Source: a virus (lineage: Duplodnaviria; Heunggongvirae; Uroviricota; Caudoviricetes). From it: a stretch of 64,000 nucleotides of DNA. Positions 1 to 64,000 of the stretch are shown piece after piece. The translations under genes and the position numbers were made by a program. Below the pieces are notes generated by a model. The model searched no databases, had not been told where the DNA came from, and saw nothing but the letters and a program-made list of their open reading frames with translations. The stretch lies in the IMG/VR virus record IMGVR_UViG_3300049783_001441, one strand, 5' to 3'. Position 1 is the stretch's first letter. Each line of letters starts with the position of its first letter.

Positions 1-730
1 CGAGGTAAATACTGGTTGCTGACCATGCGGCGATGCCCGTTTGGCTCACCAGAGTCCAGTTACCCGCTTCGGCCACGGTGAAGGATCCCGCTGCGGTGTG
101 CCCTGCGGTGCTCTTCAGCAAGCGGACGCCCTCCGTCACAGGCTCGCCCGAGGCGTAGGTAGTTCCGCCAACGAACGCGGGGATCTCGTGAGTCGTTACT
201 GGGACGGAGGTAACTGCCGTCCACGAGCCGGCGCTGAAGACACCGGCGCTGGTGAAGGTTGCGCTAGCTTGGTAGACGATACCGCCCGAGTTGACCAGCT
301 CGTCCGCGAGGTAAACCGTCGTTGCGGCCCACGGTGCGATACCGGTCTGCCCGAGCAGTGTCCAGCTACCCGCTTCGGCCTCCGTGAAGGTGGCGGCTGA
401 CGTGTGGCCGGCAGTGCTGCGGAGCAAGCGGACGCCCTCGGTGGCGGTGCCGCCCGAGGCGTAGGTGGTGGCGGCGGTCCAGGCGATAACGTCGGTAGAC
501 GACGCGAGTGTGGACGCGGTTGAGGTCCACGCAGCGCCGCCATAGCGGAACGGCGCGGCGGTGCTACCCAACTGGATGTAGGTGTCTCCGGTCTGCAAAC
601 CGAGCAAAGTACCCGCCGCAATCAGGCTGGGGTCTAGGGTACCTGTGAAGGTGCGGTGTCCGTTTAGCTCAAGGGGTGCGACCCCATCACCGGAGGTTAC
701 GGTAAGGGCAGTGGCGATGGTCCGACTCAT
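1..730 (-). CDS. fibre-like virion protein, N-terminal part (C-terminus lies beyond the window start); contains tandem ~102-aa repeats
   Basis: rc ATG at 728-730 with GGAG 9 nt upstream; minus frame open to position 1 (not in the ORF track because there is no stop inside the window); a 306-nt direct repeat (56-84 vs 362-390; 1-9 vs 307-315) encodes repeated units of the type TYASG.TATEGVRLL.STAGHT.A..FT.AEAG.WTL..QTGIA.W.AT..YL. Confidence 0.55.
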   Translation of the reverse strand, partial: MSRTIATALTVTSGDGVAPLELNGHRTFTGTLDPSLIAAGTLLGLQTGDTYIQLGSTAAPFRYGGAAWTSTASTLASSTDVIAWTAATTYASGGTATEGVRLLRSTAGHTSAATFTEAEAGSWTLLGQTGIAPWAATTVYLADELVNSGGIVYQASATFTSAGVFSAGSWTAVTSVPVTTHEIPAFVGGTTYASGEPVTEGVRLLKSTAGHTAAGSFTVAEAGNWTLVSQTGIAAWSATSIYL

Positions 731-894
731 AGGGGACTCCAAAATGCAGGGTGTAGCTGTGCGTAAGTAAGATACAGCCTAGCATTAACCCAACACCGCG
801 CGCACTACAAACCCACCGGCGCTTAACGCCGAAAAGCCGCGACACTACAGTTAGCGGCGAGGCTTTGAGGTCTGCACTGACGAGCGTTTTCGGC

Positions 895-1896
895 CTAGCC
901 TAGACGCCCGGCTCGCGTACCGAATCGGGCGAATGAACCACTGATACGGGGGTCTGCTGATACGGCGCGGTTGGGGAAAAGTGTTACCCGGACCTTCAGA
1001 TCGGGCTGGATGGCAGCGGCCAATGACGGGTTAGTCGCACCGTCCCCCGCGTCCACCGTGTCTAGTCCGCCGGCCAGCGAGAGGGCGTTACCGTTGCTGA
1101 CCTTGCCGGCCAGCGGGATAACGAGCATCAGGAATGCCGATGTCTCCGGGGCCTTTACGGAGTTGTCATGGAGGTCCACGAGCGCGCCGTGGTCCAACTG
1201 GCGAGGCTTGAGGCCAGCCGAGTTAGCAAGCGACGAACCACCCTTATTGGTGACGGTTGCGATTCCACTGGAGTTACCTACGTGCGACCGGAACAGGCCA
1301 TGGTGCGTCGAAACCAGCGCGCAATGCGTGGGTGAGTTCGACAGAGCGCGGCCTTTGTGCAGGAAGTACTGCTCAATACCGCACCGCTGGATCAGGTTCA
1401 AGTCTGATTGGAGCGGTGCGCCGTCGTCGGCGCTGAACGCGTCAACCGCCATATGCGAGGCTAGGAACTCGGTGCGCCAAGCGGTGTCTCCACCCAGTGC
1501 CTTACGCGAGACGGCGACCCCGTGCTGACCCAACTGGTGATGGATGGACCCGTAGGTTCCGCCAAACAGGTTGGTGTCTGCAAACGGGCGGTCCGGCGTG
1601 GCCAATGCTGTGCCCGCGTAGAACTGCGGGTAGCGGAACAGCGGCACAAACATCGTGGTGGTGTCGGCGTCGTACACGACCGAGCCGGTCGGGAAGTTGT
1701 TGGCAACCTCGATAGCCGTCGCGGCTGCGGCGGTCGTCATAACGCCGCGGGGTAGATTGACGGTGTCGTAGATAGGGTCGGTAGGGCGGACGTTTCGGAT
1801 AAACTCCCCATACGAACTAGCGCTAGCTTGCTGGCATCCAGCAGCGGTGGAGGCAATCGGGGATGCCAGGTTACCGGTGGGGCGGCTTCGGTTCAT
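895..1896 (-). CDS. virion structural protein, paralogue A (333 aa; family not recognised, capsid-like or vertex/fibre-associated)
   Basis: about 50% identical to the 8632-9630 product (DPIYD..PRG, PLFRY, GGT.GSIH, LASHMAVDA.S.DDGA, SPTHCALVS, GLKPR.LD.GALV.LHD.SVKAPET, RVTLFP.R.VS); GGGAG RBS; lies directly upstream of the fibre gene. Confidence 0.55.
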   Translation of the reverse strand: MNRSRPTGNLASPIASTAAGCQQASASSYGEFIRNVRPTDPIYDTVNLPRGVMTTAAAATAIEVANNFPTGSVVYDADTTTMFVPLFRYPQFYAGTALATPDRPFADTNLFGGTYGSIHHQLGQHGVAVSRKALGGDTAWRTEFLASHMAVDAFSADDGAPLQSDLNLIQRCGIEQYFLHKGRALSNSPTHCALVSTHHGLFRSHVGNSSGIATVTNKGGSSLANSAGLKPRQLDHGALVDLHDNSVKAPETSAFLMLVIPLAGKVSNGNALSLAGGLDTVDAGDGATNPSLAAAIQPDLKVRVTLFPNRAVSADPRISGSFARFGTRAGRLG

Positions 1897-2117
1897 TGTG
1901 TTCTCCCATGCCGCGCTGAAACGGCAAAGTGATGATAGGGTCTATTTTTCGTGGCGTCGTTGGGCATGGTTGGATCCGTCCCAGCGGTGTAATAATAACG
2001 GGTCGCGACCATCTTATCACGGTTGACCGGGGCGTAGTCACCTGCTTTGACCGGCTTTACGGCGCTAGCCGCCGCCACCCCTTCACCAGCACCCACGGAA
2101 AGGCTTACCCAGCACAC
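1893..2117 (-). CDS. small hypothetical protein (74 aa)
   Basis: ORF with ATGA overlap onto 895-1896; no recognisable motif; could instead be a non-coding divergent promoter region. Confidence 0.25.
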   Translation of the reverse strand: MCWVSLSVGAGEGVAAASAVKPVKAGDYAPVNRDKMVATRYYYTAGTDPTMPNDATKNRPYHHFAVSARHGRTQ

Positions 2118-2209
2118 CAGCCCGGTGGTAGTTTTTCTTGGGGCCTACGCGCGAGGGCTACACACCGTAACCCTAGCTGCAAGGCCCGCTATGCACCGGC
2201 CCCCGCTCG

Positions 2210-3670
2210 GTGGGGCAGGCTGCACTGTGGGTTTTTCGGTTGGCTTGTAGCGGCTCGCGTTGTTACATTTCCGTACTAGGAGGGACCATCGCAAACAAGC
2301 CCAGCGTAGGTAAACAGATCGCGAAGTTAGTGCGGGAGCGGCAAGCCGACGCCGCGCAACGGCAAGCCGTTGCCTGCGGCGACCGCGGCGGCACTAAGCG
2401 CTCTGCCAACCCGAAACCTAAGCCGCTACCCCCGTTACCGCCGCAAGCGGTGCTCCAACCCGCCCCTAACCGGGTGGCGTTGTGCTCGGGTTGTGGCCTC
2501 AACACAAAGGACACGCCCCCGCTGCCAGTCCGCACCGCGAGGCCAAAAGCTAAGTTCCAACTGATCTTTAGGTGCGCCAGTGAAGAGGGACTACACGCGG
2601 GTAACTATGAATGGCTCAACGGCATCCGGCATATGCTGCCGCCCTTTGAGCCTTTACCGTTGCTGCGCTGCCCGCACGGTGCGCCCGCTGCGCTCAAAAA
2701 CGCCATGCGTGGCGATACTCACCTTAAAAAGCGGCTACTCGGTTGCCAGCTCGCCGAGCTAGACTGGGCTAAGACGACCACCAGCGAGACCGTACTCGTG
2801 ACTCTGGGTTCGTCGGCGTTCGGCGTGCTCCAGACCGCGCTAGGGGTCACCGATAAAAAGGATAAAGTCAAGTGGGACGACGTTTGGGGGACGTACATCA
2901 CGCTTGCCGGGCACACGGTTTACGTGGCGTCCGACTGGACCATGCCGAACTACCTTTCCGAGCACATGCGCGGGGTGGACATCGCCCGTATGTCCCGCCG
3001 CCCTGCCCGTGAGCAGCCGGACCCTATTTACCGGGTAGACCCTGGACAGTTCCTAAAGGCGCTGAAGGTAACCAAACGCAAGTGGGGTCCGATTGCAGCC
3101 GACATCGAGACCGGAGGCTTCGAGCCGCAGTACCAGCCGCTCCGAACACTCGGCATAGCTCACCCCAGTTACGGCGCTTTGGTGCTTGCGGCGCGGGATA
3201 TGGACGGCACTCGGCTCTTTAAAAAGAAGTGGGTCAAACGCTGTGTCGAGGCGTTGTACGAGTACGCGGTTATCTGGCATAACTCCACCTTCGACACGCG
3301 CTGGCTGGAGTACAAGACGGGTAAGCTCGCGGGTCCGAACACCCTGGATACGATGCTTCTACACCGTATTCTGTTCGAGTTGGCCCCGCATAGCTTGGCG
3401 GTTGCTTGCTCCATGGAGTGGTACACCGGCGGGTGGAAAGACGGCCTAAACCACGGGCTATCCGTGCGCTACTTGTCCGACCTCATGCTCTACAACGGCA
3501 TGGATTGCCTCAATACGTGGCGGCTGTACGCGATTCTGTGCCAGCGCTATCAGGCCGAATACGGCTACCCGGCTTACCCGATTCCGGCTCTCATACCGCA
3601 ACCGGGCCGCATCATTCACGGGGTTGAACCACCGCACCGCTTCGGCGAGCTTGTCCGGGTGGCCGCATGA
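2210..3670 (+). CDS. DNA polymerase I-like 3'-5' exonuclease (DEDDy) protein
   Basis: Exo I AADIETGGF, Exo II IWHNSTFDTRWL, Exo III YNGMDCLNTWRLY; 5' end uncertain (N-terminal about 60 aa low complexity; AGGAGG at 2279-2284); 4-nt overlap with the next ORF. Confidence 0.75.
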   Translation: MGQAALWVFRLACSGSRCYISVLGGTIANKPSVGKQIAKLVRERQADAAQRQAVACGDRGGTKRSANPKPKPLPPLPPQAVLQPAPNRVALCSGCGLNTKDTPPLPVRTARPKAKFQLIFRCASEEGLHAGNYEWLNGIRHMLPPFEPLPLLRCPHGAPAALKNAMRGDTHLKKRLLGCQLAELDWAKTTTSETVLVTLGSSAFGVLQTALGVTDKKDKVKWDDVWGTYITLAGHTVYVASDWTMPNYLSEHMRGVDIARMSRRPAREQPDPIYRVDPGQFLKALKVTKRKWGPIAADIETGGFEPQYQPLRTLGIAHPSYGALVLAARDMDGTRLFKKKWVKRCVEALYEYAVIWHNSTFDTRWLEYKTGKLAGPNTLDTMLLHRILFELAPHSLAVACSMEWYTGGWKDGLNHGLSVRYLSDLMLYNGMDCLNTWRLYAILCQRYQAEYGYPAYPIPALIPQPGRIIHGVEPPHRFGELVRVAA

Positions 3671-5058
3671 CTGTCTCCGCACCTATACCGATTCGCGACC
3701 TACGCGTGGACTGGTCAGCCCCGGAAGCCGACCGCCGCGAGGACTACGCGGGCCGGGTAATGACCCGCAACGGGATCCCCGTCCAGCACGACGTAGCTTG
3801 GAAGCTGTACCGCCGCCTAGACGGCATCGTGAACGAGTTCACGGACTACATTCGGGAGCGCGTCCCCGGCTTCACCTTGACAGCTGCCGGCACTCACAGC
3901 GTCGTGTATCGCCACCTGGGGTTGTCGCCGGACTTGGAGTTACCCGAAAACGTCACCCTCACCGACTCGGGCGGTTTTTCGACAAACCACGCCGCACTTT
4001 GCGGCATAGTGCGCAAGCTGGGTGATGACTCTAGCGCGAAAGAGCTACTTCGCCGGGTCATACTGGCCAACAAAGCGCAGACCACGCGGGACGCCGCGAA
4101 GTCGTTCCTACACCCGGACAGGCTCACGCTGCTGGAGTGCGCCGGGGTAAAAGTACCGAAACCCAATGACTACCACGTCGTGGACGGGTTCATCCATTGC
4201 CGGTTCTCCCCTAAGACCTTGAACGGGCGCTTCGCCGCGTCCAAGCCCAACAACCACGGGTACAACAAGGCGATAAAAGCCATCTTTGGGCAACCTGGGT
4301 GGTCGTTCATCCAGGCCGACGCGGACCAGATCCACATTCGCATCCAGGCGAACGAGTGGGGGATCCCTCGCCTGTGTAACGTGCTGAATAGCGGCGAAGA
4401 TCCTCACATGGCGGTTATGCGCGCCCTCTGGGGTGACGCCGAGGTCGCGAAGCTGCCCGGATTCAACGGGTGGGTAAAGAAGCCGGATCCGGGCTCGGAG
4501 GCGGACGCCTGCCGGCAGTTGGGCAAGGTGCTCAACTACACCGGGGCCTACGGCGGCGGCGCGGCTACGTTGCTAGCGGCGGCGCTCAAGCCGATTAACC
4601 GCCTCGGCATACCGGTTATGCACGGTGCCGGTCTGGCGCAATTCCAAGACTTGCTGCGCTCGCGGAAAGCGCTAGAGCCCGAATGGGCGGAGCACTATTC
4701 TCGCGTCCGTGCCGAGTGGAAAGCGCGGGGTTACCTCGAAACCTCCGCGACCCGTCGCCGGTTCCGCTGCAAAGGCGGCAAGGTTACCGAGCTTTACAAC
4801 TGCACGGTTCTCGGTTTCGAGGCGGACCTCATGGGTGCAATGACTCACGGTGCCGCCGTGAAGTGGCCAAAGTACCTAGTTAACCAGTCGCATGACTCCC
4901 TGGTTCTGCACGCTCCTGACGAGATGGCGGAAGAGTTAAAGCGCGAACTGGAGCTGCACATGAACGTGCGCTACATCGCTAATCCGGGCTTCACCGCCCA
5001 CAATACCCCCTACACTGCGGGTGCCTCCATCACCCCCACGCTACAAGAGGTCAAGTAA
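3667..5058 (+). CDS. family A DNA polymerase, polymerase-domain protein
   Basis: motif A-like FIQADADQIHIRI, motif B RQLGKVLNYTGAYGGG, motif C NQSHDSLVLHAP; ATGA overlap with the exonuclease ORF. Confidence 0.8.
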   Translation: MTVSAPIPIRDLRVDWSAPEADRREDYAGRVMTRNGIPVQHDVAWKLYRRLDGIVNEFTDYIRERVPGFTLTAAGTHSVVYRHLGLSPDLELPENVTLTDSGGFSTNHAALCGIVRKLGDDSSAKELLRRVILANKAQTTRDAAKSFLHPDRLTLLECAGVKVPKPNDYHVVDGFIHCRFSPKTLNGRFAASKPNNHGYNKAIKAIFGQPGWSFIQADADQIHIRIQANEWGIPRLCNVLNSGEDPHMAVMRALWGDAEVAKLPGFNGWVKKPDPGSEADACRQLGKVLNYTGAYGGGAATLLAAALKPINRLGIPVMHGAGLAQFQDLLRSRKALEPEWAEHYSRVRAEWKARGYLETSATRRRFRCKGGKVTELYNCTVLGFEADLMGAMTHGAAVKWPKYLVNQSHDSLVLHAPDEMAEELKRELELHMNVRYIANPGFTAHNTPYTAGASITPTLQEVK

Positions 5059-5870
5059 TGGGCACCACCAAAAACGCCAAGAGCAAAGCCGAAACGCCAG
5101 CTACCGTAGCCGACAAGCCACCCAAGCTGTTCTACCGTTACCTGATTGACGGGGGCAGGTCGGACAGCACCGCCAGCCTATACACGCGCATAGTGTCGCG
5201 CTGGGCCGACTACGAAGGGATGCTCGCGTACCTCGCCAGTCGTTCGCACCCGGACGCGGCGGAAGGCACCATGTGCCCGCTGATCAGCGCGGCTAACCAC
5301 TGGTGCGACTGGATGAGTTTGCCTCGGTCCCCCGTTAAGTACCGTTGGCGCAAAGTGGACGCTTACCTCGGGCTTATCGTCACCCGTGTAGAGGCGCTGG
5401 ACTTCCTAGACTTGTGCCCTCCGGGGCTCTCTAGGCTCTGTGCGCAGTTCGTTTTGGAGACCGGGCTCCGGGGTAACTCCCTGGTCGCTATCACCCTGCC
5501 CATGATTGCCGACGCCCGCGCGTCTAAGTTCCTACGCGTGCGGGGGAAGCGCGGGAAGCTGATCCAGTTGAGGGTTAGCAAGCGGGGCTGCAAGATTCTA
5601 AAGAAAATCAACAAGCTAGGTGGTTTCCCGCCCAACGAAGAAACGCTGCGCCGTCACTGGCGAGCGTGCCGAGCCGGGTACACTGGCCCCCGCGAAGACA
5701 TAAAATCATGGAAGATGCACACGTTCCGCCACGCGTTCGCCACCGAGTTGGCCCGCCGGGGAGCGCGGGAACGGGCGCTGCAAGAGATTCTAGGTCACTC
5801 GGACCCGAAAACCACTGCTCGGTATGTCCACCACATTGCGATCGACGATGCTATGCAGTTGCTCGAATAG
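5058..5870 (+). CDS. tyrosine site-specific recombinase (short, Xer-like, no arm-binding domain)
   Basis: C-terminal catalytic signature HTFRHAFATELARRG ... LGHSDPKTTARYVHH (H-x-x-R ... Y); start overlaps the polymerase stop. Confidence 0.75.
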   Translation: MGTTKNAKSKAETPATVADKPPKLFYRYLIDGGRSDSTASLYTRIVSRWADYEGMLAYLASRSHPDAAEGTMCPLISAANHWCDWMSLPRSPVKYRWRKVDAYLGLIVTRVEALDFLDLCPPGLSRLCAQFVLETGLRGNSLVAITLPMIADARASKFLRVRGKRGKLIQLRVSKRGCKILKKINKLGGFPPNEETLRRHWRACRAGYTGPREDIKSWKMHTFRHAFATELARRGARERALQEILGHSDPKTTARYVHHIAIDDAMQLLE

Positions 5871-5884
5871 CCTGGAGTCCCACT

Positions 5885-6631
5885 ATGCCGAAAGCCCGCC
5901 CCACGAAAGCCCGACCCTTTTACCCCTTGGTGCGCAACCCGCTGGCAGCGGAGTTTGAGCCTAACCAAACCGGGGACGCCCTGGACCGGTTCTACACGCC
6001 GTGGCCGCTCGCGCGGTTCGTCGCGTCGTTCGTCAAGTCGGTGTGTCTGAAGCACGAGTTACCCGTGAACTCCGTCATTGAACCCTCGGTCGGTGGCGGC
6101 GCGCTCGCCATGGCGGCGCGCTCCCGGTGGCCGCACGCCTCGCTGCAACTGGTGGACCTCGACCCGGAGGCCGCCGGGCTCAAGCTGCCGCTGCACGAGC
6201 CGGAAGGAGTTACCGCCTACCACCAAGACTGGCTCACCTCGAAGCTACGCGCGGACCTAGTGCTTGCAAATCCCCCGTTCACGGGTGCCAACGCCCTGCC
6301 GCACGTATGGCACGCAATGGCTTGTGCGGACACCGTGGCGCTCTTGCTGCCCTTGTCCCTGCTCGGAGGCGTAGGGCGCTGGAAAACCACTGTGCAGGGG
6401 CGCGAGCACCGCCTCATAGCCGTTGGGGCCGTTCACCCGCGACCGTGGCCGCTTAGTCTTCGCGAATCCGCCGTGATGATCTGGACCCGGCACGTAACCG
6501 TGCATCACAAGCTGGACCTCGGACCGGAGCTAATCGCCACGCCCCGCTGGACGTGCGTAGCCCCGAAGGTGAGCAAAGCTAGCGCAGACGCCGCCCGTGC
6601 AAGGCGAGCTGGTCGCCGCTCTGCGGACTAG
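5885..6631 (+). CDS. N6-adenine DNA methyltransferase (NPPF)
   Basis: DRFYTP, motif I EPSVGGGALA, motif IV LANPPFTG; ATG 5885 with GGAG 8 nt upstream (the track ORF 5666-6631 is an upstream extension into the recombinase gene). Confidence 0.65.
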   Translation: MPKARPTKARPFYPLVRNPLAAEFEPNQTGDALDRFYTPWPLARFVASFVKSVCLKHELPVNSVIEPSVGGGALAMAARSRWPHASLQLVDLDPEAAGLKLPLHEPEGVTAYHQDWLTSKLRADLVLANPPFTGANALPHVWHAMACADTVALLLPLSLLGGVGRWKTTVQGREHRLIAVGAVHPRPWPLSLRESAVMIWTRHVTVHHKLDLGPELIATPRWTCVAPKVSKASADAARARRAGRRSAD

Positions 6632-7311
6632 AGCCCGTGGCGTAGCGCGCCTGGGTGGAACACTTCCATCGGATTGTAGCCGTGGTCGCCTTGCTCGTCA
6701 GCTCGCATAGCTAGGATAGCCGCCGCGGCGCGGGTCGCGCCGCCCGATACGCGGTAGGTCGCCCGCACGTTACCGCCAGAGTCTATGATCTCTTCCGGGT
6801 GGCCCGGTTCAGGGCTCCAACACACAGCAGTTGGTGGGCTGCCAAGGGGCCATTCAGGGCGGCCTATCTCGTCCGCAGACAGGGTAAACCCGGCGCAAGC
6901 GATGTCGATAAAGGCACCGAGCGCCGGGCACACTAACCACGCGTGCATTTCCGGTAATGTCTTCGCCGCGAGCTGCATTTTAACGTCGGGGTGGTCCCGC
7001 CCTTGCCACTCGAAGCCCACGCGGGACGGGCCACCGTCGTCGCCGCGCCCACCTTCAGTAAACTGGTGCCAATAGGCCGTACCCGCGACCACGTGCAGCC
7101 GTGGTAACCCCGCCTTTCTCGCAGCCGCAACCGCCGCATACGACGCGGTCACGCACTGTAAACCGAGCCCGCTCTCTGCGATTTTGTCCGGGTCCATACC
7201 TTCGCGTAGGAGGGTCCGGCCCACCAGCTCTGACAACCGGCAAAGCTGGTTGGCACGTACTGGACCGAGCAACCGGGGGTCTCGGCTTACTGTAACTTCT
7301 AGTTGTAGCAC
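6628..7311 (-). CDS. hypothetical protein (weak NlpC/P60-like Cys motif)
   Basis: GLQCVTASYAAVAAARKAGLPR resembles the DCSGLV..Y......G..LPR Cys box; otherwise unassigned; last gene of the minus-strand structural block. Confidence 0.4.
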   Translation of the reverse strand: MLQLEVTVSRDPRLLGPVRANQLCRLSELVGRTLLREGMDPDKIAESGLGLQCVTASYAAVAAARKAGLPRLHVVAGTAYWHQFTEGGRGDDGGPSRVGFEWQGRDHPDVKMQLAAKTLPEMHAWLVCPALGAFIDIACAGFTLSADEIGRPEWPLGSPPTAVCWSPEPGHPEEIIDSGGNVRATYRVSGGATRAAAAILAMRADEQGDHGYNPMEVFHPGALRHGL

Positions 7312-7324
7312 GGCGGCTCCTACC

Positions 7325-8470
7325 TTAGAATGCGCTCATAACGGTTCGCCGCCAACCGCCCGTGAACTTAATGTAGAGGTAGTCTACACCGCCGTCCGTC
7401 CCGTATGCGAAACAGCCCACCGAGGCCGTGGACAGAGACGCCGACGTTGCGATGGTGCCGTCAGCGGACAACGCGAGCCGCAGCCCTTGGTGCTCGTCGC
7501 CCGCCTTTTGCTCGATGTCTAGGGTCGCGGTGGCGTTCGTGCTCACCGCCGCGGCGTCCCCGTTGACCTTGTGCAGACCCGTGGTGCCCGCGACGAAGCC
7601 TGCGATGGTGTGGCCTAACGACGCCGTGCCGCTACCCGCGCCCTGGAAGTCGATCCCGAACGCCGCGCCTTGCGCTTCGGCGATGGCACCGCGCCCAACG
7701 GCGGCAGAATGCAACCCCTTAGCCTGCGAGCCGGTGCCGATAGCTACGCAGTCCGTGTCGCTTACCGACGCCCCTACGCCTATGGCCACGTAGTCCACGG
7801 CCCCCGCGCCGATTATGGTTCCAAAGCCAAAATCGTAGTTCCTGGCAGACACCGCCAGAACCGTGGACGCTGCCACGCCGCCCGTCAGTAGCAGGTCGGC
7901 TTGGTCCGTGCCTAGCAGCACTGTCGAGAAGCTCTTTAGCTGGGATGTCAGCGAGGTTACGGTCAGGGTGCCGACATTCGTGGTGCCCGTGTCGGTAACT
8001 GTCAGCAAGGTCGCCGCAGCGCCCACAACAAACTGTGAGTTGTTGACGCCCTCCGTCACCACGAAGCCGCTGGAGTCTCCGACGCCGTGTACGAAACGGC
8101 AGGTGGTGGTCGCAGTCGCCGCCCCGGCTACCGTCCAGTCAGCTTGTTGTAGCTGCGTCCAGTTAGCCCCGTCATACGCCGTGATGTCACCGGTAGTGAT
8201 GCCTGGGATGCTCGTGTCGGTCAGTGCCAGGAACGTGGTAACTCCGGCGCTTGCGCCCCCGGTTGCGATCCACGCCGCCCCATCGTAGCGCCACAAGCTG
8301 TCAGCGCTGGTGGTGTCTAGGAAGGTGTCACCGAGAGCAAGCTCGCGGAAGGTGTAACCAGCAGCGTTCGGGTCGCCGGCCCCTATAAACCACCGTGAAC
8401 CCCTTATCTTCATGGCGAAGATCCCGTCGCCCCCGGACAACTGGATGTTTTTGTACGCTGTGGGTGGCAT
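7325..8470 (-). CDS. Gly/Ala/Thr-rich fibre or spike protein
   Basis: 381 aa, low-complexity G/A/T/V-rich shaft-like sequence with an N-terminal conserved-looking domain (KNIQLSGGDGIFAMKIRGSRWFIGAGDPNAAG); immediately downstream of paralogue B. Confidence 0.55.
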   Translation of the reverse strand: MPPTAYKNIQLSGGDGIFAMKIRGSRWFIGAGDPNAAGYTFRELALGDTFLDTTSADSLWRYDGAAWIATGGASAGVTTFLALTDTSIPGITTGDITAYDGANWTQLQQADWTVAGAATATTTCRFVHGVGDSSGFVVTEGVNNSQFVVGAAATLLTVTDTGTTNVGTLTVTSLTSQLKSFSTVLLGTDQADLLLTGGVAASTVLAVSARNYDFGFGTIIGAGAVDYVAIGVGASVSDTDCVAIGTGSQAKGLHSAAVGRGAIAEAQGAAFGIDFQGAGSGTASLGHTIAGFVAGTTGLHKVNGDAAAVSTNATATLDIEQKAGDEHQGLRLALSADGTIATSASLSTASVGCFAYGTDGGVDYLYIKFTGGWRRTVMSAF

Positions 8471-8631
8471 GTGTGCTCCGCGTGGGTCTGGGGTCTTGCG
8501 CCGCGCAACCCGCGCCGGCAGCGCAAAGGCGCTAGCTGGTGACGGGTAACCCGGAAAAGTAGAGGCATAAAACAGAGCCGCCCCGCCCGAGCAAACGAAC
8601 AGGGCGGCGGTCAGTCAACCAGAGGGTCGAC

Positions 8632-9630
8632 TTACTTCGTGAGCATCATCGGAGCTTGCGGGCCGAACTTGCTACGGGCACCCGGATCAGACGAGGAGAC
8701 GGTCCGGTCTGGGAAGAGTGTAACGCGGATAACGACGCCAGGCTGGACAGCGTTGGCAACGGCGGGGAGGGCGTTCGTGCCGTCATCAATCGAGTCGAAC
8801 CCGGTGACGTTGGCCAGAACCGAGCCGCTGGTTGCCTTGCGGAAGAACGGAATGCGCAGGGTCAAGTATGCGCGGGTCTCTGGGGCCTTGACACTGTCGT
8901 CATGCAGCACAACGAGTGCTCCACGGTCGAGCTTGCGGGGCTTCAGGCCGGACGGGCTCTGGAGGCTTGCACCACCGGAGGTCTTGGCAGCGGCAGCGCC
9001 ATCAGAATCGCCAGCGTGGGCGCGGAAGATTCCTGGGAAGCATGAAACCAGGGCGCAATGCGTCGGGGAGTCTGCAACCGTGCGGCCACCGATCAGGTAA
9101 TCCTGCTCAAGCGTGCCCTTTTGGATGCTGTTAACGTCGGTGAGCAAGAGCGCTCCGTCGTCGTTGGAGTAAGCATCAACGGCCATGTGCGAGGCAAGGT
9201 ACTCTGCGGTCCAGGCTTCGCCGCCGGCAGGGAGGTTGTTGCGTGAAGTAGCAACGCCGCCATGGCCGGTTTCATTGTGGATGGACCCGAAAGTCCCGCC
9301 GTAGATATTGGTCTCGTCCAAGCCGCGAGCCGGTGCAGTCACGCCGCTGGTGTAGCGGTGGTAGCGGAACAAGGGGATGGCGATGAACTTTTCGGTGGCG
9401 TCCCACGAGATCGTGCCGGCGGGGTAACCGTTAGCAGTTTCCATGGCAGCCAACACGACGGCAGACGACAAGTCGCCACGCGGAATGATGATGCTGTCGT
9501 AAATCGGGTCATCGAGGCCAACGCGAGCGATGAAATCGCTGAAAATGTCGCCCTTGTTGAACTGGCCCATCTTGCAGCCGGCTGCGGCCACCGATGCGAT
9601 AGGGGATGAGAGGCGAGTGTTGTCGTTCAT
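8632..9630 (-). CDS. virion structural protein, paralogue B (333 aa from the ATG at 9630)
   Basis: paralogue of 895-1896; start MNDNTRLSSPIASVAAAGC with GGAG RBS; the track ORF extends to 9678. Confidence 0.55.
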   Translation of the reverse strand: MNDNTRLSSPIASVAAAGCKMGQFNKGDIFSDFIARVGLDDPIYDSIIIPRGDLSSAVVLAAMETANGYPAGTISWDATEKFIAIPLFRYHRYTSGVTAPARGLDETNIYGGTFGSIHNETGHGGVATSRNNLPAGGEAWTAEYLASHMAVDAYSNDDGALLLTDVNSIQKGTLEQDYLIGGRTVADSPTHCALVSCFPGIFRAHAGDSDGAAAAKTSGGASLQSPSGLKPRKLDRGALVVLHDDSVKAPETRAYLTLRIPFFRKATSGSVLANVTGFDSIDDGTNALPAVANAVQPGVVIRVTLFPDRTVSSSDPGARSKFGPQAPMMLTK

Positions 9631-9649
9631 GGGGAACTCCGACCGCGCT

Positions 9650-10114
9650 TTACGCGGGTATAATAGTGGAAATTTCAAGATGAGAGAGGTTGTCTGGGCG
9701 GGTCTGCCCTAAAATGACTTCCGCAAAGAGTACCGGCCAACGCGGCGGCTTTACGGTGAAAGACGCATGTTCACGACTTACCAACTGTGCTGGTATGACT
9801 ACGCCTAAATGGGAGTGCGTTGCGTCGGCGAAAAACCGAACGGACAGCGCTCCCGGTGCGGCCCACTGTACGTCCAGCTTAGCTGCCGGCACCAGTGAGA
9901 ACACCATGCGAAAACCCAAGCCCCAGCTAAGGGGGTCGGCCCACAACAGGCCGCAATGGTTGCGGGCTAATTCCTTAGCCCTGGCCGCCTCTGGTTGGAG
10001 CACCCCATCGGCCACCACTGTAAATATCGGCCCTGGCTTATCCAGTGTGCCCGCCGCAAACCCCGTTCCAGGGGTTGACAGCAGCAGTAGCCTATTTTTC
10101 AGCGGTTCAGCCAT
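9650..10114 (-). CDS. hypothetical protein (154 aa)
   Basis: ORF in the operon upstream of paralogue B; no motif recognised. Confidence 0.45.
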   Translation of the reverse strand: MAEPLKNRLLLLSTPGTGFAAGTLDKPGPIFTVVADGVLQPEAARAKELARNHCGLLWADPLSWGLGFRMVFSLVPAAKLDVQWAAPGALSVRFFADATHSHLGVVIPAQLVSREHASFTVKPPRWPVLFAEVILGQTRPDNLSHLEISTIIPA

Positions 10115-10159
10115 GGGGCGAGATCTCCAGCAGGGGTTACTTACTTACTTACTTTGAGC

Positions 10160-10585
10160 TTAGTAGACGCTGGTGCCGTCGTCAAGGGTAACTGCGACCG
10201 TCACTTCGTCGTCTGCGCCGTCAGCGCCTTCAGCGATGGCTCCAGCGTTGGCACGCATTTCGCGGACATACTGAACGGTGGCGGGTGCGGACATTCCGAT
10301 AGCGAAGCCGGCTCCGACTTGCGCGGACGAGTCAACGCCAGCAGCGTTGAGGCCCATTGCGATTCCGGTGCCGACGACGGCTCCGGCGATAACGTCGGTC
10401 AGGACTCGCATCTTGGAGCCTTGCTCGGGAAGCCATTCGCCAGCGAAGCGCTCGATAAGGAACGAAGCGCCAACGCCCGCGCCAACTCCAGCAGCCGCGG
10501 GAGCGGCCATCATGCTGTAATCGATGACGGTGGACAGAGCGCCACCTTGCTGGCTAAGGTCCATGTAGTAGTTATCGGTGTTCAT
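10160..10585 (-). CDS. Gly/Ala-rich small hydrophobic protein
   Basis: 141 aa with several G/A-rich hydrophobic stretches (AAPAAAGVGAGVGASFLI, VIAGAVVGTGIAMGLNAAGV). Confidence 0.45.
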   Translation of the reverse strand: MNTDNYYMDLSQQGGALSTVIDYSMMAAPAAAGVGAGVGASFLIERFAGEWLPEQGSKMRVLTDVIAGAVVGTGIAMGLNAAGVDSSAQVGAGFAIGMSAPATVQYVREMRANAGAIAEGADGADDEVTVAVTLDDGTSVY

Positions 10586-10655
10586 TGGAAACTCCTGCGG
10601 GTTATTTTAGCCAGTTACAGGCCGGTGAGCTACCCCAGCTCGGGTTTTTCTAGGG

Positions 10656-11486
10656 TTACTCGGCAGATTTGCCAAGCGCCTTTAAGGGTGCGGTAACTCC
10701 GGCTAGCGCGCCTTTCAGCTCACTCCCGAAGTAAAACAACACCGCAAGAAACACTACAATTAGGACCACGGCGTAGTACGCCCCGGCTGATTGTATGAAG
10801 ACTTTGAAGATGTTTTTTGACCACTCGCTGAAGCCTCCCTTGGCTTCAATCGCGGTATCTTTTAACGCGGCCAGTGCCCTAGGCACCGTAGTAATCGCCA
10901 CCTCCAGCCCACCGTTTAGGGCTCGCGAGGCAGTTTCATACCAGCCCGAATCTAGCGGCTCTAGCTCGCCGTCCATAATCTCATTCGCCAGCCTAAAGGC
11001 CACCTGGGAGCCGAGGTTGCCAGCCACTCGCGCGGCTCCTCGGATGGTATCTTCGATGTCGCCGGTGCCGTTTGCACGGGGTATCGCGGGCAGGCCAGCC
11101 AGCCCCAGAATGTGGAGTGCGCTGAACTGCTCCCAACCGTAGGTAGCTTCCAGCCGGCCCAGCTTGCGGGCGGACGCGACCTTGAACTGGTCGTTACCGG
11201 TGTCGGCGTAGCCAACGGCGTAGATATACGCGGCGCGGACGTGCGCGCCAAAGTTGGTGCGTGGACGCATCATTACGCGGGCGGTAACATTGGACGGGGT
11301 GCCGTCTGGCACCAGGCTAACGAGCGCCGCCATGCTGGGGTTAGACGAGCCGGCGAGGCGAGTGTCCGAGCAGCCACAACCACCGGAGCTAGCCGCTACA
11401 GAGGCGATGGACGAGGCGAGGTGGGAGTCTTCGCAGGCCGAGCATTTCCCCTTATTCGTATTCCCGCAACCGGATAACTCACTCAT
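10656..11486 (-). CDS. Cys-rich protein with C-terminal transmembrane anchor
   Basis: N-terminus CGNTNKGKCSACEDSH...SSIASVAASSGGCGC shares the IASVAA..GC motif with both virion-protein paralogues; C-terminal helix AYYAVVLIVVFLAVLFYFG. Confidence 0.5.
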   Translation of the reverse strand: MSELSGCGNTNKGKCSACEDSHLASSIASVAASSGGCGCSDTRLAGSSNPSMAALVSLVPDGTPSNVTARVMMRPRTNFGAHVRAAYIYAVGYADTGNDQFKVASARKLGRLEATYGWEQFSALHILGLAGLPAIPRANGTGDIEDTIRGAARVAGNLGSQVAFRLANEIMDGELEPLDSGWYETASRALNGGLEVAITTVPRALAALKDTAIEAKGGFSEWSKNIFKVFIQSAGAYYAVVLIVVFLAVLFYFGSELKGALAGVTAPLKALGKSAE

Positions 11487-11865
11487 AGGTAACCTCTGTG
11501 AGACTTGCGCCCCTGCTGCTAGTCCACTTTAACACTGCTAGTAACCCGAAGGCCACCGCAATGCAGGCCAAAGTCCACACCCACCACGGGGTAGCTTTAA
11601 CTTTTTCGATTCCGGCCTCTGCTCGGTCCAGGCTGTCCACCCAAAAACCGCCCTCTTCCGAGCTTAGCGGATCCGAGCCCCAGTCCGAGTCTGTCGAATC
11701 TGACGGCACTAGGTCCGTGCTCTCTTCGCCAGACTGCGGGCTGGGGTCGGTGTAGCCGTTAGACGGGTCGTCCAAAGCGTCCTGCTTACTAGATAGCTGG
11801 TTTTTTAGCCGGTTTGCTAACCCGGCGGCGCGACCTGCTTGGAACTCTGGGAAGGGCTTACCCAC
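11479..11865 (-). CDS. tail-anchored membrane protein (acidic N-terminal domain)
   Basis: C-terminal helix WWVWTLACIAVAFGLLAVL. Confidence 0.45.
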   Translation of the reverse strand: MGKPFPEFQAGRAAGLANRLKNQLSSKQDALDDPSNGYTDPSPQSGEESTDLVPSDSTDSDWGSDPLSSEEGGFWVDSLDRAEAGIEKVKATPWWVWTLACIAVAFGLLAVLKWTSSRGASLTEVTYE

Positions 11866-11868
11866 GAG

Positions 11869-12390
11869 TTACCTCCGCCCGACGAGAACGAGCATTAACA
11901 CCACGAACAGGGCTGCGAGCGCCGCGGCTCCCAGCCCCACCCACTTCCAAGGGCTCTCTGTCTCCACCAAGTAATTCGCGGCGTCTTTCAGGATCGCCCC
12001 GGCAGACTTTGACTCTGCCGGTGGGGGTGTGTCCACACCGGGCGCGTCGTCGGGTTGGTGCGAAGCGTATTCGCGGAGCATGGCTAGCTCCACGATCTGC
12101 CAGTCAACCATGCGAGCATGGGCGTAGCGGTCGTTCGCCGTGGCCGTTGCCGGCGGGCTAACCTTAATCAAGGTCTGCTCGATGCGGCGGTCAGCTTCGG
12201 CGATAAACGCGCGCAAGCCTTTACTGTCCACTGGCGGGCTCTGGATGGCCGTGAACCAGTTAACCCCGCTAGCTTTGAGCCAGCTTAGGCGAGCGCCTAG
12301 CTGGGTGTAGGAACCGTCCTCGTAGGGGTAGTCTACGCCTTGAACGCCGGTGGGGTTGCTCGTGTGGCTATCGGTGGCATTATGCGGCAT
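11869..12390 (-). CDS. tail-anchored membrane protein
   Basis: C-terminal helix VGLGAAALAALFVVLMLVLVG. Confidence 0.45.
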   Translation of the reverse strand: MPHNATDSHTSNPTGVQGVDYPYEDGSYTQLGARLSWLKASGVNWFTAIQSPPVDSKGLRAFIAEADRRIEQTLIKVSPPATATANDRYAHARMVDWQIVELAMLREYASHQPDDAPGVDTPPPAESKSAGAILKDAANYLVETESPWKWVGLGAAALAALFVVLMLVLVGRR

Positions 12391-13333
12391 TGGACTTGCC
12401 TCCGAGTGTCTTCGCGAGGAGCACCACGAGCACGAGTGCGGCCACGAGAATCAGAGCCCCCGCCGCGTATGCAAAGTAGTTGGGCTTGTCGTCGGTCAAC
12501 CCGAACTCGCCGCCGGCATCGAGTTCGCCGTTGTTACCGGGCTCGTCAGGGCGGTCCATTCTGCGGCCGTCTTCGCGGTCCATTTTGGTGCTGTTACCTT
12601 CGCTGCGATCTTCGAGGGTGTCAGCGCCGGGTACGCCACGGGTCTTGATGCCCTCGGGGTGCTTGATGCGCTGCATGGCCGTAGAGTTTAGCACCTGCAA
12701 CCGCGCCGCTTCACCGTGGCCCGTGGTGATCACGCCACGCGTGCGGTAGGCCGCCACTGGGATCACGCCGCCGGTTAGTCCCGGCATCGGGACATCGGCC
12801 CAACTCTCTTTGAATGGGGTCAGCATGAAGCCCGCGCCGTACTTGCGGAGTAGCTGCCCTAGCTCGCGGTAACCTGCCCGCCACGCCTCTACTTCGGGCA
12901 GCGTGCGTGCAGCGGCACGGCGAGCCCTACCGGTCAGGGGATCAGCCGGGTTGGCCGATGGCCCGCTAGGGTTGAGCAATCGGCGCACCTTTTCAGGCAT
13001 CCGGCCCGGCCTGGCAACGACGTGTTTGATTACCTGCTTCCAAGTCTGGCCCAGAAACGGCTTAATCAGAGCTTGCAGGCGGATAGAGTCGCGGCCTACT
13101 TCGGCTGTCAGGTTCGCCATGCGCAGATAATAGTACGGGCGCATACCCGTAGACAGCCACAGGTTTTTGTGCGCTTGCTTTTTGGTGAGTACCGCCCGAA
13201 CGACCTCTTGCTGTGCGGCCTTTAGGAAGGCTTCGCGGTCGCTAGTACCCCACGATGGCCACAACTGGGCCGCGTCTAGCGCTAGTGTGGGTAAGTCTCG
13301 GGAAAGCCCCGCCGAAATGTCCGTGTGGCTCAT
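12380..13333 (-). CDS. tail-anchored membrane protein (317 aa)
   Basis: C-terminal helix FAYAAGALILVAALVLVVLLA. Confidence 0.5.
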   Translation of the reverse strand: MSHTDISAGLSRDLPTLALDAAQLWPSWGTSDREAFLKAAQQEVVRAVLTKKQAHKNLWLSTGMRPYYYLRMANLTAEVGRDSIRLQALIKPFLGQTWKQVIKHVVARPGRMPEKVRRLLNPSGPSANPADPLTGRARRAAARTLPEVEAWRAGYRELGQLLRKYGAGFMLTPFKESWADVPMPGLTGGVIPVAAYRTRGVITTGHGEAARLQVLNSTAMQRIKHPEGIKTRGVPGADTLEDRSEGNSTKMDREDGRRMDRPDEPGNNGELDAGGEFGLTDDKPNYFAYAAGALILVAALVLVVLLAKTLGGKSNAA

Positions 13334-13659
13334 GGCGAACCCCTTCGCGGTAACATGGCAATGATGAGCACAACAAGTGCCAGGATAACCACCACGACAA
13401 CCGATAGGCCGGCATAGTTCGTTGGGTTTAGCTGGCTAAGGGCCAGCTCTAAGTGTTGCTCCACGCGGAGCAACATCGCATACGTTTCGGCATCGCCAGC
13501 TCGGCGGGCACGCAACTTTTGCCGCTGCACCTCGGCGAGCTTGGCCGGGATACTGGCGCTGGTCTGTAGGTACGCGGATACGCCGGGGGCTAACGCCGCC
13601 AGGGTATCCGAGTCCAAACGCCCGACAATGTCGAGCGCAGCGCCAGTAACGTCAGCCAT
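13330..13659 (-). CDS. tail-anchored membrane protein
   Basis: C-terminal helix LSVVVVVILALVVLIIAML. Confidence 0.45.
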   Translation of the reverse strand: MADVTGAALDIVGRLDSDTLAALAPGVSAYLQTSASIPAKLAEVQRQKLRARRAGDAETYAMLLRVEQHLELALSQLNPTNYAGLSVVVVVILALVVLIIAMLPRRGSP

Positions 13660-13662
13660 GGC

Positions 13663-14106
13663 CTAGCCGCGAGCCTTGCTGATGCCGAGCGCAATGAGCA
13701 CACCCAACAGCACAAACACCACGAGACCAATCACGCGCCCTGGGGTTACCAGGGGTGCGGGAGGGGTGACTAGGGGGTTGTTACTGGTGGTGTCGTCAAG
13801 TTCGTCAAACACGTCCTCGCCAGCCGAACCCTTACCTTGAGCGGCGCGGATAAGTTCAGCGGCGGTCGGTCCGAGTGCGTCCACGAGGTCCGCAGCGAGA
13901 CGAGCAGCTTCCGCTGGGCTGATGCCGGAATCACCGGAGCCGCCGCCGGAATCTGGGGTGTCGCCACCGGTCTTTCTGCCGTTTTCGAGTGGGGCCTTAC
14001 CCGCGAGGCGAGCTTCGCTAAGCTGTGGTTGGCCGCCATCTTCTTCGAGCAACAGACGTTCGTATTCGGCCTCGTCGGGCCAGTCTTCTAGGGGTGGCAT
14101 AGGCAA
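13663..14106 (-). CDS. tail-anchored membrane protein
   Basis: C-terminal helix VIGLVVFVLLGVLIALGI. Confidence 0.45.
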   Translation of the reverse strand: MPMPPLEDWPDEAEYERLLLEEDGGQPQLSEARLAGKAPLENGRKTGGDTPDSGGGSGDSGISPAEAARLAADLVDALGPTAAELIRAAQGKGSAGEDVFDELDDTTSNNPLVTPPAPLVTPGRVIGLVVFVLLGVLIALGISKARG

Positions 14107-14124
14107 CTCCTCGGGCTTTACCCG

Positions 14125-14904
14125 TTAGGTTTGAGTCATTGTAACTGGTTTCCCGCCAAAATAGGCGGCAACAGCTAGTAGTAGCATGGCGGCAACGAGA
14201 AAAAACAAGTTACCACCTTTGGGTGCCCGACCGGCTCCGGCCAGCCACCCGTGGTTTCGGGCCGACGAGGTTACCACCCGGCTGGAGGTAGACCCGAAGG
14301 GCTCCCAGTCGGCGGTAGCGTCGGCTTCGCGGAATTGAATACTGCACGACACGTTACCTCGCGCGTCGGCGGCGCACTCTGGAGGCGTGCCGATGTCCAC
14401 AAAAATGTGGGTCGGGCTACCCGGCATATTTACCCCGCTGTCCGAGGTCCAGCGCTGCCCGTTGGGGTGGAACCCTGCGAGCATGAAGCGGTACGGAAGG
14501 CCGATAGAAGCCGCCGCAGCCGCCAGGAATACCGAGAAGTCGTCACAGTCCCCAAGCTGGTGCTCTATGGTGTCTAGCGGGTGCTGGATGTACTCTCCCG
14601 CCTCCAACACGTAGTAAAGGTTCTCCACGGCCCACTGGTGGATGGCACGGGCTTGGTTCACGTAGTCTCTGGGTGCTACTCTGGCCTTGCGGAGAATGCG
14701 GGTAACCACGAACACGCGCAACTCGTTGGCCTCCGCGGCCTCGTCGGAAACTTTGCGCAGACTGCCCAGCCGCTCGGACCACGACATTCGGTCCCACGAA
14801 GAGCGGGAGACTTGCGGGCCACGAATCGTGGGTACCGAAATCTTACGGGGCTTGCGCGGGCGACCTAGGCGGGTCTCGTCCATCACGGGTAAGGGGATCA
14901 GCAT
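14125..14904 (-). CDS. transglutaminase-like cysteine protease, C-terminally membrane-anchored
   Basis: Cys box GDCDDFSVFLAAAAASIGLPYRFMLAGF (cf. G.C.DFA.....L.RA.GIPAR.V.GY), His SPTHIFVDIG, then Asp; C-terminal helix LFFLVAAMLLLAVAAYFG. Confidence 0.6.
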   Translation of the reverse strand: MLIPLPVMDETRLGRPRKPRKISVPTIRGPQVSRSSWDRMSWSERLGSLRKVSDEAAEANELRVFVVTRILRKARVAPRDYVNQARAIHQWAVENLYYVLEAGEYIQHPLDTIEHQLGDCDDFSVFLAAAAASIGLPYRFMLAGFHPNGQRWTSDSGVNMPGSPTHIFVDIGTPPECAADARGNVSCSIQFREADATADWEPFGSTSSRVVTSSARNHGWLAGAGRAPKGGNLFFLVAAMLLLAVAAYFGGKPVTMTQT

Positions 14905-14907
14905 TGG

Positions 14908-15660
14908 TTACTCCGGGGCCGCTGCGAGGCGCAACGCCGTGTAGATGGCCACGATCAAAAGCACGACCATGAGGGCGGCCTTGCCGCCTACCCTTAACCG
15001 TTTGGCGTTGGCGAGGGACAGCATCGGTCGGCCCCCGGCAGCGCTGCTGCCTTTGTCGTGCGCCAGGGAGCCCGCAGCGGCAATCGCAGCGGCCTCGGTG
15101 GCGTTGTTCACCTCTGACGACTCGCGCGCCGCCCACGCCCCTAGAAACGACGTGTAAGCCGCTGTGCGGATACGGATGTGCGCGGCATTCCAGGCGTGCC
15201 GTTCGATGCGCCGCCCGAACAGTAACGCCAGATCCAGCACGCTCATATCCGACTCGCCTGCTGTCTTGACCGTGTCAGCCCAGCGGCCCGCGTCTAGCTC
15301 TTGCTCGATGAGGGCGCGGACGTTGGTTACCGGGTCAAGCCTCGGGTCTGCCGGGTGCGCGTATGCGCGACCTTCGCGGAATACCGGACCCGGCGGGTTC
15401 AGTATGCTGCCCGCGCCGTCTGGCACCTTCAGTTGGTGCAGCCCAACACTGAACTCCCGTGTACGCCCGTCTGGCCACTTCGTGTACGCAACAGCGTCGT
15501 TACGAAGGCGGCTTTCGGCCCACGCATTCGCCGCCGCAGCTAGGGTAAGTGCCGGAGTCGTGCCGTACTGGCCGTAAACCCGGATGAGCGTGGCTAGGTT
15601 CTGCCGCTGCTCTGCATTCAGGCTGGCAGCGGGTGTGAAGGCGGCTAGGGGTAGGCTCAC
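14908..15660 (-). CDS. tail-anchored membrane protein
   Basis: probable GTG start at 15658-15660 overlapping the upstream stop (GTGA); the track ORF extends to 15846, which is an implausible 190-nt overlap; C-terminal helix ALMVVLLIVAIYTALRLA. Confidence 0.45.
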   Translation of the reverse strand: MSLPLAAFTPAASLNAEQRQNLATLIRVYGQYGTTPALTLAAAANAWAESRLRNDAVAYTKWPDGRTREFSVGLHQLKVPDGAGSILNPPGPVFREGRAYAHPADPRLDPVTNVRALIEQELDAGRWADTVKTAGESDMSVLDLALLFGRRIERHAWNAAHIRIRTAAYTSFLGAWAARESSEVNNATEAAAIAAAGSLAHDKGSSAAGGRPMLSLANAKRLRVGGKAALMVVLLIVAIYTALRLAAAPE

Positions 15661-16286
15661 TTGGACCCCCGGAACTTGGACCACGCGAACACCGCTGCGA
15701 TTGTGACCAGCAGCACCAAGCCGAACGCTACGGAGCCTTTGGCTGCGACCTTGGCTGCGTCTCGCACGGGTTGGACGTAACTCGCGGCCTTGTCGGCAAC
15801 CCCGCTGATCCACGGCACAATGCCCTCGGACTTTGAGGGGTACCACGGTACCAAAGGTCCGCTCGCAGGCTGGTACTGGAACCGGCGGTTGTTGCCGGAA
15901 GCGCGGTGACTAACGTGGACGTGCCCGCCCTTGCTCGCGTGGTACAGGATTACCTGACCTACCGGAATATCCGGGTTCAGGTACAGGTACTCCATAAGGT
16001 CGCGCGACGTGCCTTCCACCGGCTTGACATCCGCAGCTTCGCCCTTGATGTGCTGGGAGTTATTGTTGCTCCCCACGCACGCACTGTTGTTGATTACGGC
16101 AGTTCGGAAGCCGCTTATGCGCTGTAGCCCGCCGAACTGCACCCACAACGGGTCCAGCACGTTGATAGCCAGCGCCATGAGCGCCGCCCTCTGGGTGGGG
16201 CTAGGCGTGTTGGGGTTACCCGCAGCGGCGGCGCAACCACTACGGGTAAGCGCCTCTTCGGACAGATACAGGCTAAGCATGGCCAC
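15657..16286 (-). CDS. LAS-family (peptidase M15-like) zinc metallopeptidase, C-terminally membrane-anchored
   Basis: SQHIKGEAADV matches S-x-H-x-x-G-x-A-x-D; second metal motif GGHVHVSH; C-terminal helix VAFGLVLLVTIAAVFAW. Confidence 0.65.
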   Translation of the reverse strand: MAMLSLYLSEEALTRSGCAAAAGNPNTPSPTQRAALMALAINVLDPLWVQFGGLQRISGFRTAVINNSACVGSNNNSQHIKGEAADVKPVEGTSRDLMEYLYLNPDIPVGQVILYHASKGGHVHVSHRASGNNRRFQYQPASGPLVPWYPSKSEGIVPWISGVADKAASYVQPVRDAAKVAAKGSVAFGLVLLVTIAAVFAWSKFRGSK

Positions 16287-16289
16287 GGG

Positions 16290-16892
16290 TTACCTCAACT
16301 TCGCGTAGGCGCGGGGTACGGTCATTGCGAGCAAGGCAAGGCTGATACTGACCAGCGCAATCAGCAGGTACAGACCCAACATACTCACCCGGCGTTGGTT
16401 GCGCTGTCCGGCTGTAATGCGGGTCTCGCGGGCTTTCTCGACCAACAGAGCGCCTTCGCGGGTAATGTCGCCCTGGAGGATAGCGGTTGCAGCCGCCTCC
16501 TTTTCGCGAGCGCCACCACCGTTTTTGGTGCGCATCTTCTCGATAGACTGCGCCAATTCTGCGGGGGTATCGTCAGAGTACTTGGCGTACACGCGGCGGT
16601 ACCGCTTGCTGAAGCCTTGCTCTTCCAGTTGGTTACGGATCAGCACCTTGGTCGGGTCCGTGTTGGCGGCCCCGGCTCCGATAGCACTACCTACGATCGA
16701 GACAACCGCGCCCGCAGCCGCCAAGGCGACATTGATCGGGGGTAACGGCAGCATTACGCCGATCGTGGTTAGTGCTGAACCCACCGCAACCGTGCCGCCG
16801 CCTATCGCCGTCTGCGCTGCGATACCTTTCTCTACCCGCTCAACTTCCGTTGGCGTTGGCGTGTGGAGTACGGGTGGCTGGGACGGCAGCAC
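16290..16892 (-). CDS. tail-anchored membrane protein
   Basis: hydrophobic ALAAAGAVVSIVGSAIGAGAA plus C-terminal helix LGLYLLIALVSISLALLAM. Confidence 0.45.
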   Translation of the reverse strand: MLPSQPPVLHTPTPTEVERVEKGIAAQTAIGGGTVAVGSALTTIGVMLPLPPINVALAAAGAVVSIVGSAIGAGAANTDPTKVLIRNQLEEQGFSKRYRRVYAKYSDDTPAELAQSIEKMRTKNGGGAREKEAAATAILQGDITREGALLVEKARETRITAGQRNQRRVSMLGLYLLIALVSISLALLAMTVPRAYAKLR

Positions 16893-17308
16893 TACGCCAC
16901 CTCAAGCGCCGCGTCCGGCCCCGGAGCCGGGAACAGCGCGACCAGCACGACTAGCGCAATGAGGGCGAAGATAGCGGCAACTCCGCCGATCCATGCCCAC
17001 TTGTTTTCGCCACGGAAAACGTCTAGGTAACTGGGTGGGTTCAGCAGCGCGTTTTCGGCGTCTTCGTTCGCTTGTAGCGCCAACTCTAGGTCCACGGCGG
17101 CTTGATCGAGGTCGCCTTCGTCGTTGGCGCAATCGTCGAGACGCCCTTCCCACTTGGCGTACCACGCGCTTAGCTTCTTATTGCGGTACGACTTCTTACC
17201 GTCCGCTTTGGCAGCCATGTAACCATCATACAGCCGTTGGGCCTTGGCGCACGAGGTCTTTTCAGGCGTGGCCGCTAGGCGGCTCGGGCTGGGTTTAGAT
17301 GGTCGCAT
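16892..17308 (-). CDS. tail-anchored membrane protein
   Basis: C-terminal helix WIGGVAAIFALIALVVLVALF. Confidence 0.45.
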   Translation of the reverse strand: MRPSKPSPSRLAATPEKTSCAKAQRLYDGYMAAKADGKKSYRNKKLSAWYAKWEGRLDDCANDEGDLDQAAVDLELALQANEDAENALLNPPSYLDVFRGENKWAWIGGVAAIFALIALVVLVALFPAPGPDAALEVA

Positions 17309-17411
17309 TGTAACTCCGGTGGGGCAACCTATCGCAATAAACCCCCGGAACCAACTGGTTCCGAGGGTTTAGGCGTGACTACGCTTGAGTTACCTCGCGC
17401 GTGGCCTTCGG

Positions 17412-18629
17412 CTAGAAGTCGAGGTCAGCGACCGTAATCTGCGAGGTCTTGGTGGTCTTGCGGGGCTTGCGGGCCTTCGGCTTGGTGGTCTTTGCCTTCG
17501 GGGCGGCCTTTGCCTTTGCCTTTGCCTTTGCCTTTGCCTTCGGGGCGGCCTTTGCCTTCGGGGCGGCCTTCGGTGCGGCCTTTGCCTTGGCGCGGGCGGC
17601 GTCACGGGCAGCGTTGAGCTTCAGCCACTTGGCGGCTACTGGCTTGATCTTCGCGGCTTCGGCAGTGCTGGGCTTGTGCAGTTGCGACTGGCTGGAGACA
17701 GCCTTGACGCGGCCTTGCAGGCTTGCAGTAGCGCGGACAGTGAGCTTGCCCTTGCTAGCGCCGCTCGTGCCGCGGCCCACGTAGAAGCCAGTTACCCAAC
17801 CGGCACCAGTCTCGTAGCGCACGGGCTGGCCTAGCGACGGGACTGCGGTGAGCGCCTTACCGGAATCGGTGGCGGCGGTCTTCTTTGCGGCGGGAGCTTT
17901 GCGCTTCGCGGTAGCTTTGCGCGTAGCCGGAGCGGCGGTCTTCTTAGCGGCAGTCTTCTTTTTGGCCGGAGCTTTGCGCTTTGCCGGAGCGGTCTTCTTT
18001 GCAGCGGTCTTCTTTGCCTTGGTATCGCGCTCGCTAGTCGAGCCCGGCCCGCTGCGTGGGCGTCCGCCTGCCGGTGCCTTGGCGGTCTTGCGCTTCGCCG
18101 CGGGAGCTTTGCTCGTCGGAACCAGCTTCATGCCGCGGATAGCGGCGAGCGAGCGCAGCTCTGCGAGGGAGAGTTCCTTGCAGTTGGCCGCGGCAGCAGC
18201 GGTAACCGGAGCACCGAGTGCGAGCGACCATGACGAACCGCTCTTGTTGGCCTTGCTGCCGGCGAACTTGTAGTTCGCGAGGCAACGGGCCTGGGTGGCT
18301 GCGCCGGTAGCCTTGACGGCGATCTCGGCGACGTTACCCTTGCGGATAGACACTTTCACCGGGATGCTGGACAGCTTGCTGCCGGCACCGAGGCGGAGCT
18401 TAGCGGTGTACCAGACGGTAGCGCGCTTGGCGTTACCCTTGGTTTCCTTGCGGCGGTTGTTGATTGCGGCCTGAATCTTGGCGGACTCGGCAGCGGCGGG
18501 TGGGTAGCGTTTAAGCAGTGCTTTGGTAGCAACGATCATGGGAGGAACCTCCGTCCAAACGGACATAGTGTGCGGGGCTCCAAACAAAGCACCCGGAGAC
18601 AGGGTAACCCCTGGTCCGGGTAACGGCAA
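17412..18629 (-). CDS. Lys/Ala/Pro-rich histone-H1-like basic DNA-binding protein
   Basis: 405 aa; long KAKAAPKAAPKAKAAPKAKAKAKAK and KKTAAKKTAPAKRKAPAKKK tracts encoded by GCCTTT-type simple repeats (about 17500-17600). Confidence 0.55.
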   Translation of the reverse strand: MPLPGPGVTLSPGALFGAPHTMSVWTEVPPMIVATKALLKRYPPAAAESAKIQAAINNRRKETKGNAKRATVWYTAKLRLGAGSKLSSIPVKVSIRKGNVAEIAVKATGAATQARCLANYKFAGSKANKSGSSWSLALGAPVTAAAAANCKELSLAELRSLAAIRGMKLVPTSKAPAAKRKTAKAPAGGRPRSGPGSTSERDTKAKKTAAKKTAPAKRKAPAKKKTAAKKTAAPATRKATAKRKAPAAKKTAATDSGKALTAVPSLGQPVRYETGAGWVTGFYVGRGTSGASKGKLTVRATASLQGRVKAVSSQSQLHKPSTAEAAKIKPVAAKWLKLNAARDAARAKAKAAPKAAPKAKAAPKAKAKAKAKAKAAPKAKTTKPKARKPRKTTKTSQITVADLDF

Positions 18630-18669
18630 CTGGCGTGCCGGGTAACTAATAGCGTCGGGCCGCTCTCAA

Positions 18670-20631
18670 TTAGCCACAGGCGCAGCCGCCCCAGTCGTGC
18701 GTAACTTCTCCGCAGTCTTGGCACTGGTCCAAGTAAGGCGCGTGGGGGTCTTCGTCCGTGGGGCCGGTAAACTCTGGCGTGCTGAACTTGTTCGCGGTGA
18801 TCCAGTTGAGCTGGTTCGTGGCGGTGTGCAGCGCGGCGGCTTCGGCGGGTAGCATTGCAGTGGGCACGTCACCTCTGAAGGTGTCCAAGTTCGCGCCAGT
18901 CTCGTTGTCCTCCTCGTCGTCATCGAGGTAGGCGTCTAGGGCGAAATCGTCTTCGTCTTCGTCTTCGTCCTCGCTCGTGCCGTCTTCGTCCGTGCCGTCT
19001 TCAATCTCGGACTCCACGTCGTCGTGCTCGATGTCGGCGGGGGTAACGGCTTCGTCACCGGCTAGCTCGGCTGCGTGGGCGCTCTGGTTCAGTGCGCGCC
19101 ACTGGACCCACATCAGGTCGTCGCCCATACTCTCGCCAGCTTCCGGGTGTACGCAGTCAAAGTCGAATAGCGCGGACAACCACTTAGCGTGGGCGTCGAG
19201 CGACCCAAGGCATTCACCGTAGCGCTCGCCACCCAGCGAAACGAAGGCTTCGTTCAGCCGGCGGATCACCTTGTCGGGGTTACCCTTTTTGTGGTCCTTA
19301 GCGACCTTGCGCACGGTCTGGCGCACAAGCTCGTCTTCATCCGTCTCGGACAGCCTACCTAGCACCGGGGCGTCTGGGAGCCCGGCGAGTAGCTCTACGG
19401 TGTAGTCGCGGAGGTCTGCGGCGTTCTGCGCGTCAGCCTCTTCGTTGTGCTCTTCTGGGGTCATATCGTCGGGGGTCGTAGCTTCGCCCTCTTCGGCGGC
19501 TTCGGCGGCTTCGGCGGCTTCGTCCGACTCCGCGTGGTACTCGGCTTGCTCGTCTTCGTGGTCGCGCGCATCGAAGTCTAGCTCTTCCGGCTCTTCCGGC
19601 TCTTCCGGCTCGTGCGCTACGTCGCGCTCGTGCATCGGGGTGTCCCCGGACAGCGCCGCTACCCGCCCCTTGGTCGGCATCGGCACGCCCGCGCCCAGTT
19701 GCGGGGTCGCTGCGGCTTCGGCTTCGCGCTTCGCTTGCAGTTCGTCCAGAATGCCGTCAACGCGGGCGTTGAGCGCGGCTTCGGTCTCCGCGGGCTCGGT
19801 CTCTGGTTCGGTCTCTGGTTCGGTCTCGGGGTCCATCATCACAACCTCACCGACTGCCGGGCGCCACGGGATCACGCCACTGAAGAACGGGTCGAGCGCC
19901 GCGCCGACGCGCGGCGTCGGGATGGCGGCGGCAAGCTCGGTCTCGGCTTCACCCATAAAGGATCGCGCAATGGTTTCGGACTCGGCAAGCTCCATCGCCA
20001 CCCCGTCGAGGTCTTCGCAGTGCTCGGTGAGCAACCACGTCGGGTCCTCTGCTCGGTACACGCGCAAGACGAGCGCCGCGAACCGGGGGTAGATGGTGTC
20101 CCAGGACTCTTCGGACTGCGCGGCTACCAGCTTTGCCAACGCCTTGAGCAGTCGCCGACTGGTTAGGGGCTTCGCTTCGGGGTCGGCGGCAGGTGTAGTC
20201 GGGTTCATGGCTTCGTCGCGGAACTCGTAGAGCCTAGCTCGCCACGTATCGCCGGGAGAGGTCGCCTCAAGGCCGGGGTACCATGCCAGCAACCGCGCCG
20301 CCTGGACCGTCTGTTGTGCCGCCTTGTCGTGGTCCATACCCGTACCGACCGCCTCTGAATACGCCGCGCTAAGTTCGCCCAGCACGATCGCAGCGGAGTC
20401 GAGGTCTTCCGGGTCATCTTCGCGGGTCTGGTGAGCTTGCTCCAGCAGGTACCGCGTGGTCTGCGTCCACCCCTTTTCATCCGTGTCGACGGCGTCTAGT
20501 GCCTCGCGGATCGCGGCTCGGGTCGCCCACACGTTGTCTTCAGTGGCTTTGTGGATCGCGGCCTTCAGGTGCTTCAGCGCGGCCTTTCGGACTTGCTTAA
20601 GTTCGGCCTTGGCGGCCTTTTTCTTGCTCAT
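18670..20631 (-). CDS. large acidic low-complexity protein with C-terminal Cys cluster
   Basis: start MSKKKAAKAELK at 20631; E/D-rich repeat blocks (ETEPETEPETEP, EPEEPEEPEE, AEAAEAAEAAE, EDEDEDEDD); C-terminus CQDCGEVTHDWGGCACG. Confidence 0.55.
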   Translation of the reverse strand: MSKKKAAKAELKQVRKAALKHLKAAIHKATEDNVWATRAAIREALDAVDTDEKGWTQTTRYLLEQAHQTREDDPEDLDSAAIVLGELSAAYSEAVGTGMDHDKAAQQTVQAARLLAWYPGLEATSPGDTWRARLYEFRDEAMNPTTPAADPEAKPLTSRRLLKALAKLVAAQSEESWDTIYPRFAALVLRVYRAEDPTWLLTEHCEDLDGVAMELAESETIARSFMGEAETELAAAIPTPRVGAALDPFFSGVIPWRPAVGEVVMMDPETEPETEPETEPAETEAALNARVDGILDELQAKREAEAAATPQLGAGVPMPTKGRVAALSGDTPMHERDVAHEPEEPEEPEELDFDARDHEDEQAEYHAESDEAAEAAEAAEEGEATTPDDMTPEEHNEEADAQNAADLRDYTVELLAGLPDAPVLGRLSETDEDELVRQTVRKVAKDHKKGNPDKVIRRLNEAFVSLGGERYGECLGSLDAHAKWLSALFDFDCVHPEAGESMGDDLMWVQWRALNQSAHAAELAGDEAVTPADIEHDDVESEIEDGTDEDGTSEDEDEDEDDFALDAYLDDDEEDNETGANLDTFRGDVPTAMLPAEAAALHTATNQLNWITANKFSTPEFTGPTDEDPHAPYLDQCQDCGEVTHDWGGCACG

Positions 20632-20689
20632 ATTGGTGTCCTCTGCGCATAAAGTCCACCGGGTGCGCGCTACACGCCGGTTCGCCGGG

Positions 20690-22366
20690 TTAGACCCGGA
20701 TATTTCGCAACGCCCGGAGCCGGAGTGCCTTGATAGCACCGGTCGGCCCGACGATGGAACTCACAGTGCGTATCCGGCGCAAGCCGGCTCGGCTCGTCAC
20801 CCATAGCGGAGAATTAGCGTCCATCACTGTTTCGTAGCCCGACTCTGCGCGTCGACCCCACACTCCGGCGTTGTCCAGCCACACCACCGGCACCTTGCGG
20901 CCAATGGCCTCGTACTGGACTTTAGCGTCACTATCGCCCCACGCCACCACTCCGGCCACGTTCAGCGTGCGGATCTGGTCCATCCACCACGCGGTGAGAT
21001 CTAGATGCCCGGTGTAGCTGTCCATAGGCTTGGCTCTCTTGGCCGCTCCGAATGCTTCGGTAGGCGTCCCGTTGAAGTGCAAAACCACGCCCACCAAGGG
21101 GTTTGACGTGAAGGATCGCACCATCGGCAAGCTGGTTCGGATCAGGTCTGCGCATGAGCCGCTGATGTCGATGAGCACTAGCGACACGGGTGGATCCAGT
21201 TCCGCCCTGCGTGCCGAGCTAAGCCGGTACCGTTTGGAGACCAGTTCACGGATGAGCTTCGCTCCGTCAATTCGCGGGGACTCTAGGTAGCCCGCGCCCA
21301 CGCTGAACCCGTCGAACAGGGCTTCGAGCGCCATGGTAATATCGCGTTGCAGCTTCGGGTGAGGTGCCGGGTACTTCGTGATGAGGTCGTCGTACTGGTC
21401 CGTATAGTTACGCATGCCGCTCATGGGCGTGCCGTTGCGCCCGGCTCCGCCGCTCGACCCGGCCACAGGGGGTGGCCCGACCAAGTCTTCTAGCTCTTTG
21501 AGTAACTCCTGCTCGCGCTGGCTTGCGCCCGCGTCGTCGTCAGCTTCCCACTGACCCTCTGCCTCGCCTTCGCCTTCGCCGGCTTTGGGGTCTTTTGGCT
21601 CTATAGGCTCGCCCTTTTCGCCCTTTTCGTCTTCGCTGTCTTCGCCTTCGCCGCCCTCTTGGCCGTCTTCGCCTTCGCTCTCTCCGTCTTCGCCGCCGCC
21701 ATCGCTCTCGCCTTCACCGTCTTCGCCCTCTTCCCCTTCTCCGTCCTCGCCATCTTCGCCGTCATTGCCATTTTCGCCGTCCTCGCCGTCCTCGCCATCG
21801 TCAGCCTCTCCGTCTTCGTTTTCGCTGGGTTCGTTTTCGTCGTCTTCGGGGTCAGCCCCCGAGCCTTCGCCTTCACCGTCTGCATCTTCGTCGTCGTCTT
21901 CGCCGGGTTCGCCTTCGCCGCCGCCTTCACCGCCCGGCTCTTCGTCTTCGTTACCGTCTTCGTCTTCGTCTTCGTCATCTTTACCGGGCTCACCCTTACC
22001 GTCGCCGGGCTCACCGTCGCCGCCCGGTCCCGGAGGGTCGCCGCCGGGTGGGTTGTCGTCTTCATCCGGGGGTATTCCGCCGCCGCCGCCGCCGGAAGGC
22101 GGGTCTTCGGTGTCTTCGTCGGAGTCTTCCTGCTCGGGTTCAGGTGGTGCGTTCACGGGTGCAAGCACCGTGGCACCGCCCATCTGCTCAACCCACTCGA
22201 ACAGCTCTTCTAGGCCCAGTGCCCGTGTCTCGTAATCCTCCGTGGGGACTGGCACGCGCACCGGGTCGCCAATGCCAGTTAGCTTCAGCCACGCACCGCC
22301 GTCTTGCGGCGTGATGGTAAGCTCGGTGCCGAGTAGGGCAGCGTCCAGCAGGGCGTCTAGTGTCAT
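20690..22366 (-). CDS. vWA-domain protein with long Gly/Glu/Asp-rich linker
   Basis: MIDAS-type VSLVLIDISGSCADL at the C-terminal domain; about 250-aa GEGEDGEDGE low-complexity region; 4-nt overlap with the MoxR gene. Confidence 0.6.
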   Translation of the reverse strand: MTLDALLDAALLGTELTITPQDGGAWLKLTGIGDPVRVPVPTEDYETRALGLEELFEWVEQMGGATVLAPVNAPPEPEQEDSDEDTEDPPSGGGGGGIPPDEDDNPPGGDPPGPGGDGEPGDGKGEPGKDDEDEDEDGNEDEEPGGEGGGEGEPGEDDDEDADGEGEGSGADPEDDENEPSENEDGEADDGEDGEDGENGNDGEDGEDGEGEEGEDGEGESDGGGEDGESEGEDGQEGGEGEDSEDEKGEKGEPIEPKDPKAGEGEGEAEGQWEADDDAGASQREQELLKELEDLVGPPPVAGSSGGAGRNGTPMSGMRNYTDQYDDLITKYPAPHPKLQRDITMALEALFDGFSVGAGYLESPRIDGAKLIRELVSKRYRLSSARRAELDPPVSLVLIDISGSCADLIRTSLPMVRSFTSNPLVGVVLHFNGTPTEAFGAAKRAKPMDSYTGHLDLTAWWMDQIRTLNVAGVVAWGDSDAKVQYEAIGRKVPVVWLDNAGVWGRRAESGYETVMDANSPLWVTSRAGLRRIRTVSSIVGPTGAIKALRLRALRNIRV

Positions 22367-23400
22367 GTGATGTTCCGGTTGCTCGGTGTGGACGTGCGGC
22401 GAATGTCGCGGGACAGGTCACGGGGCGACTTGTGGCTGATCTTGCCAGAGGCCAGGATCTTCGCAATGCGGGTAGCGGTAGTCCGGGGGCTAGAACCGTC
22501 CGCGCTGCGTAACACCCAACCACGTAGGACGAACTCCAGTTCGAGGATTAGCAGGGGAGTCTGGTCAGAGGCGCTCGCCAGGGTCAACGGGACGTCTAGG
22601 TCCGCGATCTCGCGGAGCGCCGCTTCGGACTCTTGCAGGGACAGGATTGACCCGTTCTCCTTTGCCAGCGCCAGTAGTTCTTTAAGCATCATCGTCAACC
22701 ATACCGAGTTGAACTTCGTTTTCAGGTTCAGGACTTCGACTTGTATGGTATCGGGTAGCTCGGGCACCTGAACGCGGCGGACACGGCGCATGAATGCGTC
22801 AGTGAGAGGGCGCATATCGTTACTGGTAATCGCGACAATTACGTTGGAAAGGTCGGTGTAAAGGTGCCGGCCTGGAGCAATCGGCACCCGGCCAGACTGC
22901 AACCAATCGAGCAGCAACGCCTCGACCCGCTCCGGGGCCTTGTCGATTTCATCCAGAATCAGGATTACTTGGCGACCGCCGGAGGACCGCTCGCCCTTGA
23001 CAAGCGGCGTCTCGCGGGGTTGCCCGGTTGTGAGCCGCGCCACTTGCGCCAACACGCCCAACTGCAACGTCTCTTTGGAGTTACCCGCTACAGCCGCTTG
23101 CACATTGACACCGGCGAATAGGTCGCTGGAATCGGCCCATGCGTGGAATTGGAATATCTTGGTGGTGCCGCCAGTGAGCCGAGCCAACGACTCGCCAAGG
23201 TACGTCTTACCGACGCCGGGAGCCCCTTCCAGCAGCATGGCTTGCGCACCGTCCATGCCCGACAAGCGACGACGGAACAAGCCTCGACAAGCGGCCACAA
23301 CCGGAAGCGCAGGGTAGTAACCCACGCGCTTTAGCTCGCCGACCCACTGTCCAGTCGACAGCGCGCCTAGCTCGTCAAAATCAAGGGTGCGTTCAGCCAT
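22363..23400 (-). CDS. MoxR-like AAA+ ATPase
   Basis: Walker A GAPGVGKT, Walker B ILILDEIDKAP, sensor VIVAITSN; the MoxR-vWA gene pair is typical. Confidence 0.8.
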   Translation of the reverse strand: MAERTLDFDELGALSTGQWVGELKRVGYYPALPVVAACRGLFRRRLSGMDGAQAMLLEGAPGVGKTYLGESLARLTGGTTKIFQFHAWADSSDLFAGVNVQAAVAGNSKETLQLGVLAQVARLTTGQPRETPLVKGERSSGGRQVILILDEIDKAPERVEALLLDWLQSGRVPIAPGRHLYTDLSNVIVAITSNDMRPLTDAFMRRVRRVQVPELPDTIQVEVLNLKTKFNSVWLTMMLKELLALAKENGSILSLQESEAALREIADLDVPLTLASASDQTPLLILELEFVLRGWVLRSADGSSPRTTATRIAKILASGKISHKSPRDLSRDIRRTSTPSNRNIT

Positions 23401-23485
23401 GTGGTAACTCCAGTCTAAAAGGGCGTGGGCAGGTGGCCCGTGTGCGCCCCACTATAGCGGATAGGTGCAGCGCAAGCCACTTACG

Positions 23486-24031
23486 CTAAAGGTACAAGTC
23501 ACGCTTAGCGACAGGTAACTGTAGGTAATCTGGCCCGCTCTTCAGCAACGCCGACTCGTAGACCTCGTGGTTGTATGCGGCCTCGCAAGTCTCGTTCAGC
23601 CGGGCACCGAGCCGGCCCGCTGCCGAGGGCACGTACAGGCCAGACAACGCCCAGGTGAGCAAGGTGGCAACCCGTTCGTCTAGGCCCGCTTCGCTCCGCG
23701 CAAAGGGCGCTAGGCGCTTGATTACAGCGGCGACCGACGCTTGGTAGTAGGCGTCTGTAGACCCCTCTAACCGGTACGTCACCGGGCGATCCCGTGTGTG
23801 CTTCTCGGAGCCTAGCGCCGCGTAGAAGCGCTTCAGCCACCCGTAGCGGTAAGTAGGCCCCAGGTTGTCAGCAGCCCACGCATGGGGCGACAGGAACGCG
23901 CCAACGGCCCAGGTGTGCTCGCGGGTGAGGTTGGCTACTCGGGTTGGGGGTTGCCGGTTGAGTAACGGTAGCGTCCACTGCCCGGCGGGGCTAACCGCGT
24001 GGGGTTCCCCGGCTGGCGTTTTAGCTGGCAT
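23486..24031 (-). CDS. hypothetical protein
   Basis: 181-aa ORF in the operon; no motif recognised. Confidence 0.4.
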   Translation of the reverse strand: MPAKTPAGEPHAVSPAGQWTLPLLNRQPPTRVANLTREHTWAVGAFLSPHAWAADNLGPTYRYGWLKRFYAALGSEKHTRDRPVTYRLEGSTDAYYQASVAAVIKRLAPFARSEAGLDERVATLLTWALSGLYVPSAAGRLGARLNETCEAAYNHEVYESALLKSGPDYLQLPVAKRDLYL

Positions 24032-24147
24032 CGGTGGGCTCTAACAGGGCAACGCCGATAGCGGGTGGGCGGGGGTTGTTGCGTTCGATGTTCATGGCGG
24101 GGTCCTGGGGTTTGATTGCGGTTTGTGGTGGGGTTCGCGGGGTGCGG

Positions 24148-24468
24148 TTACCACCCGGAGTCGTGTACACTCGTGAACACGGGGTTGTAGTTCAGAAGGT
24201 CGTGTTCGTCGGGGTCTAGGCCGACATTGGGGTCGTACCACGGGTCGGCTTGGCACCGCCCCATGCCGTCCAGCCGGGGGAGCGGCACGTGCTTGCCGGT
24301 TGCCCGCGACGGGGCGGTTAGCGGTGCTTGGCAGTTCACGTGCGTGCGCGTGGCTACCCCCATTCGAGCCCGCGACCGGGCGTCTCGGTACTGCGCACCT
24401 TTGGGGATCTCCTTGCCGCACGCTGCGCAGGTGTGCGCTTTGCGGCTTGTGCGTATGCGGCTACCCAT
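24148..24468 (-). CDS. small zinc-ribbon protein
   Basis: CAACGKEIPKGAQY...THVNCQ (C-x-x-C ... C). Confidence 0.4.
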   Translation of the reverse strand: MGSRIRTSRKAHTCAACGKEIPKGAQYRDARSRARMGVATRTHVNCQAPLTAPSRATGKHVPLPRLDGMGRCQADPWYDPNVGLDPDEHDLLNYNPVFTSVHDSGW

Positions 24469-25234
24469 CGGCTTGCCCCGCCACCATGGCGGCGATCTGC
24501 GGGTTCTCCCTTAGGAACACCGAATGGTAGTGTTGGACCCAGTCGGGCGCGGTTACGCGTTCAAGCTCCCGGAGCATGGCGGCGTGCCATCCGGGGTTCT
24601 CCGCCACGAACCACGTCGGCGCGAAGCGAGCGGCGGTAACCAACTGAAGTGCGTACAGTCGGCAGAACTTACCGGTCAGGTTTCGGCCCGACACCCCCTC
24701 AATCGCAAAGCGCGGGTCTCCGCCTTGCGGGCCACCTAGCAGCGGGTGTCGTGTGGCCCACCCCTCGCGGCCATGGACCCGCCAGCCGATGCCCAGCGCC
24801 AACGAGCTAAGCTCCCCACGGGGGCGAACTGGCCCTTTGGCGCTCACGAACAGCAAGCTAAGCGGGCTACGAGCTTTGCCCGGCTTGTAGTTCCCCCACG
24901 CGGACACCGCGCTTTGCTGGTCGCCCATACGGCACCAGTACTCGACTTGTGCGTTGATCCAGTGAGGCTCCACGCCGGAGCCCACGAAGTAGACCATATC
25001 TAAGTCGAACAGCGGCACTTGACCGTGAGCTGCGCTCACGACGCCGCCGACGTGGCCGTCAATGGGCTGGACGTGCCCACCGTTAATGCGCCTCACGACG
25101 CGCCCATAGTGGGCGGAGTGCTCGTTGCAGTCGGGTTGGTCGGTCCACGGCCATGCCAGGCGACACGGGCTTGTCGTGCGTGTTGGGTCGCTCATGGCTT
25201 GCCCGCCATAGCCATGAGTTCGCTCACTCGGCAC
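24461..25234 (-). CDS. hypothetical protein (257 aa)
   Basis: ORF overlapping its neighbours by a few nt; function unknown. Confidence 0.45.
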   Translation of the reverse strand: MPSERTHGYGGQAMSDPTRTTSPCRLAWPWTDQPDCNEHSAHYGRVVRRINGGHVQPIDGHVGGVVSAAHGQVPLFDLDMVYFVGSGVEPHWINAQVEYWCRMGDQQSAVSAWGNYKPGKARSPLSLLFVSAKGPVRPRGELSSLALGIGWRVHGREGWATRHPLLGGPQGGDPRFAIEGVSGRNLTGKFCRLYALQLVTAARFAPTWFVAENPGWHAAMLRELERVTAPDWVQHYHSVFLRENPQIAAMVAGQADG

Positions 25235-25461
25235 CAGTACACCTCACCGAACCCGTGAACCACGCGGATCTCGGTGCCGTGCGGGCCTTGACGGTACCCT
25301 TGCGCCTCCACCCACTCGCCAGTTTTGGTGGTGAACCACTGGCCCCCCTCTGCTGTGTCTTCTTCCGCGGCTTCTTCCGCGTCTATTTCGGCGAGGATCG
25401 CGGCTAGTTCCTCTGCGACTAGACGCCGCAGTTCGGTGATCTCTGCTAGGTCGTTGCTCAT
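25192..25461 (-). CDS. small acidic hypothetical protein
   Basis: 89 aa; conserved-type RBS CCGAGGACACACACACTATGAG upstream. Confidence 0.35.
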   Translation of the reverse strand: MSNDLAEITELRRLVAEELAAILAEIDAEEAAEEDTAEGGQWFTTKTGEWVEAQGYRQGPHGTEIRVVHGFGEVYWCRVSELMAMAGKP

Positions 25462-25708
25462 AGTGTGTGTGTGTCCTCGGTTGCATGGTGTCTGGGTGGG
25501 TTGTAGCCGGGCTTTGCGAGCCCGGCCACTTTTTATGGCTAGCTGGTGCCTAGTTTATGCCTAGCTTGTGCCTAGTCGGCTCCGATGCTCATTGAGCGGT
25601 GGCCTCTGCCGGGGCCGGCGGGGTAGGTTGCAAGTCAGGTCAACCCCTAAGTTTGCGGCGGCTTGCACAACCTCGTCGAGCGTAAAGGTGACGTCGGGCG
25701 CGCTAGGT

Positions 25709-26509
25709 TCAACCGCCATGGTACAATTCCAAGCGGTTGCCGTGTGGGTCGGTGAAGTAGTCCGCCGGGGCGAGTGCGGCGGAGCGACGGAACCACTTTG
25801 GGCGGTATGGCCAGTCTTCGTCACATGCTTCATCCCCAGCCGCGTATAAACCTTTGGCGCCACCCACCGACTTGGTCTTCACCAACTCCCCAACCGGCAC
25901 CGGGCAAGGCGCCGGCTTTGGCCAAGCGAGCTTCGGCCCCCACGTGCCGCCCTTTGCCGGGGTTACGGGCGGGTACCCAGGCTTGGTCAGCCCCAGTAAC
26001 TCCAGCGTGGCTTTGGCCGCGTCGAAGGCTTCTGGCAGGGTGGCGTAGGTCTTCGAGGTGAAGTCGCCGTTGTCCATGTAGATTTCAAACCGGTTTGCCG
26101 GGTACATGTGCGCGTGGTCGCCGTTGGTGCCGAACTTGCGGTGTGCGATCGTGGCATGGTCCGGGGCACTCGCCAACCACCCCTCTGGCAACTCTGCGGG
26201 GTCCACGGGCGCAGACGCGGGCTCGGGGGCAACCGGCGCAGGTTCGTCCGACTCGGTAACCACCATGTCGAAGTTGTACGCCTTCTCGCCGACTAGTTCG
26301 ACGGTGCGGACTGGCACCAACCGGTAGACGGCCAGTAACTCACTCTCGAAAGGCCAGTCGTCGTCGCCCTTGGCTTCGTAGGTCAGGCCATGGCGGTGGT
26401 CTTGGAAGTCCTCCAGCGCCTCTTCACGGGTGTAGCGCTCCCAGCCGCCATCGGGCACGTAGAGCAGGTGGTCTTTGGGTGCGGGTTCGGTGGGGGTTCC
26501 TGCGCTCAT
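25709..26509 (-). CDS. hypothetical protein; N-terminal domain paralogous to the 26506-26781 product
   Basis: shared HL.Y.P.G....Y.REQAL..F..HR......E...W....KLAVY.L.PVRTV.L....PKYNMVVTE. Confidence 0.45.
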   Translation of the reverse strand: MSAGTPTEPAPKDHLLYVPDGGWERYTREEALEDFQDHRHGLTYEAKGDDDWPFESELLAVYRLVPVRTVELVGEKAYNFDMVVTESDEPAPVAPEPASAPVDPAELPEGWLASAPDHATIAHRKFGTNGDHAHMYPANRFEIYMDNGDFTSKTYATLPEAFDAAKATLELLGLTKPGYPPVTPAKGGTWGPKLAWPKPAPCPVPVGELVKTKSVGGAKGLYAAGDEACDEDWPYRPKWFRRSAALAPADYFTDPHGNRLELYHGG

Positions 26510-26781
26510 GGGGTGGGCTCCTCGGTAACCACCATGTTGTACTTAGGCCCCTCCGCACCCGCGTAGGCGGTGAGGGTAACCGTCCGCACCGGGGTCAGTA
26601 GGTAGACCGCGAGCTTTTCGGCATCGGGGCTCCACTCGCCGTTGTGCTCTGCGATTGCTTCCGCGTTCGCGCGGTGGCGGTCAAACTCTGCAAGGGCTTG
26701 TTCGCGGGTGCAGGTGTAGAGGCGTGCTCCGTTGATGCCGTGCGGGTGGTAAACAAGGTGGTCTTCTGGTTCGGTGCTCAT
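26506..26781 (-). CDS. small protein paralogous to the N-terminal domain of the downstream gene
   Basis: see 25709-26509; ATGA overlap. Confidence 0.45.
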   Translation of the reverse strand: MSTEPEDHLVYHPHGINGARLYTCTREQALAEFDRHRANAEAIAEHNGEWSPDAEKLAVYLLTPVRTVTLTAYAGAEGPKYNMVVTEEPTP

Positions 26782-26818
26782 GGTGTGGTGTCCTCGTTGG
26801 GTGTTGGTTGGGTGTCGG

Positions 26819-27514
26819 TTACGGGGCCATGGTTGCGCGCACCGCCGCTTTCGTGGCTTCGTGTGCCTGAACTGTCCAGTGCGCCAAGAGGTAGAGAGAG
26901 GCGTCCACGGGTGGGTTGACTGGCTCGCGCATCACCGTGCGCTCCCCAACCCAGCGCGGCACCGTGCGCCCGCCGCCCCCGAGGGGCCGGGGGTAACTGG
27001 CGCGCAACCCGTCCGCGCCCACGGACACTAGCAACCCTCTGGGGCCTGCAATGGTCAAGCGCTCCGGCTCGGACCCGGTCAGGCGGACGTACTGCGGTGG
27101 TAGCGCAGGCAGCACCGGGCGCATGGACCCGGCGAACAGGCGGTAAGTCTCCGCGTCGTCTTCGTTGCCGGCTTCAGCCTGCTCGCTTGCAACGCCCTCC
27201 AGCAGTGCCCGTGCAGAGTCGAGCATGGTGGCCTCAACGAACACCGGAACCCAGCCGGAGTAGGCTTCGCGGGGCTGGTCGATGTCGGCAAGCGTGCGGG
27301 CCATTCGGGCAGACGCAGCGAGTAGCGGGGCGGTGCCGGTAGCGTCGTCTAGCTCCTCGGTCACGGTGAACTTGCCGTGCTCGCCACGGTACTCGACGCT
27401 GGTGTAATCGACCCCCGCGCCGGTGCACTGCATAGCGAACCGGGGGTTACCCGCTTCAGTGAGCAGGGCGGCGGCTTCTGCGGGGGTCACTGGCTCGTAC
27501 TTGTACCCACTCAT
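26819..27514 (-). CDS. hypothetical protein
   Basis: 231 aa; 4-nt overlap with the upstream gene. Confidence 0.45.
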   Translation of the reverse strand: MSGYKYEPVTPAEAAALLTEAGNPRFAMQCTGAGVDYTSVEYRGEHGKFTVTEELDDATGTAPLLAASARMARTLADIDQPREAYSGWVPVFVEATMLDSARALLEGVASEQAEAGNEDDAETYRLFAGSMRPVLPALPPQYVRLTGSEPERLTIAGPRGLLVSVGADGLRASYPRPLGGGGRTVPRWVGERTVMREPVNPPVDASLYLLAHWTVQAHEATKAAVRATMAP

Positions 27515-28014
27515 TCTTCACTGCCCGCAATGCTCGCGGCCCACTCAAAGGCGCTGGTCAGACTGACGGCCCGGCCTGTAGGTCCGGCATGGTCCACCCG
27601 GAACAGGCTCGCGCTGTCTACGCCTCCCCGGACTTCGTAGATCGCCCAGCTTTGCTCGGTGTACGTGCAACCACGGCCCGCCATAATCCGCGCACCGGGT
27701 AACCTTACCTGCACCAGCTCAAACCACTGCGTTTCGAGCATGGCCAGGGTCGCGGGGTCGTTGAGCACGGGCACGAGTCGCGCCGCCACCGCTTCGGTGT
27801 CGCCGTCCAAACGGCACAAGGGCGCGTCTCCGCCGATAGCGACATACGGCCCTTCAGTGACCGTCCGCACTCGCGGTATTGGCCCCTTCGAGTAAGTAAC
27901 TTGCATACGGGCTTCGATGATCCCGCCGTTACGCATTACGCTTTCGCCGCGTGCTATCGCAGCTTGAATCGGTATCAGTGCCCGTAAGGCGTCGGCTAGT
28001 GATCCTGCACTCAT
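27511..28014 (-). CDS. hypothetical protein
   Basis: 167 aa; operon overlap. Confidence 0.45.
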   Translation of the reverse strand: MSAGSLADALRALIPIQAAIARGESVMRNGGIIEARMQVTYSKGPIPRVRTVTEGPYVAIGGDAPLCRLDGDTEAVAARLVPVLNDPATLAMLETQWFELVQVRLPGARIMAGRGCTYTEQSWAIYEVRGGVDSASLFRVDHAGPTGRAVSLTSAFEWAASIAGSEE

Positions 28015-29102
28015 GGCGTGGCATCCTCGGGGTTTGTTGGGGTGGCGGGCTCGGTAGCCGCGGCGTCCAGGGCGTCACCGAGCAGCTTGCGGGCTTCAGT
28101 CACGCGGTCGTGGCTCGCGGTGGCCTGCCCTTGGAGGAGCTTAGCCGCTGCTTCGTAGAAGCTTGTGAAGCCGTCACGCTCGGCTGGGCCATGCAACCCA
28201 CCTTCGAGCCCGCCGTCGCCCAGCATCGCCGCGTGGGCGTCGTAGGCGGTTTGCGCCTCTGCGTCGGTGGCGCCTTCCGGGTAACCGGTAACCTGCCAGA
28301 GTCGAGCAGCGGTTGCCGGGCGTCGGCTGCTGACCGAGACCCCTAGCACTAGCTCCGCGGCCTTTGCAGCGGCTATCAACTCAACGACCGCCGGGTGTGC
28401 AAGTGCGGCTTTGCGCGCTGCAATGGCCTGGTGCGCGTCCCGGACTTCGCGAACCCCTTCGTACCATTGCTCGGTCGCACGGGAGGTTCGCGGGTAGAGC
28501 GGCTGGCGCCCTTTGGCGGACAGGGCAGCGGCCCGCCCTTCAGCGCGGTAGCGCTCGGGGTCCACCGTGTAGCAAGGGGCGTCCGGGCGAAGGGTTAGCT
28601 CCACCTGCAACTCGCTTAGCTTGGGCGGGGTGGTGTCCTCTTCGTCGCCTTGCTCGCCGCAGCGGTCGCACTCATAGTCCGTGTCCACGTCGTCTTCGGT
28701 GACTGGCCAGCCTCGGAACACGTAGCGAGTCTCGTCGCAGCCATGGCCCTCGCCATGGCAACCCCAGTACAGGTAGACCCCGTTGGCGTTGTACAGGTCG
28801 GTCGGGCCGTCGCCAATCATGGTCACCATGACTTCGTTGAGACGGGCAACGCACTCGGCCTTGCCCCAAACACCACCGGGAATCCCGCGCTGGTTGGCCG
28901 ACCACAGGTCGTGCGCGGACACGGTGTCGTGGGTGGAGTAACCTCGGTCGATGTCCCGTTGTAGGTGCGCACGGGTCGCTTCGATAATCCACTCCTTGGT
29001 AAGTGGGGTCGCAGCGAGGGTTTCGAGGTGCGCGGCGCGTTCGGCGCGAGCGGCTTTGCGTGCGGCCACAGCGGCGGGTTGCAGGGCTTCTAGGTGAGTC
29101 AT
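28011..29102 (-). CDS. hypothetical protein with central Cys/His cluster
   Basis: 363 aa; WGCHGEGHGCDETRY...YECDRCGEQGDEED. Confidence 0.45.
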   Translation of the reverse strand: MTHLEALQPAAVAARKAARAERAAHLETLAATPLTKEWIIEATRAHLQRDIDRGYSTHDTVSAHDLWSANQRGIPGGVWGKAECVARLNEVMVTMIGDGPTDLYNANGVYLYWGCHGEGHGCDETRYVFRGWPVTEDDVDTDYECDRCGEQGDEEDTTPPKLSELQVELTLRPDAPCYTVDPERYRAEGRAAALSAKGRQPLYPRTSRATEQWYEGVREVRDAHQAIAARKAALAHPAVVELIAAAKAAELVLGVSVSSRRPATAARLWQVTGYPEGATDAEAQTAYDAHAAMLGDGGLEGGLHGPAERDGFTSFYEAAAKLLQGQATASHDRVTEARKLLGDALDAAATEPATPTNPEDATP

Positions 29103-29749
29103 TACGGGGTGTCCTCGGTGGTGGGTGGGCTGGGCTCGGTAGTCACGGCGTCAAAGGCCCAGCCTTCGGGTAGCTCATAGTCGTCGGGGGCACGCTCGAC
29201 GGACGCACTCCACTGGTCTGCGGGGTCGATCTCGTAGGCCGCTGTGAGCACGCGGTAAGGGGTGCCGTCGCCCAGTGCAAGAATGTCACCGACCCGCACG
29301 CCCAACCCGAAACCGTGAACCATGCCGGTTGTGCCGGCCTCGCCAGCCGCCACAAAGAAGCACGAGTGCGCCCAGTTGCCCCTGCGCTTGCGGTAGTCGT
29401 GGACGCGCGGGGTGCTCGCTGGGGCTGGTTGGTTTTCGGCTTGCGGGGCTGGCGCCGTGGCGCGCATGTTCGTAGTGACCAACCCAGCGCCCGTCCGCAC
29501 TGCGCAACGGAGAAGTTCGGCAGCGACGAGAATCGGCGTCAGTGGGCCGGGTGGTAGCTCTAACTCGCCACGGGTTCCGGGTTGTGGGTACACGAGCACC
29601 CGGTAGTGCTCATCGTCGCGGCGCAAGACGCGGACCTTGAGGTCCGGCGACTCGGCTCGCCACGTGTGCCCCGGAATCCGCGACAGGTGCCAAGTCCAGT
29701 CGTCGGGTAGCTCGCTCGGGCGCTCAATCACAGGCTTCGGGTATTTCAT
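29102..29749 (-). CDS. hypothetical protein
   Basis: 215 aa. Confidence 0.45.
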   Translation of the reverse strand: MKYPKPVIERPSELPDDWTWHLSRIPGHTWRAESPDLKVRVLRRDDEHYRVLVYPQPGTRGELELPPGPLTPILVAAELLRCAVRTGAGLVTTNMRATAPAPQAENQPAPASTPRVHDYRKRRGNWAHSCFFVAAGEAGTTGMVHGFGLGVRVGDILALGDGTPYRVLTAAYEIDPADQWSASVERAPDDYELPEGWAFDAVTTEPSPPTTEDTP

Positions 29750-29879
29750 GGCTGTCCTCCATGTTGGGTGTGAATGAAGCCTAACGGGGCCGGGGCGGGG
29801 GGGCTACACAACTAGGCATAAACTAGGCATAAACTAGGCGCTGGCTGTGGTGCGCCCCCCCGAACTGCCGGCGTCTGTG

Positions 29880-30392
29880 CTAGCGTTTCGTCAGATCGCC
29901 GGGCATCAACAAACGCCCTGCACCGCCCTCTACACTGACCACGGCGTAGCCGCCCCAGTCACCGGTCAGACCTGGTGCTTTGCCGGCTCTGGCAAGTTGC
30001 CCGACCCGGTCCCAGCCATCCGGGCCATAGTAAAACCCGTTGCCCAGGTACCTGCACGGTAGCTTGAGGTCGGCTTCGGCGTACCACTTGCCACCCTCTT
30101 TGTAGTAGTCGATGTGGACGTTGGCGTCGGCCATGGTGTCGACTTCGGGTTCGGTGTCTGGCACGAGGGTTGCGGTTCCGGGCGTTTCGGCGGGCTGGTC
30201 GGGCTTGTTACACCCTGGGCGTCTCGCCGTGTTTTTCTGCCACTTCTTGAGCCAAGACATGCTGCGGTGCGTCCCTCTTCCTTCTCTGCCGCCATCGAAT
30301 ACGGTCACGAACTTCTTTCCGCTGCTACCGGACTGCCAGACTGTGTACTCATTGCCGTCAATGACGCCGCGCTCTACAGTTTCGCCACTCAT
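29880..30392 (-). CDS. hypothetical protein
   Basis: start MSGETVERG at 30392 (ATGA with the upstream zinc-ribbon gene); the track ORF extends to 30506. Confidence 0.4.
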   Translation of the reverse strand: MSGETVERGVIDGNEYTVWQSGSSGKKFVTVFDGGREGRGTHRSMSWLKKWQKNTARRPGCNKPDQPAETPGTATLVPDTEPEVDTMADANVHIDYYKEGGKWYAEADLKLPCRYLGNGFYYGPDGWDRVGQLARAGKAPGLTGDWGGYAVVSVEGGAGRLLMPGDLTKR

Positions 30393-30622
30393 CTCCGTCT
30401 CCTCATCTTGTGCCGACTCGCAGCGGATCCTGTGCAATACTTGCCGTGGCCCACGGCGCCGCATTCGGGGCAGGTCTTGCCTGCGTTCCGACCCGTACCC
30501 GCCCATAACTCTTCCAAGGCCCCCGGAAACGGCATGTCAACCACCTCCCCATCTTCCCGCCGCAGTCTCGGCGGCTCACATGCGGAGGCCATTGCCATTG
30601 CGTACAGCATCGCGATATTCAT
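30389..30622 (-). CDS. small zinc-ribbon protein
   Basis: CEPPRL...CPECGAVGHGKYC. Confidence 0.4.
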   Translation of the reverse strand: MNIAMLYAMAMASACEPPRLRREDGEVVDMPFPGALEELWAGTGRNAGKTCPECGAVGHGKYCTGSAASRHKMRRRR

Positions 30623-31476
30623 TCGGTCACCTCGTAGGCGATGAGGTCGCCAGCATCACCGTATTGCGCCCACTCTTCGGAGTCTTTCACCGTCCCGATT
30701 GGGACGGACACACCATTTGGCCGGTGGGCGTAGCCTTTCGCATCTTCGTCCACAGGACACTCCCCGCCATGCCAAGCCACAACGCCGTTAGGGTCTCGGC
30801 CTGCTTTGGCGGCGGTAACTTCTGGGCCGGTCGCTGGTGTCCAGAGGGTTCCGCGTAGGGCGTAGTGGCCGGGTACCCACCCCGCCTCCATGCTGTTGAC
30901 GGTGATGTCTCCGTCCTTCCAAATGACCATGCCGTAAGGGTTTGCGGACGACACAACAAGCGCCTCATACACACACAGCATCCGCTTCCGGCGGTAGTGG
31001 GTGACGAAACCCCATGGGTCGTCGGGCGTCCCTTGTATAGTCCACCGCTCTTCGGATCTTTGACCCAGCGCCTCCCCAGCCCCAAACTCAACCCCATCAG
31101 GTCGCTCACCCTCCTTCGCCAGTTTGGCCCAAGGCCCCCACTCTTCGGGCTCTGCGGCGGGCTTAGGCTGACGCTTGACCCACCCGGCGCGCTCGTAGTG
31201 GTCGTATTGGCCTTCACCGCGTGCCGAGACCATTCGGAGAAGCGCGGAGAATCCAGGCGGCAGGGCCATCCCGTTCCTACATGATGCCGAACCCTCGGAC
31301 ACATGCACCACGTTTATGAGTTTGTCCGGGTCGCAGTATTCTAAGGCGGCGAGGTCTCCGTCTGTGATTTCCATGTAGGATGGCAGGAAGAACTTCGACT
31401 CTGCGGCCTGCTTGCCGTAGTCCAACAGGAATTTGTTGAGCCGCCGCGCCGTCTCTGGCGGTAGTTCATTTGGCAT
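30619..31476 (-). CDS. hypothetical protein
   Basis: 285 aa. Confidence 0.45.
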   Translation of the reverse strand: MPNELPPETARRLNKFLLDYGKQAAESKFFLPSYMEITDGDLAALEYCDPDKLINVVHVSEGSASCRNGMALPPGFSALLRMVSARGEGQYDHYERAGWVKRQPKPAAEPEEWGPWAKLAKEGERPDGVEFGAGEALGQRSEERWTIQGTPDDPWGFVTHYRRKRMLCVYEALVVSSANPYGMVIWKDGDITVNSMEAGWVPGHYALRGTLWTPATGPEVTAAKAGRDPNGVVAWHGGECPVDEDAKGYAHRPNGVSVPIGTVKDSEEWAQYGDAGDLIAYEVTE

Positions 31477-31561
31477 TGTCGTCTCCGAATACGTGGCGCA
31501 TGATAGCGGCCAACGCCTGTTGTGGTTGCTCGTTGGGGATGTAGACCAGTACGGGCATGGG

Positions 31562-32359
31562 TTACTCCGTACCGAGTAGCAGTTCTAGCCCGCCATCACC
31601 AGCCGCAACGCCGGACAACTCGCCGTCCCACTTGTCAATGGCGCGGAGTCGCAGCGTGCGGTCTGTTACCGTGTCGGCCAGCAGCGTTTGGGCGGCAGCT
31701 TCGGCGGTCGCTACAGCCAGCAACGCGGCGGCCTCTCCGCCTGCGGTAGCCGCGGCTTGTAGCGCCTCGGTCTTGATGCGCGCTAAGTCGTTCAACGCTT
31801 CAGCAGCGGCTTGTTCGGCGATTTGCTTGGCTTCGATGGCGTGCTGGAAGTCTTCGTCGTAACGGAAATCCGTCAAAGACACCTCGCCAAGCTCAATCCA
31901 GCTGCGGTTGAGAACGGGCTCAAGCGCGGTCTGGATGGCATCCTTGACTTCCGCGCGCTTCGTGACCAACTCTTCGGCGGTATACTGCGCGGTAGCGGCC
32001 TTCACGGACTCGTTGAGAGCCGGCTGAATGACCACGTCGTTGAGCGCTTCCATCGTGCCGATGGTCTGGTAGATGTCGCGGACGTGGTCGCCGTCGAGTC
32101 GGTACGAAAGCACCACCTCGGAGGTAACCACCTGCATATCCTTGGAGGAGGCGACGGCGGTGATGGTCATGCGTTGCAAGCGGGTGTCGTACGTGATCAT
32201 GGAGGACATGGGCGACATGCCGTACCAGCCTTCGGTCCAGACTCCATCTTGAGTCTCGGACCACGAGGTCCAGACGCCGACGTAGCCGGGGGTGACTTTA
32301 CTGCATGCGCTGGTGAGGGTAAGTAGGGTGAACAGGGCAAGGGCGACAAGTGATCGCAT
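31562..32359 (-). CDS. SPFH/band-7 (HflC/K-like) domain lipoprotein
   Basis: signal peptide plus lipobox MRSLVALALFTLLTLTSAC; SPFH-like core DMQVVTSEVVLSYRLDGDHVRDIYQTIG...ALNDVVIQP...YTAEELVTKRAEV; Ala-rich coiled-coil tail. Confidence 0.55.
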   Translation of the reverse strand: MRSLVALALFTLLTLTSACSKVTPGYVGVWTSWSETQDGVWTEGWYGMSPMSSMITYDTRLQRMTITAVASSKDMQVVTSEVVLSYRLDGDHVRDIYQTIGTMEALNDVVIQPALNESVKAATAQYTAEELVTKRAEVKDAIQTALEPVLNRSWIELGEVSLTDFRYDEDFQHAIEAKQIAEQAAAEALNDLARIKTEALQAAATAGGEAAALLAVATAEAAAQTLLADTVTDRTLRLRAIDKWDGELSGVAAGDGGLELLLGTE

Positions 32360-32415
32360 AGTTACTCCGAATGGCCATGTGGCCGGGGTTGTTGGGTGAA
32401 GGTTGAGGTTGGAGG

Positions 32416-32970
32416 TTACTCGGAGCGGGGGAGCCAGTCACGGAGTTCGCGCTTGGCGGTCTCCACGGCACCCTGCTCGCCGGGCGTCCCGGTGGGGTTG
32501 TGCAGTCGGTCGATTGCTGCGCGTGTTTTGGCCCACTCGGCCTCACGACCTAGCTGGTAGCTCTGGCCGGTGGTCGGGTGCTCTGGCTCGGGCCCTTGAA
32601 CGTAACCCGCGCTGGGTTCTGACTCCGGCACCGCCGCCCCCTGGCCCCGCTGCGACTCAATGAAGGCGGTCAAGAGTACCACGTCGGGGTCCGGCTGGTT
32701 GGCCGGGTGGACGTGCAGCGCGAGCGGGGCTTGCAGGTAACCGATGGTAGTCCACACCCGGCGCAGCGCCTTCGCGGCCTTGGTTTTGCGGCGCACGTAC
32801 TTGTCCGCGATCCGGCTTTTGATGGTGTCCCCGGCGGCGCGGATACCGTCGTAGAAGCCCACCGATTGCCCCTTCTTGTGGGCGCTGTCGATTGCTCGAT
32901 GCAGGGTTGCGTGCAGTGCGCGCATCTGTTTGGCGTGGCCGGGTGGGGTGTCTTCGTTGTCAGTTGGCAT
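32416..32970 (-). CDS. hypothetical protein
   Basis: 184 aa. Confidence 0.45.
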   Translation of the reverse strand: MPTDNEDTPPGHAKQMRALHATLHRAIDSAHKKGQSVGFYDGIRAAGDTIKSRIADKYVRRKTKAAKALRRVWTTIGYLQAPLALHVHPANQPDPDVVLLTAFIESQRGQGAAVPESEPSAGYVQGPEPEHPTTGQSYQLGREAEWAKTRAAIDRLHNPTGTPGEQGAVETAKRELRDWLPRSE

Positions 32971-33208
32971 CTTCAGTATCCTCGTTGTCGGTGTCGTCTA
33001 GCCCGCGGTCCCAGCGTTGACACACGCCGTAGAAGCCCTCGCCCTTGCCCCTTCGGCAGTCGTGGATCCCCTCGCAGCGGATCCCCGATGCGCGGGCTTG
33101 GTCCGAGTCGGCGTTACAGGGTTTGCCCCGGCTCACCATCGTAACGCCGCTGCCCGGTTGCCCCAACCCCAGGGCAGTCAGGAGATCGTGTAGCTTGCGC
33201 TTACTCAT
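32960..33208 (-). CDS. small Cys-containing hypothetical protein
   Basis: start MSKRKL at 33208; the track ORF extends to 33256. Confidence 0.35.
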   Translation of the reverse strand: MSKRKLHDLLTALGLGQPGSGVTMVSRGKPCNADSDQARASGIRCEGIHDCRRGKGEGFYGVCQRWDRGLDDTDNEDTEDAN

Positions 33209-33641
33209 GGTCGGTGTCCTCCGCGGCGACTGCTGCCGGCTCCAGAGCCCACGCATCGAACAAGGCCCCGTGACTGTCGAGGGGCACCACGACCCGGCGC
33301 TTACCGGCGGTGCCGTCTTGGTTGACGAGGGCCAGCGTTACCTGCCCACCGGGGGCAAACCCGCTGCCGGAGAACGCGACAACCTCTGCGAGTTGGCCAA
33401 ATATATAATCCACATGCGCACCCACACAAGACTTACCCCGTACCCGGTCTCCGACCTTCCAGCCGGTTACCTCCTCGGCCCACGCGGCTTTGGCGGCGCG
33501 GTGAGCGACCGAGGCTTTGTTCAGCGCACGCTTAGCCGCTACGGTCTCCGCTTTGGTGCTTAGCACCGCGAGGTGGGCCGCTGATCGGTATTCGATCTCG
33601 TCTTTAGTGCTCATGGGGTTGTCGCTGTCTCGGTTACTCAT
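33201..33641 (-). CDS. hypothetical protein
   Basis: 146 aa; RBS CCGAGGACACCGACCATGAG. Confidence 0.45.
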   Translation of the reverse strand: MSNRDSDNPMSTKDEIEYRSAAHLAVLSTKAETVAAKRALNKASVAHRAAKAAWAEEVTGWKVGDRVRGKSCVGAHVDYIFGQLAEVVAFSGSGFAPGGQVTLALVNQDGTAGKRRVVVPLDSHGALFDAWALEPAAVAAEDTDHE

Positions 33642-34104
33642 GGTCGGTGTCCTCGGTTGGTGGTAGGTTGGTCAGAACGTGGAGGGTGGCCGCTCTGCAA
33701 CCCCGACCCCAGTAATACACGATAGCCGCGTTCAGTGTGTCTAGCGCGCTCTCGGGTACGTCTAAGAAGCCAGCTAGTGGGGCCGGGCCACCTCCGGGCT
33801 CCGCCAACTGCCAGCCGCCGGGCTCGTTGGACAGTATGCGCCCGGTCGCGAGTTCCCGCAACGCCAAGCGGCTCGCGGGGTCCGTGCGCACCAAGGCGGC
33901 GAAAGCCCAGCCGGCGGGGGGTTTCGGGCGTCTCGTGAGCAGGCGGGCGCTCGGGCTGTACCGGGTGTCGCCCTCGCGGGGTGCGTTGTAAGCGTTGGTC
34001 AGGTTCGCGTTGAGTCGGCGTAGAATTGGCTTCGGCAGGTTGGCCGCGCCGATCGCGACGGCGAGTTCTTCGATCTGGAGAGGAGTCAAGGTGCAGTCGT
34101 ACAT
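33634..34104 (-). CDS. hypothetical protein
   Basis: 156 aa. Confidence 0.45.
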   Translation of the reverse strand: MYDCTLTPLQIEELAVAIGAANLPKPILRRLNANLTNAYNAPREGDTRYSPSARLLTRRPKPPAGWAFAALVRTDPASRLALRELATGRILSNEPGGWQLAEPGGGPAPLAGFLDVPESALDTLNAAIVYYWGRGCRAATLHVLTNLPPTEDTDHE

Positions 34105-34107
34105 GGG

Positions 34108-34779
34108 TTACTCCGCGTCGGGTTTGGGTTCGGGTTCGGCCAACAACGCTGTTACCCGGTGCTGAAGGTAGGCGGTGATAGTGAGATCGTCGCACCACAG
34201 CAGCCCGTCTTGGTTAGGTTGGGTGTCGTCCAGCCCGTTGTCGAAGTCGCCAGCGTCGTAGGTTTCCGCCGCCAGCCACAACACCACGTTCGCAGGCGTG
34301 TTCTCCAAGGGGTAGTCGTTGCACCCGGCGTTACTCTGCACGGTGGACAGGCGGGCGAGCAAGTCCGCGAGCACGGCAAGCTCTGTCGGTGTCAGTGGGG
34401 CGGTCTGGGTCCGGGTCTGCACGGTGGACGCCAACAGCTGCACCGCGAGGGCGCGGTAACGCCCGGTCGGTAGTCCCGGCGGCATGTTCGCGGTGGTGGT
34501 TACTCCGTCCGGGGTGTCGGCGTAGCCGACAACTGCGCCAGAGAGGTAGAACTGCAACCGCGTCCGCCCGCACGGGGACGTAGCGCGGCCCACGTAGCTC
34601 GGGTGGTTGGTGTCGGACCCGTCCCAAGTCCAACCGACTGGGGCCTCGGCGGGGCGCCCGTACAAGGAGGGCTCCACGGGGGCGGCGGTGGCCCGTGCGC
34701 TCGCTAGAGCGGCGGTAGCGGTCCGCGCCCACGCCCAGACAGCTGGCTCCACGTCACGCGAGGTTTCTTGGTTGCTCAT
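34108..34779 (-). CDS. hypothetical protein
   Basis: start MSNQETS at 34779 (ATGA with the upstream gene); the track ORF 34108-35154 is an out-of-frame overlap extension. Confidence 0.45.
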   Translation of the reverse strand: MSNQETSRDVEPAVWAWARTATAALASARATAAPVEPSLYGRPAEAPVGWTWDGSDTNHPSYVGRATSPCGRTRLQFYLSGAVVGYADTPDGVTTTANMPPGLPTGRYRALAVQLLASTVQTRTQTAPLTPTELAVLADLLARLSTVQSNAGCNDYPLENTPANVVLWLAAETYDAGDFDNGLDDTQPNQDGLLWCDDLTITAYLQHRVTALLAEPEPKPDAE

Positions 34780-35567
34780 GGCATGGTCTCCAGGGCTGTC
34801 TTGATTAGAAAGGCGTCCACCCGGTCGGTGAATGCCCTCACGGCCTCTCTGGCCCCCGCTGGGGACGCGCAAGCCGTGGATGTGATGTGCAGGGCGGGTC
34901 CGCGCTTGTCGACGTACAGCACCCAGCCAGCGTCCAAGTCGGCCCAAACCCAGTTCCGGTGACGAAACTGGACGCAGAGTAGCTGGCGACCGAGCGCAGC
35001 CCGAAAGAAACGCCGCGTGTTCGTGGATAGGTCGGGCCACTGCCCGTTGGCTAGGCGCTCGTTCCAGCGGGCCATGCGTAGGTAGACGTTTGACAGCCAC
35101 GCTTGATAGCGCTCGGCTTCTCCCGGTGCGTGCTCCGGGTGCAGGAGCAGCCACGAGTACGCCTGACTCACGCTGTGATGGTCGATGGTGGTCTCGGCAG
35201 TCTCGGTGATCTCGGTCTCGGTGATCTCGGTCACTCCGTGGGCTTGAGCTGCGACCTTAGCGGCGAGTCGGGCTCTGCTCACCCGCCCAGCGTGCGCCAA
35301 AACGGCCCGATGAGCGCGAGCGGCGGTGTTCGCGGCGGTGTTCGCAGCGGCTTTCACGGCCTTCGCACTGGTTATTTCGGCTTCATCCGGTGGCGTTCGC
35401 CGGCTTGCCACGTTCAGCGCCCTTGTAGCGCGAGCCAGTGCAGCGTTTGCCGCTCGCCGGATGTCCACGGCTGTCTGCCGTGCCGCGAGATCAGCCTCGG
35501 AGGCCACAAAAGCCGCCTCGGACTCAAGGCCCAGTCCATTTAGGGGCCTTCCGACTGTCTTTATCAT
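34776..35567 (-). CDS. hypothetical protein; first gene of the leftward operon
   Basis: start MIKTVGRP at 35567 with AGGAGG RBS; contains a TEITETEITET repeat. Confidence 0.45.
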   Translation of the reverse strand: MIKTVGRPLNGLGLESEAAFVASEADLAARQTAVDIRRAANAALARATRALNVASRRTPPDEAEITSAKAVKAAANTAANTAARAHRAVLAHAGRVSRARLAAKVAAQAHGVTEITETEITETAETTIDHHSVSQAYSWLLLHPEHAPGEAERYQAWLSNVYLRMARWNERLANGQWPDLSTNTRRFFRAALGRQLLCVQFRHRNWVWADLDAGWVLYVDKRGPALHITSTACASPAGAREAVRAFTDRVDAFLIKTALETMP

Positions 35568-36011
35568 GGTGTCCTCCTCTGATTGTGCCTGAACCCTAAG
35601 CCACTGCTTTGGGGCTGTCAACACAAAGTGGTTTTTAGCGTCTAAAACTGGCGTTTTCAAGTGTCACAACCCGTCGTGGAAACTGAACCTACCCCGGTAA
35701 TCGGCGTTTGCCCGTGGAAAAGTGTTGGCATGTCAAGAGTTTTCGTCTGCCCTCAAGTTGAGGCAATCGCCGTTGTTGCCCTGGGGCCCTCACCCGCAAC
35801 TTGCGCAGCTCACCCCGGCTCTTTCTCCCGTTTAGCCTCTTTCCCTGCTCCGGCTCGACCCGGCTTTGGGCTCGATTTCGGGTCAATTTCGGCCCCTAGC
35901 CTCATGCGCACGAACATCGTTCAGATCGTGTCCGTGTACGGAAAGTCGCCAATGCACGAAAAGGTTGGGGGTTTATAGATGTGATAGAGAGAGAGTTGTA
36001 AAGTCTATGTA

Positions 36012-36029
36012 TAGTATAGACTACTATAC
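36012..36029. repeat. AT-rich palindrome AGTATAG-ACTA-CTATACT
   Basis: 7-bp inverted arms with 4-bp spacer inside the AT-rich stretch 35960-36030. Confidence 0.5.
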
Positions 36030-36048
36030 TGCTCACACTGCCTAGCCT

Positions 36049-36130
36049 GTGAAAGTTAGTGGTTGCTTCCGCGATACCATGCGACTAGTAAAAAGCGTCG
36101 TTTTCGGCGAAAAAAAGCACTAACTTTCAC
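36049..36130. promoter_or_regulatory. 13-bp inverted repeat GTGAAAGTTAGTG ... CACTAACTTTCAC (56-bp spacer), operator-like
   Basis: perfect 13-bp arms at 36049-36061 and 36118-36130; further half-site copies AACTTTCA at 36145 and TAACTTTCAC at 36472-36481. Confidence 0.5.
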
Positions 36131-36176
36131 AAGGGGGTCGTTGAACTTTCATAACCGTACCCTCCGTGAGTACTTT

Positions 36177-36662
36177 GACCGGCTGATAATGCGTGTAATT
36201 CAGCCCGTGTACGGAAATGCTGGGAGCACACACAAGCGTATCTCACGGTGGAAACTCCCGTATTGCTGAAAAGGTTACATTTCTGACATTTCCGTACACG
36301 GAATCCCAGATATATTGAAGACCCCCCTCCCAGACACAATCGGCGTGTTTTGGCCCAAAGCCCCCAAATGACCCCGTTGGCGTTCAAACTGGCATACGGA
36401 CAAAACGGACAGAAAATGGTCGTTTCAAAACTAGCCACAAGTGGTCGCGGAGTGGCTCACTTACCGGTTTTTAACTTTCACGGCAAAACACCCACTTCGG
36501 CGCATAGGCGGGCTTCATGGCTAGCTTTCAGCGAAAATGTAAGTGCGTTAAAACGCCAAAACCCTAGTAGCCAGGGGCTTATCGCCGAATCAGGCTCTCC
36601 AACCTCGCCATTACCCTGCTTTGCCCTGCATAGTGCCCGCAAAAGTCGACCGGCTGATAATG
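36177..36662. repeat. 15-bp direct repeat GACCGGCTGATAATG (36177-36191 and 36648-36662), contains a GATAAT -10-like hexamer
   Basis: exact 15-mer twice, 471 bp apart. Confidence 0.5.
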
Positions 36663-36805
36663 GACCCCCTAGCCCGTGGCGACCTTTCGCCGGCCTTGCC
36701 CGAAAACGGGGCTTCCGGTGTCCGCTGTGGGTGCCCGTGGCCTCTCAACCGTCCGGGGGCTATGGAGAGAGCGCGCACACTGCGCAAACACCCCACGAGG
36801 TCTCC

Positions 36806-37181
36806 CATGGCTACCCACATTGACACCACCGGCTTTAATTCGGTCCTAGTCCCCCTCTCTGCACTCGCTCGCGGGCACGACGGCCCGGTCGGCGCTCGCT
36901 TCGCCATGATGACCGTACCCACCGGTGCGGTCTGCTTCGTGCAGTCACAGTTCTTCGTAAACGACGCAGCCGGCCTAGCGGTCGCTCAAGTCGTGGACGG
37001 GGTCACCGACATTTCCACGGGCACCGCTGCGGGTAACCCTGCCGTCACGGGCGTCATTACGCTGCGGATTACGCACCCCGACGAGGCGGTGTGCATCACC
37101 GACGACACCCGCTCGACAATCTTCACCCAGAGCGACGTGGATGTCAGCGTACAATGGTCGAAGTACGGGTTCAACTCGTAG
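36806..37181 (+). CDS. hypothetical protein (125 aa), first rightward gene
   Basis: ATG 36806 (MATHIDTTGF) with GAGG upstream; high-GC coding character resumes here. Confidence 0.45.
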
Positions 37182-37449
37182 AGTGAACGTGTTCACTAAC
37201 CGCAAGCACTTACGCCGGTAGGCGGGGAGTTACCCCCACTACCGGCGCGAGGGTCACTGTTCGGCCATTGTAGGCCCGTTGTTTGGCGGTTACTACGGCT
37301 GCGAGAGCCAGAAAACCAAGGCGCTAGCGTTGGTGGCCCGTGCGTTTGCCGGCCTATTTCGTGGTCCCTCCCCGGTATTGGTGGCGGGTTGCTTACTCTG
37401 GAGTTACCGGTTGGAGCGCGAATGCGCAGACACCACCCTGGAGCCCCAC

Positions 37450-39144
37450 ATGAGCGGAAGATCAATCGTTGACGACCTCGTCGCACTCGTAGCCGAGGCC
37501 GACCTGGCTGCGAACCTAGCGACAGCCCTGGCATCCACACAGGCGCAGCTCGCAGCGTGCCAAGCGGCGCTAACCGCGCTACAACTCCAGAGCGCAGCGG
37601 ACGCAGCCGCGTGCGCTGCCCGCATCACCGAATTGGAGCTTGAAGTGTATAACTTGCAACTTGCCCTTGATATGTCGACCGGCGGAGGCGGAACGTCCAC
37701 CGGCGGTGTCACTGCCGCCGCTTTGGTCGCCGTGAGTGCCAGTCAGTTCACGCTGAACTCGGACGTTAACGGCCTCGTTCAGAGTCCCCCCGCCGACGTG
37801 GTAGGTGGCGTCCAGTTCGACACCTCGAAGACTGGTAACCCGAATTACCCACCAGGGACGAACGCGGCGTACTACAACTACCCGCTCCCCGCCGCAATGC
37901 CAGCAGCCGCAGACGGTGAGTTTCTGGTGCTCGTGACCACGACGGTAGTGTTCAACACCTCCCCGAACCTGATGAACCGTGAAACCATCCTGGGCTGGGG
38001 TACGGACACTACCGAGATTCAAGGAATCAAGCTGTTCTCCGTAGGCTCGGACGCCTACACGTACTACGTCAACGGTAACGACTCGCACGGCATCGCCGCG
38101 AGCGGTGGCCCGGACGTGTTCGGCAAGACTGAAATGCACATGGGCCAGGATGTTGACGGCATGAACGCGTCCATCCGCGAGTGGGTCTACCCCACCTCGG
38201 TCTACGGTTACAACCGCACGAGCAAAGACATTCAAGTCTCGACAACGCAGCAGTTCGACGACGTTCTAGTGGACGGGCAGACCTCGAAGCGCCCTAGCTT
38301 CTTTATCGGCTGTAGCACTGACGGCGTGGCGGGTACTGTCTACCCCATGAATGTCCCCGCGTTCACGATGGAGCAGTCGGTTACCCCGGTTGACCCAGAC
38401 GACGGCACCGTGATCACTGCCGCCATGATCACAATCGCACACGACCCCTTCGGACGCATTAGCGCCGTTGCGGACTCCGGTACAGACCAGCTCCGCATTA
38501 CCCAGACCGGAGTCGCTGCGGGCGCATCGACTACCGCCGCAAACACCCCTCGACTGGTGATTACACGCCCTGCCGGGTTCGTTGACGACGGCACATACGA
38601 GCACTTCATCGTCATTGACAAACTGGAAATGGCAGGCGGGCTAGAAGCGAGCACTCGAACAGAACCGGGTTGCATGGGAATCGGCATCGCCGACGGTGCC
38701 GGCCTCTCCGACACCTCCATGACCAATGCCTACGTCGCTTGGAACCAAGTGTCGTTCTCCGGCGGGGCAACGGCCCACAACCAAGCCGCCTCGACTGCTT
38801 ACGACGGAAGCGGCACGCAAGACACCACCGCCGGCGGCGTGGGGTTCGGCGATGCGGACGGTGGTTACCTTGTTCACTTGGAAGCCCACGGTAAGTGGTC
38901 GCCGGGTGTTGGCGAGTCAGGCGACGTAGGCCAGTGTGAGCTGATCCAGTACCAGGGTAACGGCGGCGTCCGCATTGCGCAGGGTATCAGCACTCCAAAG
39001 GACCGTGGCGGCGCAGCTTGCCCGGTTACCTCCACCTTGGAAGCATTCCTGTCCCCCGGAACGGAAGTGACCGCCGGCGAGTACGTGTTCCGTGCCCGTT
39101 GGGTTAGCTACAAGGTCCGCAACGTCGAGCACATCACGACCTAG
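37450..39144 (+). CDS. fibre-like protein with N-terminal coiled coil
   Basis: start MSGRSIVDD at 37450 (GGAG 7 nt upstream); Ala/Leu heptad region LAANLATALASTQAQLAACQAALTALQLQ...ELELEVYNLQLALD followed by a GGGGTSTGG linker and a large beta-type domain. Confidence 0.55.
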   Translation: MSGRSIVDDLVALVAEADLAANLATALASTQAQLAACQAALTALQLQSAADAAACAARITELELEVYNLQLALDMSTGGGGTSTGGVTAAALVAVSASQFTLNSDVNGLVQSPPADVVGGVQFDTSKTGNPNYPPGTNAAYYNYPLPAAMPAAADGEFLVLVTTTVVFNTSPNLMNRETILGWGTDTTEIQGIKLFSVGSDAYTYYVNGNDSHGIAASGGPDVFGKTEMHMGQDVDGMNASIREWVYPTSVYGYNRTSKDIQVSTTQQFDDVLVDGQTSKRPSFFIGCSTDGVAGTVYPMNVPAFTMEQSVTPVDPDDGTVITAAMITIAHDPFGRISAVADSGTDQLRITQTGVAAGASTTAANTPRLVITRPAGFVDDGTYEHFIVIDKLEMAGGLEASTRTEPGCMGIGIADGAGLSDTSMTNAYVAWNQVSFSGGATAHNQAASTAYDGSGTQDTTAGGVGFGDADGGYLVHLEAHGKWSPGVGESGDVGQCELIQYQGNGGVRIAQGISTPKDRGGAACPVTSTLEAFLSPGTEVTAGEYVFRARWVSYKVRNVEHITT

Positions 39145-39183
39145 CAGGCTTGCGGCTAGGCGGCGGGCGAGGTAAGTGCGGCA

Positions 39184-39570
39184 ATGCCGACGATTACACT
39201 CATGCTCGCCGCCCTAGCTGCCGTAGCTGCCGCGAATCCAGACTATACGCCCGCAGAGGTCACCTTCCCGGTTACTCTGCGGGCTACTGTCGTTGGCGAG
39301 CCGGCGCAGCCGGCGAAGACTCCCGAGCTGCCCGAGCTGCCGGGGCCTAGCGAGGCACCGAGCGGCTTACCAGCGCGGCGGCACGAGCCGGTAAACGCCC
39401 CCGTAGCGCAGCCGGGAGACCACCCTACTGCCGGGTGGCTGCTCGTAGACTCGGACGGAGACGGTCGCAGCGACGTGGCATTGCGGTGCTGGTACGTCGA
39501 GGCTTTTGGGGCTGGCCGGCAGGTGTGGGCCGGGTGCGAGCCCGACGAACCTGGCACTCCGCCCGAATAA
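39184..39570 (+). CDS. small secreted protein
   Basis: signal peptide MPTITLMLAALAAVAAA. Confidence 0.45.
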   Translation: MPTITLMLAALAAVAAANPDYTPAEVTFPVTLRATVVGEPAQPAKTPELPELPGPSEAPSGLPARRHEPVNAPVAQPGDHPTAGWLLVDSDGDGRSDVALRCWYVEAFGAGRQVWAGCEPDEPGTPPE

Positions 39571-39723
39571 GGCTTGCGCACCACCTACGCCGCGTTACAG
39601 CAGTCGGGATTGGTGACTAACCTTGCAGGACCGTATCAACAGGTAAAAAGCAAGGCCGGCTAGCTCCGGGTGATTGCGTGGAAGAGCGCAAACGAACAGT
39701 AGGCGGCGAGTCGAGCAGGGTAA

Positions 39724-39769
39724 GCGCACCCGGCTAGGCTCGCCGCTGTTTCGTTGCGCACCCGGCTAG
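39724..39769. repeat. 14-bp direct repeat GCGCACCCGGCTAG (39724-39737 and 39756-39769)
   Basis: exact copies 32 bp apart in the intergenic region upstream of 39861; flanked by a possible hairpin GGCGGCGAG...CTCGCCGC plus TGTTTCGTT. Confidence 0.4.
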
Positions 39770-39860
39770 CCCGCAGTAACCAAAGCGTGGCCACGCTTAA
39801 CGTCGACCCGTTACTCCCTTGACTAGCCTACGCGTGCTATGCTAACGGGCGGAGGTTTAC

Positions 39861-40664
39861 ATGGTTGCAGTCCCAGTCAGCGAAGAGCAATGGAAAGCGG
39901 GTATAGCCAAGGTGCAAGCCCGCGACTGGCTCCACGTCTTCCACGGCACGCGGTTGTCCGTGGCCCCGCAACTGCTGAACGGATTCGACGCGAACCGGAT
40001 TAAGAAGCGGCACTACAACGGCCCACGCCACGCGGGTCTGTTCGTGTCGGCGAACCTAGAACTAGCCCGTAGCTTCTCGGACTACGGGCTGTTCGTGCTG
40101 GCGCTACGGGTCCAGGCTAAGCACCTGCACGGCACCGACTATTCGGGTAACATCGACACCCCGGCAGAGGGCCGCGAATGGCGTTTCAAGTACCCGGACA
40201 GCTTCCGGCCAGGGTTGTCCTACTCGATGCTCCGGGACCACGAACCGCAAGGGTTACTCCGCGGCCTAGTCCGACCGAGGCAGATTACCGGGGTGTGGTA
40301 CTCGACCTCCAGCGCGCCCGATGCCGGGCGCTGGTACACCCGCAAAGAGTTCCTGAAGCTCAACCTCACCGTCGCACCTGAAGGCCAGTACGGGTCGAAG
40401 TACAAGATTCGCGAGCTAGGTTACGACCTGTCGAATCCGGGTTACTCGTTGCCGGAGTTCATGGCCGCATTCGCCTCCGCTATCGAAGTGGAACCGGCGG
40501 AGGTAACCCCGGTCGTCCAGCGTCACTGGGCCATGGCCGGGCGGTTCGGAGGCGAAGACTGGATCGAGGAGCAGCTAGACTCTGCCGGGTTCGGGCCGAC
40601 CGCGACCAAGGCGTTCATTGCAGCGTTGCGCCGGTCTCTAGGTCCAGCCGGGCAGGGCGCGTAG
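39861..40664 (+). CDS. hypothetical protein (267 aa)
   Basis: GGAGG RBS; no confident motif. Confidence 0.45.
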   Translation: MVAVPVSEEQWKAGIAKVQARDWLHVFHGTRLSVAPQLLNGFDANRIKKRHYNGPRHAGLFVSANLELARSFSDYGLFVLALRVQAKHLHGTDYSGNIDTPAEGREWRFKYPDSFRPGLSYSMLRDHEPQGLLRGLVRPRQITGVWYSTSSAPDAGRWYTRKEFLKLNLTVAPEGQYGSKYKIRELGYDLSNPGYSLPEFMAAFASAIEVEPAEVTPVVQRHWAMAGRFGGEDWIEEQLDSAGFGPTATKAFIAALRRSLGPAGQGA

Positions 40665-40667
40665 CCC

Positions 40668-40967
40668 ATGACCATGCACGACGCCGACACCCCACCCCCT
40701 GAAGCCCTGGCCGCCGTTCGCGACTGGCTCGTTGCCTCCGGTCGCGAGGGTCACGCCGCCGCCCTAGACTCCGCGTGGGAGCGGGCAACGGGTGTGGGGC
40801 CGGTGCCGCCAGAGGACTTGGACCCGGAGCAAACGGCCATCTTGAAGCTAAGGTTACTCGCCAGAGCAGCCACCATTAACGTGCTGCTCGGTTCCGTCCG
40901 AGCCATCGCTATTGCCGCTGTGGTGGGCTTTATCTGGCTGATCGTGCGCAGCTTGACGCGCAGGTAA
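40668..40967 (+). CDS. small protein with C-terminal TM helix
   Basis: AIAIAAVVGFIWLIV. Confidence 0.4.
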   Translation: MTMHDADTPPPEALAAVRDWLVASGREGHAAALDSAWERATGVGPVPPEDLDPEQTAILKLRLLARAATINVLLGSVRAIAIAAVVGFIWLIVRSLTRR

Positions 40968-41028
40968 CCCGGTGGCACGGGTCAGTGGCGCGGGGTAGAG
41001 TAGGGGGCACCTACACACTGGAGCCTCC

Positions 41029-41721
41029 ATGCCGCCCAAACGCCCCGCCCGCAAGGTCATAGTCAAACCCGAACCCAAGCTCCGGCTGCACAAAGGCCGC
41101 CGATACGCGTTGCATTACTTGGCGAACGAAGCCTTGGTGTTCCCAGCGATGGACCGCCAACTGACCACCCTCTACAAGCCGGCGGCGGCGCTTGCCGAGA
41201 AGCTGATCAAGGCGCAGTATCCGCCCGCAGATATGAAGGTGCTGGCGCGACACGGCACCGCCGCGCCTAAAGCCGGTTGGCACTTCCTGCGCGTGCGAGA
41301 CGGGGTAACTCGGTACGCTGAAAGTATGCTCTTCGTGCTCCCGTGGGACGACAACCGCCTAGCGCCGCTGCTGCACAACCACCCGTCCGGCGACCGGGCG
41401 AAGGGGCACGGGATGCGGGTTGGCACCCCCATCGTTCGAGTCGACGCGGCTAAGGTGTCCGACGCTCGCTTCGCACCTATCGTGCAGTACGACGACATGA
41501 AGGACGCGCTGCAAAGCCGTAAGGGTACCACCCAGCGAGCGCTAACCACCGTGATCAATGGAGCCCGCACCCTCGAAGACGTGGCCGCGCTCTGGCCTGA
41601 CGCGTTGCGGTACCGCGCGGAGCTTCAGGGTGTCAGTCCGAGACTCGGCACAGGCCGGTGGAGCGGCGGTATGCCCACTCCCATAGCCGGTCTGGACATG
41701 GACGACGTGGTGCTCGGGTAG
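41029..41721 (+). CDS. hypothetical protein
   Basis: 230 aa. Confidence 0.45.
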   Translation: MPPKRPARKVIVKPEPKLRLHKGRRYALHYLANEALVFPAMDRQLTTLYKPAAALAEKLIKAQYPPADMKVLARHGTAAPKAGWHFLRVRDGVTRYAESMLFVLPWDDNRLAPLLHNHPSGDRAKGHGMRVGTPIVRVDAAKVSDARFAPIVQYDDMKDALQSRKGTTQRALTTVINGARTLEDVAALWPDALRYRAELQGVSPRLGTGRWSGGMPTPIAGLDMDDVVLG

Positions 41722-41747
41722 TCCAGTGGCACGGGTCGCTAGACGCG

Positions 41748-42104
41748 CTAGACGCGCACGCGGGTCAGGAATGTCCGCGTGAAGCGTATCGGGTCGTCAA
41801 GGTTTTCGCGGACATACTCGGAGATCCGGGCCACGCCACCGACGCCTACCGTCACGGTAACGAGCGTGTTGACCAACCCACCCGGCTCCATGAGCTTCGG
41901 GGTTCGTAGGTTCAGCGGGTACCCTAGAGTGGACGCTAAACGGAGCGGGCGCATGCGCAGCAACCCGGAGAAGCTCGCCTCGCGGTTAGTCTCACGGGAC
42001 AAGGCGTAGGCGTCGTCCAAGTCTGCCATGAGCGAGTCCGGCAGCGATACGATGTACGAGGTGCCGTCTAGCGCGAGAATGCGGGTAACGAAAGTCTGGG
42101 GCAT
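41748..42104 (-). CDS. hypothetical protein
   Basis: 118 aa; part of a short minus-strand block embedded in the rightward arm. Confidence 0.4.
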   Translation of the reverse strand: MPQTFVTRILALDGTSYIVSLPDSLMADLDDAYALSRETNREASFSGLLRMRPLRLASTLGYPLNLRTPKLMEPGGLVNTLVTVTVGVGGVARISEYVRENLDDPIRFTRTFLTRVRV

Positions 42105-42148
42105 GGAGGCTCCTTACCGGTTGAGCCTCCAGTGTAACCCGGCGCGGC

Positions 42149-42691
42149 TTACCCGGTGAGTTTGCCGGCTACGCTCAAGGTCATCTTGTCCCATATGGCG
42201 TCGCGGCCCTCTGCCGCTCGTACGTGCTTGCGGAAGCACCGCACGGCCATGCCAGCGCAGGACCGAGCATCGTCGTCGCTCCGCCGCTCATTGAACGCTG
42301 CGGCCCAGATCATCTTTTCGCCGTCTGTGAGTTCGTCCGGGTGCGGCTTCGGTTTGGCGGCGGTGGCAAGCGGCGCAAGGGGTGCGGCAACAACGGCAAA
42401 GCCCGCGGCGGTAACCACCTGCACCGCGGCGGCGAGGGTTCCAGCCTCGGGCGTGGTCGCTTCCAAGGCTGCCACCCCCGCAGCCAGCGACTCCACGTGC
42501 CGCACTTGCCCGACGTAAACCCAGCCGGCCCACCACAAGCGCGCCTCGCCGGAGTCTCGCAGGTAGGGGTTCAAGTGGACCATCGGCGGGACACAGAGCG
42601 CGGGTTCGGTCATCTGGGTGAGGTAGCTTAGGTGGCCCCTGCGGCCAGCGTCGAACGCGACTTGCCATTGGTTGTCTTCGTGGGTTGTCAT
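42149..42691 (-). CDS. hypothetical protein
   Basis: 180 aa. Confidence 0.4.
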   Translation of the reverse strand: MTTHEDNQWQVAFDAGRRGHLSYLTQMTEPALCVPPMVHLNPYLRDSGEARLWWAGWVYVGQVRHVESLAAGVAALEATTPEAGTLAAAVQVVTAAGFAVVAAPLAPLATAAKPKPHPDELTDGEKMIWAAAFNERRSDDDARSCAGMAVRCFRKHVRAAEGRDAIWDKMTLSVAGKLTG

Positions 42692-43371
42692 TACGGGGTC
42701 TCCAGGTTGCGCAGTGCATAGTCGAGCACTACGGGGCGGGTGTGGGTGGGTAGTAAGTCCGAGGGGTGCGCGGGCGTGCCGCGCCAGGGCTGCTTACGGG
42801 CTTCGGGGCGAGTAACCGGGCGCGGTGTTGGCGACGTTACCGGTGCAGTGCGAGCGTGCGGGGCCGGGCGGTGTAGCGGCTTAGCCGCCGGGTTTCGCGG
42901 TGTGCCGGCGGCGTCCGCGTAGGCGTTTGGTGGTATCCGAGTGAGGGGTTTCGGGGCCGGGGGTGTGGGGTGCATGAAGCTGTGGTGTAACAGCGCGCAG
43001 TCGGCGTAGGCGGAGACGGTCTTGTGCTCCACCAAACCCCCGTATAGCCGCTGGTATCGCACGGCTTTGTGACTACGGCGCAAGGTTTCCAGGGCACGGT
43101 CCACGTCCGCCATCTGCATGAACTGGGAGCCTGCTACGAGTTCGCGCAACCGGGCCTCGCGGGCACCCCCCCGTTTCAGGAAGCCCCGGAGGGCAGCTTT
43201 AGCGCGCTCGTGAGCTTCAGGGTCGAGGGTGGTCGCGGGCTCGGACTTCCAGTCGGGGGCGTCAGGGTAGGTAGCCCGCCGGTTACGCTCAAGCCACGCG
43301 CGGTTCTCCGTGTCGGCAGCGTCTTGACCCCAGATCGCTACCCATGGGGCGTAGTCGGGGTGGCGGTTCAT
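42691..43371 (-). CDS. hypothetical protein (Pro/Thr-rich C-terminus)
   Basis: start MNRHPDYAPW at 43371 (ATGA with the upstream gene); the track ORF extends to 43452. Confidence 0.4.
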   Translation of the reverse strand: MNRHPDYAPWVAIWGQDAADTENRAWLERNRRATYPDAPDWKSEPATTLDPEAHERAKAALRGFLKRGGAREARLRELVAGSQFMQMADVDRALETLRRSHKAVRYQRLYGGLVEHKTVSAYADCALLHHSFMHPTPPAPKPLTRIPPNAYADAAGTPRNPAAKPLHRPAPHARTAPVTSPTPRPVTRPEARKQPWRGTPAHPSDLLPTHTRPVVLDYALRNLETP

Positions 43372-43625
43372 TTCGCCACCTGCGCAGTGCGCCCTTCCGG
43401 GTCCGCGTACACGCTGACGGAGTGCCAAATCGAACGCGGGAAGAAGATGCACTTCACACCCTCCACGCGGTCGTGCTTGGTCTTAGGTGCGCTGCCGGTG
43501 GCCCGCTTCAGGAACTTCCTGGCGGCGTCCAGGCTGCCCAGATCGGACGCGGAGCCTTCGTAGTGTTCGACGGTGGGGCCGTTCGGGTTGCTGACGCGGT
43601 GAATGTAGGAGATTGCAATGCGCAT
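43368..43625 (-). CDS. small hypothetical protein
   Basis: 85 aa. Confidence 0.35.
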   Translation of the reverse strand: MRIAISYIHRVSNPNGPTVEHYEGSASDLGSLDAARKFLKRATGSAPKTKHDRVEGVKCIFFPRSIWHSVSVYADPEGRTAQVAK

Positions 43626-43673
43626 GGTGGTGTCCGTTGGTGTGGGGTGGTGTGGTGTGGTGGGGGCCTAGGA

Positions 43674-44171
43674 CTAGCCGTTGAACCCGATTGCTTCGCG
43701 GGCTTTCACGGCGTCTGGCCCTTCGGTGAGAACACTAGTAAAGCGATAGCCCTTAAGGTATCCGGCCTCGCGTAGCGCGTCCTTATTGTCGAGCCACCAG
43801 ACGCCGCCGATTGCGCGGGTGTGAGGGGCGCCCACATTGATCCGCCCGTTGCGAACCGCGCCCTCTTTGCCGTACCGCTCGATCTCAAGGTCGATGGCGA
43901 TTGAGCCCGCGCCGGTTTCACCCGGTGCGTTCGCGGTGATGACGACGCGGCGGGTGTAAAGGCGATGCCAGTACGGGGTGCCAGCGGCCTTGCGGGTGTT
44001 GACCTTGCCGTAGAACACCCAGTTTTCTACTTGGATGTCTAGCACCATGCAGCCGAGCGCTTCCAAGCGCTCAACGATGTTGACCGCGCGCTGGCTGTGC
44101 TCCGCTGCGATCTCGTTATCGTCTTGCCATTCACACTCGAATGGGGCAGCCGGTGGGGGCGTAGTGGGCAT
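43674..44171 (-). CDS. hypothetical protein
   Basis: ATG at 44171 (MPTTPPP) with GAGG upstream; the track ORF extends to 44246. Confidence 0.4.
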   Translation of the reverse strand: MPTTPPPAAPFECEWQDDNEIAAEHSQRAVNIVERLEALGCMVLDIQVENWVFYGKVNTRKAAGTPYWHRLYTRRVVITANAPGETGAGSIAIDLEIERYGKEGAVRNGRINVGAPHTRAIGGVWWLDNKDALREAGYLKGYRFTSVLTEGPDAVKAREAIGFNG

Positions 44172-44288
44172 GGAGCCTCGGTGGTGGGGTGTGAGACGAA
44201 CCTCACACCCCACCCCTACACCGACTACCCTGAAGCTGGCAACCAAATACTTTGTATTTCGTGATTGCCGGCGTGTTAAGGTACCCTG

Positions 44289-44627
44289 GTGCCTGGAGGT
44301 TCGATGGTTTACGCCAACTTTGTGACACTGCCCGACATTGTAGCGCTGGAGCCTATGGCGGCTCGCTTAGGCGTCAGCGTGGTTGCCCGCCGGTCCACCG
44401 GCTTTCTAGGTGCTTACAAGCGGGCTGGCGGCAACCCCGCCAAGCTGCCGGAGGCGTGGGCGGTGAAGCGTAGAAACTTCATCCGGCGGCATGTGGCCGG
44501 AGCACGGGCGAACAACGAACCGTGGTTCCGAGACGGGGAGCCCACGCGCCGCCACCTAGCGCTGATCATGTGGGCGTACACGCCGACTCCCAGGCGGCTT
44601 GCCGCCGGGCAAAACCCTAGTTACTAA
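44289..44627 (+). CDS. hypothetical protein
   Basis: 112 aa. Confidence 0.4.
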   Translation: MPGGSMVYANFVTLPDIVALEPMAARLGVSVVARRSTGFLGAYKRAGGNPAKLPEAWAVKRRNFIRRHVAGARANNEPWFRDGEPTRRHLALIMWAYTPTPRRLAAGQNPSY

Positions 44628-44668
44628 GCCAGTGCGCAGGCACCTACGCCGCGCAATAGGAGTTACTA

Positions 44669-45055
44669 ATGAGTGCTTGTCTAGTCACACGGGTTGAGGA
44701 CATCAACGGCTACGATTTTCTGGTGGAGATTCACCCTTGGGCCAAGCGCCAGATGCGCTTCGCACTGTTCAACGCGAAGCGCATGGGCCAGCCAGGGCGG
44801 GACATTCAGATCACAGGCCGTGTTGTGTCGACATACCGCGTGGACGTGGAGCACGACGGGCGGGCTTCCGCCATTCCGCTAGGGCAGTTGATGGTCCTCG
44901 ACGAGTCTTGGTACACCCCAGAGGACCAGGGGCTAGAGCTTGAGGTAACGGTGTACCGTAACGGGGGCTCCCGCCTTTCCGGCACCGGTTACACGGCGTC
45001 CGGTGGGCGTTTTGCATTCGACTTCTCGCCGTTCGTGCGGGTTTCGAGCGAGTAA
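44669..45055 (+). CDS. hypothetical protein, tandem paralogue 1
   Basis: shares (V/L)VTRV.D...D.Y(L/I)VE(I/V)...A.RQ.R.A... and a C-terminal ..GTGYT(A/P)(S/N)G..(A/G)F...PFVRV with 45110-45514. Confidence 0.45.
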   Translation: MSACLVTRVEDINGYDFLVEIHPWAKRQMRFALFNAKRMGQPGRDIQITGRVVSTYRVDVEHDGRASAIPLGQLMVLDESWYTPEDQGLELEVTVYRNGGSRLSGTGYTASGGRFAFDFSPFVRVSSE

Positions 45056-45109
45056 GCGGCCAGCCGCCTAGCGGGTTACCAAGAGGCACGCAAGGCGCTT
45101 CCGCCGCGA

Positions 45110-45514
45110 ATGGAGTTTCACATGGGTAAAGTGCTAGTCACGCGAGTAATGGACAGCTTCGATGACGACTACATCGTAGAGGTCAGTAAGAACGCCCGCC
45201 GCCAGATTCGGGCTGCGCGGGAACATGCTGCGGGTGGGGAGAGCGTGGAGGTCGGCATTAGTGCGCGGCTTCTGCGGGTTTACGACATCGGACGGTACAC
45301 AGACGAGGCGTCCAGAATCCCCGTGGGTTGGTTAGCCAAGAAGCCCGGTAAGTGGTTTTCGCCAGCCGCAGAGGCGCAACTGCTCGTTATCGAGGTCTCC
45401 GAGGACGGGGGCACCACGATCACGGGCACCGGCAACACCCCGAACGGCGCCCTATGGGGTTTCTACGGCGAGCCGTTTGTGCGGGTGGGTGCCCAACGCC
45501 TGCGCGTTATCTAG
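45110..45514 (+). CDS. hypothetical protein, tandem paralogue 2
   Basis: see 44669-45055. Confidence 0.45.
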   Translation: MEFHMGKVLVTRVMDSFDDDYIVEVSKNARRQIRAAREHAAGGESVEVGISARLLRVYDIGRYTDEASRIPVGWLAKKPGKWFSPAAEAQLLVIEVSEDGGTTITGTGNTPNGALWGFYGEPFVRVGAQRLRVI

Positions 45515-45652
45515 GCGAGGGCGTAAGCATGAGAGCGAGTAAGCACTCCCGCGTAACCACCGAATAGTCGGCTACGTTCGCCCGCCCGCGTGTAGTCGGT
45601 TATTCGGGGGCCGTGCTGGCAACCGCCAGCCGTAACACGACGGAGCGATAAC

Positions 45653-46141
45653 ATGCAAGAGCTAGTACCCACATGGGCGCAGGAAATCCGCTGGGGTAAG
45701 ATCTTCGACGAAGAGACGCTAACCGACGCGCTCGCCGAGCTGGTAGACGACGGCTACAAGCCAGACGACGCGGTCGCGCTCCTCCTCCGCGAAGTAGCCG
45801 AGAACGCCACGGAGGAGGTGGCCACCCAACTGGCTAAGCTGCTCAATCAGATCCACACGCCGGGGCCAGCGGGCACAGTGTTGCGCCTCGTCGGTACACC
45901 GCTCATCCTCGCCTTGGAGGAGTGGGCAGTTAACGCGATTCGCGGCCTCAAGCCGAGCCCCGAACGCCGACTCAAGCGAATCCGTAAGCGCGCCGACCGG
46001 GCCGCTGGTTACGCCCCAGCAGAGGCCGCCGCAATCCGCTTCTTCGCGGAGGTTCACCAGGGCGATATGGTAGCTTTGGGGCACCTTGCCGTGCTCTCCA
46101 GCTTCAGCCGCAACGAGAAAAAGGCCGCGCGAAACGCGTAA
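45653..46141 (+). CDS. hypothetical protein
   Basis: 162 aa; stop embedded in the CGCGTAAC repeat cluster. Confidence 0.45.
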   Translation: MQELVPTWAQEIRWGKIFDEETLTDALAELVDDGYKPDDAVALLLREVAENATEEVATQLAKLLNQIHTPGPAGTVLRLVGTPLILALEEWAVNAIRGLKPSPERRLKRIRKRADRAAGYAPAEAAAIRFFAEVHQGDMVALGHLAVLSSFSRNEKKAARNA

Positions 46142-46161
46142 CGCGTAACGCACCGCGTAAC
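46135..46161. repeat. three CGCGTAAC 8-mers in 27 bp (46135-46142, 46142-46149, 46154-46161)
   Basis: read directly; related GCGTAAC/GCGTAAGC motifs at 45520-45556 and the palindrome at 52835-52848. Confidence 0.45.
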
Positions 46162-46193
46162 CCTTGAAACCAAACCCGAAACTTGGAGGTCTC

Positions 46194-46655
46194 ATGGACC
46201 CGATAGTAGACCTAGACTCTGACCTTTCCGCTGACTCGGACAGCGTAGCTGACGCCAACAACCACCTGACGGACCTAGTCGGCATTCTGGACGGTGCGCA
46301 GGACGCAAACCCCGAGTTCACCGGAACTAGCCTAGCTGCGCAGTACGGACTAACCATGCTGCTAGTTATCGTGATTACGCAAGCCGCCCGCCGTTACTCC
46401 AAGTTCCTGAACTTCGACAAGGGCACCATCCCGGTGCTCGCTGGCGTGATCTCCACGCTGCTCGTCGTGGTCGGAAGCGCGGTCGGAAGCGCGGTGTATG
46501 GCATGGATTACTCTTGTCTGCAAGTCTTGCAGTTCGGCACGTCCGCCGCCATGGCCTCGGTGCTTAGTTACTACGGCGTGGACCGCTCTTGGAAGGTGTT
46601 CCGCCTAGCCGTTGCTTTCCGCGCCGCTAAGCGCGCCTCCGCAGACTCCCAGTAA
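46194..46655 (+). CDS. holin-like membrane protein
   Basis: ATG 46194 with GGAGGT RBS (the track start 46164 is a TTG); 2-3 hydrophobic helices (LTMLLVIVITQAA, IPVLAGVISTLLVVVGSAVGSAVYG, LQFGTSAAMASVLSYYG); immediately upstream of the muramidase. Confidence 0.4.
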   Translation: MDPIVDLDSDLSADSDSVADANNHLTDLVGILDGAQDANPEFTGTSLAAQYGLTMLLVIVITQAARRYSKFLNFDKGTIPVLAGVISTLLVVVGSAVGSAVYGMDYSCLQVLQFGTSAAMASVLSYYGVDRSWKVFRLAVAFRAAKRASADSQ

Positions 46656-46691
46656 TGCGATGTTACGACCCCGAAAACGAGGACAACTAAT

Positions 46692-47480
46692 ATGCCCACC
46701 GTCAAGCTGACCGCCGCCCTGGCTAGACTAGCCCCTTACGCCGCCATGCTGGGCGTTGACCCGGCCACGCTGCACACAGTGGTCCAAGTGGAGTCTGGTA
46801 ACATCCCGTGGGTTATCGATGGCTACCCGCTGACCCGCCTGGAGTTACACCACGTCTGGTCCCGGTCCCCGGTGGCCCACCAACCGCTGCTCGATGACTT
46901 CATTCGGGTGGACGGCAAGGTCCACTACCTGCCGAGGGGCAAGGCACGCACGGGCCGCTACAAAAACGGACCCTGGCAAGGGCACCGCTACTGTCTGCGG
47001 ACGCATGAAGTCCCTGGAGGTTACCCGATTCTACGCGAGGCTACGCACCTAGACGGTGACTGGTCCTGGGTGTCTCTACACGACGTGAAGTGGTCAACTG
47101 CACAGCACGACCTCCAGATACACTGCATGGAGCGGCTGGTGTCCATTGCCCACATGCAAGACGACCACGAGGTTGCGCGGAAAGCGGAAGCCGCCGTGTG
47201 GGAATCAGCTAGCTACGGTGGACTGCAAGTCATGGGTTTCAACTTCCGTGATGGCGACCATGCGAGCGCCGCCGATATGTTCGGCGACTACGAGACAGAG
47301 CCAGGGCAGCTAATTAGTTTCGTCCAGCGGGTACTATCCAAACCCCACGAATTGAGTGCCCTCCGAAGGGGTAACTTCCTCACCTTCGCGGCGTCTTACA
47401 ACGGGCCCGGACAGCCCGAGGTGTACGCCGCGCGCATGACCCGGTTACTCCGAGAAACGCGCCGCGAGCTGCGGGGTTAG
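46692..47480 (+). CDS. endolysin, DUF3380-type N-acetylmuramidase-like
   Basis: AAMLGVDPATLHTVVQVESGNIPWVIDGYPLTRLELHHVWSRS matches the I.AV.EVES.G.GF...GRP.ILFERH.F.R.T signature of the phage muramidase family. Confidence 0.5.
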   Translation: MPTVKLTAALARLAPYAAMLGVDPATLHTVVQVESGNIPWVIDGYPLTRLELHHVWSRSPVAHQPLLDDFIRVDGKVHYLPRGKARTGRYKNGPWQGHRYCLRTHEVPGGYPILREATHLDGDWSWVSLHDVKWSTAQHDLQIHCMERLVSIAHMQDDHEVARKAEAAVWESASYGGLQVMGFNFRDGDHASAADMFGDYETEPGQLISFVQRVLSKPHELSALRRGNFLTFAASYNGPGQPEVYAARMTRLLRETRRELRG

Positions 47481-47599
47481 CGGGTCTAGTGGACTTGCGT
47501 GGTGTAACGGTTTAATAATGGTGTATCGAGCCGCCTCCGGGCGGTCAGACTCACAGCGGTTCAGGCTATCGCCAAGACCCCCACACTGGAATACCACCC

Positions 47600-48073
47600 A
47601 TGACCGCACCCATTGCACTAGCCGAGTCTGCCGCCGCCGCAGAATCAGCGCCACCACCCCGACAACAGCACAAACAGCCAGCCAAGGGTTTCAACGGGGA
47701 CAGCACAGAAACGGCATTAATAGCCATGTTAGACCGCCACGGGGAACGGACAGTAGCGGCAACCGCTAAAGGCATGAGCGCCATTGCCGAGGAGTTACGA
47801 GACCTTCGCACAGCGGTAGACGGGGTAAGAGAGGACAACACCCGCACCATGAATCGAATGCTGATGCTGGTCGGTGCGGTGGCGCTTGTAGCCATTGTTA
47901 TGATGGCCGGGCTTGTTCGAGCTACTTACCTCACCGCGGGTCTGGACGGCATCAAGGCCGGCAGCGGCAGTCCGTACAGCCACAACGACGGCCCGGCGGA
48001 CGCAGTCAATCTGGATGAGGACACCAGCAACCACGGCGGGGGTTCCATGGCCACGCCTCGGCCTAGGCGGTAA
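47600..48073 (+). CDS. membrane protein with single internal TM helix (lysis accessory?)
   Basis: MLMLVGAVALVAIVMMAGLV helix; downstream of the endolysin. Confidence 0.4.
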   Translation: MTAPIALAESAAAAESAPPPRQQHKQPAKGFNGDSTETALIAMLDRHGERTVAATAKGMSAIAEELRDLRTAVDGVREDNTRTMNRMLMLVGAVALVAIVMMAGLVRATYLTAGLDGIKAGSGSPYSHNDGPADAVNLDEDTSNHGGGSMATPRPRR

Positions 48074-48077
48074 GCAG

Positions 48078-48101
48078 GCGAATGGGCGAATGGGCGAATG
48101 G
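48078..48101. repeat. (GCGAATGG)x3 tandem repeat
   Basis: read directly, immediately after the stop of 47600-48073. Confidence 0.5.
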
Positions 48102-48163
48102 CGAGGCGCGGCGGTGTAGGTTAGCTTTAACCCAACCCGCGCACCCCAGTCTAGGAGCCCTTA

Positions 48164-49042
48164 ATGAGCGTCGTCATACACCACAACGGTTACAGAGCAG
48201 AAGACCTTTACACCTGGCTTTCTAGCACAGGTAAAGCCTACGGGGCGGCGGGTCCGGGGCGGCTAGAAGTCGGCTCCGTGGACGCCGTTCTGACCGAAAT
48301 AGCCCGCGAGAACGGCTGGTATGTCGAGGCCGCCCCGGCGCGACTGCTGGCTATGCTCCCGGCGGGCCAGTTGTGGGGGCCGCTCGCAGCGCTCAACTAC
48401 CGAACCGGACTAACCGGTAGGTTGGAGCAGGTAACGACCTTCGAGTTTGGCCATTGCGTGCAGGTGGACCTTGTGGACGACGCCGGCGACGTGGTTGTGA
48501 GCGAAGTGTCGAGTTACTGGCCCGCGCCAAGTGCGCAGGCCACGAGCGTTGGCCCGTCCTGCCGCCTGCTAGTCATCGAATGGCTGGACACTGCGGGGAA
48601 CGTCTGCGCCACGAAGTACCGGTTCAAGCCTTACGTTACGCTGGCCGCCCCGATTAGCAAGCAAGCTGGCGAGACGTGGTCCACGTATGCGGCCCGCTTT
48701 GCCGCTGCCGCTGCTGTACCAGGTGCGCTGGCCGCCGCCGGCCCGAGCATTGCCGCCGGTCGTCGCCGCCGCCAGAACGTCATCGACGAGCTGTCTGCCG
48801 TTATCGGCGGCGTGCTGCTGGCCGCAGACCCCAACACCGACCCGTCAATCGGCGGCACAGCGTTCCTGTCCTCGCTCGCGGGCGCTGACTCTGCTTTCCT
48901 GCACAGCGGCTCCACAGCGCTGGCTACTGCCGTCACCGCCTCGTCTCCCAGCACGTTCCCGTGGTTGGCTGTAGAGTTAGCTCCGGGGCTTACGGTGCAG
49001 GTGTACTTACTCTCGAAGCTGGCCCCTTGGACAGCGGCCTAA
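48164..49042 (+). CDS. hypothetical protein (292 aa, Ala-rich C-terminus)
   Basis: stop overlaps the patatin start (TAATG). Confidence 0.45.
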   Translation: MSVVIHHNGYRAEDLYTWLSSTGKAYGAAGPGRLEVGSVDAVLTEIARENGWYVEAAPARLLAMLPAGQLWGPLAALNYRTGLTGRLEQVTTFEFGHCVQVDLVDDAGDVVVSEVSSYWPAPSAQATSVGPSCRLLVIEWLDTAGNVCATKYRFKPYVTLAAPISKQAGETWSTYAARFAAAAAVPGALAAAGPSIAAGRRRRQNVIDELSAVIGGVLLAADPNTDPSIGGTAFLSSLAGADSAFLHSGSTALATAVTASSPSTFPWLAVELAPGLTVQVYLLSKLAPWTAA

Positions 49043-49908
49043 TGGCCGCTATGCGGCGGGACCAGACGTGGGTGGTCGCCAGTGGTGGCGGCGCTCGCGG
49101 GCGGTGCGAGCCGCCGCAGATCCAAGGTGCTATCGACGAAACCCTAGCGGCCACGGGGCTTTTCCCTGCTGGCTTTGTGGGTAACAGCATCGGAGCCACA
49201 ACGGCCCGGTTCGCCGCGGCTAACGCCATGGAGGAGCTAGACCAGTTCAGCCGGGAAACAATCCGCGAGCGCGACGTGCAAAGGGTGAACGACCCGAACC
49301 CGCTGGACGGGTGGAAGAGCCTGAATATCTTCATGCGCCGGCTGCGCCCGTACTTGGAAGCGCACCCGTGCACCGCCCAGTGCTGGGTGCTTGTTACCGA
49401 CCGGAACTTGTGGGCACCCGGATCCGGTGAGCCCGAGGACTTACCCGGTGCGAAGCTGGTGCGCATTGACCGGTTAAGCGTAGCGGCGCAGCTCAAGTGG
49501 ATCGGGCGTAGCAGCGCTATATTACCCTTCCATGAGCCCGTGGAGGGTTGGCGATACATGGACGGTGGCGCGGTTGCCGTCTACCCGCCGTTACCCCGGC
49601 TCGCGCGAAAGGCTTGCGCCCGGTTGTACGCGGTTGGTGCAAGCCCGTACAAGCTGGCAGACCGCGCGTTTGGTCGCTGGGAGCGGGGTAGTGTGGGCGT
49701 GCTGAACCAACTGTCGGAGGTCCACGTAGGTAACATCCTCCGCAGGGACGTTGCGAGACTTACCCGGTACGCGGAAGCCATGGACGTGTGGATTTCCGCC
49801 CCGGATAACCTCGCAGACGTTGGTGACACCTTCGAGTTTGGCGCCGAGATTGACAGCAAGCGCATAGCTGCCGGGCACCGCGCGTGGGCTAACCGGGTGA
49901 AGCTGTAG
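49042..49908 (+). CDS. patatin-like phospholipase
   Basis: oxyanion GGGARG, nucleophile elbow GNSIG (G-x-S-x-G), DGG dyad motif YMDGGAV; start MAAMRRDQTWVVASGGG at 49042. Confidence 0.7.
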   Translation: MAAMRRDQTWVVASGGGARGRCEPPQIQGAIDETLAATGLFPAGFVGNSIGATTARFAAANAMEELDQFSRETIRERDVQRVNDPNPLDGWKSLNIFMRRLRPYLEAHPCTAQCWVLVTDRNLWAPGSGEPEDLPGAKLVRIDRLSVAAQLKWIGRSSAILPFHEPVEGWRYMDGGAVAVYPPLPRLARKACARLYAVGASPYKLADRAFGRWERGSVGVLNQLSEVHVGNILRRDVARLTRYAEAMDVWISAPDNLADVGDTFEFGAEIDSKRIAAGHRAWANRVKL

Positions 49909-49989
49909 GTCGGAGAGCGGCACCCGGTTGCGGGTGCCCACCCTGCGAGCTAACAAAGCAGGCCGCGATAGCGGCGGGAGGATCTTCTA

Positions 49990-50313
49990 ATGGACATCAA
50001 AGCAGGTATCGAGTCGCGGGCACTAGGCGAGGTTGTACGGGCCGTCAGGGCGCACACCAAGGTTAACCAGAAAGACCTCGCGGATAGGTTGGGCTGGAAA
50101 ACGTCGTCGTTGTCGGCCATCGAGAACGGGCGCAACGCGGTAGACGCGGCAGTCGTGGGGCAACTTTGCACCGTGCTGAAATTCGAAAAGGGCAAACTTG
50201 CGCAGGCCGTGGTCGCCACGATCAACACGCTACGCGCGAAGGAAGGCACCGCAAAGCGCCATGAACTCTACATGGTCCACGAGGCGAACCTACTGGCGGG
50301 TGGAGCCGAGTAA
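49990..50313 (+). CDS. XRE-family helix-turn-helix transcriptional regulator
   Basis: VNQKDLADRLGWKTSSLSAIENGRN HTH. Confidence 0.7.
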   Translation: MDIKAGIESRALGEVVRAVRAHTKVNQKDLADRLGWKTSSLSAIENGRNAVDAAVVGQLCTVLKFEKGKLAQAVVATINTLRAKEGTAKRHELYMVHEANLLAGGAE

Positions 50314-50331
50314 GCCGAGTAAGCCGAGTAA
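50305..50331. repeat. (GCCGAGTAA)x3 tandem 9-mer giving three consecutive in-frame TAA stops for the XRE gene
   Basis: read directly. Confidence 0.6.
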
Positions 50332-50364
50332 ACTGTAGCCTGGGGCGTTTCGCGCTCCGGGTTT

Positions 50365-50455
50365 CATTTTGCCCGGCGTTCGTCGCAGTGTGCGGCGGGC
50401 AAAAAAGTAGCCCCTATGCAGGCGGAATCGGGGAAGAAACCTACATAGGGGCGAC
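50365..50455. terminator. two adjacent stem-loops in a convergent intergenic region (TTTTGCCCGGCG...CGGCGGGCAAAA; CCCCTATGCAGG...CCTACATAGGGG)
   Basis: inverted repeats with one mismatch each; the U-tract geometry is atypical, so the terminator function is tentative. Confidence 0.3.
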
Positions 50456-50690
50456 TCCCCAAAATGAGACGAGCGAGCGAAGCGCTCAACCCTCCATGGT
50501 CTAAGCGGTCACGGCGGGACAGGCAAGGCCAGATCAGCCGCGCACACCGGAGCCGGCGTGGTGTAGTTGACGATAACTGTGGGTTGCCGGGTACGTTGGC
50601 AGTTAACCATGGTAGCGAAAGCTCCCACGATCACGGCGAGGAGCACCCAGTTGGTACGCGGGGCGGGTGCCGGGGCGGGCGCTTCGTAGT

Positions 50691-51116
50691 TCATGGGCGC
50701 AACTTCGGGCGGCAGTCAATGGCGGGGCCGCTAGTCAACCGGAGTCCGAGCCCGTAAAAGCCAGCGCCCAACACCGAGTAGGGGCCGCGGCGCATGTGCT
50801 CGTACCGGACACGCTGCACTAGCTCCACCGGACGGGTCGCCATGTATTGATGGCCGACGTAGGCTAGGCCGTGGCCCACGCAGGATGCGACCATGAGCAA
50901 CAGCAGTGCCACCTGTAGCGGAAACCACGCGGTCGGAACCACGAGCGGGGACAGGTAGCAAGCGCTGAAAACCGCACAGTCCAACAGGGTCAGCTCGGGC
51001 GGCTTCGAGAACTCGTAGAAGTCCGCGAGGCCGGCGTACCCTGGTGGCCCGGCAATGTCGGCGGTAGTGTCCATTTCCATTTCCATGTCGGTGTCGGTGT
51101 CGGTGTCGGTGTCCAT
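50691..51116 (-). CDS. polytopic membrane protein with simple-sequence-repeat-encoded N-terminus (MDTDTDTDTDMEMEMD)
   Basis: ATG at 51116 with GGAG upstream; 3-4 hydrophobic helices; the track ORF extends to 51182. Confidence 0.45.
   Translation of the reverse strand: MDTDTDTDTDMEMEMDTTADIAGPPGYAGLADFYEFSKPPELTLLDCAVFSACYLSPLVVPTAWFPLQVALLLLMVASCVGHGLAYVGHQYMATRPVELVQRVRYEHMRRGPYSVLGAGFYGLGLRLTSGPAIDCRPKLRP
51071..51114. repeat. hexanucleotide tracts (CCATTT)x2 and (GTGTCG)x4-5 inside the 5' end of the membrane-protein gene
   Basis: read directly. Confidence 0.6.
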
Positions 51117-51250
51117 TAGGGCTCCATTCGGGGGAAAGTCGGCGTTTGGTCGTTTTCGGGCTAAAAAGTGTGGCGAACTCACAACAGACTGTTATCAGGG
51201 TGGTGTTGCTGCCGCAACAAGCAATTTTGCGCACTTCGGAAGGAACTTAC

Positions 51251-51689
51251 AATGTCTTGTATCTACATCAACACCGTCACTGGCGCTATCACTGACGACT
51301 GGCACGTCGCGGAGCCCTGGATGGTGGACGCGGAATACCACCGGAACTGGAGCGTCATGGCGGACGTGGAGGAGTTGGCCGCTTTCGTGACCGAGAAGAA
51401 CGCAGACGGGACCGGCTCGACCTACATTGCGACGGACGCCGGGGAGCACGCCGCGTCTCACCGGTTCGGCGTGGTCCGTATGCCGGAAGTCGGCGACCTC
51501 GTGTCCTACGGGTTCAACGGGGATTGCTACCCGTGCGGCAAGATCGAGCGGATCAGCCCGACCGGCTCGCGAATCACGACCGATACCGGGACGCGCTTCA
51601 CCCGGCAAAAGCTCTCGGGTAGCTGGCGCTCCGGCGGCACTTGGTGGATGCGCAAGGGCCACGTTACGGCGTACAACCTTAGTTTCTAG
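51251..51689 (+). CDS. hypothetical protein (146 aa)
   Basis: ATG 51251 MSCIYINTVTGA; the track ORF starts earlier at 51168. Confidence 0.4.
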
Positions 51690-51795
51690 GCCGCTACTAG
51701 TCGGGCGCGCACCGGGGTCGTCTCGGGTGCTCGCCAGTCTGTTAGTTTTCTAGTCCGCACACCCCCTGGCGCGGTAACCTCTGGAGATTCTGAAA

Positions 51796-52188
51796 ATGAC
51801 TAAGCTCGTTACCCGTTACACCCCGCTCGTTTACCAGTGGCTCGGGCTGCTCTACCTCGCGGTCGCGGTGTACGGCAACATCCGCACGGCGGACTGGTGG
51901 CAGGTGGCCCTTGGGTTGGCCTACGCTGCACTATGGGGTTGGGTCACGCAACCGCCCCGCGAGCCCACCGAAGCCCGGTGGGTCCACTCCAAGACGGGCC
52001 GGACCTACGCCCTGGTCGGCTACGCACGTTTGCGGCGGTACGATCCCCGCTCGCATGACAGGCTCCGAGTGGTCGTGTACCGCTCGTGCGACGACGGCGA
52101 GCTTTGGGTGCGCCACGCCAACGACTTCCTTGAGCGCTTCGAGGAGCTAGGCGACGGGGCTTACTACCCCGGTGTAGGTGCGCCATGA
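51796..52188 (+). CDS. small membrane protein
   Basis: N-terminal hydrophobic helices LVYQWLGLLYLAVAVYG, VALGLAYAALWGW. Confidence 0.4.
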   Translation: MTKLVTRYTPLVYQWLGLLYLAVAVYGNIRTADWWQVALGLAYAALWGWVTQPPREPTEARWVHSKTGRTYALVGYARLRRYDPRSHDRLRVVVYRSCDDGELWVRHANDFLERFEELGDGAYYPGVGAP

Positions 52189-52380
52189 AGTGGGCACTAC
52201 TACTCTTCGTCTACGTCAACCTAAACCTGAACGCCTTGTGGTTTGTGGTGCTCGTGAATATCGCCACGCACGACACCCAGCACCAAGACCTAGCCCGCAC
52301 CCACTGCGCGGACATCAATCGAAGCATGCAGACCATCGGAGCGGCACCATGAGAGATACCCTGACACCCACAACGTAAGA

Positions 52381-52418
52381 AGCCCGCCGCGTGCAACGAG
52401 CACCCGGCGGGCTTTTCC
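52381..52418 (+). terminator. rho-independent terminator
   Basis: GCCCGCCG-cgtgcaacgagcacc-CGGCGGGC followed by TTTTCC, between the convergent 51796-52188 (+) and HU (-) genes. Confidence 0.45.
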
Positions 52419-52441
52419 GCGTGCGGCAGTGAAGCCCCAGC

Positions 52442-52720
52442 TTACTTGTTCAGCTTGCCCTTGAGCACTGAAGACTGCGAGAACGAGCAGCCCTTGCTGG
52501 CCTTGATCTTCATCGAACGGCCTGTCTGCGGGTTGCGGCCTGTACGGGCCTTGTTGCTGCGGCGGTTGAATGTACCGAAGCCAGGGATGGAGATCTTATC
52601 GCCGCGCTTGATGCGGGCCGGAGCAACGTCCTTGAACGCGGCTTCGAGGACGGCTTGAACGGTGGCTTGGCTCTCGCCGCTCTTTTTGGCGACGGCTTTG
52701 ACGAAATCATTGTGGGTCAT
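52442..52720 (-). CDS. HU/IHF-family DNA-binding protein
   Basis: MTHNDFVKAVAKKSGESQATVQAVLEA...PGFGTFNRRSNKARTGRNPQTGRSMKIKAS, the canonical HU arm. Confidence 0.8.
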   Translation of the reverse strand: MTHNDFVKAVAKKSGESQATVQAVLEAAFKDVAPARIKRGDKISIPGFGTFNRRSNKARTGRNPQTGRSMKIKASKGCSFSQSSVLKGKLNK

Positions 52721-52834
52721 GGGGTAGCTCCGGTGGGCGCGTGGCCCATGGTTGGTGTGCGCCCCTGGTTTAGCGGGTGCGCAGGGTAAAGGCAAGCAGG
52801 AAGCGACTTAAACCGGGCTGGGCGGACCTACCCC

Positions 52835-52848
52835 GGTTACGCGTAACC
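52835..52848. promoter_or_regulatory. perfect 14-bp palindrome GGTTACGCGTAACC between the divergent HU and GNAT genes
   Basis: read directly; contains the recurring CGCGTAAC motif. Confidence 0.5.
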
Positions 52849-52874
52849 AGTAACCCGCCACAGTGGAGCCTTAC

Positions 52875-53288
52875 ATGCCGCGAAACGAAGCCCAGCCAGA
52901 ATGGTTGGAAGACCCCGAAGACCTAGACGACTTAGGGTTAGACCCGTGGGCGTTTGCCCGTGACAATGGCGTGAACATCCTGGCGAACAAAGACTTTAGG
53001 GCCGCGTACACCGTGGCCGACAAGCTCGTAGCGGTCCTGTTCGATGCGTCCGACTCGGACGGTTACGAGTTCGACATTGCGGTAACCGCGCGCTGGCGTA
53101 GGCGCGGGCTAGGGGCGAAGCTCACCGACTACGCGCTCTCGATCTACGAGGAGACCAGTGACGCTTACGGCGAGGATTACACCCTGAACCTGGACGTAAT
53201 AAACCCCGCTGCGGAAGCCATGCTCGCGAAGCGGGGTCTGGTTGTGGTGGGTCGCGAGCGCGGCCACACGTTGATGACCCGGCGATAG
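52875..53288 (+). CDS. GNAT-family N-acetyltransferase
   Basis: motif A WRRRGLGAKL; ATG 52875 with GGAG RBS. Confidence 0.5.
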   Translation: MPRNEAQPEWLEDPEDLDDLGLDPWAFARDNGVNILANKDFRAAYTVADKLVAVLFDASDSDGYEFDIAVTARWRRRGLGAKLTDYALSIYEETSDAYGEDYTLNLDVINPAAEAMLAKRGLVVVGRERGHTLMTRR

Positions 53289-53297
53289 AGCGGCGGG

Positions 53298-53834
53298 TTA
53301 TTCGGGTGCGTGGGGGACGCTGGCGGTGGTAACCTTGACCGGCGGAGTAACTAACGCTAGCACCGCCTCCACCGCCGCTATGGCCTTCGCTAGTGTGGGC
53401 GCACGGTGACTCGTCCGCGCACCGTCCGGGTGCTTGGCAGTCCAGTGAAACCCGTGTTCTGCGCCAGAGGCGTCAGGGCGTACCTCGGAGTCGGTGGCCT
53501 TGTGCCGCGCGTAGTCCCCGTTGATACGCCAGCCAGGGTACGCCGGTACCGCTACCGGCAGGCTGTCGCGGTAGGCGAACACGGCTTCGCTGAACCCCTG
53601 CGAAAAGCGGTTGACTCGGTAGCTAGCGTTAAGGTCGAGTTCGGGCAACTCCGCCACATACGCCAGCAGCGCCAACCCTTCAGCGCCTACGAGCGCGAGC
53701 CCTTCAGCAAACAAGGGTGTGCCCCTCGCCACCCAGAGGTCGCCGTCGTGTCTCCAACCCTCGCCGCCGTGAGATAGCAACTTTGCGAGCGACGGGGCTA
53801 GCCCCAGGGCTTCCAATTCTTTTTGAGACTGCAT
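53298..53834 (-). CDS. hypothetical protein
   Basis: 178 aa. Confidence 0.4.
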   Translation of the reverse strand: MQSQKELEALGLAPSLAKLLSHGGEGWRHDGDLWVARGTPLFAEGLALVGAEGLALLAYVAELPELDLNASYRVNRFSQGFSEAVFAYRDSLPVAVPAYPGWRINGDYARHKATDSEVRPDASGAEHGFHWTAKHPDGARTSHRAPTLAKAIAAVEAVLALVTPPVKVTTASVPHAPE

Positions 53835-53894
53835 GTTGAGTGTCCTCTAGTGGGTTTAGTGCGCAGTAACCGGGGTGTCGGGCGCGCGTAGGCG

Positions 53895-54533
53895 CTAAGG
53901 TTTGCGCCCCTCGATAATTACCTGGACGCGACCCAGAGCGCTGGCGACCCCAGAGGTGAACCGTGGGCTGGTGCTTGCGGCGGCAGTCAGCGGGGCCGTA
54001 GCAAGCGCGTGTACGGCCTCCAGGCGCTCAAGGGCACACGCGGGGTGGTCTCGCCAGCACTCGGCGTGGTGGGCTGGTTCCGGCTCTGTAGAGTCGAGGT
54101 TGTCACCCCACCACACCAGGGTGGAGTGCCACGTGATGTACGGGTTGTCCGCGATGTCCGCGCCACACGTCATGCACGGTCTGGAGCGGAAACCACCGGG
54201 GTACGCCACCTGCCCTGCCGGGAGTCGCACCAAAAAACACGCAGCTTCTACGTTGGGTGTGCGGTGGTGGTAGTCCGTGCAGACCTCCGCGTTCACCGCC
54301 TGCCCCAGCTGCTCAAACACCCTCGTGAGTGCGGTGGGGTTCCACCCGGTGTACGCGAAGTCGGCGAAGCACACCGACGTGTAACCCCGCGCCGCTTTAC
54401 GATCGAACACAGCTTGGAAGGTCGACTGCACGTTGGGTGAGGTGTCGGCGAACGAGTCGAAGTAGCTCGCGAGGTAAGGGGCAAGGTCCAGGGATTCCCG
54501 TGGTCGGCGTGGTTTGGGGGTTTGGTTGCTCAT
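53895..54533 (-). CDS. hypothetical protein
   Basis: 212 aa. Confidence 0.4.
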   Translation of the reverse strand: MSNQTPKPRRPRESLDLAPYLASYFDSFADTSPNVQSTFQAVFDRKAARGYTSVCFADFAYTGWNPTALTRVFEQLGQAVNAEVCTDYHHRTPNVEAACFLVRLPAGQVAYPGGFRSRPCMTCGADIADNPYITWHSTLVWWGDNLDSTEPEPAHHAECWRDHPACALERLEAVHALATAPLTAAASTSPRFTSGVASALGRVQVIIEGRKP

Positions 54534-54913
54534 TTCGGGACTCCTAGTACCGCCGCAGCAGTCTCCAGCGGGTTCTGGGTCCGCGTCTTGCTACCGGCCT
54601 GCACTCGGGCGGCAGCGAAGCCCAGCCGGTCGGCGACGGCTTGCGTGGCCGCTGCGGCGTACTGGAACGCCTCACCCCGCTCTCTGCCGGTCGCCGCGTC
54701 CAGCCGGCCCATCTCGGCGGCTGTAGGGGTCACGGACGGGTGCTGCCGTAGGATCTCGGCCCGTAGGTATGGCGCGGCGGACGGAAGCTCGTGGGTCCAC
54801 AACGGGTGGCCTGCTAGGTGCTCCATCAGTTCGTGGGCCTCGGCGAACGGACCCCAAAGCCGCCCTGTCGATACGGTCAAAATTGCATGTAGTGGGAACT
54901 CTTTCGTGCTCAT
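54530..54913 (-). CDS. hypothetical protein
   Basis: 127 aa; ATGA overlaps on both sides. Confidence 0.4.
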   Translation of the reverse strand: MSTKEFPLHAILTVSTGRLWGPFAEAHELMEHLAGHPLWTHELPSAAPYLRAEILRQHPSVTPTAAEMGRLDAATGRERGEAFQYAAAATQAVADRLGFAAARVQAGSKTRTQNPLETAAAVLGVPK

Positions 54914-55623
54914 TTCGGGGCTCCGGGCATAGCGTCAATGGCTCTCTGGCGAATCTTCACCCAGTCTTCGGGGGTCAAGACGCTGCCGGCCATGAGGTGG
55001 TCGGCCCAACACACGGCGTGGCGTGGGGTGTTACCCCAGTCGCGCTTAGGCTCGTCGTGCGTGGTCTTGTGGTGTGGGTACATGGCGGAGTCAATCAGAA
55101 ACTCCACGTGCTTGCTGGCGTGCCAGAGGTGCCAACCTTGCGTGTAGAACCGGAGCACTAGCCAACCCATGTGCGGGTTACACTTGCACCGTCGAGACCA
55201 GTAAGGCCCCTCTTTGGCCTCGCCGCTGCGGTAGTCCCACCGGTTACCCAGGTGACTGGTGATGAGGTCGGCGGCGTTGCCGGCGTCGTCTTCGTCCGCC
55301 GGACCGGCATTCAGCGGCTCGACAACCTCGGTGTCGGCGCGGTCGTGCGCCAAGTAACCCAGCGTGGACCCGGTACCGTCGCAAGGGTGGCACCCGAAGC
55401 CTTTGCATTCAGGGCAACGCGTGTCGGCGGCTTCGGTGAACGACACCGCCGGGTGCAAGGCCCGGACGGCGGCGCGAAAGGCCAGGGTGTTGCGCCCGTG
55501 CCGATCGCTATAGCGGCAGATAACCTCTGTTTCCGCGCCGCTAAGGGTGTAAGGTAACACCCAACACCGCTGCATTGCGGTTGCGATTTCCGGGGTAACC
55601 GGCGGGGGTGTGGGGTCAGTCAT
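54910..55623 (-). CDS. protein with DnaJ-type zinc finger (2x CxxCxGxG)
   Basis: CPECKGFGCHPCDGTGS. Confidence 0.45.
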   Translation of the reverse strand: MTDPTPPPVTPEIATAMQRCWVLPYTLSGAETEVICRYSDRHGRNTLAFRAAVRALHPAVSFTEAADTRCPECKGFGCHPCDGTGSTLGYLAHDRADTEVVEPLNAGPADEDDAGNAADLITSHLGNRWDYRSGEAKEGPYWSRRCKCNPHMGWLVLRFYTQGWHLWHASKHVEFLIDSAMYPHHKTTHDEPKRDWGNTPRHAVCWADHLMAGSVLTPEDWVKIRQRAIDAMPGAPK

Positions 55624-56207
55624 TACTTACTCTCCAGGGCGACAAGCGCCTCCAGTGCGGGCTGAATACACGGCACCCAGGTGGTTTCCCAGAAGTCTCG
55701 AAAGGTGGGGTCAGGCATGGTGCAGGTGTGCTCCCAGGGCGCGTCGAAGTCGGTGGTTTGCATCCACTCCTCGGACGAGTCGCACGATTCGAGCTTGTCC
55801 CACTCCTCGCGGGCGTCGGCTTTGCTCATTTCGCCGTCTTTGCGAAGCTCAATGATGAGTGCTTTCACGCCCGCCGCTGTGGCGTCGTAGTCGTCTTGCC
55901 GGGGCAGGTTGCACAGCTTCCCGTATGCGTAGCCCTGGTCAATATTGAGGCAGAACGCGGCGAGGCTGCGGGGTCCGCCCCGCGACCACCAACGGTACCG
56001 CCAGACGCCGAACTCGCCATGGACCACGAGCAGCCCGTTCTCGTGAAGCTCCAGGGTGAACCCGCACCCTCGGGTGTTCGTGCCGCGCACTTGCAGGTGA
56101 GTCGGCGGGGTGATCTCGAAGGAGCCCGCGTGCCCGAAGTTCCACCAACGCGGGTGGCGGCGAGGGTGCGGGGCGTCGTCGGGTACTGCGTCGTCGGCGC
56201 GGGTCAC
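55623..56207 (-). CDS. hypothetical protein
   Basis: 194 aa. Confidence 0.4.
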   Translation of the reverse strand: MTRADDAVPDDAPHPRRHPRWWNFGHAGSFEITPPTHLQVRGTNTRGCGFTLELHENGLLVVHGEFGVWRYRWWSRGGPRSLAAFCLNIDQGYAYGKLCNLPRQDDYDATAAGVKALIIELRKDGEMSKADAREEWDKLESCDSSEEWMQTTDFDAPWEHTCTMPDPTFRDFWETTWVPCIQPALEALVALESK

Positions 56208-57646
56208 TCTGGCACCATCGTGAAGTCGATTACCGGCGTTTTGCGGGTCGGTATGGCCAGAATGCTCTCGACGTGCCGGTCAAATGCCGCCTTGGAGGAG
56301 GCGCTTCTGCGCCAGTAGCGCAACCCCTCAACCACCGACTCACACGAAGGGCACGTCGGGAGGTTACTCGATTTCACGATGGAGCTAGAGTAAACCGTGC
56401 CGCACGCTACGGGCACCGCCACGGCTTGCACCCCTAGCGCGCAGATTCCCGGCACCACGATGTGCGCGAAGGCTTCGTCGTCGCTGGGAGACTCCACGAG
56501 TGAGCCGACCGCGTAACCGCTAGGCAGAGTAGCTAGCGGGGCGGGGCCGCGGGGCATCGGGGTTACCCGGCGCTCGTCTAGCCGGCGTTCAACTTCACGG
56601 GACTTGCGGTACAGCCCCACCGTGGACTGGTTGGCCAGATTCACGATGGCGCACGCCGCCTTCGCGTGGCCGTGGGTCGGGTCGGTGCCCGCGTCCATAG
56701 CCAGCAACGCCGTGATCTTGGTGGCGTGCAGCGCGCACCTAGACAGCACGACGGCCTCGCTCTGGGTGCCGGCGTCGTGGGTCTTCGCTGCCCACTCGGT
56801 GATGACCGCCAGGGCGGCGGGCGGTAAGGTCAGCGTCTCCACGGTAGCGGCGTGGGCTACGACGCGGCGCAAGGCTTCGCGGGCTCCACGTAAGCACACG
56901 ACCGCGCTGCTGGGGCTGGTGGTACCCGGACCAGGGCGCTCGGCCTCTCCGTAGACCCACAGGAACCGCCCTGCGAGCCCTTGCAGCCAAGCTACGTCGG
57001 ACAGGGAGCCTACCACCTGCTCGGGAGTCAGGCACACGGCCACCGACAACCGGGCAGAGGGCAGCAGGATTCGGTACCGCGCGCCGTTGGCCGTGTCGGA
57101 CAAGTCCGCTTCGTCGTACGCTGCCATGAAGAACGCGCGCCCTTCCCGACTGGCCGCCGCCGCCGCAAAGAACGCCTCACCTTCGTGGTAGACCGCGAGG
57201 GACTTCGCGGGGGCGGCCTGTGCTAATGCCCACTTCACCGCTTGGTAGGTCGCGGGGGTCCGCATCAGCCCGTGCGGGTTTATAACGGGGGCTTCAGGGT
57301 CTTCGTGCTCTGGCGGTGTGCTCTCCGCGGCTTTGGCATCGGCAACCAGCTTGCACATGGCGTCCATGGTGGACGACTTACGGGTAACCCCGGACGCCCC
57401 TACAAACGCGGTGTAGAGATGGAGCGCAGACGGGCCGTGCGGGGTTTCGACAATGGCCGAACCGCTGCACGACTCTAGCGCCTGTAGGGCGGCGAATAAC
57501 GGGAAAACCAAGGGTGCGTCGATACTGCGCTCGCTCAAGCGCAGGAATTGCGCGACGAACGAGTCAGCGGGGAGTAGCCGGGCAATGGCGCGCACCGCGG
57601 CGCCTGGGTTGAGTGGGTAGTCTAGGGTTACTGCTTCAGTGGTCAT
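56204..57646 (-). CDS. large hypothetical protein (481 aa), possibly replication-associated
   Basis: start MTTEAVTLD at 57646; contains the segment YTAFVGASGVTRKSSTMDAMCKL; no Walker A identified. Confidence 0.4.
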   Translation of the reverse strand: MTTEAVTLDYPLNPGAAVRAIARLLPADSFVAQFLRLSERSIDAPLVFPLFAALQALESCSGSAIVETPHGPSALHLYTAFVGASGVTRKSSTMDAMCKLVADAKAAESTPPEHEDPEAPVINPHGLMRTPATYQAVKWALAQAAPAKSLAVYHEGEAFFAAAAASREGRAFFMAAYDEADLSDTANGARYRILLPSARLSVAVCLTPEQVVGSLSDVAWLQGLAGRFLWVYGEAERPGPGTTSPSSAVVCLRGAREALRRVVAHAATVETLTLPPAALAVITEWAAKTHDAGTQSEAVVLSRCALHATKITALLAMDAGTDPTHGHAKAACAIVNLANQSTVGLYRKSREVERRLDERRVTPMPRGPAPLATLPSGYAVGSLVESPSDDEAFAHIVVPGICALGVQAVAVPVACGTVYSSSIVKSSNLPTCPSCESVVEGLRYWRRSASSKAAFDRHVESILAIPTRKTPVIDFTMVPE

Positions 57647-57648
57647 AG

Positions 57649-57918
57649 TTACTGTCCTCGGGAATGGTATTCGGCGACCTCGGCAGGGGTCCAGACGCGC
57701 AAGCGCCAACCCTCCCGACGCCGCAGCCGCAGCTTGTTGCGGAAGTTCTTTTGACTGTAGGCGCGGCCTTGCAGCTCGCACGCGAGGCCAAGCGCTACGC
57801 GGGGCGGCTTACACCCGATGGCGGCTTCCCACCACGAGCGGGGTAACCCGCACAGGTGCTCTTGGGCTCCGGTGATCACGCCGGCTCCATCGTAGGGGTT
57901 CATCAGAGGTCCGAGCAC
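57649..57918 (-). CDS. small hypothetical protein
   Basis: 89 aa. Confidence 0.35.
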   Translation of the reverse strand: MLGPLMNPYDGAGVITGAQEHLCGLPRSWWEAAIGCKPPRVALGLACELQGRAYSQKNFRNKLRLRRREGWRLRVWTPAEVAEYHSRGQ

Positions 57919-57991
57919 TCGGCTTGAGTCTGCGCAATGGCAGCGCGGCGGTCCGCGTCAATAACGCTGAAAAGTGAGGTACAGCGGGTCA

Positions 57992-58282
57992 TTACAGCAC
58001 CTCCAAGGCTTCGTAGAATGCGGTCCGGGGGCCGGGGCCGCAGTCGCAGCAAGCGCACGCAGAGGCTACGAACTCTTCAGGTTCGTAGTCGTCCGCCAGC
58101 ACGATGACGCCGTGAGTTGTTAGCTCGTTGATACCGGCGGTCATGGCTGCGTACTGCTTGTAGGTCACGTCGCCGGTGTCGCCGTTCGTGGCGAGCACGG
58201 TGCAGTCACGACAAACCCAAATCAGGGCGTGCGTCTCGGCTAGTAGCTGGGCCATGGTGATAACGGCAGCGGTCGCGGTCAT
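57992..58282 (-). CDS. small Cys-rich protein
   Basis: start MTATAAV at 58282 with CCGAGGACAACCCACC upstream; CRDC...CACCDC. Confidence 0.4.
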   Translation of the reverse strand: MTATAAVITMAQLLAETHALIWVCRDCTVLATNGDTGDVTYKQYAAMTAGINELTTHGVIVLADDYEPEEFVASACACCDCGPGPRTAFYEALEVL

Positions 58283-58400
58283 GGTGGGTTGTCCTCGGTG
58301 TGTCGCCGGTTGCTTCCGACACCAACACCATAAGCCGGCGTGAAGAGTGCGCAACACTGTTGTTTGCACGCCCCCCAAAACGGGGCTTGGCTCGGTGTTC

Positions 58401-59495
58401 TTAGTTGTGATCGGGCGCCTCCAACTCCACGACCCCCAACGTGGCAAGCTCGGCTTGCACCTCCTTAGACCAGTCACCCTCCGCCGCCTCTAGGAAGTAG
58501 AAAGGGGGTTTCCAGCCACCGGTGAGCAGCGCCCGGACTTGCTCTTTGGTCGCGGAGCCCTCGGCGTCTATGCGACCTTTGCGATCACGGACCACGAACA
58601 TAGTGTCGCGGTCGTGGGGGTTGCGCCCGCTGCGCTGCACTTTGCACCACCCGGCATCCTCCAAGTCGTGCGTGTGCATGCGGAGGTAGCTGTAGACCAG
58701 GGCGTCGTGTTCCCAGTACGCGCACCGGTAAACCTCGCCAGTAGGGGAGACCCAGGCGTTGTCGAGGCTCGTGTCAGTTACCCGCTGGCTCCAGTAGGCG
58801 TGTGTGGCGGTGAGGGTGTGGTCCAGCCAGTTGTCGTCCTGCACCCAGGCGTCTTGCAGCACCACGTGCGCGTCGGTCTGTGTTTGGTACGGGCGACCCC
58901 AACCGTGGAACCAGCAGTTGCGCCCGTCCCGTTTCCACGCTGCCCCTTTACCGGGCTCACGCTCCACAAGGCACCAACGCACCGGGGCGTCACCAGCGAA
59001 TGCGGCGGGTACTGGGCGGAACTCCCAGACCTCTTCGTTGCCGTCGCCTACCTCCATGCCGACGCAGTGTCGCCGACGCTCAAAGCCGGGCAAGTCCATA
59101 GCCGCGTTACCCGGTGCGCTGATATAAAGGAACGCGGACGCGGTCGCCTTCGCGTGCTTCACAGTGTCTGCGATCCACTGGGCACTATGGCAAGGGCGGG
59201 CGAACACGATGACGGCATCGGGCAGCTTCACAACGCCGTGCTTGGCGGTGTCGCCGTAGAGTAGGCGGGTTACCGCCGCCGGGTGCCGGGTAACGCCGGC
59301 TGCAATCTTGTCGTGCATGAGGTCGAGGCCGACCGCACCGGGGCACCCGTTCAGGATGAGCGCTTCGGTGAAGTTACCGTACCCGCAGCCGGCGTCGATG
59401 ATAGCTTTCGAGCCGTAGTTGGCGGCCATCCAAGCCAAGAACTCGGGTGCGGGGTTGAAGAACGGGGCGGGGCTGATGAAGGGCAGCAGGTCCAT
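58401..59495 (-). CDS. class I SAM-dependent methyltransferase
   Basis: motif I IIDAGCGYGNFT, acidic post-I GLDL. Confidence 0.55.
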   Translation of the reverse strand: MDLLPFISPAPFFNPAPEFLAWMAANYGSKAIIDAGCGYGNFTEALILNGCPGAVGLDLMHDKIAAGVTRHPAAVTRLLYGDTAKHGVVKLPDAVIVFARPCHSAQWIADTVKHAKATASAFLYISAPGNAAMDLPGFERRRHCVGMEVGDGNEEVWEFRPVPAAFAGDAPVRWCLVEREPGKGAAWKRDGRNCWFHGWGRPYQTQTDAHVVLQDAWVQDDNWLDHTLTATHAYWSQRVTDTSLDNAWVSPTGEVYRCAYWEHDALVYSYLRMHTHDLEDAGWCKVQRSGRNPHDRDTMFVVRDRKGRIDAEGSATKEQVRALLTGGWKPPFYFLEAAEGDWSKEVQAELATLGVVELEAPDHN

Positions 59496-59500
59496 GGCGG

Positions 59501-60088
59501 TTACTCCTTTGCAGCGGCGGCGGCAGTCTCACCAGCGGCCACTTCAGCGAGGCTGGCAGCGTAATCGAGACAGATGGTAGCCAACGCTAATGCGTCCACG
59601 TAGCGCAGGTTTGAGTCGGGCAGCGTGGCGGCGTGCATCTCGTCTAGGTCCAGGCCGACTACCATGAGCTGATCCCAGAACAGCGAGCGGTCGGCGTCTT
59701 CCCAGCCGCCGGGACGCTCCCACAACCCTAGCGCGTTGTGCAACGGCAGCGAATCCACCGTCAACGGCACAACCTCGGCCAGCCACCAAGCGCAGTGAAC
59801 TTGGCTCGTAGGGTCGGATAGGTCCACTTGGAGGCAATCCGGGTGGAAAGAGCGGCTGTAGTCCGCCGCAAAGGTGTCGCCGAGGTCGGCCCACACGCCG
59901 CAAGGGGCGACTACCCAGTTACCCGTTATGTCCGGGTCCGCGCCGACCACTACGCCGTAACCCGCGCGGTTCCGGGGTTGGTTGTCGCCGGCTACGCCGT
60001 CGCCGTGCCCCAGCACGCGGGTGCCAGAGCGCAGGATGCCGGCCAGCGGGCCGTTCGTGGTGAAGTTGGGTGGGTCAAGGTGTTGCAT
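59501..60088 (-). CDS. hypothetical protein
   Basis: 195 aa. Confidence 0.4.
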   Translation of the reverse strand: MQHLDPPNFTTNGPLAGILRSGTRVLGHGDGVAGDNQPRNRAGYGVVVGADPDITGNWVVAPCGVWADLGDTFAADYSRSFHPDCLQVDLSDPTSQVHCAWWLAEVVPLTVDSLPLHNALGLWERPGGWEDADRSLFWDQLMVVGLDLDEMHAATLPDSNLRYVDALALATICLDYAASLAEVAAGETAAAAAKE

Positions 60089-60407
60089 CGGATGCTCCAG
60101 AGGTTTCGTGAATGAGGGCGTAGAATGTCACGCGGGCGAGCCGCGCGGTGGGGTGAGCGTGGCGGGTAAGTCGGAGCATGGGCACCGCACCGGGGTCGCC
60201 GTCTGCGTAGAATATGGCGTCGGCGGCATGGGGCGTCCAACACGGCCCGAAGCTGGCGCCCGCACCCCGCAGGAACAACCCGTCGTCGCGGGTGAGGACC
60301 ACCCCAACCCGCGCGGTGAGCGTGCCGGGGCTGGGCAGGGCTCGGGCGCGGGCGCTGGTTTCGAGCGCACGTAGGGCCGTGGCGCGGATCAGGACGTAGT
60401 CGCTCAT
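60075..60407 (-). CDS. hypothetical protein
   Basis: 110 aa. Confidence 0.35.
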   Translation of the reverse strand: MSDYVLIRATALRALETSARARALPSPGTLTARVGVVLTRDDGLFLRGAGASFGPCWTPHAADAIFYADGDPGAVPMLRLTRHAHPTARLARVTFYALIHETSGASDATP

Positions 60408-60985
60408 GGGGTGGCCTCCAGGGTGTCGTGTGCGGCTTTCAGGTTTTCAATGTGGGTCAGGTTGGCGGCGACCCACTCCCAGGCGGCGACCAGTGCCCTC
60501 GCTTCCGCGAAGGCCCCGTTACCGGTGAACACGGGGGACGCTTGCTCGTCTGAATCGGCGGCATTGGGCTCTACCCGTAGCCACAAACCCAGCCGGAAAG
60601 ACCCGTTACCGGCTACAGGTACCGGCGGCGGGTAGCACCTCCGGGTAACCTCGTGCCAGTACAGCGCGTTACCCAGGTGAGCTACCAAGGCCCCGCAGAC
60701 CGCGCGGAGCGTGGCGGGGTCGGAGAGGTCGTGTAGAGCGTCGTGGCGCAGGGTTTCGCTGTTAGCCCTGACCCGGTCGTCGCCGTCCACAAAGCCGCCG
60801 GGGTAACAACCCAGGTCCGACGCGCGCTTAGGCCACGGGCCGGCTCCGAATGTCACCCGGATACCACTGCTATCGAGCATGACCCGCCACCAAGGGCACG
60901 GGGTAGCCTTGAGCCGGCGGGCCAGGGCGTCTAGCTCGGGGTTGGCGAGCCTCGGGGGTCCGGGTGTGCGGTAACTAACCGGCAT
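60404..60985 (-). CDS. hypothetical protein (weak Nudix-like segment)
   Basis: 193 aa; GGFVDGDDRVRANSETLRHDALHDL only loosely resembles a Nudix box. Confidence 0.4.
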   Translation of the reverse strand: MPVSYRTPGPPRLANPELDALARRLKATPCPWWRVMLDSSGIRVTFGAGPWPKRASDLGCYPGGFVDGDDRVRANSETLRHDALHDLSDPATLRAVCGALVAHLGNALYWHEVTRRCYPPPVPVAGNGSFRLGLWLRVEPNAADSDEQASPVFTGNGAFAEARALVAAWEWVAANLTHIENLKAAHDTLEATP

Positions 60986-61283
60986 GGGGTGCCTCTGGCG
61001 ACGGGGCGAACATGCCCCGGAACCACGCGTTCGGGCAGACCTCGTCGATGTACTCCACGGCGACCGCGTCCAAACTTACACGGAGGGCAACCAACATAAA
61101 AAGCGGGTAACCCCCAGAGTCCGCGCCCCAAGACGGCGACAGCGGCGCTGCGAGCGCGTGGCCCTTGAATCGCAGAGTGACTATCTGGGCTTCGGCATCC
61201 GAAAACCCCTTGCTTGCGAGGTAGTTAGTCACGTACTGTTCGAGGGTGGCGGGGGTGGCTGCGGGCAATGGGTAGGGGGTCAT
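60975..61283 (-). CDS. hypothetical protein
   Basis: 102 aa. Confidence 0.4.
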   Translation of the reverse strand: MTPYPLPAATPATLEQYVTNYLASKGFSDAEAQIVTLRFKGHALAAPLSPSWGADSGGYPLFMLVALRVSLDAVAVEYIDEVCPNAWFRGMFAPSPEAPHAG

Positions 61284-61377
61284 TCGGGCACCTTAGCGGT
61301 TGCGGGTTGGGGGGTAGCGGACGGCGCAATGGGCTGCACCGGCAGGGTCGGGTCGTCCGCGATAAGCGGGGCGAGCT

Positions 61378-61803
61378 TCAAGGGGTAAGGGGCGCTAATT
61401 GTGGGGTCTCCTTCAGGGTTTGCATCAATTCGTAGGCGTCGGCTGCTAGGCGGGTGTCCGCGCGCCACACGTCGTCTTTCCACAGGCACGACGACGCCGG
61501 CGTGCCGTCCGCGTAGTAGGTTTCTTCGGAGTACATTGTGCGGACCTCCGGCCCGTGGCAGTGCTCCAGCACCTCGCGGGCGGCGGCCACGAAGGGGTAG
61601 GCGTCGGCAAGCACGAACTTCGGCTTGCGCGCCCGGAAGGGCCACCCGCGGAAGGGCCAGAGTAGGAGTCGCCAGATCACGAGATTGACCGGGTGAGCCC
61701 GGTACCGCGCACGGTGTAGCGGAAGGTGCCGCGGGGTCCGACGGGCGCGCGGGTACAGGCGCGGCTCATTGGGGCTCACTGGCGTGCGTTTCGAGCGCGG
61801 CAA
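61378..61803 (-). CDS. hypothetical protein (frame ambiguity with the overlapping ORF 61280-61645)
   Basis: two long minus ORFs overlap in different frames here; see findings. Confidence 0.25.
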   Translation of the reverse strand: MPRSKRTPVSPNEPRLYPRARRTPRHLPLHRARYRAHPVNLVIWRLLLWPFRGWPFRARKPKFVLADAYPFVAAAREVLEHCHGPEVRTMYSEETYYADGTPASSCLWKDDVWRADTRLAADAYELMQTLKETPQLAPLTP

Positions 61804-62113
61804 CCCAGTCGGCGGTCATCTGGTAGTACAGAGCGGATAGCTCGCGGTACTCTTCGCGGTGCTCGGGCGCGGCGTCGGCGGCTGTACCTCGGTCTTCGGT
61901 GCGCTTCATGGTGGCGAACAGCGTGGAGAGCACGTCAGGCATGACCCGGCGGTACTCGTCGCTGCCGGGCTCGACCAGCTTCAGACTATTCACGTACCCG
62001 TCAGGGCAGGGCGAGGCGAACCACGTAGTGATCCCGTCAGCGAACTTTGCGAGGTAGACCGACGCGCCGCCGCCAATCGGGGGTGCTTCTCTTAGGGTCG
62101 TTGCACGGCTCAT
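61766..62113 (-). CDS. hypothetical protein
   Basis: start MSRATTL at 62113; the track ORF extends to 62293. Confidence 0.4.
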   Translation of the reverse strand: MSRATTLREAPPIGGGASVYLAKFADGITTWFASPCPDGYVNSLKLVEPGSDEYRRVMPDVLSTLFATMKRTEDRGTAADAAPEHREEYRELSALYYQMTADWVAALETHASEPQ

Positions 62114-62115
62114 GC

Positions 62116-62376
62116 TTACACCAAACCCGTGATGGCGAGAATCTGCGCTAGGCGTTCCTCTGCGTGGACGGTATCGTCCGCCGCGATACTCTGAATGCGG
62201 TCCAGCTTGTGACCCGCGTTTCCCAGCACCGCGCCAAGGTCGTCGATATGGTCCAGCGTGCCTCCGTACGTGCCGGTCATCAAGTTTCGCCACTGCTCGC
62301 GGGTCGCGGCGAATGGGCGGGGGTCGAATGCCCAGACTAGGGCTAGGGTGCGTTCGGCTTTCGGGGTGCGTGCCAT
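62116..62376 (-). CDS. hypothetical protein
   Basis: 86 aa; RBS CCGGAGGACACACCATG. Confidence 0.4.
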   Translation of the reverse strand: MARTPKAERTLALVWAFDPRPFAATREQWRNLMTGTYGGTLDHIDDLGAVLGNAGHKLDRIQSIAADDTVHAEERLAQILAITGLV

Positions 62377-62478
62377 GGTGTGTCCTCCGGTGTGGCTGCT
62401 AGGGGATTAACGGGGCGTGAGGACTTTGCAACTAAATAAGCTACGAAACCCCACGAATAACGGTCAAACGCCCACTAC

Positions 62479-63021
62479 TCACGCCCGCACCCCGCGCAAG
62501 CCCTTACCGCAGCAGGTCTTGCACCTGGTCTTGGTGCCTCGGGAGCCGCACCGACCACAGGTGAGTATGGGGCGGAGCTTGGTGGGCGGGTGTGCGCTGT
62601 CTAGGCTCTGGCGGTACAGCCGGGGCGACTCCGGGTACGTGGTCTTGTGCTCGATCATCTGAATCCGCGCCAGTTGGTGCGGGTCGGTAACCACGGGCTT
62701 CGGGTTACCCGCCTTGGACGGTCGAGTCAGGATGGTACCAGCCGTGTGCGAACCGCCGCCGGGCAGGGAGCGCCGGGGGATCGGGAACAGCGAGCCGCCC
62801 GGAATCTCTGGCCCCGCGTCAATCAGGTCGCGGCAAGTGTGGCAGTAGAACGCGGTCATTACCCGGTTGTAGTTGTGGGCGTCGGCGTAGTCGCTGCACG
62901 CGGTGGTGTTGCAGCGGAGGCCAACGCGCTCGTCTGGGTCGGTGGGTGCAGCAGGGGCGGGGTGGCTGGCGGGGACTACGGCCATGGCTCGCATCGCCGC
63001 CTGAAGGTATTTATTCGACAT
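62479..63021 (-). CDS. Cys-rich protein
   Basis: start MSNKYLQ at 63021; C-terminus LTCGRCGSRGTKTRCKTCCGKG. Confidence 0.4.
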   Translation of the reverse strand: MSNKYLQAAMRAMAVVPASHPAPAAPTDPDERVGLRCNTTACSDYADAHNYNRVMTAFYCHTCRDLIDAGPEIPGGSLFPIPRRSLPGGGSHTAGTILTRPSKAGNPKPVVTDPHQLARIQMIEHKTTYPESPRLYRQSLDSAHPPTKLRPILTCGRCGSRGTKTRCKTCCGKGLRGVRA

Positions 63022-63059
63022 CGTTACTGCCCTCGGTGGGGGTGTACGGGTGGGGTTAC

Positions 63060-63578
63060 TCATTGCGAGTCTCCGATCTGAACGTATAGCTTGATGCCGG
63101 GCTGTCCGAGTACGCCCGGACCAGCGTGGTCCGCCATGACCTCGACCACTTCCTCGGCACTCCATACCCACAACGAGCGCAGGTGATCGGCGTCCAAGGT
63201 GTGCTCATAGACGGCTACGGCGAACGGGGCGGCACCTAGCGTGAACTCGCACGCGTCCCACCATTCGGGGTTTTGGGTGCCGTACTCGGTCGCGGTGCGG
63301 CAAGCGTCACCCAGGGCCGGCTGGCCCCACACGACGAACGTGTTCGGTCGGTTGCCGGCGTATTGCTCGACTAGCTCCGCCCGGTCGATGCCCAGGGTGA
63401 CGGTGACGCCGCCGCTATCGGTGAGCGCTGCTGGGACCACCTCGGGATCCCAGGCTCCCAGGTCAGCGAGGTCGAGCGCTAGCGGGTCGGTGTCGGCGGT
63501 GTCGGCGGGTAACTCCTCGATGCAACCGATCGAGGTCATAGCGAAGGCGAGCGCCAAGAGGCGGATTTTAGTAGGCAT
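63060..63578 (-). CDS. lipoprotein
   Basis: ATG 63578 with GGAG RBS; MPTKIRLLALAFAMTSIGC lipobox. Confidence 0.45.
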   Translation of the reverse strand: MPTKIRLLALAFAMTSIGCIEELPADTADTDPLALDLADLGAWDPEVVPAALTDSGGVTVTLGIDRAELVEQYAGNRPNTFVVWGQPALGDACRTATEYGTQNPEWWDACEFTLGAAPFAVAVYEHTLDADHLRSLWVWSAEEVVEVMADHAGPGVLGQPGIKLYVQIGDSQ

Positions 63579-63642
63579 GGGGTAACTCCGAGTTGGCAAT
63601 TATGCCGGTTAAAGGGGCGAAGGGGCGAAACTAGGGGCGAAA

Positions 63643-63924
63643 CTAGAGGACTAGTAAAACGTCCAGCGGGTGACCAGGGAACCGCGAGCAATAGCCAAAC
63701 CGGTAAGTGGCCAGCGCGGTGGCCAGGGCGGCCACCGGCGGGCTTCCCAGCCCTTTCGTGTATCGCCGGTGTTGGGCGATGCTCCAGGGTTTCCCCAGCG
63801 CGGCTAGAACGTCGAGATCGGTGGCCGGTAACCCGGCGGCGACTAACGCCCCTTTGATGTACCGCAACACGCAGGCCGTGGTATGCAATTGCGGGATAGC
63901 GTAGGCGTAGGCGGGCCCGGTCAT
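63643..63924 (-). CDS. hypothetical protein
   Basis: 93 aa. Confidence 0.3.
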   Translation of the reverse strand: MTGPAYAYAIPQLHTTACVLRYIKGALVAAGLPATDLDVLAALGKPWSIAQHRRYTKGLGSPPVAALATALATYRFGYCSRFPGHPLDVLLVL

Positions 63925-64000
63925 ATCGCAGCTACCCGGCTTTCCACAGTGAGCGCGCTAAGGCCCAGGTAGATCCCGCCTGCCGCGTCCAAGTAGTAGC

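What the first reader, a model, noticed from the sequence alone, without database searches (positions are those of the whole stretch)
35661..36805. 1.1-kb lower-GC control region dense with operator-like repeats
It lies between the leftward operon start (35567) and the first rightward gene (36806). (1) 13-bp inverted repeat GTGAAAGTTAGTG/CACTAACTTTCAC (36049-36130) with two more AACTTTCA(C) half-sites at 36145 and 36472. (2) The 13-mer CCGTGTACGGAAA three times (35932, 36205, inverted at 36289). (3) A 15-bp direct repeat GACCGGCTGATAATG (36177, 36648) containing GATAAT. (4) An AT-rich tract with palindrome AGTATAG-ACTA-CTATACT (36012-36029). This is the organisation expected of a lysis-lysogeny switch and/or replication origin with at least two different DNA-binding specificities. 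No obvious repressor gene sits inside it; the XRE regulator is 14 kb away and the small basic ORF at 36063-36269 is unconvincing.
Basis: seen in the sequence. Interest (0 to 1): 0.6.

Follow-up and report, generated by a model that had tools for sequence, protein, structure and literature searches.

The report
Repeat-dense non-coding control region of phage
The largest non-coding stretch of a very novel large phage-like genome holds three families of exact repeats around the most easily melted DNA in 64 kb, so it is most likely an ordinary promoter and replication-origin control region, but with no relatives its function cannot be proven from sequence.

Summary
Window 35568-36806 is a 1239-nt non-coding gap, the largest among 91 called genes, between a ~29-kb leftward gene array and a rightward cluster. 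It holds five independent exact repeats of 13 nt or more (0.018 expected; 0 of 500 shuffles). They form three word families (A, B, C) found nowhere else in ~78.6 kb of this genome. Its AT-rich core (35958-36027) is the least stable duplex in the window (5.7 sd) and is bracketed by A and B sites. It has no coding potential, Rfam family, tRNA or DnaA box. Contig breaks inside it are assembly bubbles at SNPs, not termini or inversions. A near-consensus leftward promoter abuts the leftward gene. The 15-mer C with a downstream AGCCCGTG half-site is a duplicated rightward module. The best reading is a composite cis-acting DNA hub: divergent promoters with operator-type sites for at least two DNA-binding proteins, probably also the replication origin, as in lactococcal c2 phages. 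A lysis-lysogeny switch is not supported: the flanking genes are not recognisable regulators and the XRE gene's neighbourhood lacks the motifs. No relatives exist, so conservation could not be tested. This is a new member of a known kind, of modest interest.

The parts
35568..36806 (.). Whole non-coding region between the leftward gene (start 35567) and the rightward gene (ATG 36807)
   Evidence: It is the largest gap (1239 nt) among 91 called genes; the next real gaps are 343 and 290 nt. Every ORF inside it scores at or below the level of spurious ORFs. It has no GC3 signal and no Rfam or tRNA hit.
35593..35621 (-). P_L1: candidate leftward sigma70-type promoter, TTGACA-17 nt-TAGGGT, about 19 nt of leader before the SD GAGGAGG and ATG 35567
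   Evidence: It is the only perfect TTGACA with a TANNNT -10 at 16-19 nt spacing on either strand of the 64 kb (sequence). Its function is inferred, not shown.
35931..35944 (+). A1 site, TCCGTGTACGGAAA; its core CCGT-GT-ACGG is a short dyad
35958..36027 (.). AT-rich core: the least stable duplex of the whole window (DNA-unwinding-element-like), with (T)ATAG(A) repeats in both orientations
   Evidence: It is the global minimum of nearest-neighbour free energy at window sizes of 40, 70, 100 and 200 bp: -1.16 against a mean of -1.574 (sd 0.072), or 5.7 sd.
36013..36030 (.). Palindrome AGTATAG-ACTA-CTATACT, which carries TATAGT and TATACT -10-like boxes on both strands
36023..36053 (-). P_L2: second candidate leftward promoter, TTCACA-19 nt-TATAGT, whose -35 lies inside B1
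   Evidence: It is one of only 3 intergenic hits of the flexible promoter scan in 64 kb. The 19-nt spacer is suboptimal. Inferred.
36048..36072 (+). B1, left arm of the long palindrome (TGTGAAAGTTAGTG perfect, then an imperfect extension)
   Evidence: I1. It folds with z = -4 on both strands. The C/A SNP at 36069 falls on an already mismatched position of the extension.
36107..36131 (+). B2, right arm of the palindrome (CACTAACTTTCACA)
36144..36151 (+). B3 half-site AACTTTCA, 22 nt after the same word in B2 (about 2 helical turns)
   Evidence: (D5).
36177..36191 (+). C1, GACCGGCTGATAATG (contains GATAAT), followed after 10 nt by AGCCCGTG, which is the start of A2
36205..36219 (+). A2 site, CCGTGTACGGAAATG; left arm of a perfect 15-nt inverted repeat
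   Evidence: I2; z = -4.3.
36287..36302 (-). A3 site, an inverted copy and the right arm of the 15-nt inverted repeat; a TATATT box follows at 36311-16
   Evidence: The 36251-36320 stretch is the second least stable duplex of the window.
36472..36481 (+). B4 site, TAACTTTCAC
   Evidence: (D6).
36648..36662 (+). C2, the second copy of GACCGGCTGATAATG, 145 nt upstream of ATG 36807. It is the only promoter-like element for the rightward genes.
   Evidence: No -35/-10 pair lies nearer the ATG.
36671..36678 (+). AGCCCGTG, an A-type half-site 8 nt after C2, which shows that the C-plus-A module is duplicated
   Evidence: The alignment of the C1 and C2 contexts conserves only the 15-mer and this word.

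Best explanation
The region is a composite cis-acting DNA hub. It is not a protein gene and not an RNA of any described family. It sits at the main point where transcription diverges in a large, very novel phage-like genome.

Proposed mechanism, all inferred:
1. The leftward 29-kb gene array is driven by a near-consensus promoter directly next to its first gene (P_L1). The remaining ~1.1 kb must therefore serve something else.
2. An extremely AT-rich, easily melted 70-bp core is bracketed by two families of sequence-specific protein-binding sites. Family A is a short dyad, CCGT-GT-ACGG plus AAA, present three times with one copy inverted. Family B is AACTTTCA(C), present four times, two of them as a 14-bp perfect palindrome. 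This is the layout of a replication origin: an unwinding element flanked by initiator or accessory sites. It lies where forks leaving in both directions would travel in the same direction as transcription.
3. Rightward transcription starts from a duplicated module, the 15-mer C containing GATAAT followed 8-10 nt later by an A-type (half-)site. The A-binding protein would therefore also act as an operator-bound regulator of rightward expression. The upstream copy would give a ~600-nt leader that begins with the A2/A3 hairpin.

The arrangement works like the early/late intergenic origin-plus-promoter region of lactococcal c2-type phages. The proteins that bind these sites are not identified.
For: Shown by tool results:
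- It is the largest non-coding gap, with no coding potential and no Rfam or tRNA hit.
- It has five exact repeats of at least 13 nt against 0.018 expected.
- The motif families are unique to this locus in about 78.6 kb of the genome.
- Similarity between copies stops at the edges of each word, so these are discrete selected words and not leftovers of a duplication.
- The 15-mer plus AGCCCGTG module is duplicated.
- 35958-36027 is the global duplex-stability minimum, and the second minimum is also in the region.
- P_L1 is the only perfect TTGACA/TANNNT pair in the window. Two of the three intergenic promoter-like hits are in this region.
- All genes from about 6.6 kb to 35.6 kb run leftward, and the next genes run rightward.
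- None of the four population SNPs falls in a repeat core.

Literature precedent:
- The c2-type origin lies in the non-coding region between divergent early and late modules, is flanked by promoters and has no ORFs. The different ori types share no sequence similarity (PMC7150918).
- The PLE non-coding region has four repeat types, of which only one is the initiator's iteron (PMC7145576).
Against: - No relative exists, so nothing about conservation or covariation could be tested.
- No initiator, repressor or other DNA-binding gene is recognisable next to the region. The replication genes (PolA, helicases, DUF3987) lie more than 25 kb away.
- The B copies are few, of mixed orientation, and only one pair is in phase. 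They are not a classic tandem iteron array.
- Cumulative GC skew shows no minimum here, only a sign change that follows the coding-strand switch.
- There are no DnaA boxes.
- The consensus promoter scanner found nothing. The host, and therefore its promoter grammar, is unknown. The closest homologues of the phage's SPFH gene are from Gram-negative bacteria.
- The absence of SNPs from the repeat cores is not significant: about 69% would be expected by chance.
- AT-rich minima also mark ordinary strong promoters.
Confidence: 0.4

Rival explanations
1. It is a purely transcriptional switch with no origin function. A and B are operators for phage-encoded regulators that time or choose between leftward and rightward transcription, possibly by DNA looping between A1 and A2/A3. 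The AT-rich core is simply a set of back-to-back promoters.
For: - The A core is a dyad typical of sites for dimeric HTH proteins.
- A2 lies 13 nt after the promoter-like 15-mer C1, and a half-site follows C2.
- The -35 of candidate P_L2 lies inside B1.
- A1 and A2 are 273 bp apart, exactly 26.0 helical turns.
- TATAGT, TATACT and TATATT boxes lie in the two least stable stretches.
Against: - The four other divergent promoter gaps in the window need only 132-343 nt, and P_L1 already abuts the leftward gene. A length of 1.2 kb is therefore unexplained.
- No regulator gene flanks the region.
- The neighbourhood of the XRE gene lacks the motifs.
- The instability minimum is far more extreme than at the other promoter gaps.
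Confidence: 0.3
2. The region encodes one or more non-coding RNAs. For example, a ~450-nt RNA could start after C1, with the A2/A3 15-bp stem at its 5' end, or the B1/B2 hairpin could belong to a small RNA. The repeats would then be RNA helices and not protein-binding sites.
For: - Both long inverted repeats fold strongly (z about -4).
- The region is non-coding.
- A promoter-like 15-mer precedes the A2/A3 hairpin.
Against: - Perfect palindromes fold equally well on both strands, so the z-scores add nothing beyond the repeats themselves.
- Folds of the whole region are not unusual, with z = -0.6 and -0.7.
- There is no Rfam match even at E <= 1.
- Terminator-like sites do not exceed chance: 2 found, 2.0 expected.
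- A1, B3, B4 and C2 have no pairing partner.
- Covariation cannot be tested because there are no homologues.
Confidence: 0.1
3. It is another essential cis site: a packaging (pac/cos) site, a partition centromere, or a T5-type injection-stop region.
For: [quoted passage not shown]
- Centromeres and pac sites are also clusters of repeats.
Against: - All the contig ends inside the region are k-mer bubbles at SNPs 36069 and 36616, not physical ends.
- It has none of the DnaA boxes that define the T5 iss.
- Among the roughly 60 window proteins scanned against Pfam, no ParA/ParB or terminase was recognised.
Confidence: 0.1
4. It is an invertible promoter segment (inverton). The 14-nt inverted repeats A1/A3 flank a 344-nt segment carrying the AT-rich core, the B palindrome and C1. 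A2/A3 flank 67 nt. The small tyrosine recombinase would flip the segment.
For: - The inverted repeats are perfect at 14-15 nt.
- The enclosed segment holds promoter-like elements.
- The genome encodes a 270-aa Phage_integrase-family recombinase.
Against: - All the independent metagenome assemblies that span the repeats are colinear with the window. The only breaks are at SNPs.
- The recombinase is 30 kb away.
- The A core (5-bp arms and a 2-bp spacer) is too small to be a tyrosine-recombinase core site.
Confidence: 0.04
5. It is non-functional DNA: decaying or horizontally acquired sequence, or a MITE-like insertion whose inverted repeats are terminal repeats.
For: - GC is lower than in the rest of the genome.
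- SNP density is somewhat higher here: 4 in 1.24 kb, against roughly 10 sites in the other ~14.4 kb compared.
Against: - Exact 13-15-nt words, kept in several copies with no similarity around them, argue for selection.
- There is no target-site duplication next to A1/A3.
- No other copy exists anywhere in the genome or in any collection searched.
Confidence: 0.06

Closest known systems
Origin-plus-promoter intergenic region of lactococcal c2-type (Ceduovirus) phages
   Same: It is a non-coding region between two divergently transcribed gene modules. It is flanked by or contains promoters, has no ORFs, and contains the origin. The sequence diverges so fast that different ori types share no similarity (PMC7150918).
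   Different: - The c2 region is about half the size, and it was shown experimentally to drive plasmid replication. Nothing has been tested here.
- The host and phage lineage are unrelated, and there is no sequence similarity.
- Here there are three distinct exact word families and two long perfect palindromes.
Non-coding region (NCR) of the Vibrio cholerae PLE satellite, with a RepA_N iteron origin
   Same: It is a non-coding region with several distinct repeat families. One of them has 13-bp inverted sub-repeats and is the initiator's binding site. The other families have other or unknown roles (PMC7145576).
   Different: - PLE encodes its RepA_N initiator next to the NCR. No initiator is recognisable next to this region.
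- The PLE repeats converge on a poly-A tract, which is not seen here.
Phage lambda immunity region (oL/oR operators with the divergent promoters PRM/PR) and lambda ori (four dyad iterons plus an AT-rich tract). These facts are from established knowledge and were not retrieved here.
   Same: Dyad-type sites occur in multiple copies and overlap or adjoin promoters. The origin has iterons next to an AT-rich unwinding tract.
   Different: - In lambda, repressor and cro genes flank the operators, and the origin lies inside the initiator gene.
- Here the flanking genes are orphans without an HTH, and the sites spread over about 750 bp.
Phage T5 injection-stop (iss) untranslated region
   Same: [quoted passage not shown]
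   Different: - The T5 iss lies in the terminal repeat and is defined by eight paired DnaA boxes.
- This region has no DnaA box, and there is no evidence that it lies near a genome end.

Membership tests
Lysis-lysogeny (immunity) switch | Repressor and anti-repressor (HTH) genes transcribed divergently from the operator region | tested here: not met
   The flanking 263-aa and 124-aa proteins, and the next genes, have no Pfam, PHROG or PDB match. The AF2 model of the 263-aa protein is unusable, with pLDDT 53.
Lysis-lysogeny (immunity) switch | The operators are recognised by the element's own repressor, which usually also has sites at its own gene | tested here: not met
   The XRE HTH gene at 49990-50313 is 13 kb away. 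No A, B or C word, and no CCGTNNACGG dyad, lies near it.
Lysis-lysogeny (immunity) switch | Temperate lifestyle (an integrase with an attP site, or a plasmid-prophage module) | tested here: inconclusive
   The only candidate is a 270-aa Phage_integrase-family protein directly after the PolA gene. No prophage copy was found in 185,579 genomes by motif-pair scans. The flanking proteins have no homologue in 5.8 billion proteins.
Iteron-type replication origin (phage or plasmid) | An AT-rich DNA-unwinding element next to the binding sites | tested here: met
   35958-36027 is the global stability minimum of the 64 kb (5.7 sd). It is bracketed by A1, 14 nt to the left, and B1, 21 nt to the right.
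Iteron-type replication origin (phage or plasmid) | Several copies of an initiator-binding repeat, usually direct and in helical phase | tested here: inconclusive
   B has 4 copies, one of them inverted, and only B2-B3 are about 2 turns apart. A has 3 copies, one inverted, and A1-A2 are 26.0 turns apart. This is not a tandem array.
Iteron-type replication origin (phage or plasmid) | An initiator gene adjacent to the origin, or containing it | tested here: not met
   No Rep, O-like, DnaA-like or primase gene is recognised within 10 kb. The replication genes lie more than 25 kb away. The neighbours are dark matter, so a novel initiator is not excluded.
Iteron-type replication origin (phage or plasmid) | The region supports initiation of replication | not testable with these tools
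   This needs marker-frequency sequencing or a cloned-origin assay.
DnaA-box elements (oriC-like, T5 iss) | Clustered DnaA boxes, TT(A/T)TNCACA or TTGTCCACA | tested here: not met
   There are no matches with up to 1 mismatch in the region plus 200 nt on each side.
Inverton (invertible promoter) | Inverted repeats flanking a promoter-bearing segment | tested here: met
   A1/A3 are 14 nt, perfect, and flank 344 nt. A2/A3 are 15 nt and flank 67 nt.
Inverton (invertible promoter) | Both orientations are present in populations, and a recombinase lies nearby | tested here: not met
   All the assemblies that span the repeats are colinear, and the breaks are only at SNPs 36069 and 36616. The recombinase is 30 kb away.
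Structured non-coding RNA (any Rfam family) | A match to a covariance model, or structure beyond that of shuffled sequence | tested here: not met
   There are 0 hits at gathering score and 0 at E <= 1. Whole-region z-scores are -0.6 and -0.7. Only the palindromes themselves fold well.
Genome terminus (cos site or terminal-repeat junction) | Independent assemblies end at the same physical position | tested here: not met
   The ends at 35942 and 36068 are a 127-nt k-mer overlap at the 36069 C/A SNP. The end at about 36743 is SNP 36616 plus 127.
CRISPR array or solitary CRISPR repeats | Regularly spaced direct repeats of 24-40 nt with unique spacers | tested here: not met
   The longest repeats are 13-15 nt, irregularly spaced and of mixed orientation. 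The real CRISPR array found in L195 belongs to an unrelated host locus, and its only similarity to this region is a chance-level shared 8-mer.

The most novel reading that the evidence does not exclude
The perfect 14-15-nt inverted repeats A1/A3 and A2/A3 could be recombination sites of a phage-encoded invertible switch. The switch would flip a 344-nt cassette carrying the AT-rich promoter/unwinding core and the C1 promoter, redirecting transcription or replication priming between the 29-kb leftward array and the rightward tail-fibre-like and lysis cluster. A less exotic variant is that the three word families define a new type of phage origin, read by an initiator with no known relatives.
Probability: 0.05. 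Interest if true: 0.65.

Novelty: new member of a known kind. Interest (0 to 1): 0.3.

Why it matters
The host genome is a large phage-like element longer than 78 kb in which almost every protein is an orphan. In such dark-matter genomes, cis-acting hubs are the most practical entry point for experiments. The A, B and C words are ready-made baits for DNA pull-downs, which would identify the element's regulators or initiator. The region is also the obvious candidate for an origin or promoter cassette. As a biological phenomenon it is expected: many phages and plasmids concentrate promoters, operators and origins in one AT-rich non-coding region. A specialist would not be surprised.

Tried and rejected
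1. **Relatives for a conservation test.**
   - Megablast and blastn against 50,697 phage records found nothing. blastn against 72,556 plasmids found nothing.
   - The search for related loci with both flanking proteins in IMG/VR found nothing.
   - Word-indexed homology searches of the 263-aa and 564-aa proteins returned only themselves.
   - Single 14- and 15-mers in IMG/VR gave only chance hits with no further similarity.
   - Two-arm motif patterns gave 0 hits in metagenome, viral and genome collections. The metagenome collection does not even hold this element.
2. **Band_7/SPFH route.** Its best homologues are cellular genes in Gram-negative contexts, with no synteny.
3. **Exhaustive HMMER search with the 363-aa protein.** This gave three relatives and one locus, L195.
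   - L195 has a 29-repeat CRISPR array at the same relative distance from the anchor gene, which briefly looked meaningful.
   - It is a host Cas7-CRISPR locus followed by defence-type genes (two GmrSD_N proteins), with no operon synteny and no spacer match. I rejected it as irrelevant.
4. **Genome terminus or inverton.** This was suggested by contig breaks inside the region. I rejected it because every break is a k-mer bubble at a SNP.
5. **Hidden small genes.** Rejected by the codon-usage model and the GC3 profile.
6. **Phage-wide promoter motif shared with other gaps.** None was found. Other gaps have their own small local repeats.
7. **Sigma-28-like reading.** B resembles TAAAGTTT and C resembles GCCGATAA, but the two words never lie in -35/-10 register with each other. 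I judged this a coincidence (my own inspection of the sequence).
8. **Structure prediction of the 263-aa neighbour.** The model has pLDDT 53 and I did not use it.
9. **GC skew.** It is uninformative because it follows the coding strand.
Full report
**1. What is there**

Window 35568-36806 lies between a leftward gene (263 aa, start 35567, SD GAGGAGG) and a rightward gene (124 aa, ATG 36807). I called genes across the window with a codon-usage model trained on its own long genes. This 1239-nt gap is the largest of 91 inter-gene gaps. The next real ones are 343, 290 and 247 nt, and the 529-nt gap contains a gene that other callers annotate.

Every ORF inside the region scores at or below the level of spurious ORFs: log-odds of 0.15 or less, and mostly negative. 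Real genes score 0.15-0.52. No reading frame shows a GC3 signal. GC is 53% overall and 43-50% at 35900-36450, against about 63% for the window.

**2.

All four repeat claims are at, or within 1 nt of, the stated coordinates.

| Family | Word | Copies |
|---|---|---|
| A | (T/C)CCGTGTACGGAAA(TG) | 35931-44 (+), 36205-19 (+), 36287-302 (-) |
| B | CACTAACTTTCAC | 36049-61 (-), 36118-30 (+); shorter copies at 36144-51 and 36472-81 |
| C | GACCGGCTGATAATG | 36177-91 and 36648-62, both (+) |

- In family A, the core CCGT-GT-ACGG is itself a short dyad, and A2/A3 form a perfect 15-nt inverted repeat.
- In family B, the first two copies form a 14-nt perfect palindrome that extends to 25-nt arms at 84% complementarity.
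- The palindrome AGTATAG-ACTA-CTATACT is at 36013-30.

There are five independent exact repeats of at least 13 nt. Dinucleotide-preserving shuffles give a mean of 0.018, and 0 of 500 reach five. The region is the top tile of the window for long inverted repeats. The tiles with more direct repeats are low-complexity coding repeats at 16-22 kb.

Exact copies of all three families are confined to this locus in the 64 kb. They are also absent from a further 9.1 kb to the left and 5.5 kb to the right of the same genome. AACTTTCA occurs four times in the window, all of them here.

Alignment of the contexts shows that similarity stops at the edges of each word. These are therefore discrete words and not remnants of a segmental duplication. 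There is one exception: both C copies are followed, after 10 and 8 nt, by AGCCCGTG. At C1 this is the start of A2. So a C-plus-A module is duplicated.

**3. What kind of element carries it**

- The window has no nucleotide match among 50,697 phage records or 72,556 plasmids.
- Recognisable genes are few:
  - a split family-A DNA polymerase;
  - a 270-aa tyrosine recombinase;
  - an AAA_5 ATPase;
  - M15 and transglutaminase-like peptidases;
  - a Band_7/SPFH protein;
  - a muramidase;
  - a patatin-like protein;
  - a GNAT acetyltransferase;
  - one XRE HTH protein.
- About 60 other proteins have no Pfam or PHROG hit.
- The same element, at 99.9% identity, occurs in about ten metagenome assemblies. 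It extends beyond both ends of the window:
  - to the left, a 2862-aa protein and a RecD-like helicase;
  - to the right, DUF3987, a ResIII helicase and a phiTE_072 phage domain.
  It is therefore a large phage-like genome, of which about 78.6 kb is in hand.
- Everything from about 6.6 kb to 35.6 kb is transcribed leftward. The region is the main divergence point.

**4. Leads that were checked and closed**

- *Contig breaks.* Several assemblies break inside the region, at 35942, 36068/36070 and about 36743, which suggested genome termini or an invertible segment. Every break is an assembly bubble at a strain SNP.
  - The left and right contigs overlap by exactly 127 nt (35942-36068) at the 36069 C/A SNP. 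This equals the largest k-mer size commonly used by metaSPAdes (from my own knowledge).
  - The end at about 36743 is SNP 36616 plus 127.
  - All assemblies that span the inverted repeats are colinear with the window.
- *RNA.* There is no Rfam family at gathering score or at E <= 1, and no tRNA or tmRNA.
  - The two long palindromes fold with z of about -4, but equally on both strands, as any perfect palindrome must.
  - The region as a whole is not unusually structured, with z = -0.6 and -0.7.
- *DnaA boxes.* There are none.
- *Terminators.* Terminator-like sites are at chance level.
- *XRE protein.* Its gene's neighbourhood has none of the three words and no CCGTNNACGG dyad.

**5. Relatives**

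- Both flanking proteins are orphans among 5.8 billion clustered proteins.
- Motif and protein scans of the viral, metagenome and genome collections found nothing.
- The closest homologues of the SPFH gene are cellular genes in Gram-negative contexts with Omp85, TamB and ECF-sigma genes. They show no synteny. They hint that the host may be a diderm bacterium and not an actinobacterium.
- An exhaustive HMMER search with a 363-aa, four-cysteine protein 6.5 kb away found three relatives at 37-40% identity and one locus, L195.
  - L195 carries a 29-repeat CRISPR array at the same relative distance from the anchor gene.
  - It is a host Cas7-CRISPR locus followed by defence-type genes (two GmrSD_N proteins).
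  - It shares only that one protein with the window, has no operon synteny, and has no spacer matching the window.
  - It is irrelevant to the finding.

**6. Internal evidence on function**

*Promoters.* I ran a flexible sigma70-type scan requiring a -35 matching at 5 of 6 or better, a TANNNT -10, and 16-19 nt spacing. It gives only 8 hits on both strands of the 64 kb. Three are intergenic, and two of those are in this region, both pointing leftward.

- P_L1 is TTGACA-17-TAGGGT at 35621->35593. It is the only perfect TTGACA hit and lies about 19 nt before the SD of the leftward gene.
- P_L2 is TTCACA-19-TATAGT at 36053->36023. Its -35 lies inside B1.

P_L1 sits outside the repeat zone, so leftward expression does not need the other ~1.1 kb. 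No comparable element lies near the rightward ATG. The only candidates there are the two C copies, with GATAAT at 36185-90 and 36656-61. C2 is 145 nt upstream of the ATG.

*Duplex stability.* Nearest-neighbour duplex stability has its global minimum for the whole window at 35958-36027, at every window size from 40 to 200 bp. At 70 bp the value is -1.16 against a mean of -1.574 kcal/mol per step, or 5.7 sd. The second minimum, 36251-36320, is also in the region. The core is bracketed by A1, which ends 14 nt to its left, and B1, which starts 21 nt to its right.

*Spacing.* B2 and B3 are about 2 helical turns apart. A1 and A2 are 273 bp apart, or 26.0 turns.

*Gap size.* The four other divergent promoter gaps in the window measure only 132-343 nt and are much less extreme in stability.

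*Population variation.* Four SNPs fall in the region and none in a repeat core. About 69% would be expected by chance, so this is not evidence of constraint.

**7. Interpretation**

The best-supported reading (confidence 0.4) is a composite cis-acting DNA hub. It combines divergent promoters with operator-type sites for at least two sequence-specific DNA-binding proteins. It most likely also holds the replication origin: an unwinding core flanked by binding sites, placed where both forks would run in the same direction as transcription.

This works like the early/late intergenic region of lactococcal c2-type phages. That region is non-coding, is flanked by promoters, contains the origin, and diverges so fast that different ori types share no similarity (PMC7150918). 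The PLE satellite shows that only one of several repeat families in such a region need be the initiator's iteron (PMC7145576).

| Reading | Confidence |
|---|---|
| Composite promoter/operator hub that probably includes the origin | 0.40 |
| Purely transcriptional switch | 0.30 |
| Non-coding RNA locus | 0.10 |
| Another cis site (pac, partition, T5-type injection stop) | 0.10 |
| Non-functional DNA | 0.06 |
| Inverton | 0.04 |

Only the anatomy and the statistics are shown. Every functional assignment is inference.

**8.

- The idea of at least two DNA-binding specificities in a control region is supported.
- The origin alternative is strengthened.
- A lysis-lysogeny switch is not supported. 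No regulator gene flanks the region, the XRE protein is unconnected to it, and nothing shows that the element is temperate.

**9. Novelty and interest**

This is an ordinary kind of feature, a promoter/operator/origin hub, in an extraordinarily isolated genome. I rate it a new member of a known kind, with interest 0.3. Its practical value is that the three words are ready-made baits for identifying the element's unknown regulators or initiator.

Noticed in passing
L195:1-3300 (Ga0055439_10000086): A host-type CRISPR locus. A Cas7 gene (PF05107, E = 5e-42) at 67-966 is followed by about 29 copies of the 37-nt repeat CCGGCCACACGGAGCACCGTGTGGCCCGTGTTGAAGC, with 35-49-nt spacers and repeats that degenerate at the 3' end. 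Two GmrSD_N proteins lie downstream, along with a homologue of the window's 363-aa protein. No spacer matches the window.
   Followed up: yes
window 28011-29102 (-): This 363-aa protein belongs to a small family (three relatives at 37-40% identity among 1.84 billion representatives) with four invariant cysteines (C115, C122, C145, C148). It looks like a zinc ribbon. One relative sits in a host defence island.
   Followed up: partly
window 2210-5870 (+): The family-A DNA polymerase is split into an exonuclease-like ORF (2210-3670) and a polymerase ORF (3667-5058). A small 270-aa Phage_integrase-family tyrosine recombinase (5058-5870) follows directly. No lox- or dif-like site was looked for.
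   Followed up: no
window 33201-33221 and 33634-33654; genes 33201-33641 (-) and 33634-34104 (-): Two adjacent genes (146 and 156 aa) end with the same EDTDHE C-terminus. They share an identical 21-nt stop/start junction (TTACTCATGGTCGGTGTCCTC on the + strand). They are probably tandem paralogues with conserved translational coupling.
   Followed up: no
window 1-730 and L183:11167-19755: A 2862-aa giant protein (weak TSP3 and CBM_5_12 hits) starts inside the window's first 730 nt, on the - strand. Its N-terminal part has internal repeats with a 306-nt period (window 61-455).
   Followed up: no
window 31562-32359 (-): The phage's Band_7/SPFH protein (PHROG_200, E = 6e-48) has its closest homologues (43-50% identity) in cellular genomes. 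The two contexts examined carry Omp85, and one also TamB and an ECF sigma factor. This hints that the host is a Gram-negative (diderm) bacterium, despite the genome's 63% GC.
   Followed up: partly
window 16800-22300 (-): Dense low-complexity coding repeats (periods of 6-60 nt, CTTTGCC / GCCTTCGCC types) lie inside the 375-, 653- and 558-aa proteins. They account for most of the window's direct repeats.
   Followed up: no
window 50304-50331; 46135-46161; 39724-39769: Other intergenic gaps carry their own small local repeats. AGCCGAGTAA occurs three times in tandem at the stop of the XRE gene. CGCGTAAC occurs three times before gene 46194. GCGCACCCGGCTAG occurs twice before gene 39861. No motif is shared among gaps.
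   Followed up: partly
window 41737: A 9-nt insertion/deletion polymorphism (CGCTAGACG in most other assemblies) lies in the short gap between the convergent genes 41029-41721 (+) and 41748-42104 (-). The strain SNPs at 36069 and 36616 break many assemblies.
   Followed up: partly
window 36177-36191 and 36648-36662: Both copies of the 15-mer end in ATG and lie in ORFs that read DRLIM in the same frame. The ATG of C2 (36660) is in frame with the 124-aa gene and would extend it by 49 aa. The codon-usage signal there is weak (0.07, -0.02 and 0.18 per codon), so the annotated start at 36807 is kept.
   Followed up: partly

Follow-up and report, generated by a model that had tools for sequence, protein, structure and literature searches.

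A divergent patatin-like phospholipase and a new partner family form a conserved two-gene phage module that may act in lysis

We analyzed a 64-kb stretch of viral DNA (the window), which covers part of a contig measuring at most about 99 kb, and focused on a block of genes that ends in a patatin-like phospholipase gene. The first-pass annotation had described five genes in this block. All five ORFs were confirmed with unchanged coordinates, all on the + strand: a holin-like membrane protein of 153 aa (46194..46655), a soluble N-acetylmuramidase of the PF11860 (DUF3380) type (46692..47480), a 157-aa protein with one transmembrane helix (47600..48073), a 292-aa protein that we call the partner (48164..49042), and a 288-aa patatin-like phospholipase (49042..49908). 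The GC3 coding signature of these ORFs is that of the genome, and on the public contig L004, which is identical, a second, independent gene caller gave the same genes (153, 262, 157, 292, and 288 aa), followed by a gene for a 107-aa helix-turn-helix (HTH) protein. The HTH protein (49990..50313, + strand) is of the Xre type (Pfam HTH_31, 1.6e-11) and closes the co-oriented block; its gene is not conserved with the patatin gene elsewhere, being absent 3' of it in L001, L007, L009, and L013. A terminator-like hairpin of 12 pairs followed by a T-run (50337..50363, + strand) ends the block, and terminator-like sites overall were not enriched over shuffled sequences.

The 153-aa protein is putatively a holin. 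A GGAGG sequence lies 5 nt before its ATG, and hydropathy indicated strong helices at residues 47-65 and 79-97, with a weaker third helix seen by eye. The N-terminus is acidic and the C-terminus is basic. The stop codon is 36 nt ahead of the muramidase start, placing a small multi-transmembrane protein next to a peptidoglycan hydrolase, as in a canonical holin-endolysin cassette. There was no family match in Pfam, PHROG, or PADLOC. That is, the holin-like label of the first-pass annotation holds for topology and position, and not for family.

The muramidase had been assigned to the DUF3380 type, and its profile matches agree with this. The protein matched PF11860 (E 9.4e-19, confined to the C-terminal half of the model), the PHROG 'endolysin' family (2.6e-24), and the solved phage endolysins 7rum and 7q4s (about 1e-10) and also 5nm7. 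The N-terminal catalytic 'VQVES' segment aligned as well, so both halves are covered; some 60 more residues separate these two segments than in 7rum, indicating an internal insertion. Hydropathy gave neither a transmembrane nor a SAR segment. This protein is likely the endolysin of the block. Its relatives were found in 282 deposited phages, 282 of 282 with Gram-negative hosts, and from these relatives the host of the element is probably Gram-negative.

The 157-aa protein has a single helix by hydropathy, as first described, at residues 88-106 of 157. It would thus be anchored C-terminally, not N-terminally, and it had no family in Pfam, PHROG, or PADLOC. The only sigma-70-like site of the region falls in the 120 nt between the muramidase gene and this one. 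We considered this protein as a spanin and rejected it, based on the position of the helix near the C-terminus and the lack of an embedded or adjoining lipobox ORF. When every ORF of 35-220 aa was scanned for a lipobox, none was found in or near the cassette, although such a failure to detect a spanin is weak evidence.

We conclude from sequence profiles and a structural model that the 288-aa protein is a real, divergent member of the PF01734 (PNPLA) family. By itself, the sequence scored 20.6 bits against Pfam, under the curated gathering cut-off of 27.7. Yet a profile of its clade retrieved 1220 proteins, and PF01734 is present in each of the best 120 of these for which a Pfam domain is precomputed; the window's own patatin is the only copy among these 120 without a precomputed domain. 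The same profile matched PlpD (2.1e-15). An AF2 model (pLDDT 95.5, pTM 0.93) matched PlpD (1.9e-11), CapV, CapE, and potato patatin in Foldseek, all with probability 1.00.

The patatin is predicted to be a catalytically intact acyl hydrolase with a Ser49/Asp174 dyad and a Gly-rich oxyanion loop. The three motifs noted in the first-pass annotation (GGGxRG, GxSxG, and DGG) are all intact, as G15-G16-G17-A-R19-G20, G47-N-S49-I-G51, and D174-G175-G176, and the clade as a whole retains them. Alignments of 21 and of 84 relatives (A2 and A8) show S49, D174, and the Gly loop to be invariant; among the 84 sequences, G15 and G16 never vary and G20 almost never. A check for secretion signals had been suggested, and neither hydropathy nor the AF2 model indicated a signal peptide, strand beta-1 beginning already at residue 8.

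We found that the partner belongs to a new family, defined by sequence comparison and found directly 5' of this patatin clade. The family has only 2 clusters in 5.8 billion proteins. Homologues are encoded directly 5' of the patatin gene in L001 (61% identity), L009 (E 1e-5), L010 (E 0.003), and L017 (E 2e-5 to the L009 protein), and the L009 and L010 proteins match each other at 3e-6. An alignment (A3) has a conserved C-terminal half with an AG-x-RRR-x-NV motif and a variable N-terminal half. The partner had no match in Pfam, PHROG, PADLOC, or the PDB, and no signal peptide by hydropathy. The first-pass annotation had looked to this product for a partner function, and the PDB search did not provide a name for one.

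Comparison of sequences across loci indicates that the conserved unit is the partner and the patatin (the pair), and not a five-gene cassette. The pair is present in at least five lineages of 42–70% GC, and its genes overlap in four of them: by 1 nt in the window (TAATG, confirming the reported overlap of the patatin start with the preceding stop) and in L001, by 4 nt in L010, and by 10 nt in L017. The closest relative is L001 (partner 61%, patatin 69% identity). These identities bridge genomes of 63% and 45% GC, and in each the GC content of the pair is that of the resident genome. In L001 the pair is surrounded by replication genes, and neither a holin nor a muramidase gene is close by. The best explanation is that the last two genes of the block are a conserved, translationally coupled two-protein module. 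There may be a third gene linked to the pair. A 162-aa ORF (45653..46141, + strand) directly 5' of the holin-like gene, without a family match in Pfam or PHROG, had weak BLAST similarity in a small local database to genes directly 3' of the patatin gene in L010 (E 0.004) and L009 (E 0.067), and we regard this link as tentative.

The patatin clade is very rare: we counted 20 representatives in 1.84 billion, and the 50,697 deposited phages have none. It spans genomes of 42-73% GC. In L001, L002, and L006, the pair and two unrelated genes lie between split DNA polymerase III genes, and there is no peptidoglycan hydrolase within 10 kb on either side of the pair. The L001 four-gene island is in opposite orientation between replication genes, with an extended -10-like sequence (TGCTATACT) upstream and a strong hairpin and T-run 3' of the patatin gene. 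These features are what might be expected of a mobile two-gene moron of the toxin type, acting in superinfection exclusion, abortive infection, or host damage, in which the partner is a sensor or inhibitor and the patatin a membrane-destroying effector. Other findings point the same way. The pair is all that otherwise unrelated genomes have in common, and in L009 it lies between tail genes and an integrase gene, a typical site for morons. Patatins are common as CBASS effectors, two of which (CapV and CapE) are among the structural matches, and the window has the Xre-type HTH gene 3' of the pair. Burkholderia prophages have been described as carrying patatin morons (PMC2920897).

Several results argue against the moron. 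No PADLOC model matched the partner or the patatin, and the cassette had no defense-system match beyond the generic HTH matches of the 107-aa protein (including a weak match to capH at 0.0019). Pfam searches of 69 other window proteins found no cyclase, NLR, TIR, SAVED, or similar defense-type domain, in agreement with the earlier observation that no cyclase or sensor gene is adjacent. We therefore rejected assignment to CBASS, which requires an adjoining CD-NTase gene. CapV and CapE have the same patatin fold and are membrane-degrading effectors in phage-related conflict, but they depend on a CD-NTase and a cyclic-nucleotide signal, and their solved chains are about 300-345 aa, compared to 288 aa for the window patatin. 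Searches of 185,579 bacterial and archaeal species genomes and of 72,556 plasmids, in which defense modules are usually present as well, did not detect the pair, and it is always co-oriented with late-type genes. Lastly, the match of the pair to the GC content of its genome in both cases, together with high protein conservation, indicates a long-standing function rather than the turnover of an arms race. Taken together, we think a toxin-type moron improbable.

In other lineages the pair neighbors tail genes. It is directly 3' of the gene for a 582-aa minor tail protein (PHROG 14 and 5413) in L007, and directly 3' of a LamG fragment in L010 (BLAST 4.7e-15 to a Laminin_G_3 protein of L009). In L009 it closes a fibre-like array and is followed by genes that include one for an exonuclease-like protein and then the integrase gene. 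By eye, a fibre-like repeat protein is encoded 3' of the patatin gene in L015. It could be that the partner tethers the lipase to the tail, to the fibre, or to an envelope structure that the fibre recognizes, and that the lipase degrades envelope lipids locally at entry or modifies the receptor. The place of the pair after lysis genes in the window would then be incidental, both being late genes. The variable N-terminal and conserved C-terminal halves of the partner would suit an adaptor, and a weak PDB hit of the partner profile was to a 'Structural protein' (26fb_T) at a non-significant E of 1.2. Against this, there is no tail-fibre or LamG gene near the pair in the window, nothing among about 89 window proteins is similar to the fibre genes at the other loci, and no virion or tail-module gene is recognizable in the whole 64 kb. 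In L001, a 319-aa protein is fibre-like only putatively. Furthermore, tail-fibre and lysis genes commonly adjoin in phages with such a layout (as in L007), and position therefore does not distinguish a role at the tail from one in lysis. We consider a tail-fibre accessory unlikely.

The window itself has features that might suggest yet another function. Nine consecutive genes on the - strand (10656-17308) each encode a product with a single C-terminal transmembrane helix, one with a Peptidase_M15-type motif and one with a transglutaminase-type motif. There are no tRNAs in the window. The viral structural neighbors of the patatin model are mostly from giant viruses, ascoviruses, and nudiviruses, which contain membranes. 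Together with the lack of recognizable tailed-phage virion genes, this could indicate that the virus remodels lipids for its own use, with an internal or assembly-associated membrane and a patatin that processes host lipids and has no part in lysis. However, the pair or the clade is also found in ordinary tailed phages: in L007 with its minor tail genes, in L001, which carries rIIA/rIIB, and in L008, where a more distant phage patatin gene lies between capsid and head-tail adaptor genes in a genome with an HK97 capsid and a sheath. No double jelly-roll capsid or A32-type ATPase was identified in the window, which is part of the contig. Remodeling of this kind seems very unlikely.

The reading we tentatively prefer, at somewhat less than even chances, is that the pair is a late-acting lysis accessory that attacks membrane lipids and is encoded at the distal end of a holin-muramidase operon. 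The enzyme appears intact and under selection, as judged from the invariant catalytic residues and the 61% and 69% identities across GC. The two genes are coupled by overlaps, and they share strand and block with the holin-like gene and the gene for a soluble endolysin. In three lineages clade patatins lie beside peptidoglycan hydrolases that are not homologous to each other: PF11860 in the window, Peptidase_M15_3 in L013 (2.4e-13; 4 nt downstream of the patatin gene and followed by a 37-aa ORF with a transmembrane helix), and an endolysin-like protein in L007 (PHROG 33083, 1e-6). Adjacency to unrelated peptidoglycan hydrolases is the pattern expected of a lysis-linked function. In addition, the absence of signal peptides in lipase and partner fits exit through holin holes, as for LysB, no spanin or lipobox ORF is nearby, the 282 phages with a relative of the muramidase all infect Gram-negative hosts, and no cyclase, sensor, or defense-type domain was found in the window.

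Based on this anatomy, both proteins would be made in the cytoplasm alongside the holin-like protein and the soluble muramidase. The conserved C-terminal half of the partner would bind the lipase and restrain or target it, since a phospholipase left free in the cytoplasm would bring the membrane down prematurely. Upon triggering, as is established for holins, non-specific holes would give both muramidase and lipase access to the envelope. There, by the chemistry of patatins, the Ser49/Asp174 dyad would deacylate phospholipids of the cytoplasmic membrane and of the inner leaflet of the outer membrane. This would be the final disruption of the envelope, a job done by spanins, disruptin, or LysB in other phages.

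Other observations weigh against a lysis accessory. As described above, the pair is far from any peptidoglycan hydrolase in L001, L002, and L006, it precedes genes for an exonuclease-like protein and an integrase in L009, it follows tail-fibre or LamG genes in L007, L009, and L010, and the L008 patatin gene is among head genes. In the window, the pair is set apart from the muramidase gene by the 157-aa gene (47600..48073) and by gaps of 120 nt and 91 nt, and the holin assignment is without family support. In addition, the contigs of 70-73% GC that have clade members carry actinophage-type minor tail genes, and their hosts may lack an outer lipid layer.

The mycobacteriophage LysB proteins (D29 and Ms6) are lipolytic third lysis enzymes that lack a signal and are encoded with an endolysin and a holin. 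LysB is thought to attack the outer lipid layer once the holin fires. It is a cutinase-like alpha/beta-hydrolase with a Ser-Asp-His triad that cleaves mycolyl-arabinogalactan esters. The first-pass annotation had likened the window patatin to LysB. The likeness in position and logic, partly supported by a signal-less lipase with intact motifs, by its co-orientation with a holin-like and a muramidase gene, and by the lack of a CBASS-type partner, is an analogy of function only. The patatin gene is on the strand and in the block of the muramidase gene, two genes and two gaps away; clade members adjoin a hydrolase gene in L013 and L007, and no such gene is near the pair in L001 or L009. The fold differs (a patatin with a Ser-Asp dyad and no alpha/beta-hydrolase match in Pfam). 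No mycolata host is indicated, and no prophage copy was found in the 185,579 genomes. The module also occurs outside lysis cassettes. Unlike LysB, the window lipase has a dedicated partner gene.

Patatins of other systems offer further comparisons. The small patatins of the PlpD and RssA type are the best match in sequence and in structure (TM 0.62-0.70), sharing its motifs and a compact patatin domain of about 250-290 aa. PlpD, however, is the passenger of a type Vd autotransporter, whereas the window patatin is stand-alone, phage-borne, and coupled to a partner, with about 20% identity. The patatin toxin ExoU, found among the matches both by sequence and by structure, has a small dedicated partner that binds and controls it, the type III secretion chaperone SpcU. 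Here too a patatin is encoded next to a specific partner, but the 292-aa partner is without similarity to solved structures, and no secretion system is involved in the window case.

Neither the spanins, which fuse membranes, nor the phiKT disruptin, a cationic peptide, are enzymes. The pair would occupy the same slot, that of the last gene or genes of a holin-endolysin cassette. We know of no enzymatic lipid-hydrolysis route to lysis shown for Gram-negative phages. The idea of a patatin in lysis is not unprecedented: a patatin-based lytic cassette has been proposed, as a hypothesis, for phage WO of Wolbachia (PMC9203015), and this earlier proposal lends some support to ours. In both elements a phage patatin-like phospholipase lies beside a small holin-like protein with a proposed role in host lysis. 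The WO cassette comprises patatin, small holin-like, and ankyrin proteins, has no endolysin, and is next to or upstream of the tail module (PMC9203015). In contrast, the window has a muramidase, no ankyrin domain by Pfam, no recognizable tail module, and a clade-specific partner. A tblastn search of the 50,697 phage records, among which WO itself may not be included, found no relationship.

It is also conceivable, if somewhat doubtful, that the pair represents a previously unrecognized, widely dispersed two-component phage phospholipase that completes lysis enzymatically, replacing spanins in a Gram-negative host and working in very different hosts (genomes of 42-73% GC), and that the window element, which is large, otherwise unclassifiable, and codes for an unusual series of C-terminally anchored membrane proteins, may itself handle lipids. 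If so, the two-component phospholipase would be a spanin substitute usable in very different hosts.

We found that the lysis cassette proposed in the first-pass annotation is present, with all five genes on the + strand in the order claimed. The first (46194-46655), whose start is an ATG behind a GGAGG site, encodes a holin-like protein of 153 aa that has a basic C-terminus and, besides two strongly hydrophobic helices, a third that is weaker; it had no match to a holin family. The second (46692-47480) encodes a 262-aa muramidase that matched the PF11860 N-acetylmuramidase family (9.4e-19) and a PHROG endolysin (2.6e-24). This protein aligned with solved phage endolysins in its N-terminal catalytic segment and in its C-terminal half, with a spacing between the two segments that exceeds that in 7rum by ~60 residues, and had no transmembrane or SAR segment. 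These are followed by genes for a 157-aa protein with a single transmembrane helix (47600-48073; residues 88-106), a 292-aa protein that we call the partner (48164-49042), and the 288-aa patatin (49042-49908). As noted earlier, the patatin start overlaps the preceding stop; one base is common to both (TAATG), and the two genes span about 1.75 kb. An Xre-type HTH gene (49990-50313) and a terminator-like hairpin (50337-50363), both on the + strand, lie downstream. The cassette ORFs have the third-position GC bias typical of the window genome (roughly 63% GC), and an independent gene caller gives exactly the same cassette genes in L004, a public contig identical to the window. A DNA similarity search of the cassette against deposited phages gave no match.

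Several other features were seen near these genes. Just upstream of the lysis block are tandem paralogues of 128 and 134 aa (44669-45055 and 45110-45514, + strand; 34% identity, E 8.7e-13) that have no family matches. Short tandem repeats lie directly after stop codons at about 46134-46160, 48078-48100 and 50306-50330 and consist, in that order, of repeated CGCGTAAC, three copies of GGCGAAT, and repeated GAGTAAGCC. Genome-wide enrichment of a 10-mer related to these repeats was not found. An intergenic motif, GCGAGTAAGC, was dropped; it had 6 matches in the window with 5.8 expected, that is, no enrichment.

The patatin sequence alone scored 20.6 bits, below the Pfam threshold of 27.7. When 1.84 billion cluster representatives were searched exhaustively with an HMM, only 20 proved to be relatives at E <= 1e-3. 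The catalytic motifs are intact, as the first reading of the sequence had indicated: G15, G16, G47, S49 and D174-G175-G176 are invariant in the alignment of the 20 relatives. A profile of the clade (the window patatin and these relatives) retrieved 1220 proteins. Among the best 120 of these 1220, PF01734 was found in every protein with a precomputed Pfam domain, and only the window's own patatin had no Pfam domain on record. The profile also matched the solved patatins PlpD (2.1e-15), VipD, CapV and ExoU. An AlphaFold model from an 84-sequence alignment had a pLDDT of 95.5 and a pTM of 0.93 (AF2 on a 2-sequence alignment gave a pLDDT of only 35). With Foldseek, this model matched PlpD (1.9e-11, TM 0.62/0.70), CapV, CapE and potato patatin and, among viral models, chiefly giant-virus patatins plus a couple from uncultured tailed phages. 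By tblastn, neither the 50,697 deposited phage genomes nor the 72,556 plasmids searched contained a relative. The window protein is thus a genuine patatin, though a rare and divergent one, and its Ser-Asp dyad is intact. A check for secretion signals, suggested in the first-pass annotation, found no signal peptide in the predicted model; the protein would lack one because strand beta-1 begins at residue 8.

The partner and the patatin each have just one other cluster among 5.8 billion proteins, and these two clusters sit on the same foreign contigs (L001, L002 and L006). There the partner is 61% and the patatin 69% identical to those of the window, and the genes again overlap by one base. The two genes upstream encode proteins of 139 and 319 aa that are unrelated to the window holin, muramidase or 157-aa protein, and about 89 window proteins compared with 20 kb around the L001-type pair gave no match apart from the pair. 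The L001-type genome is 45% GC, compared to 63% in the window, and the GC content of the pair fits the resident genome each time.

More distant patatins of the clade also have a partner homologue directly upstream, with different junctions: a 62-nt gap in L009 (E 1e-5), a 4-nt overlap in L010 (E 0.003 to the window partner), and a 10-nt overlap in L017 (E 2e-5 to the L009 protein). The L009 and L010 partners match each other at 3e-6. What the partners have in common is the C-terminal half, which contains an AG-x-RRR-x-NV motif; their N-terminal halves are variable. The motifs recur, in unchanged order, in the positional equivalent in contig L007, although this match is not significant (hhalign E 0.048). 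The partner has no relative in Pfam, PHROG, PADLOC or PDB, and the search for a partner function proposed at first reading yielded only a non-significant PDB match to the partner profile (E 1.2). Further scans of bacterial/archaeal genome, metagenome and viral contigs gave no new loci and no host assignment.

Peptidoglycan hydrolases of three unrelated families occur beside or near clade patatins. In addition to the muramidase in the window, which two genes separate from the patatin, a Peptidase_M15_3 in L013 (2.4e-13) begins 4 nt downstream of the patatin and is followed by a 37-aa ORF with a single transmembrane segment, and an endolysin-like protein (PHROG 33083, 1e-6) follows the patatin in L007. 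In all loci examined, the patatin is co-oriented with its immediate neighbours. Separately, we discounted the flanks of the L016 patatin (transmembrane-protein-like upstream, amidase-start-like downstream); they are fragments with no Pfam or PDB match.

Tail-fibre genes lie upstream of the pair in three loci: L007, where a minor tail protein (PHROG 14 and 5413) precedes it; L010, where a LamG fragment does (4.7e-15 to the Laminin_G_3 protein of L009); and L009, where the pair ends a fibre-like array. It is conceivable from this arrangement that the patatin is a tail-associated lipase, which we consider unlikely. Comparison did not confirm a fibre-like nature for the 319-aa protein of L001, and most Pfam and PHROG searches with proteins encoded next to the pair in L001, L009 and L010 came back without a match. 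L008 has a more distant phage patatin, flanked by capsid and head-tail adaptor genes, and methyltransferase-like genes surround the patatin in L011.

The layout in L001 is moron-like. The pair is in a four-gene island (7754-10864) of opposite orientation, with split DNA polymerase III genes on either side; the island interrupts an alpha-subunit cluster with PHP, DNA_pol3_alpha and HHH_6 pieces on separate ORFs and is near rIIA/rIIB, RecA and primase. An extended -10-like element precedes it, and a hairpin with a T-run follows. L001 lacks the T4 late-promoter motif TATAAATA. The pair in L009 is also positioned near an integrase; genes for a holin-like 174-aa protein, an exonuclease-like protein and this integrase come next, in that order. 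These two loci are compatible with a toxin or exclusion moron, a reading that we regard as rather doubtful.

A defence function was raised as an alternative in the first-pass annotation. We rejected assignment to CBASS or another defence system because PADLOC on ten cassette proteins gave generic HTH matches only. The absence of a cyclase or sensor module held up, both with PADLOC in the cassette and with Pfam on 69 further window proteins, which gave 17 families, none defence-related. Precomputed Pfam listings and our own scans found no cyclase-type domain beside the patatin in the loci examined. In addition, the pair was not found in one-genome-per-species bacterial and archaeal collections, the usual home of defence modules too, which argues against this reading.

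We tentatively favour a lysis function, in which the pair is perhaps a late-acting, partner-controlled phospholipase that completes envelope disruption. The cassette had originally been interpreted as ending in an enzyme with a LysB-type role. The logic is the same as that of mycobacteriophage LysB, but the fold, substrate and host type differ, and membership in LysB fails on fold. The original interpretation is partly supported. All 282 deposited phages with a muramidase relative infect Gram-negative bacteria. Neither in the cassette nor near it is there an o-spanin-type lipoprotein ORF or an i-spanin anchored at its N-terminus. The holes that canonical holins form are very large and non-specific, and signal-less endolysins escape through them. 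Simultaneously, a 32-kDa lipase in the cytoplasm would gain the periplasmic side of the envelope. The partner might be needed because a cytoplasmic phospholipase must be restrained until the holin holes open. Release through holin holes would be a coherent mechanism for a lysis accessory, each step of which we infer.

Elsewhere in the window, the products of nine consecutive genes (10656-17308, - strand; 276, 128, 173, 317, 109, 259, 209, 200 and 138 aa) each have a single transmembrane helix at the extreme C-terminus. One (15657-16286, - strand) has a Peptidase_M15-type motif, SQHIKGEAADV, and another (14125-14904, - strand) a transglutaminase-core motif, GDCDDFS; Pfam scans of the window proteins gave a single Peptidase_M15_3 and a single Transglut_core. 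This unusual array may point to a virus-associated membrane or to an envelope-spanning machine. That the patatin handles lipid for a membrane-containing virus seems to us very improbable. A 405-aa histone H1-like protein (17412-18629, - strand) of extreme Lys and Ala content with AKKTAAKK and AKAKAKAK repeats is possibly DNA-condensing.

Pfam and PHROGs recognised no terminase, portal, capsid or tail family among roughly 78 window ORFs of >= 90 aa (69 elsewhere in the window and 9 in or around the cassette). Families recognised were DNA pol A, integrase, HU, AAA_5, SPFH/Band_7, GNAT and DUF7736, and the 64,000 nt contain no tRNAs. The gene for the family A DNA polymerase is divided between two ORFs that overlap (2210-3670 and 3667-5058, + strand; PHROG 17 positions 633-831 and 850-1209), the second overlapping by 1 nt a gene for a tyrosine-recombinase (integrase) domain protein (5058-5870, + strand). 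Paralogues of 333 and 348 aa, about 48% identical (895-1896 and 8632-9678, - strand), flank this region; the 333-aa protein has a lipobox-like N-terminus. The element could not be placed in a phage group; the polymerase had only weak matches, to Microbacterium phages, and the 333-aa paralogue had no match among deposited phages. The element is phage-like but unclassifiable from the window. The window partner is encoded on a contig as long as 98.8 kb, and full contigs of the L001 type would be 82-89 kb.

The idea of a phage patatin close to lysis genes has been put forward before. In phage WO, a cassette of patatin, holin-like and ankyrin genes was proposed, without experiments, to act instead of an endolysin (PMC9203015), and prophages of Burkholderia have been noted to carry patatin morons (PMC2920897). 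The phage WO proposal has no endolysin, whereas the window has a full holin-like and muramidase pair. What is new here is the coexistence of a patatin with such a pair, a dedicated and conserved partner family for a phage patatin, the recurrence of clade patatins beside three unrelated hydrolases, and a clade that is rare and spans a wide range of composition.

Phage lysis is described as having three steps, the last of which is breach of the outer layer. Spanins and a cationic peptide (disruptin) are known to bring about this breach, as are, in phages of mycolata, LysB esterases. If the pair is instead a tail-associated or toxin module, it nevertheless represents a phage lipase system that is both rare and strongly conserved. 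If the lysis function is correct, an enzymatic patatin route with a dedicated partner would be a fourth way to breach the outer layer, the phage WO patatin hypothesis would gain an experimental footing, and the partner would represent a new family of proteins that control a lipase able to destroy membranes.
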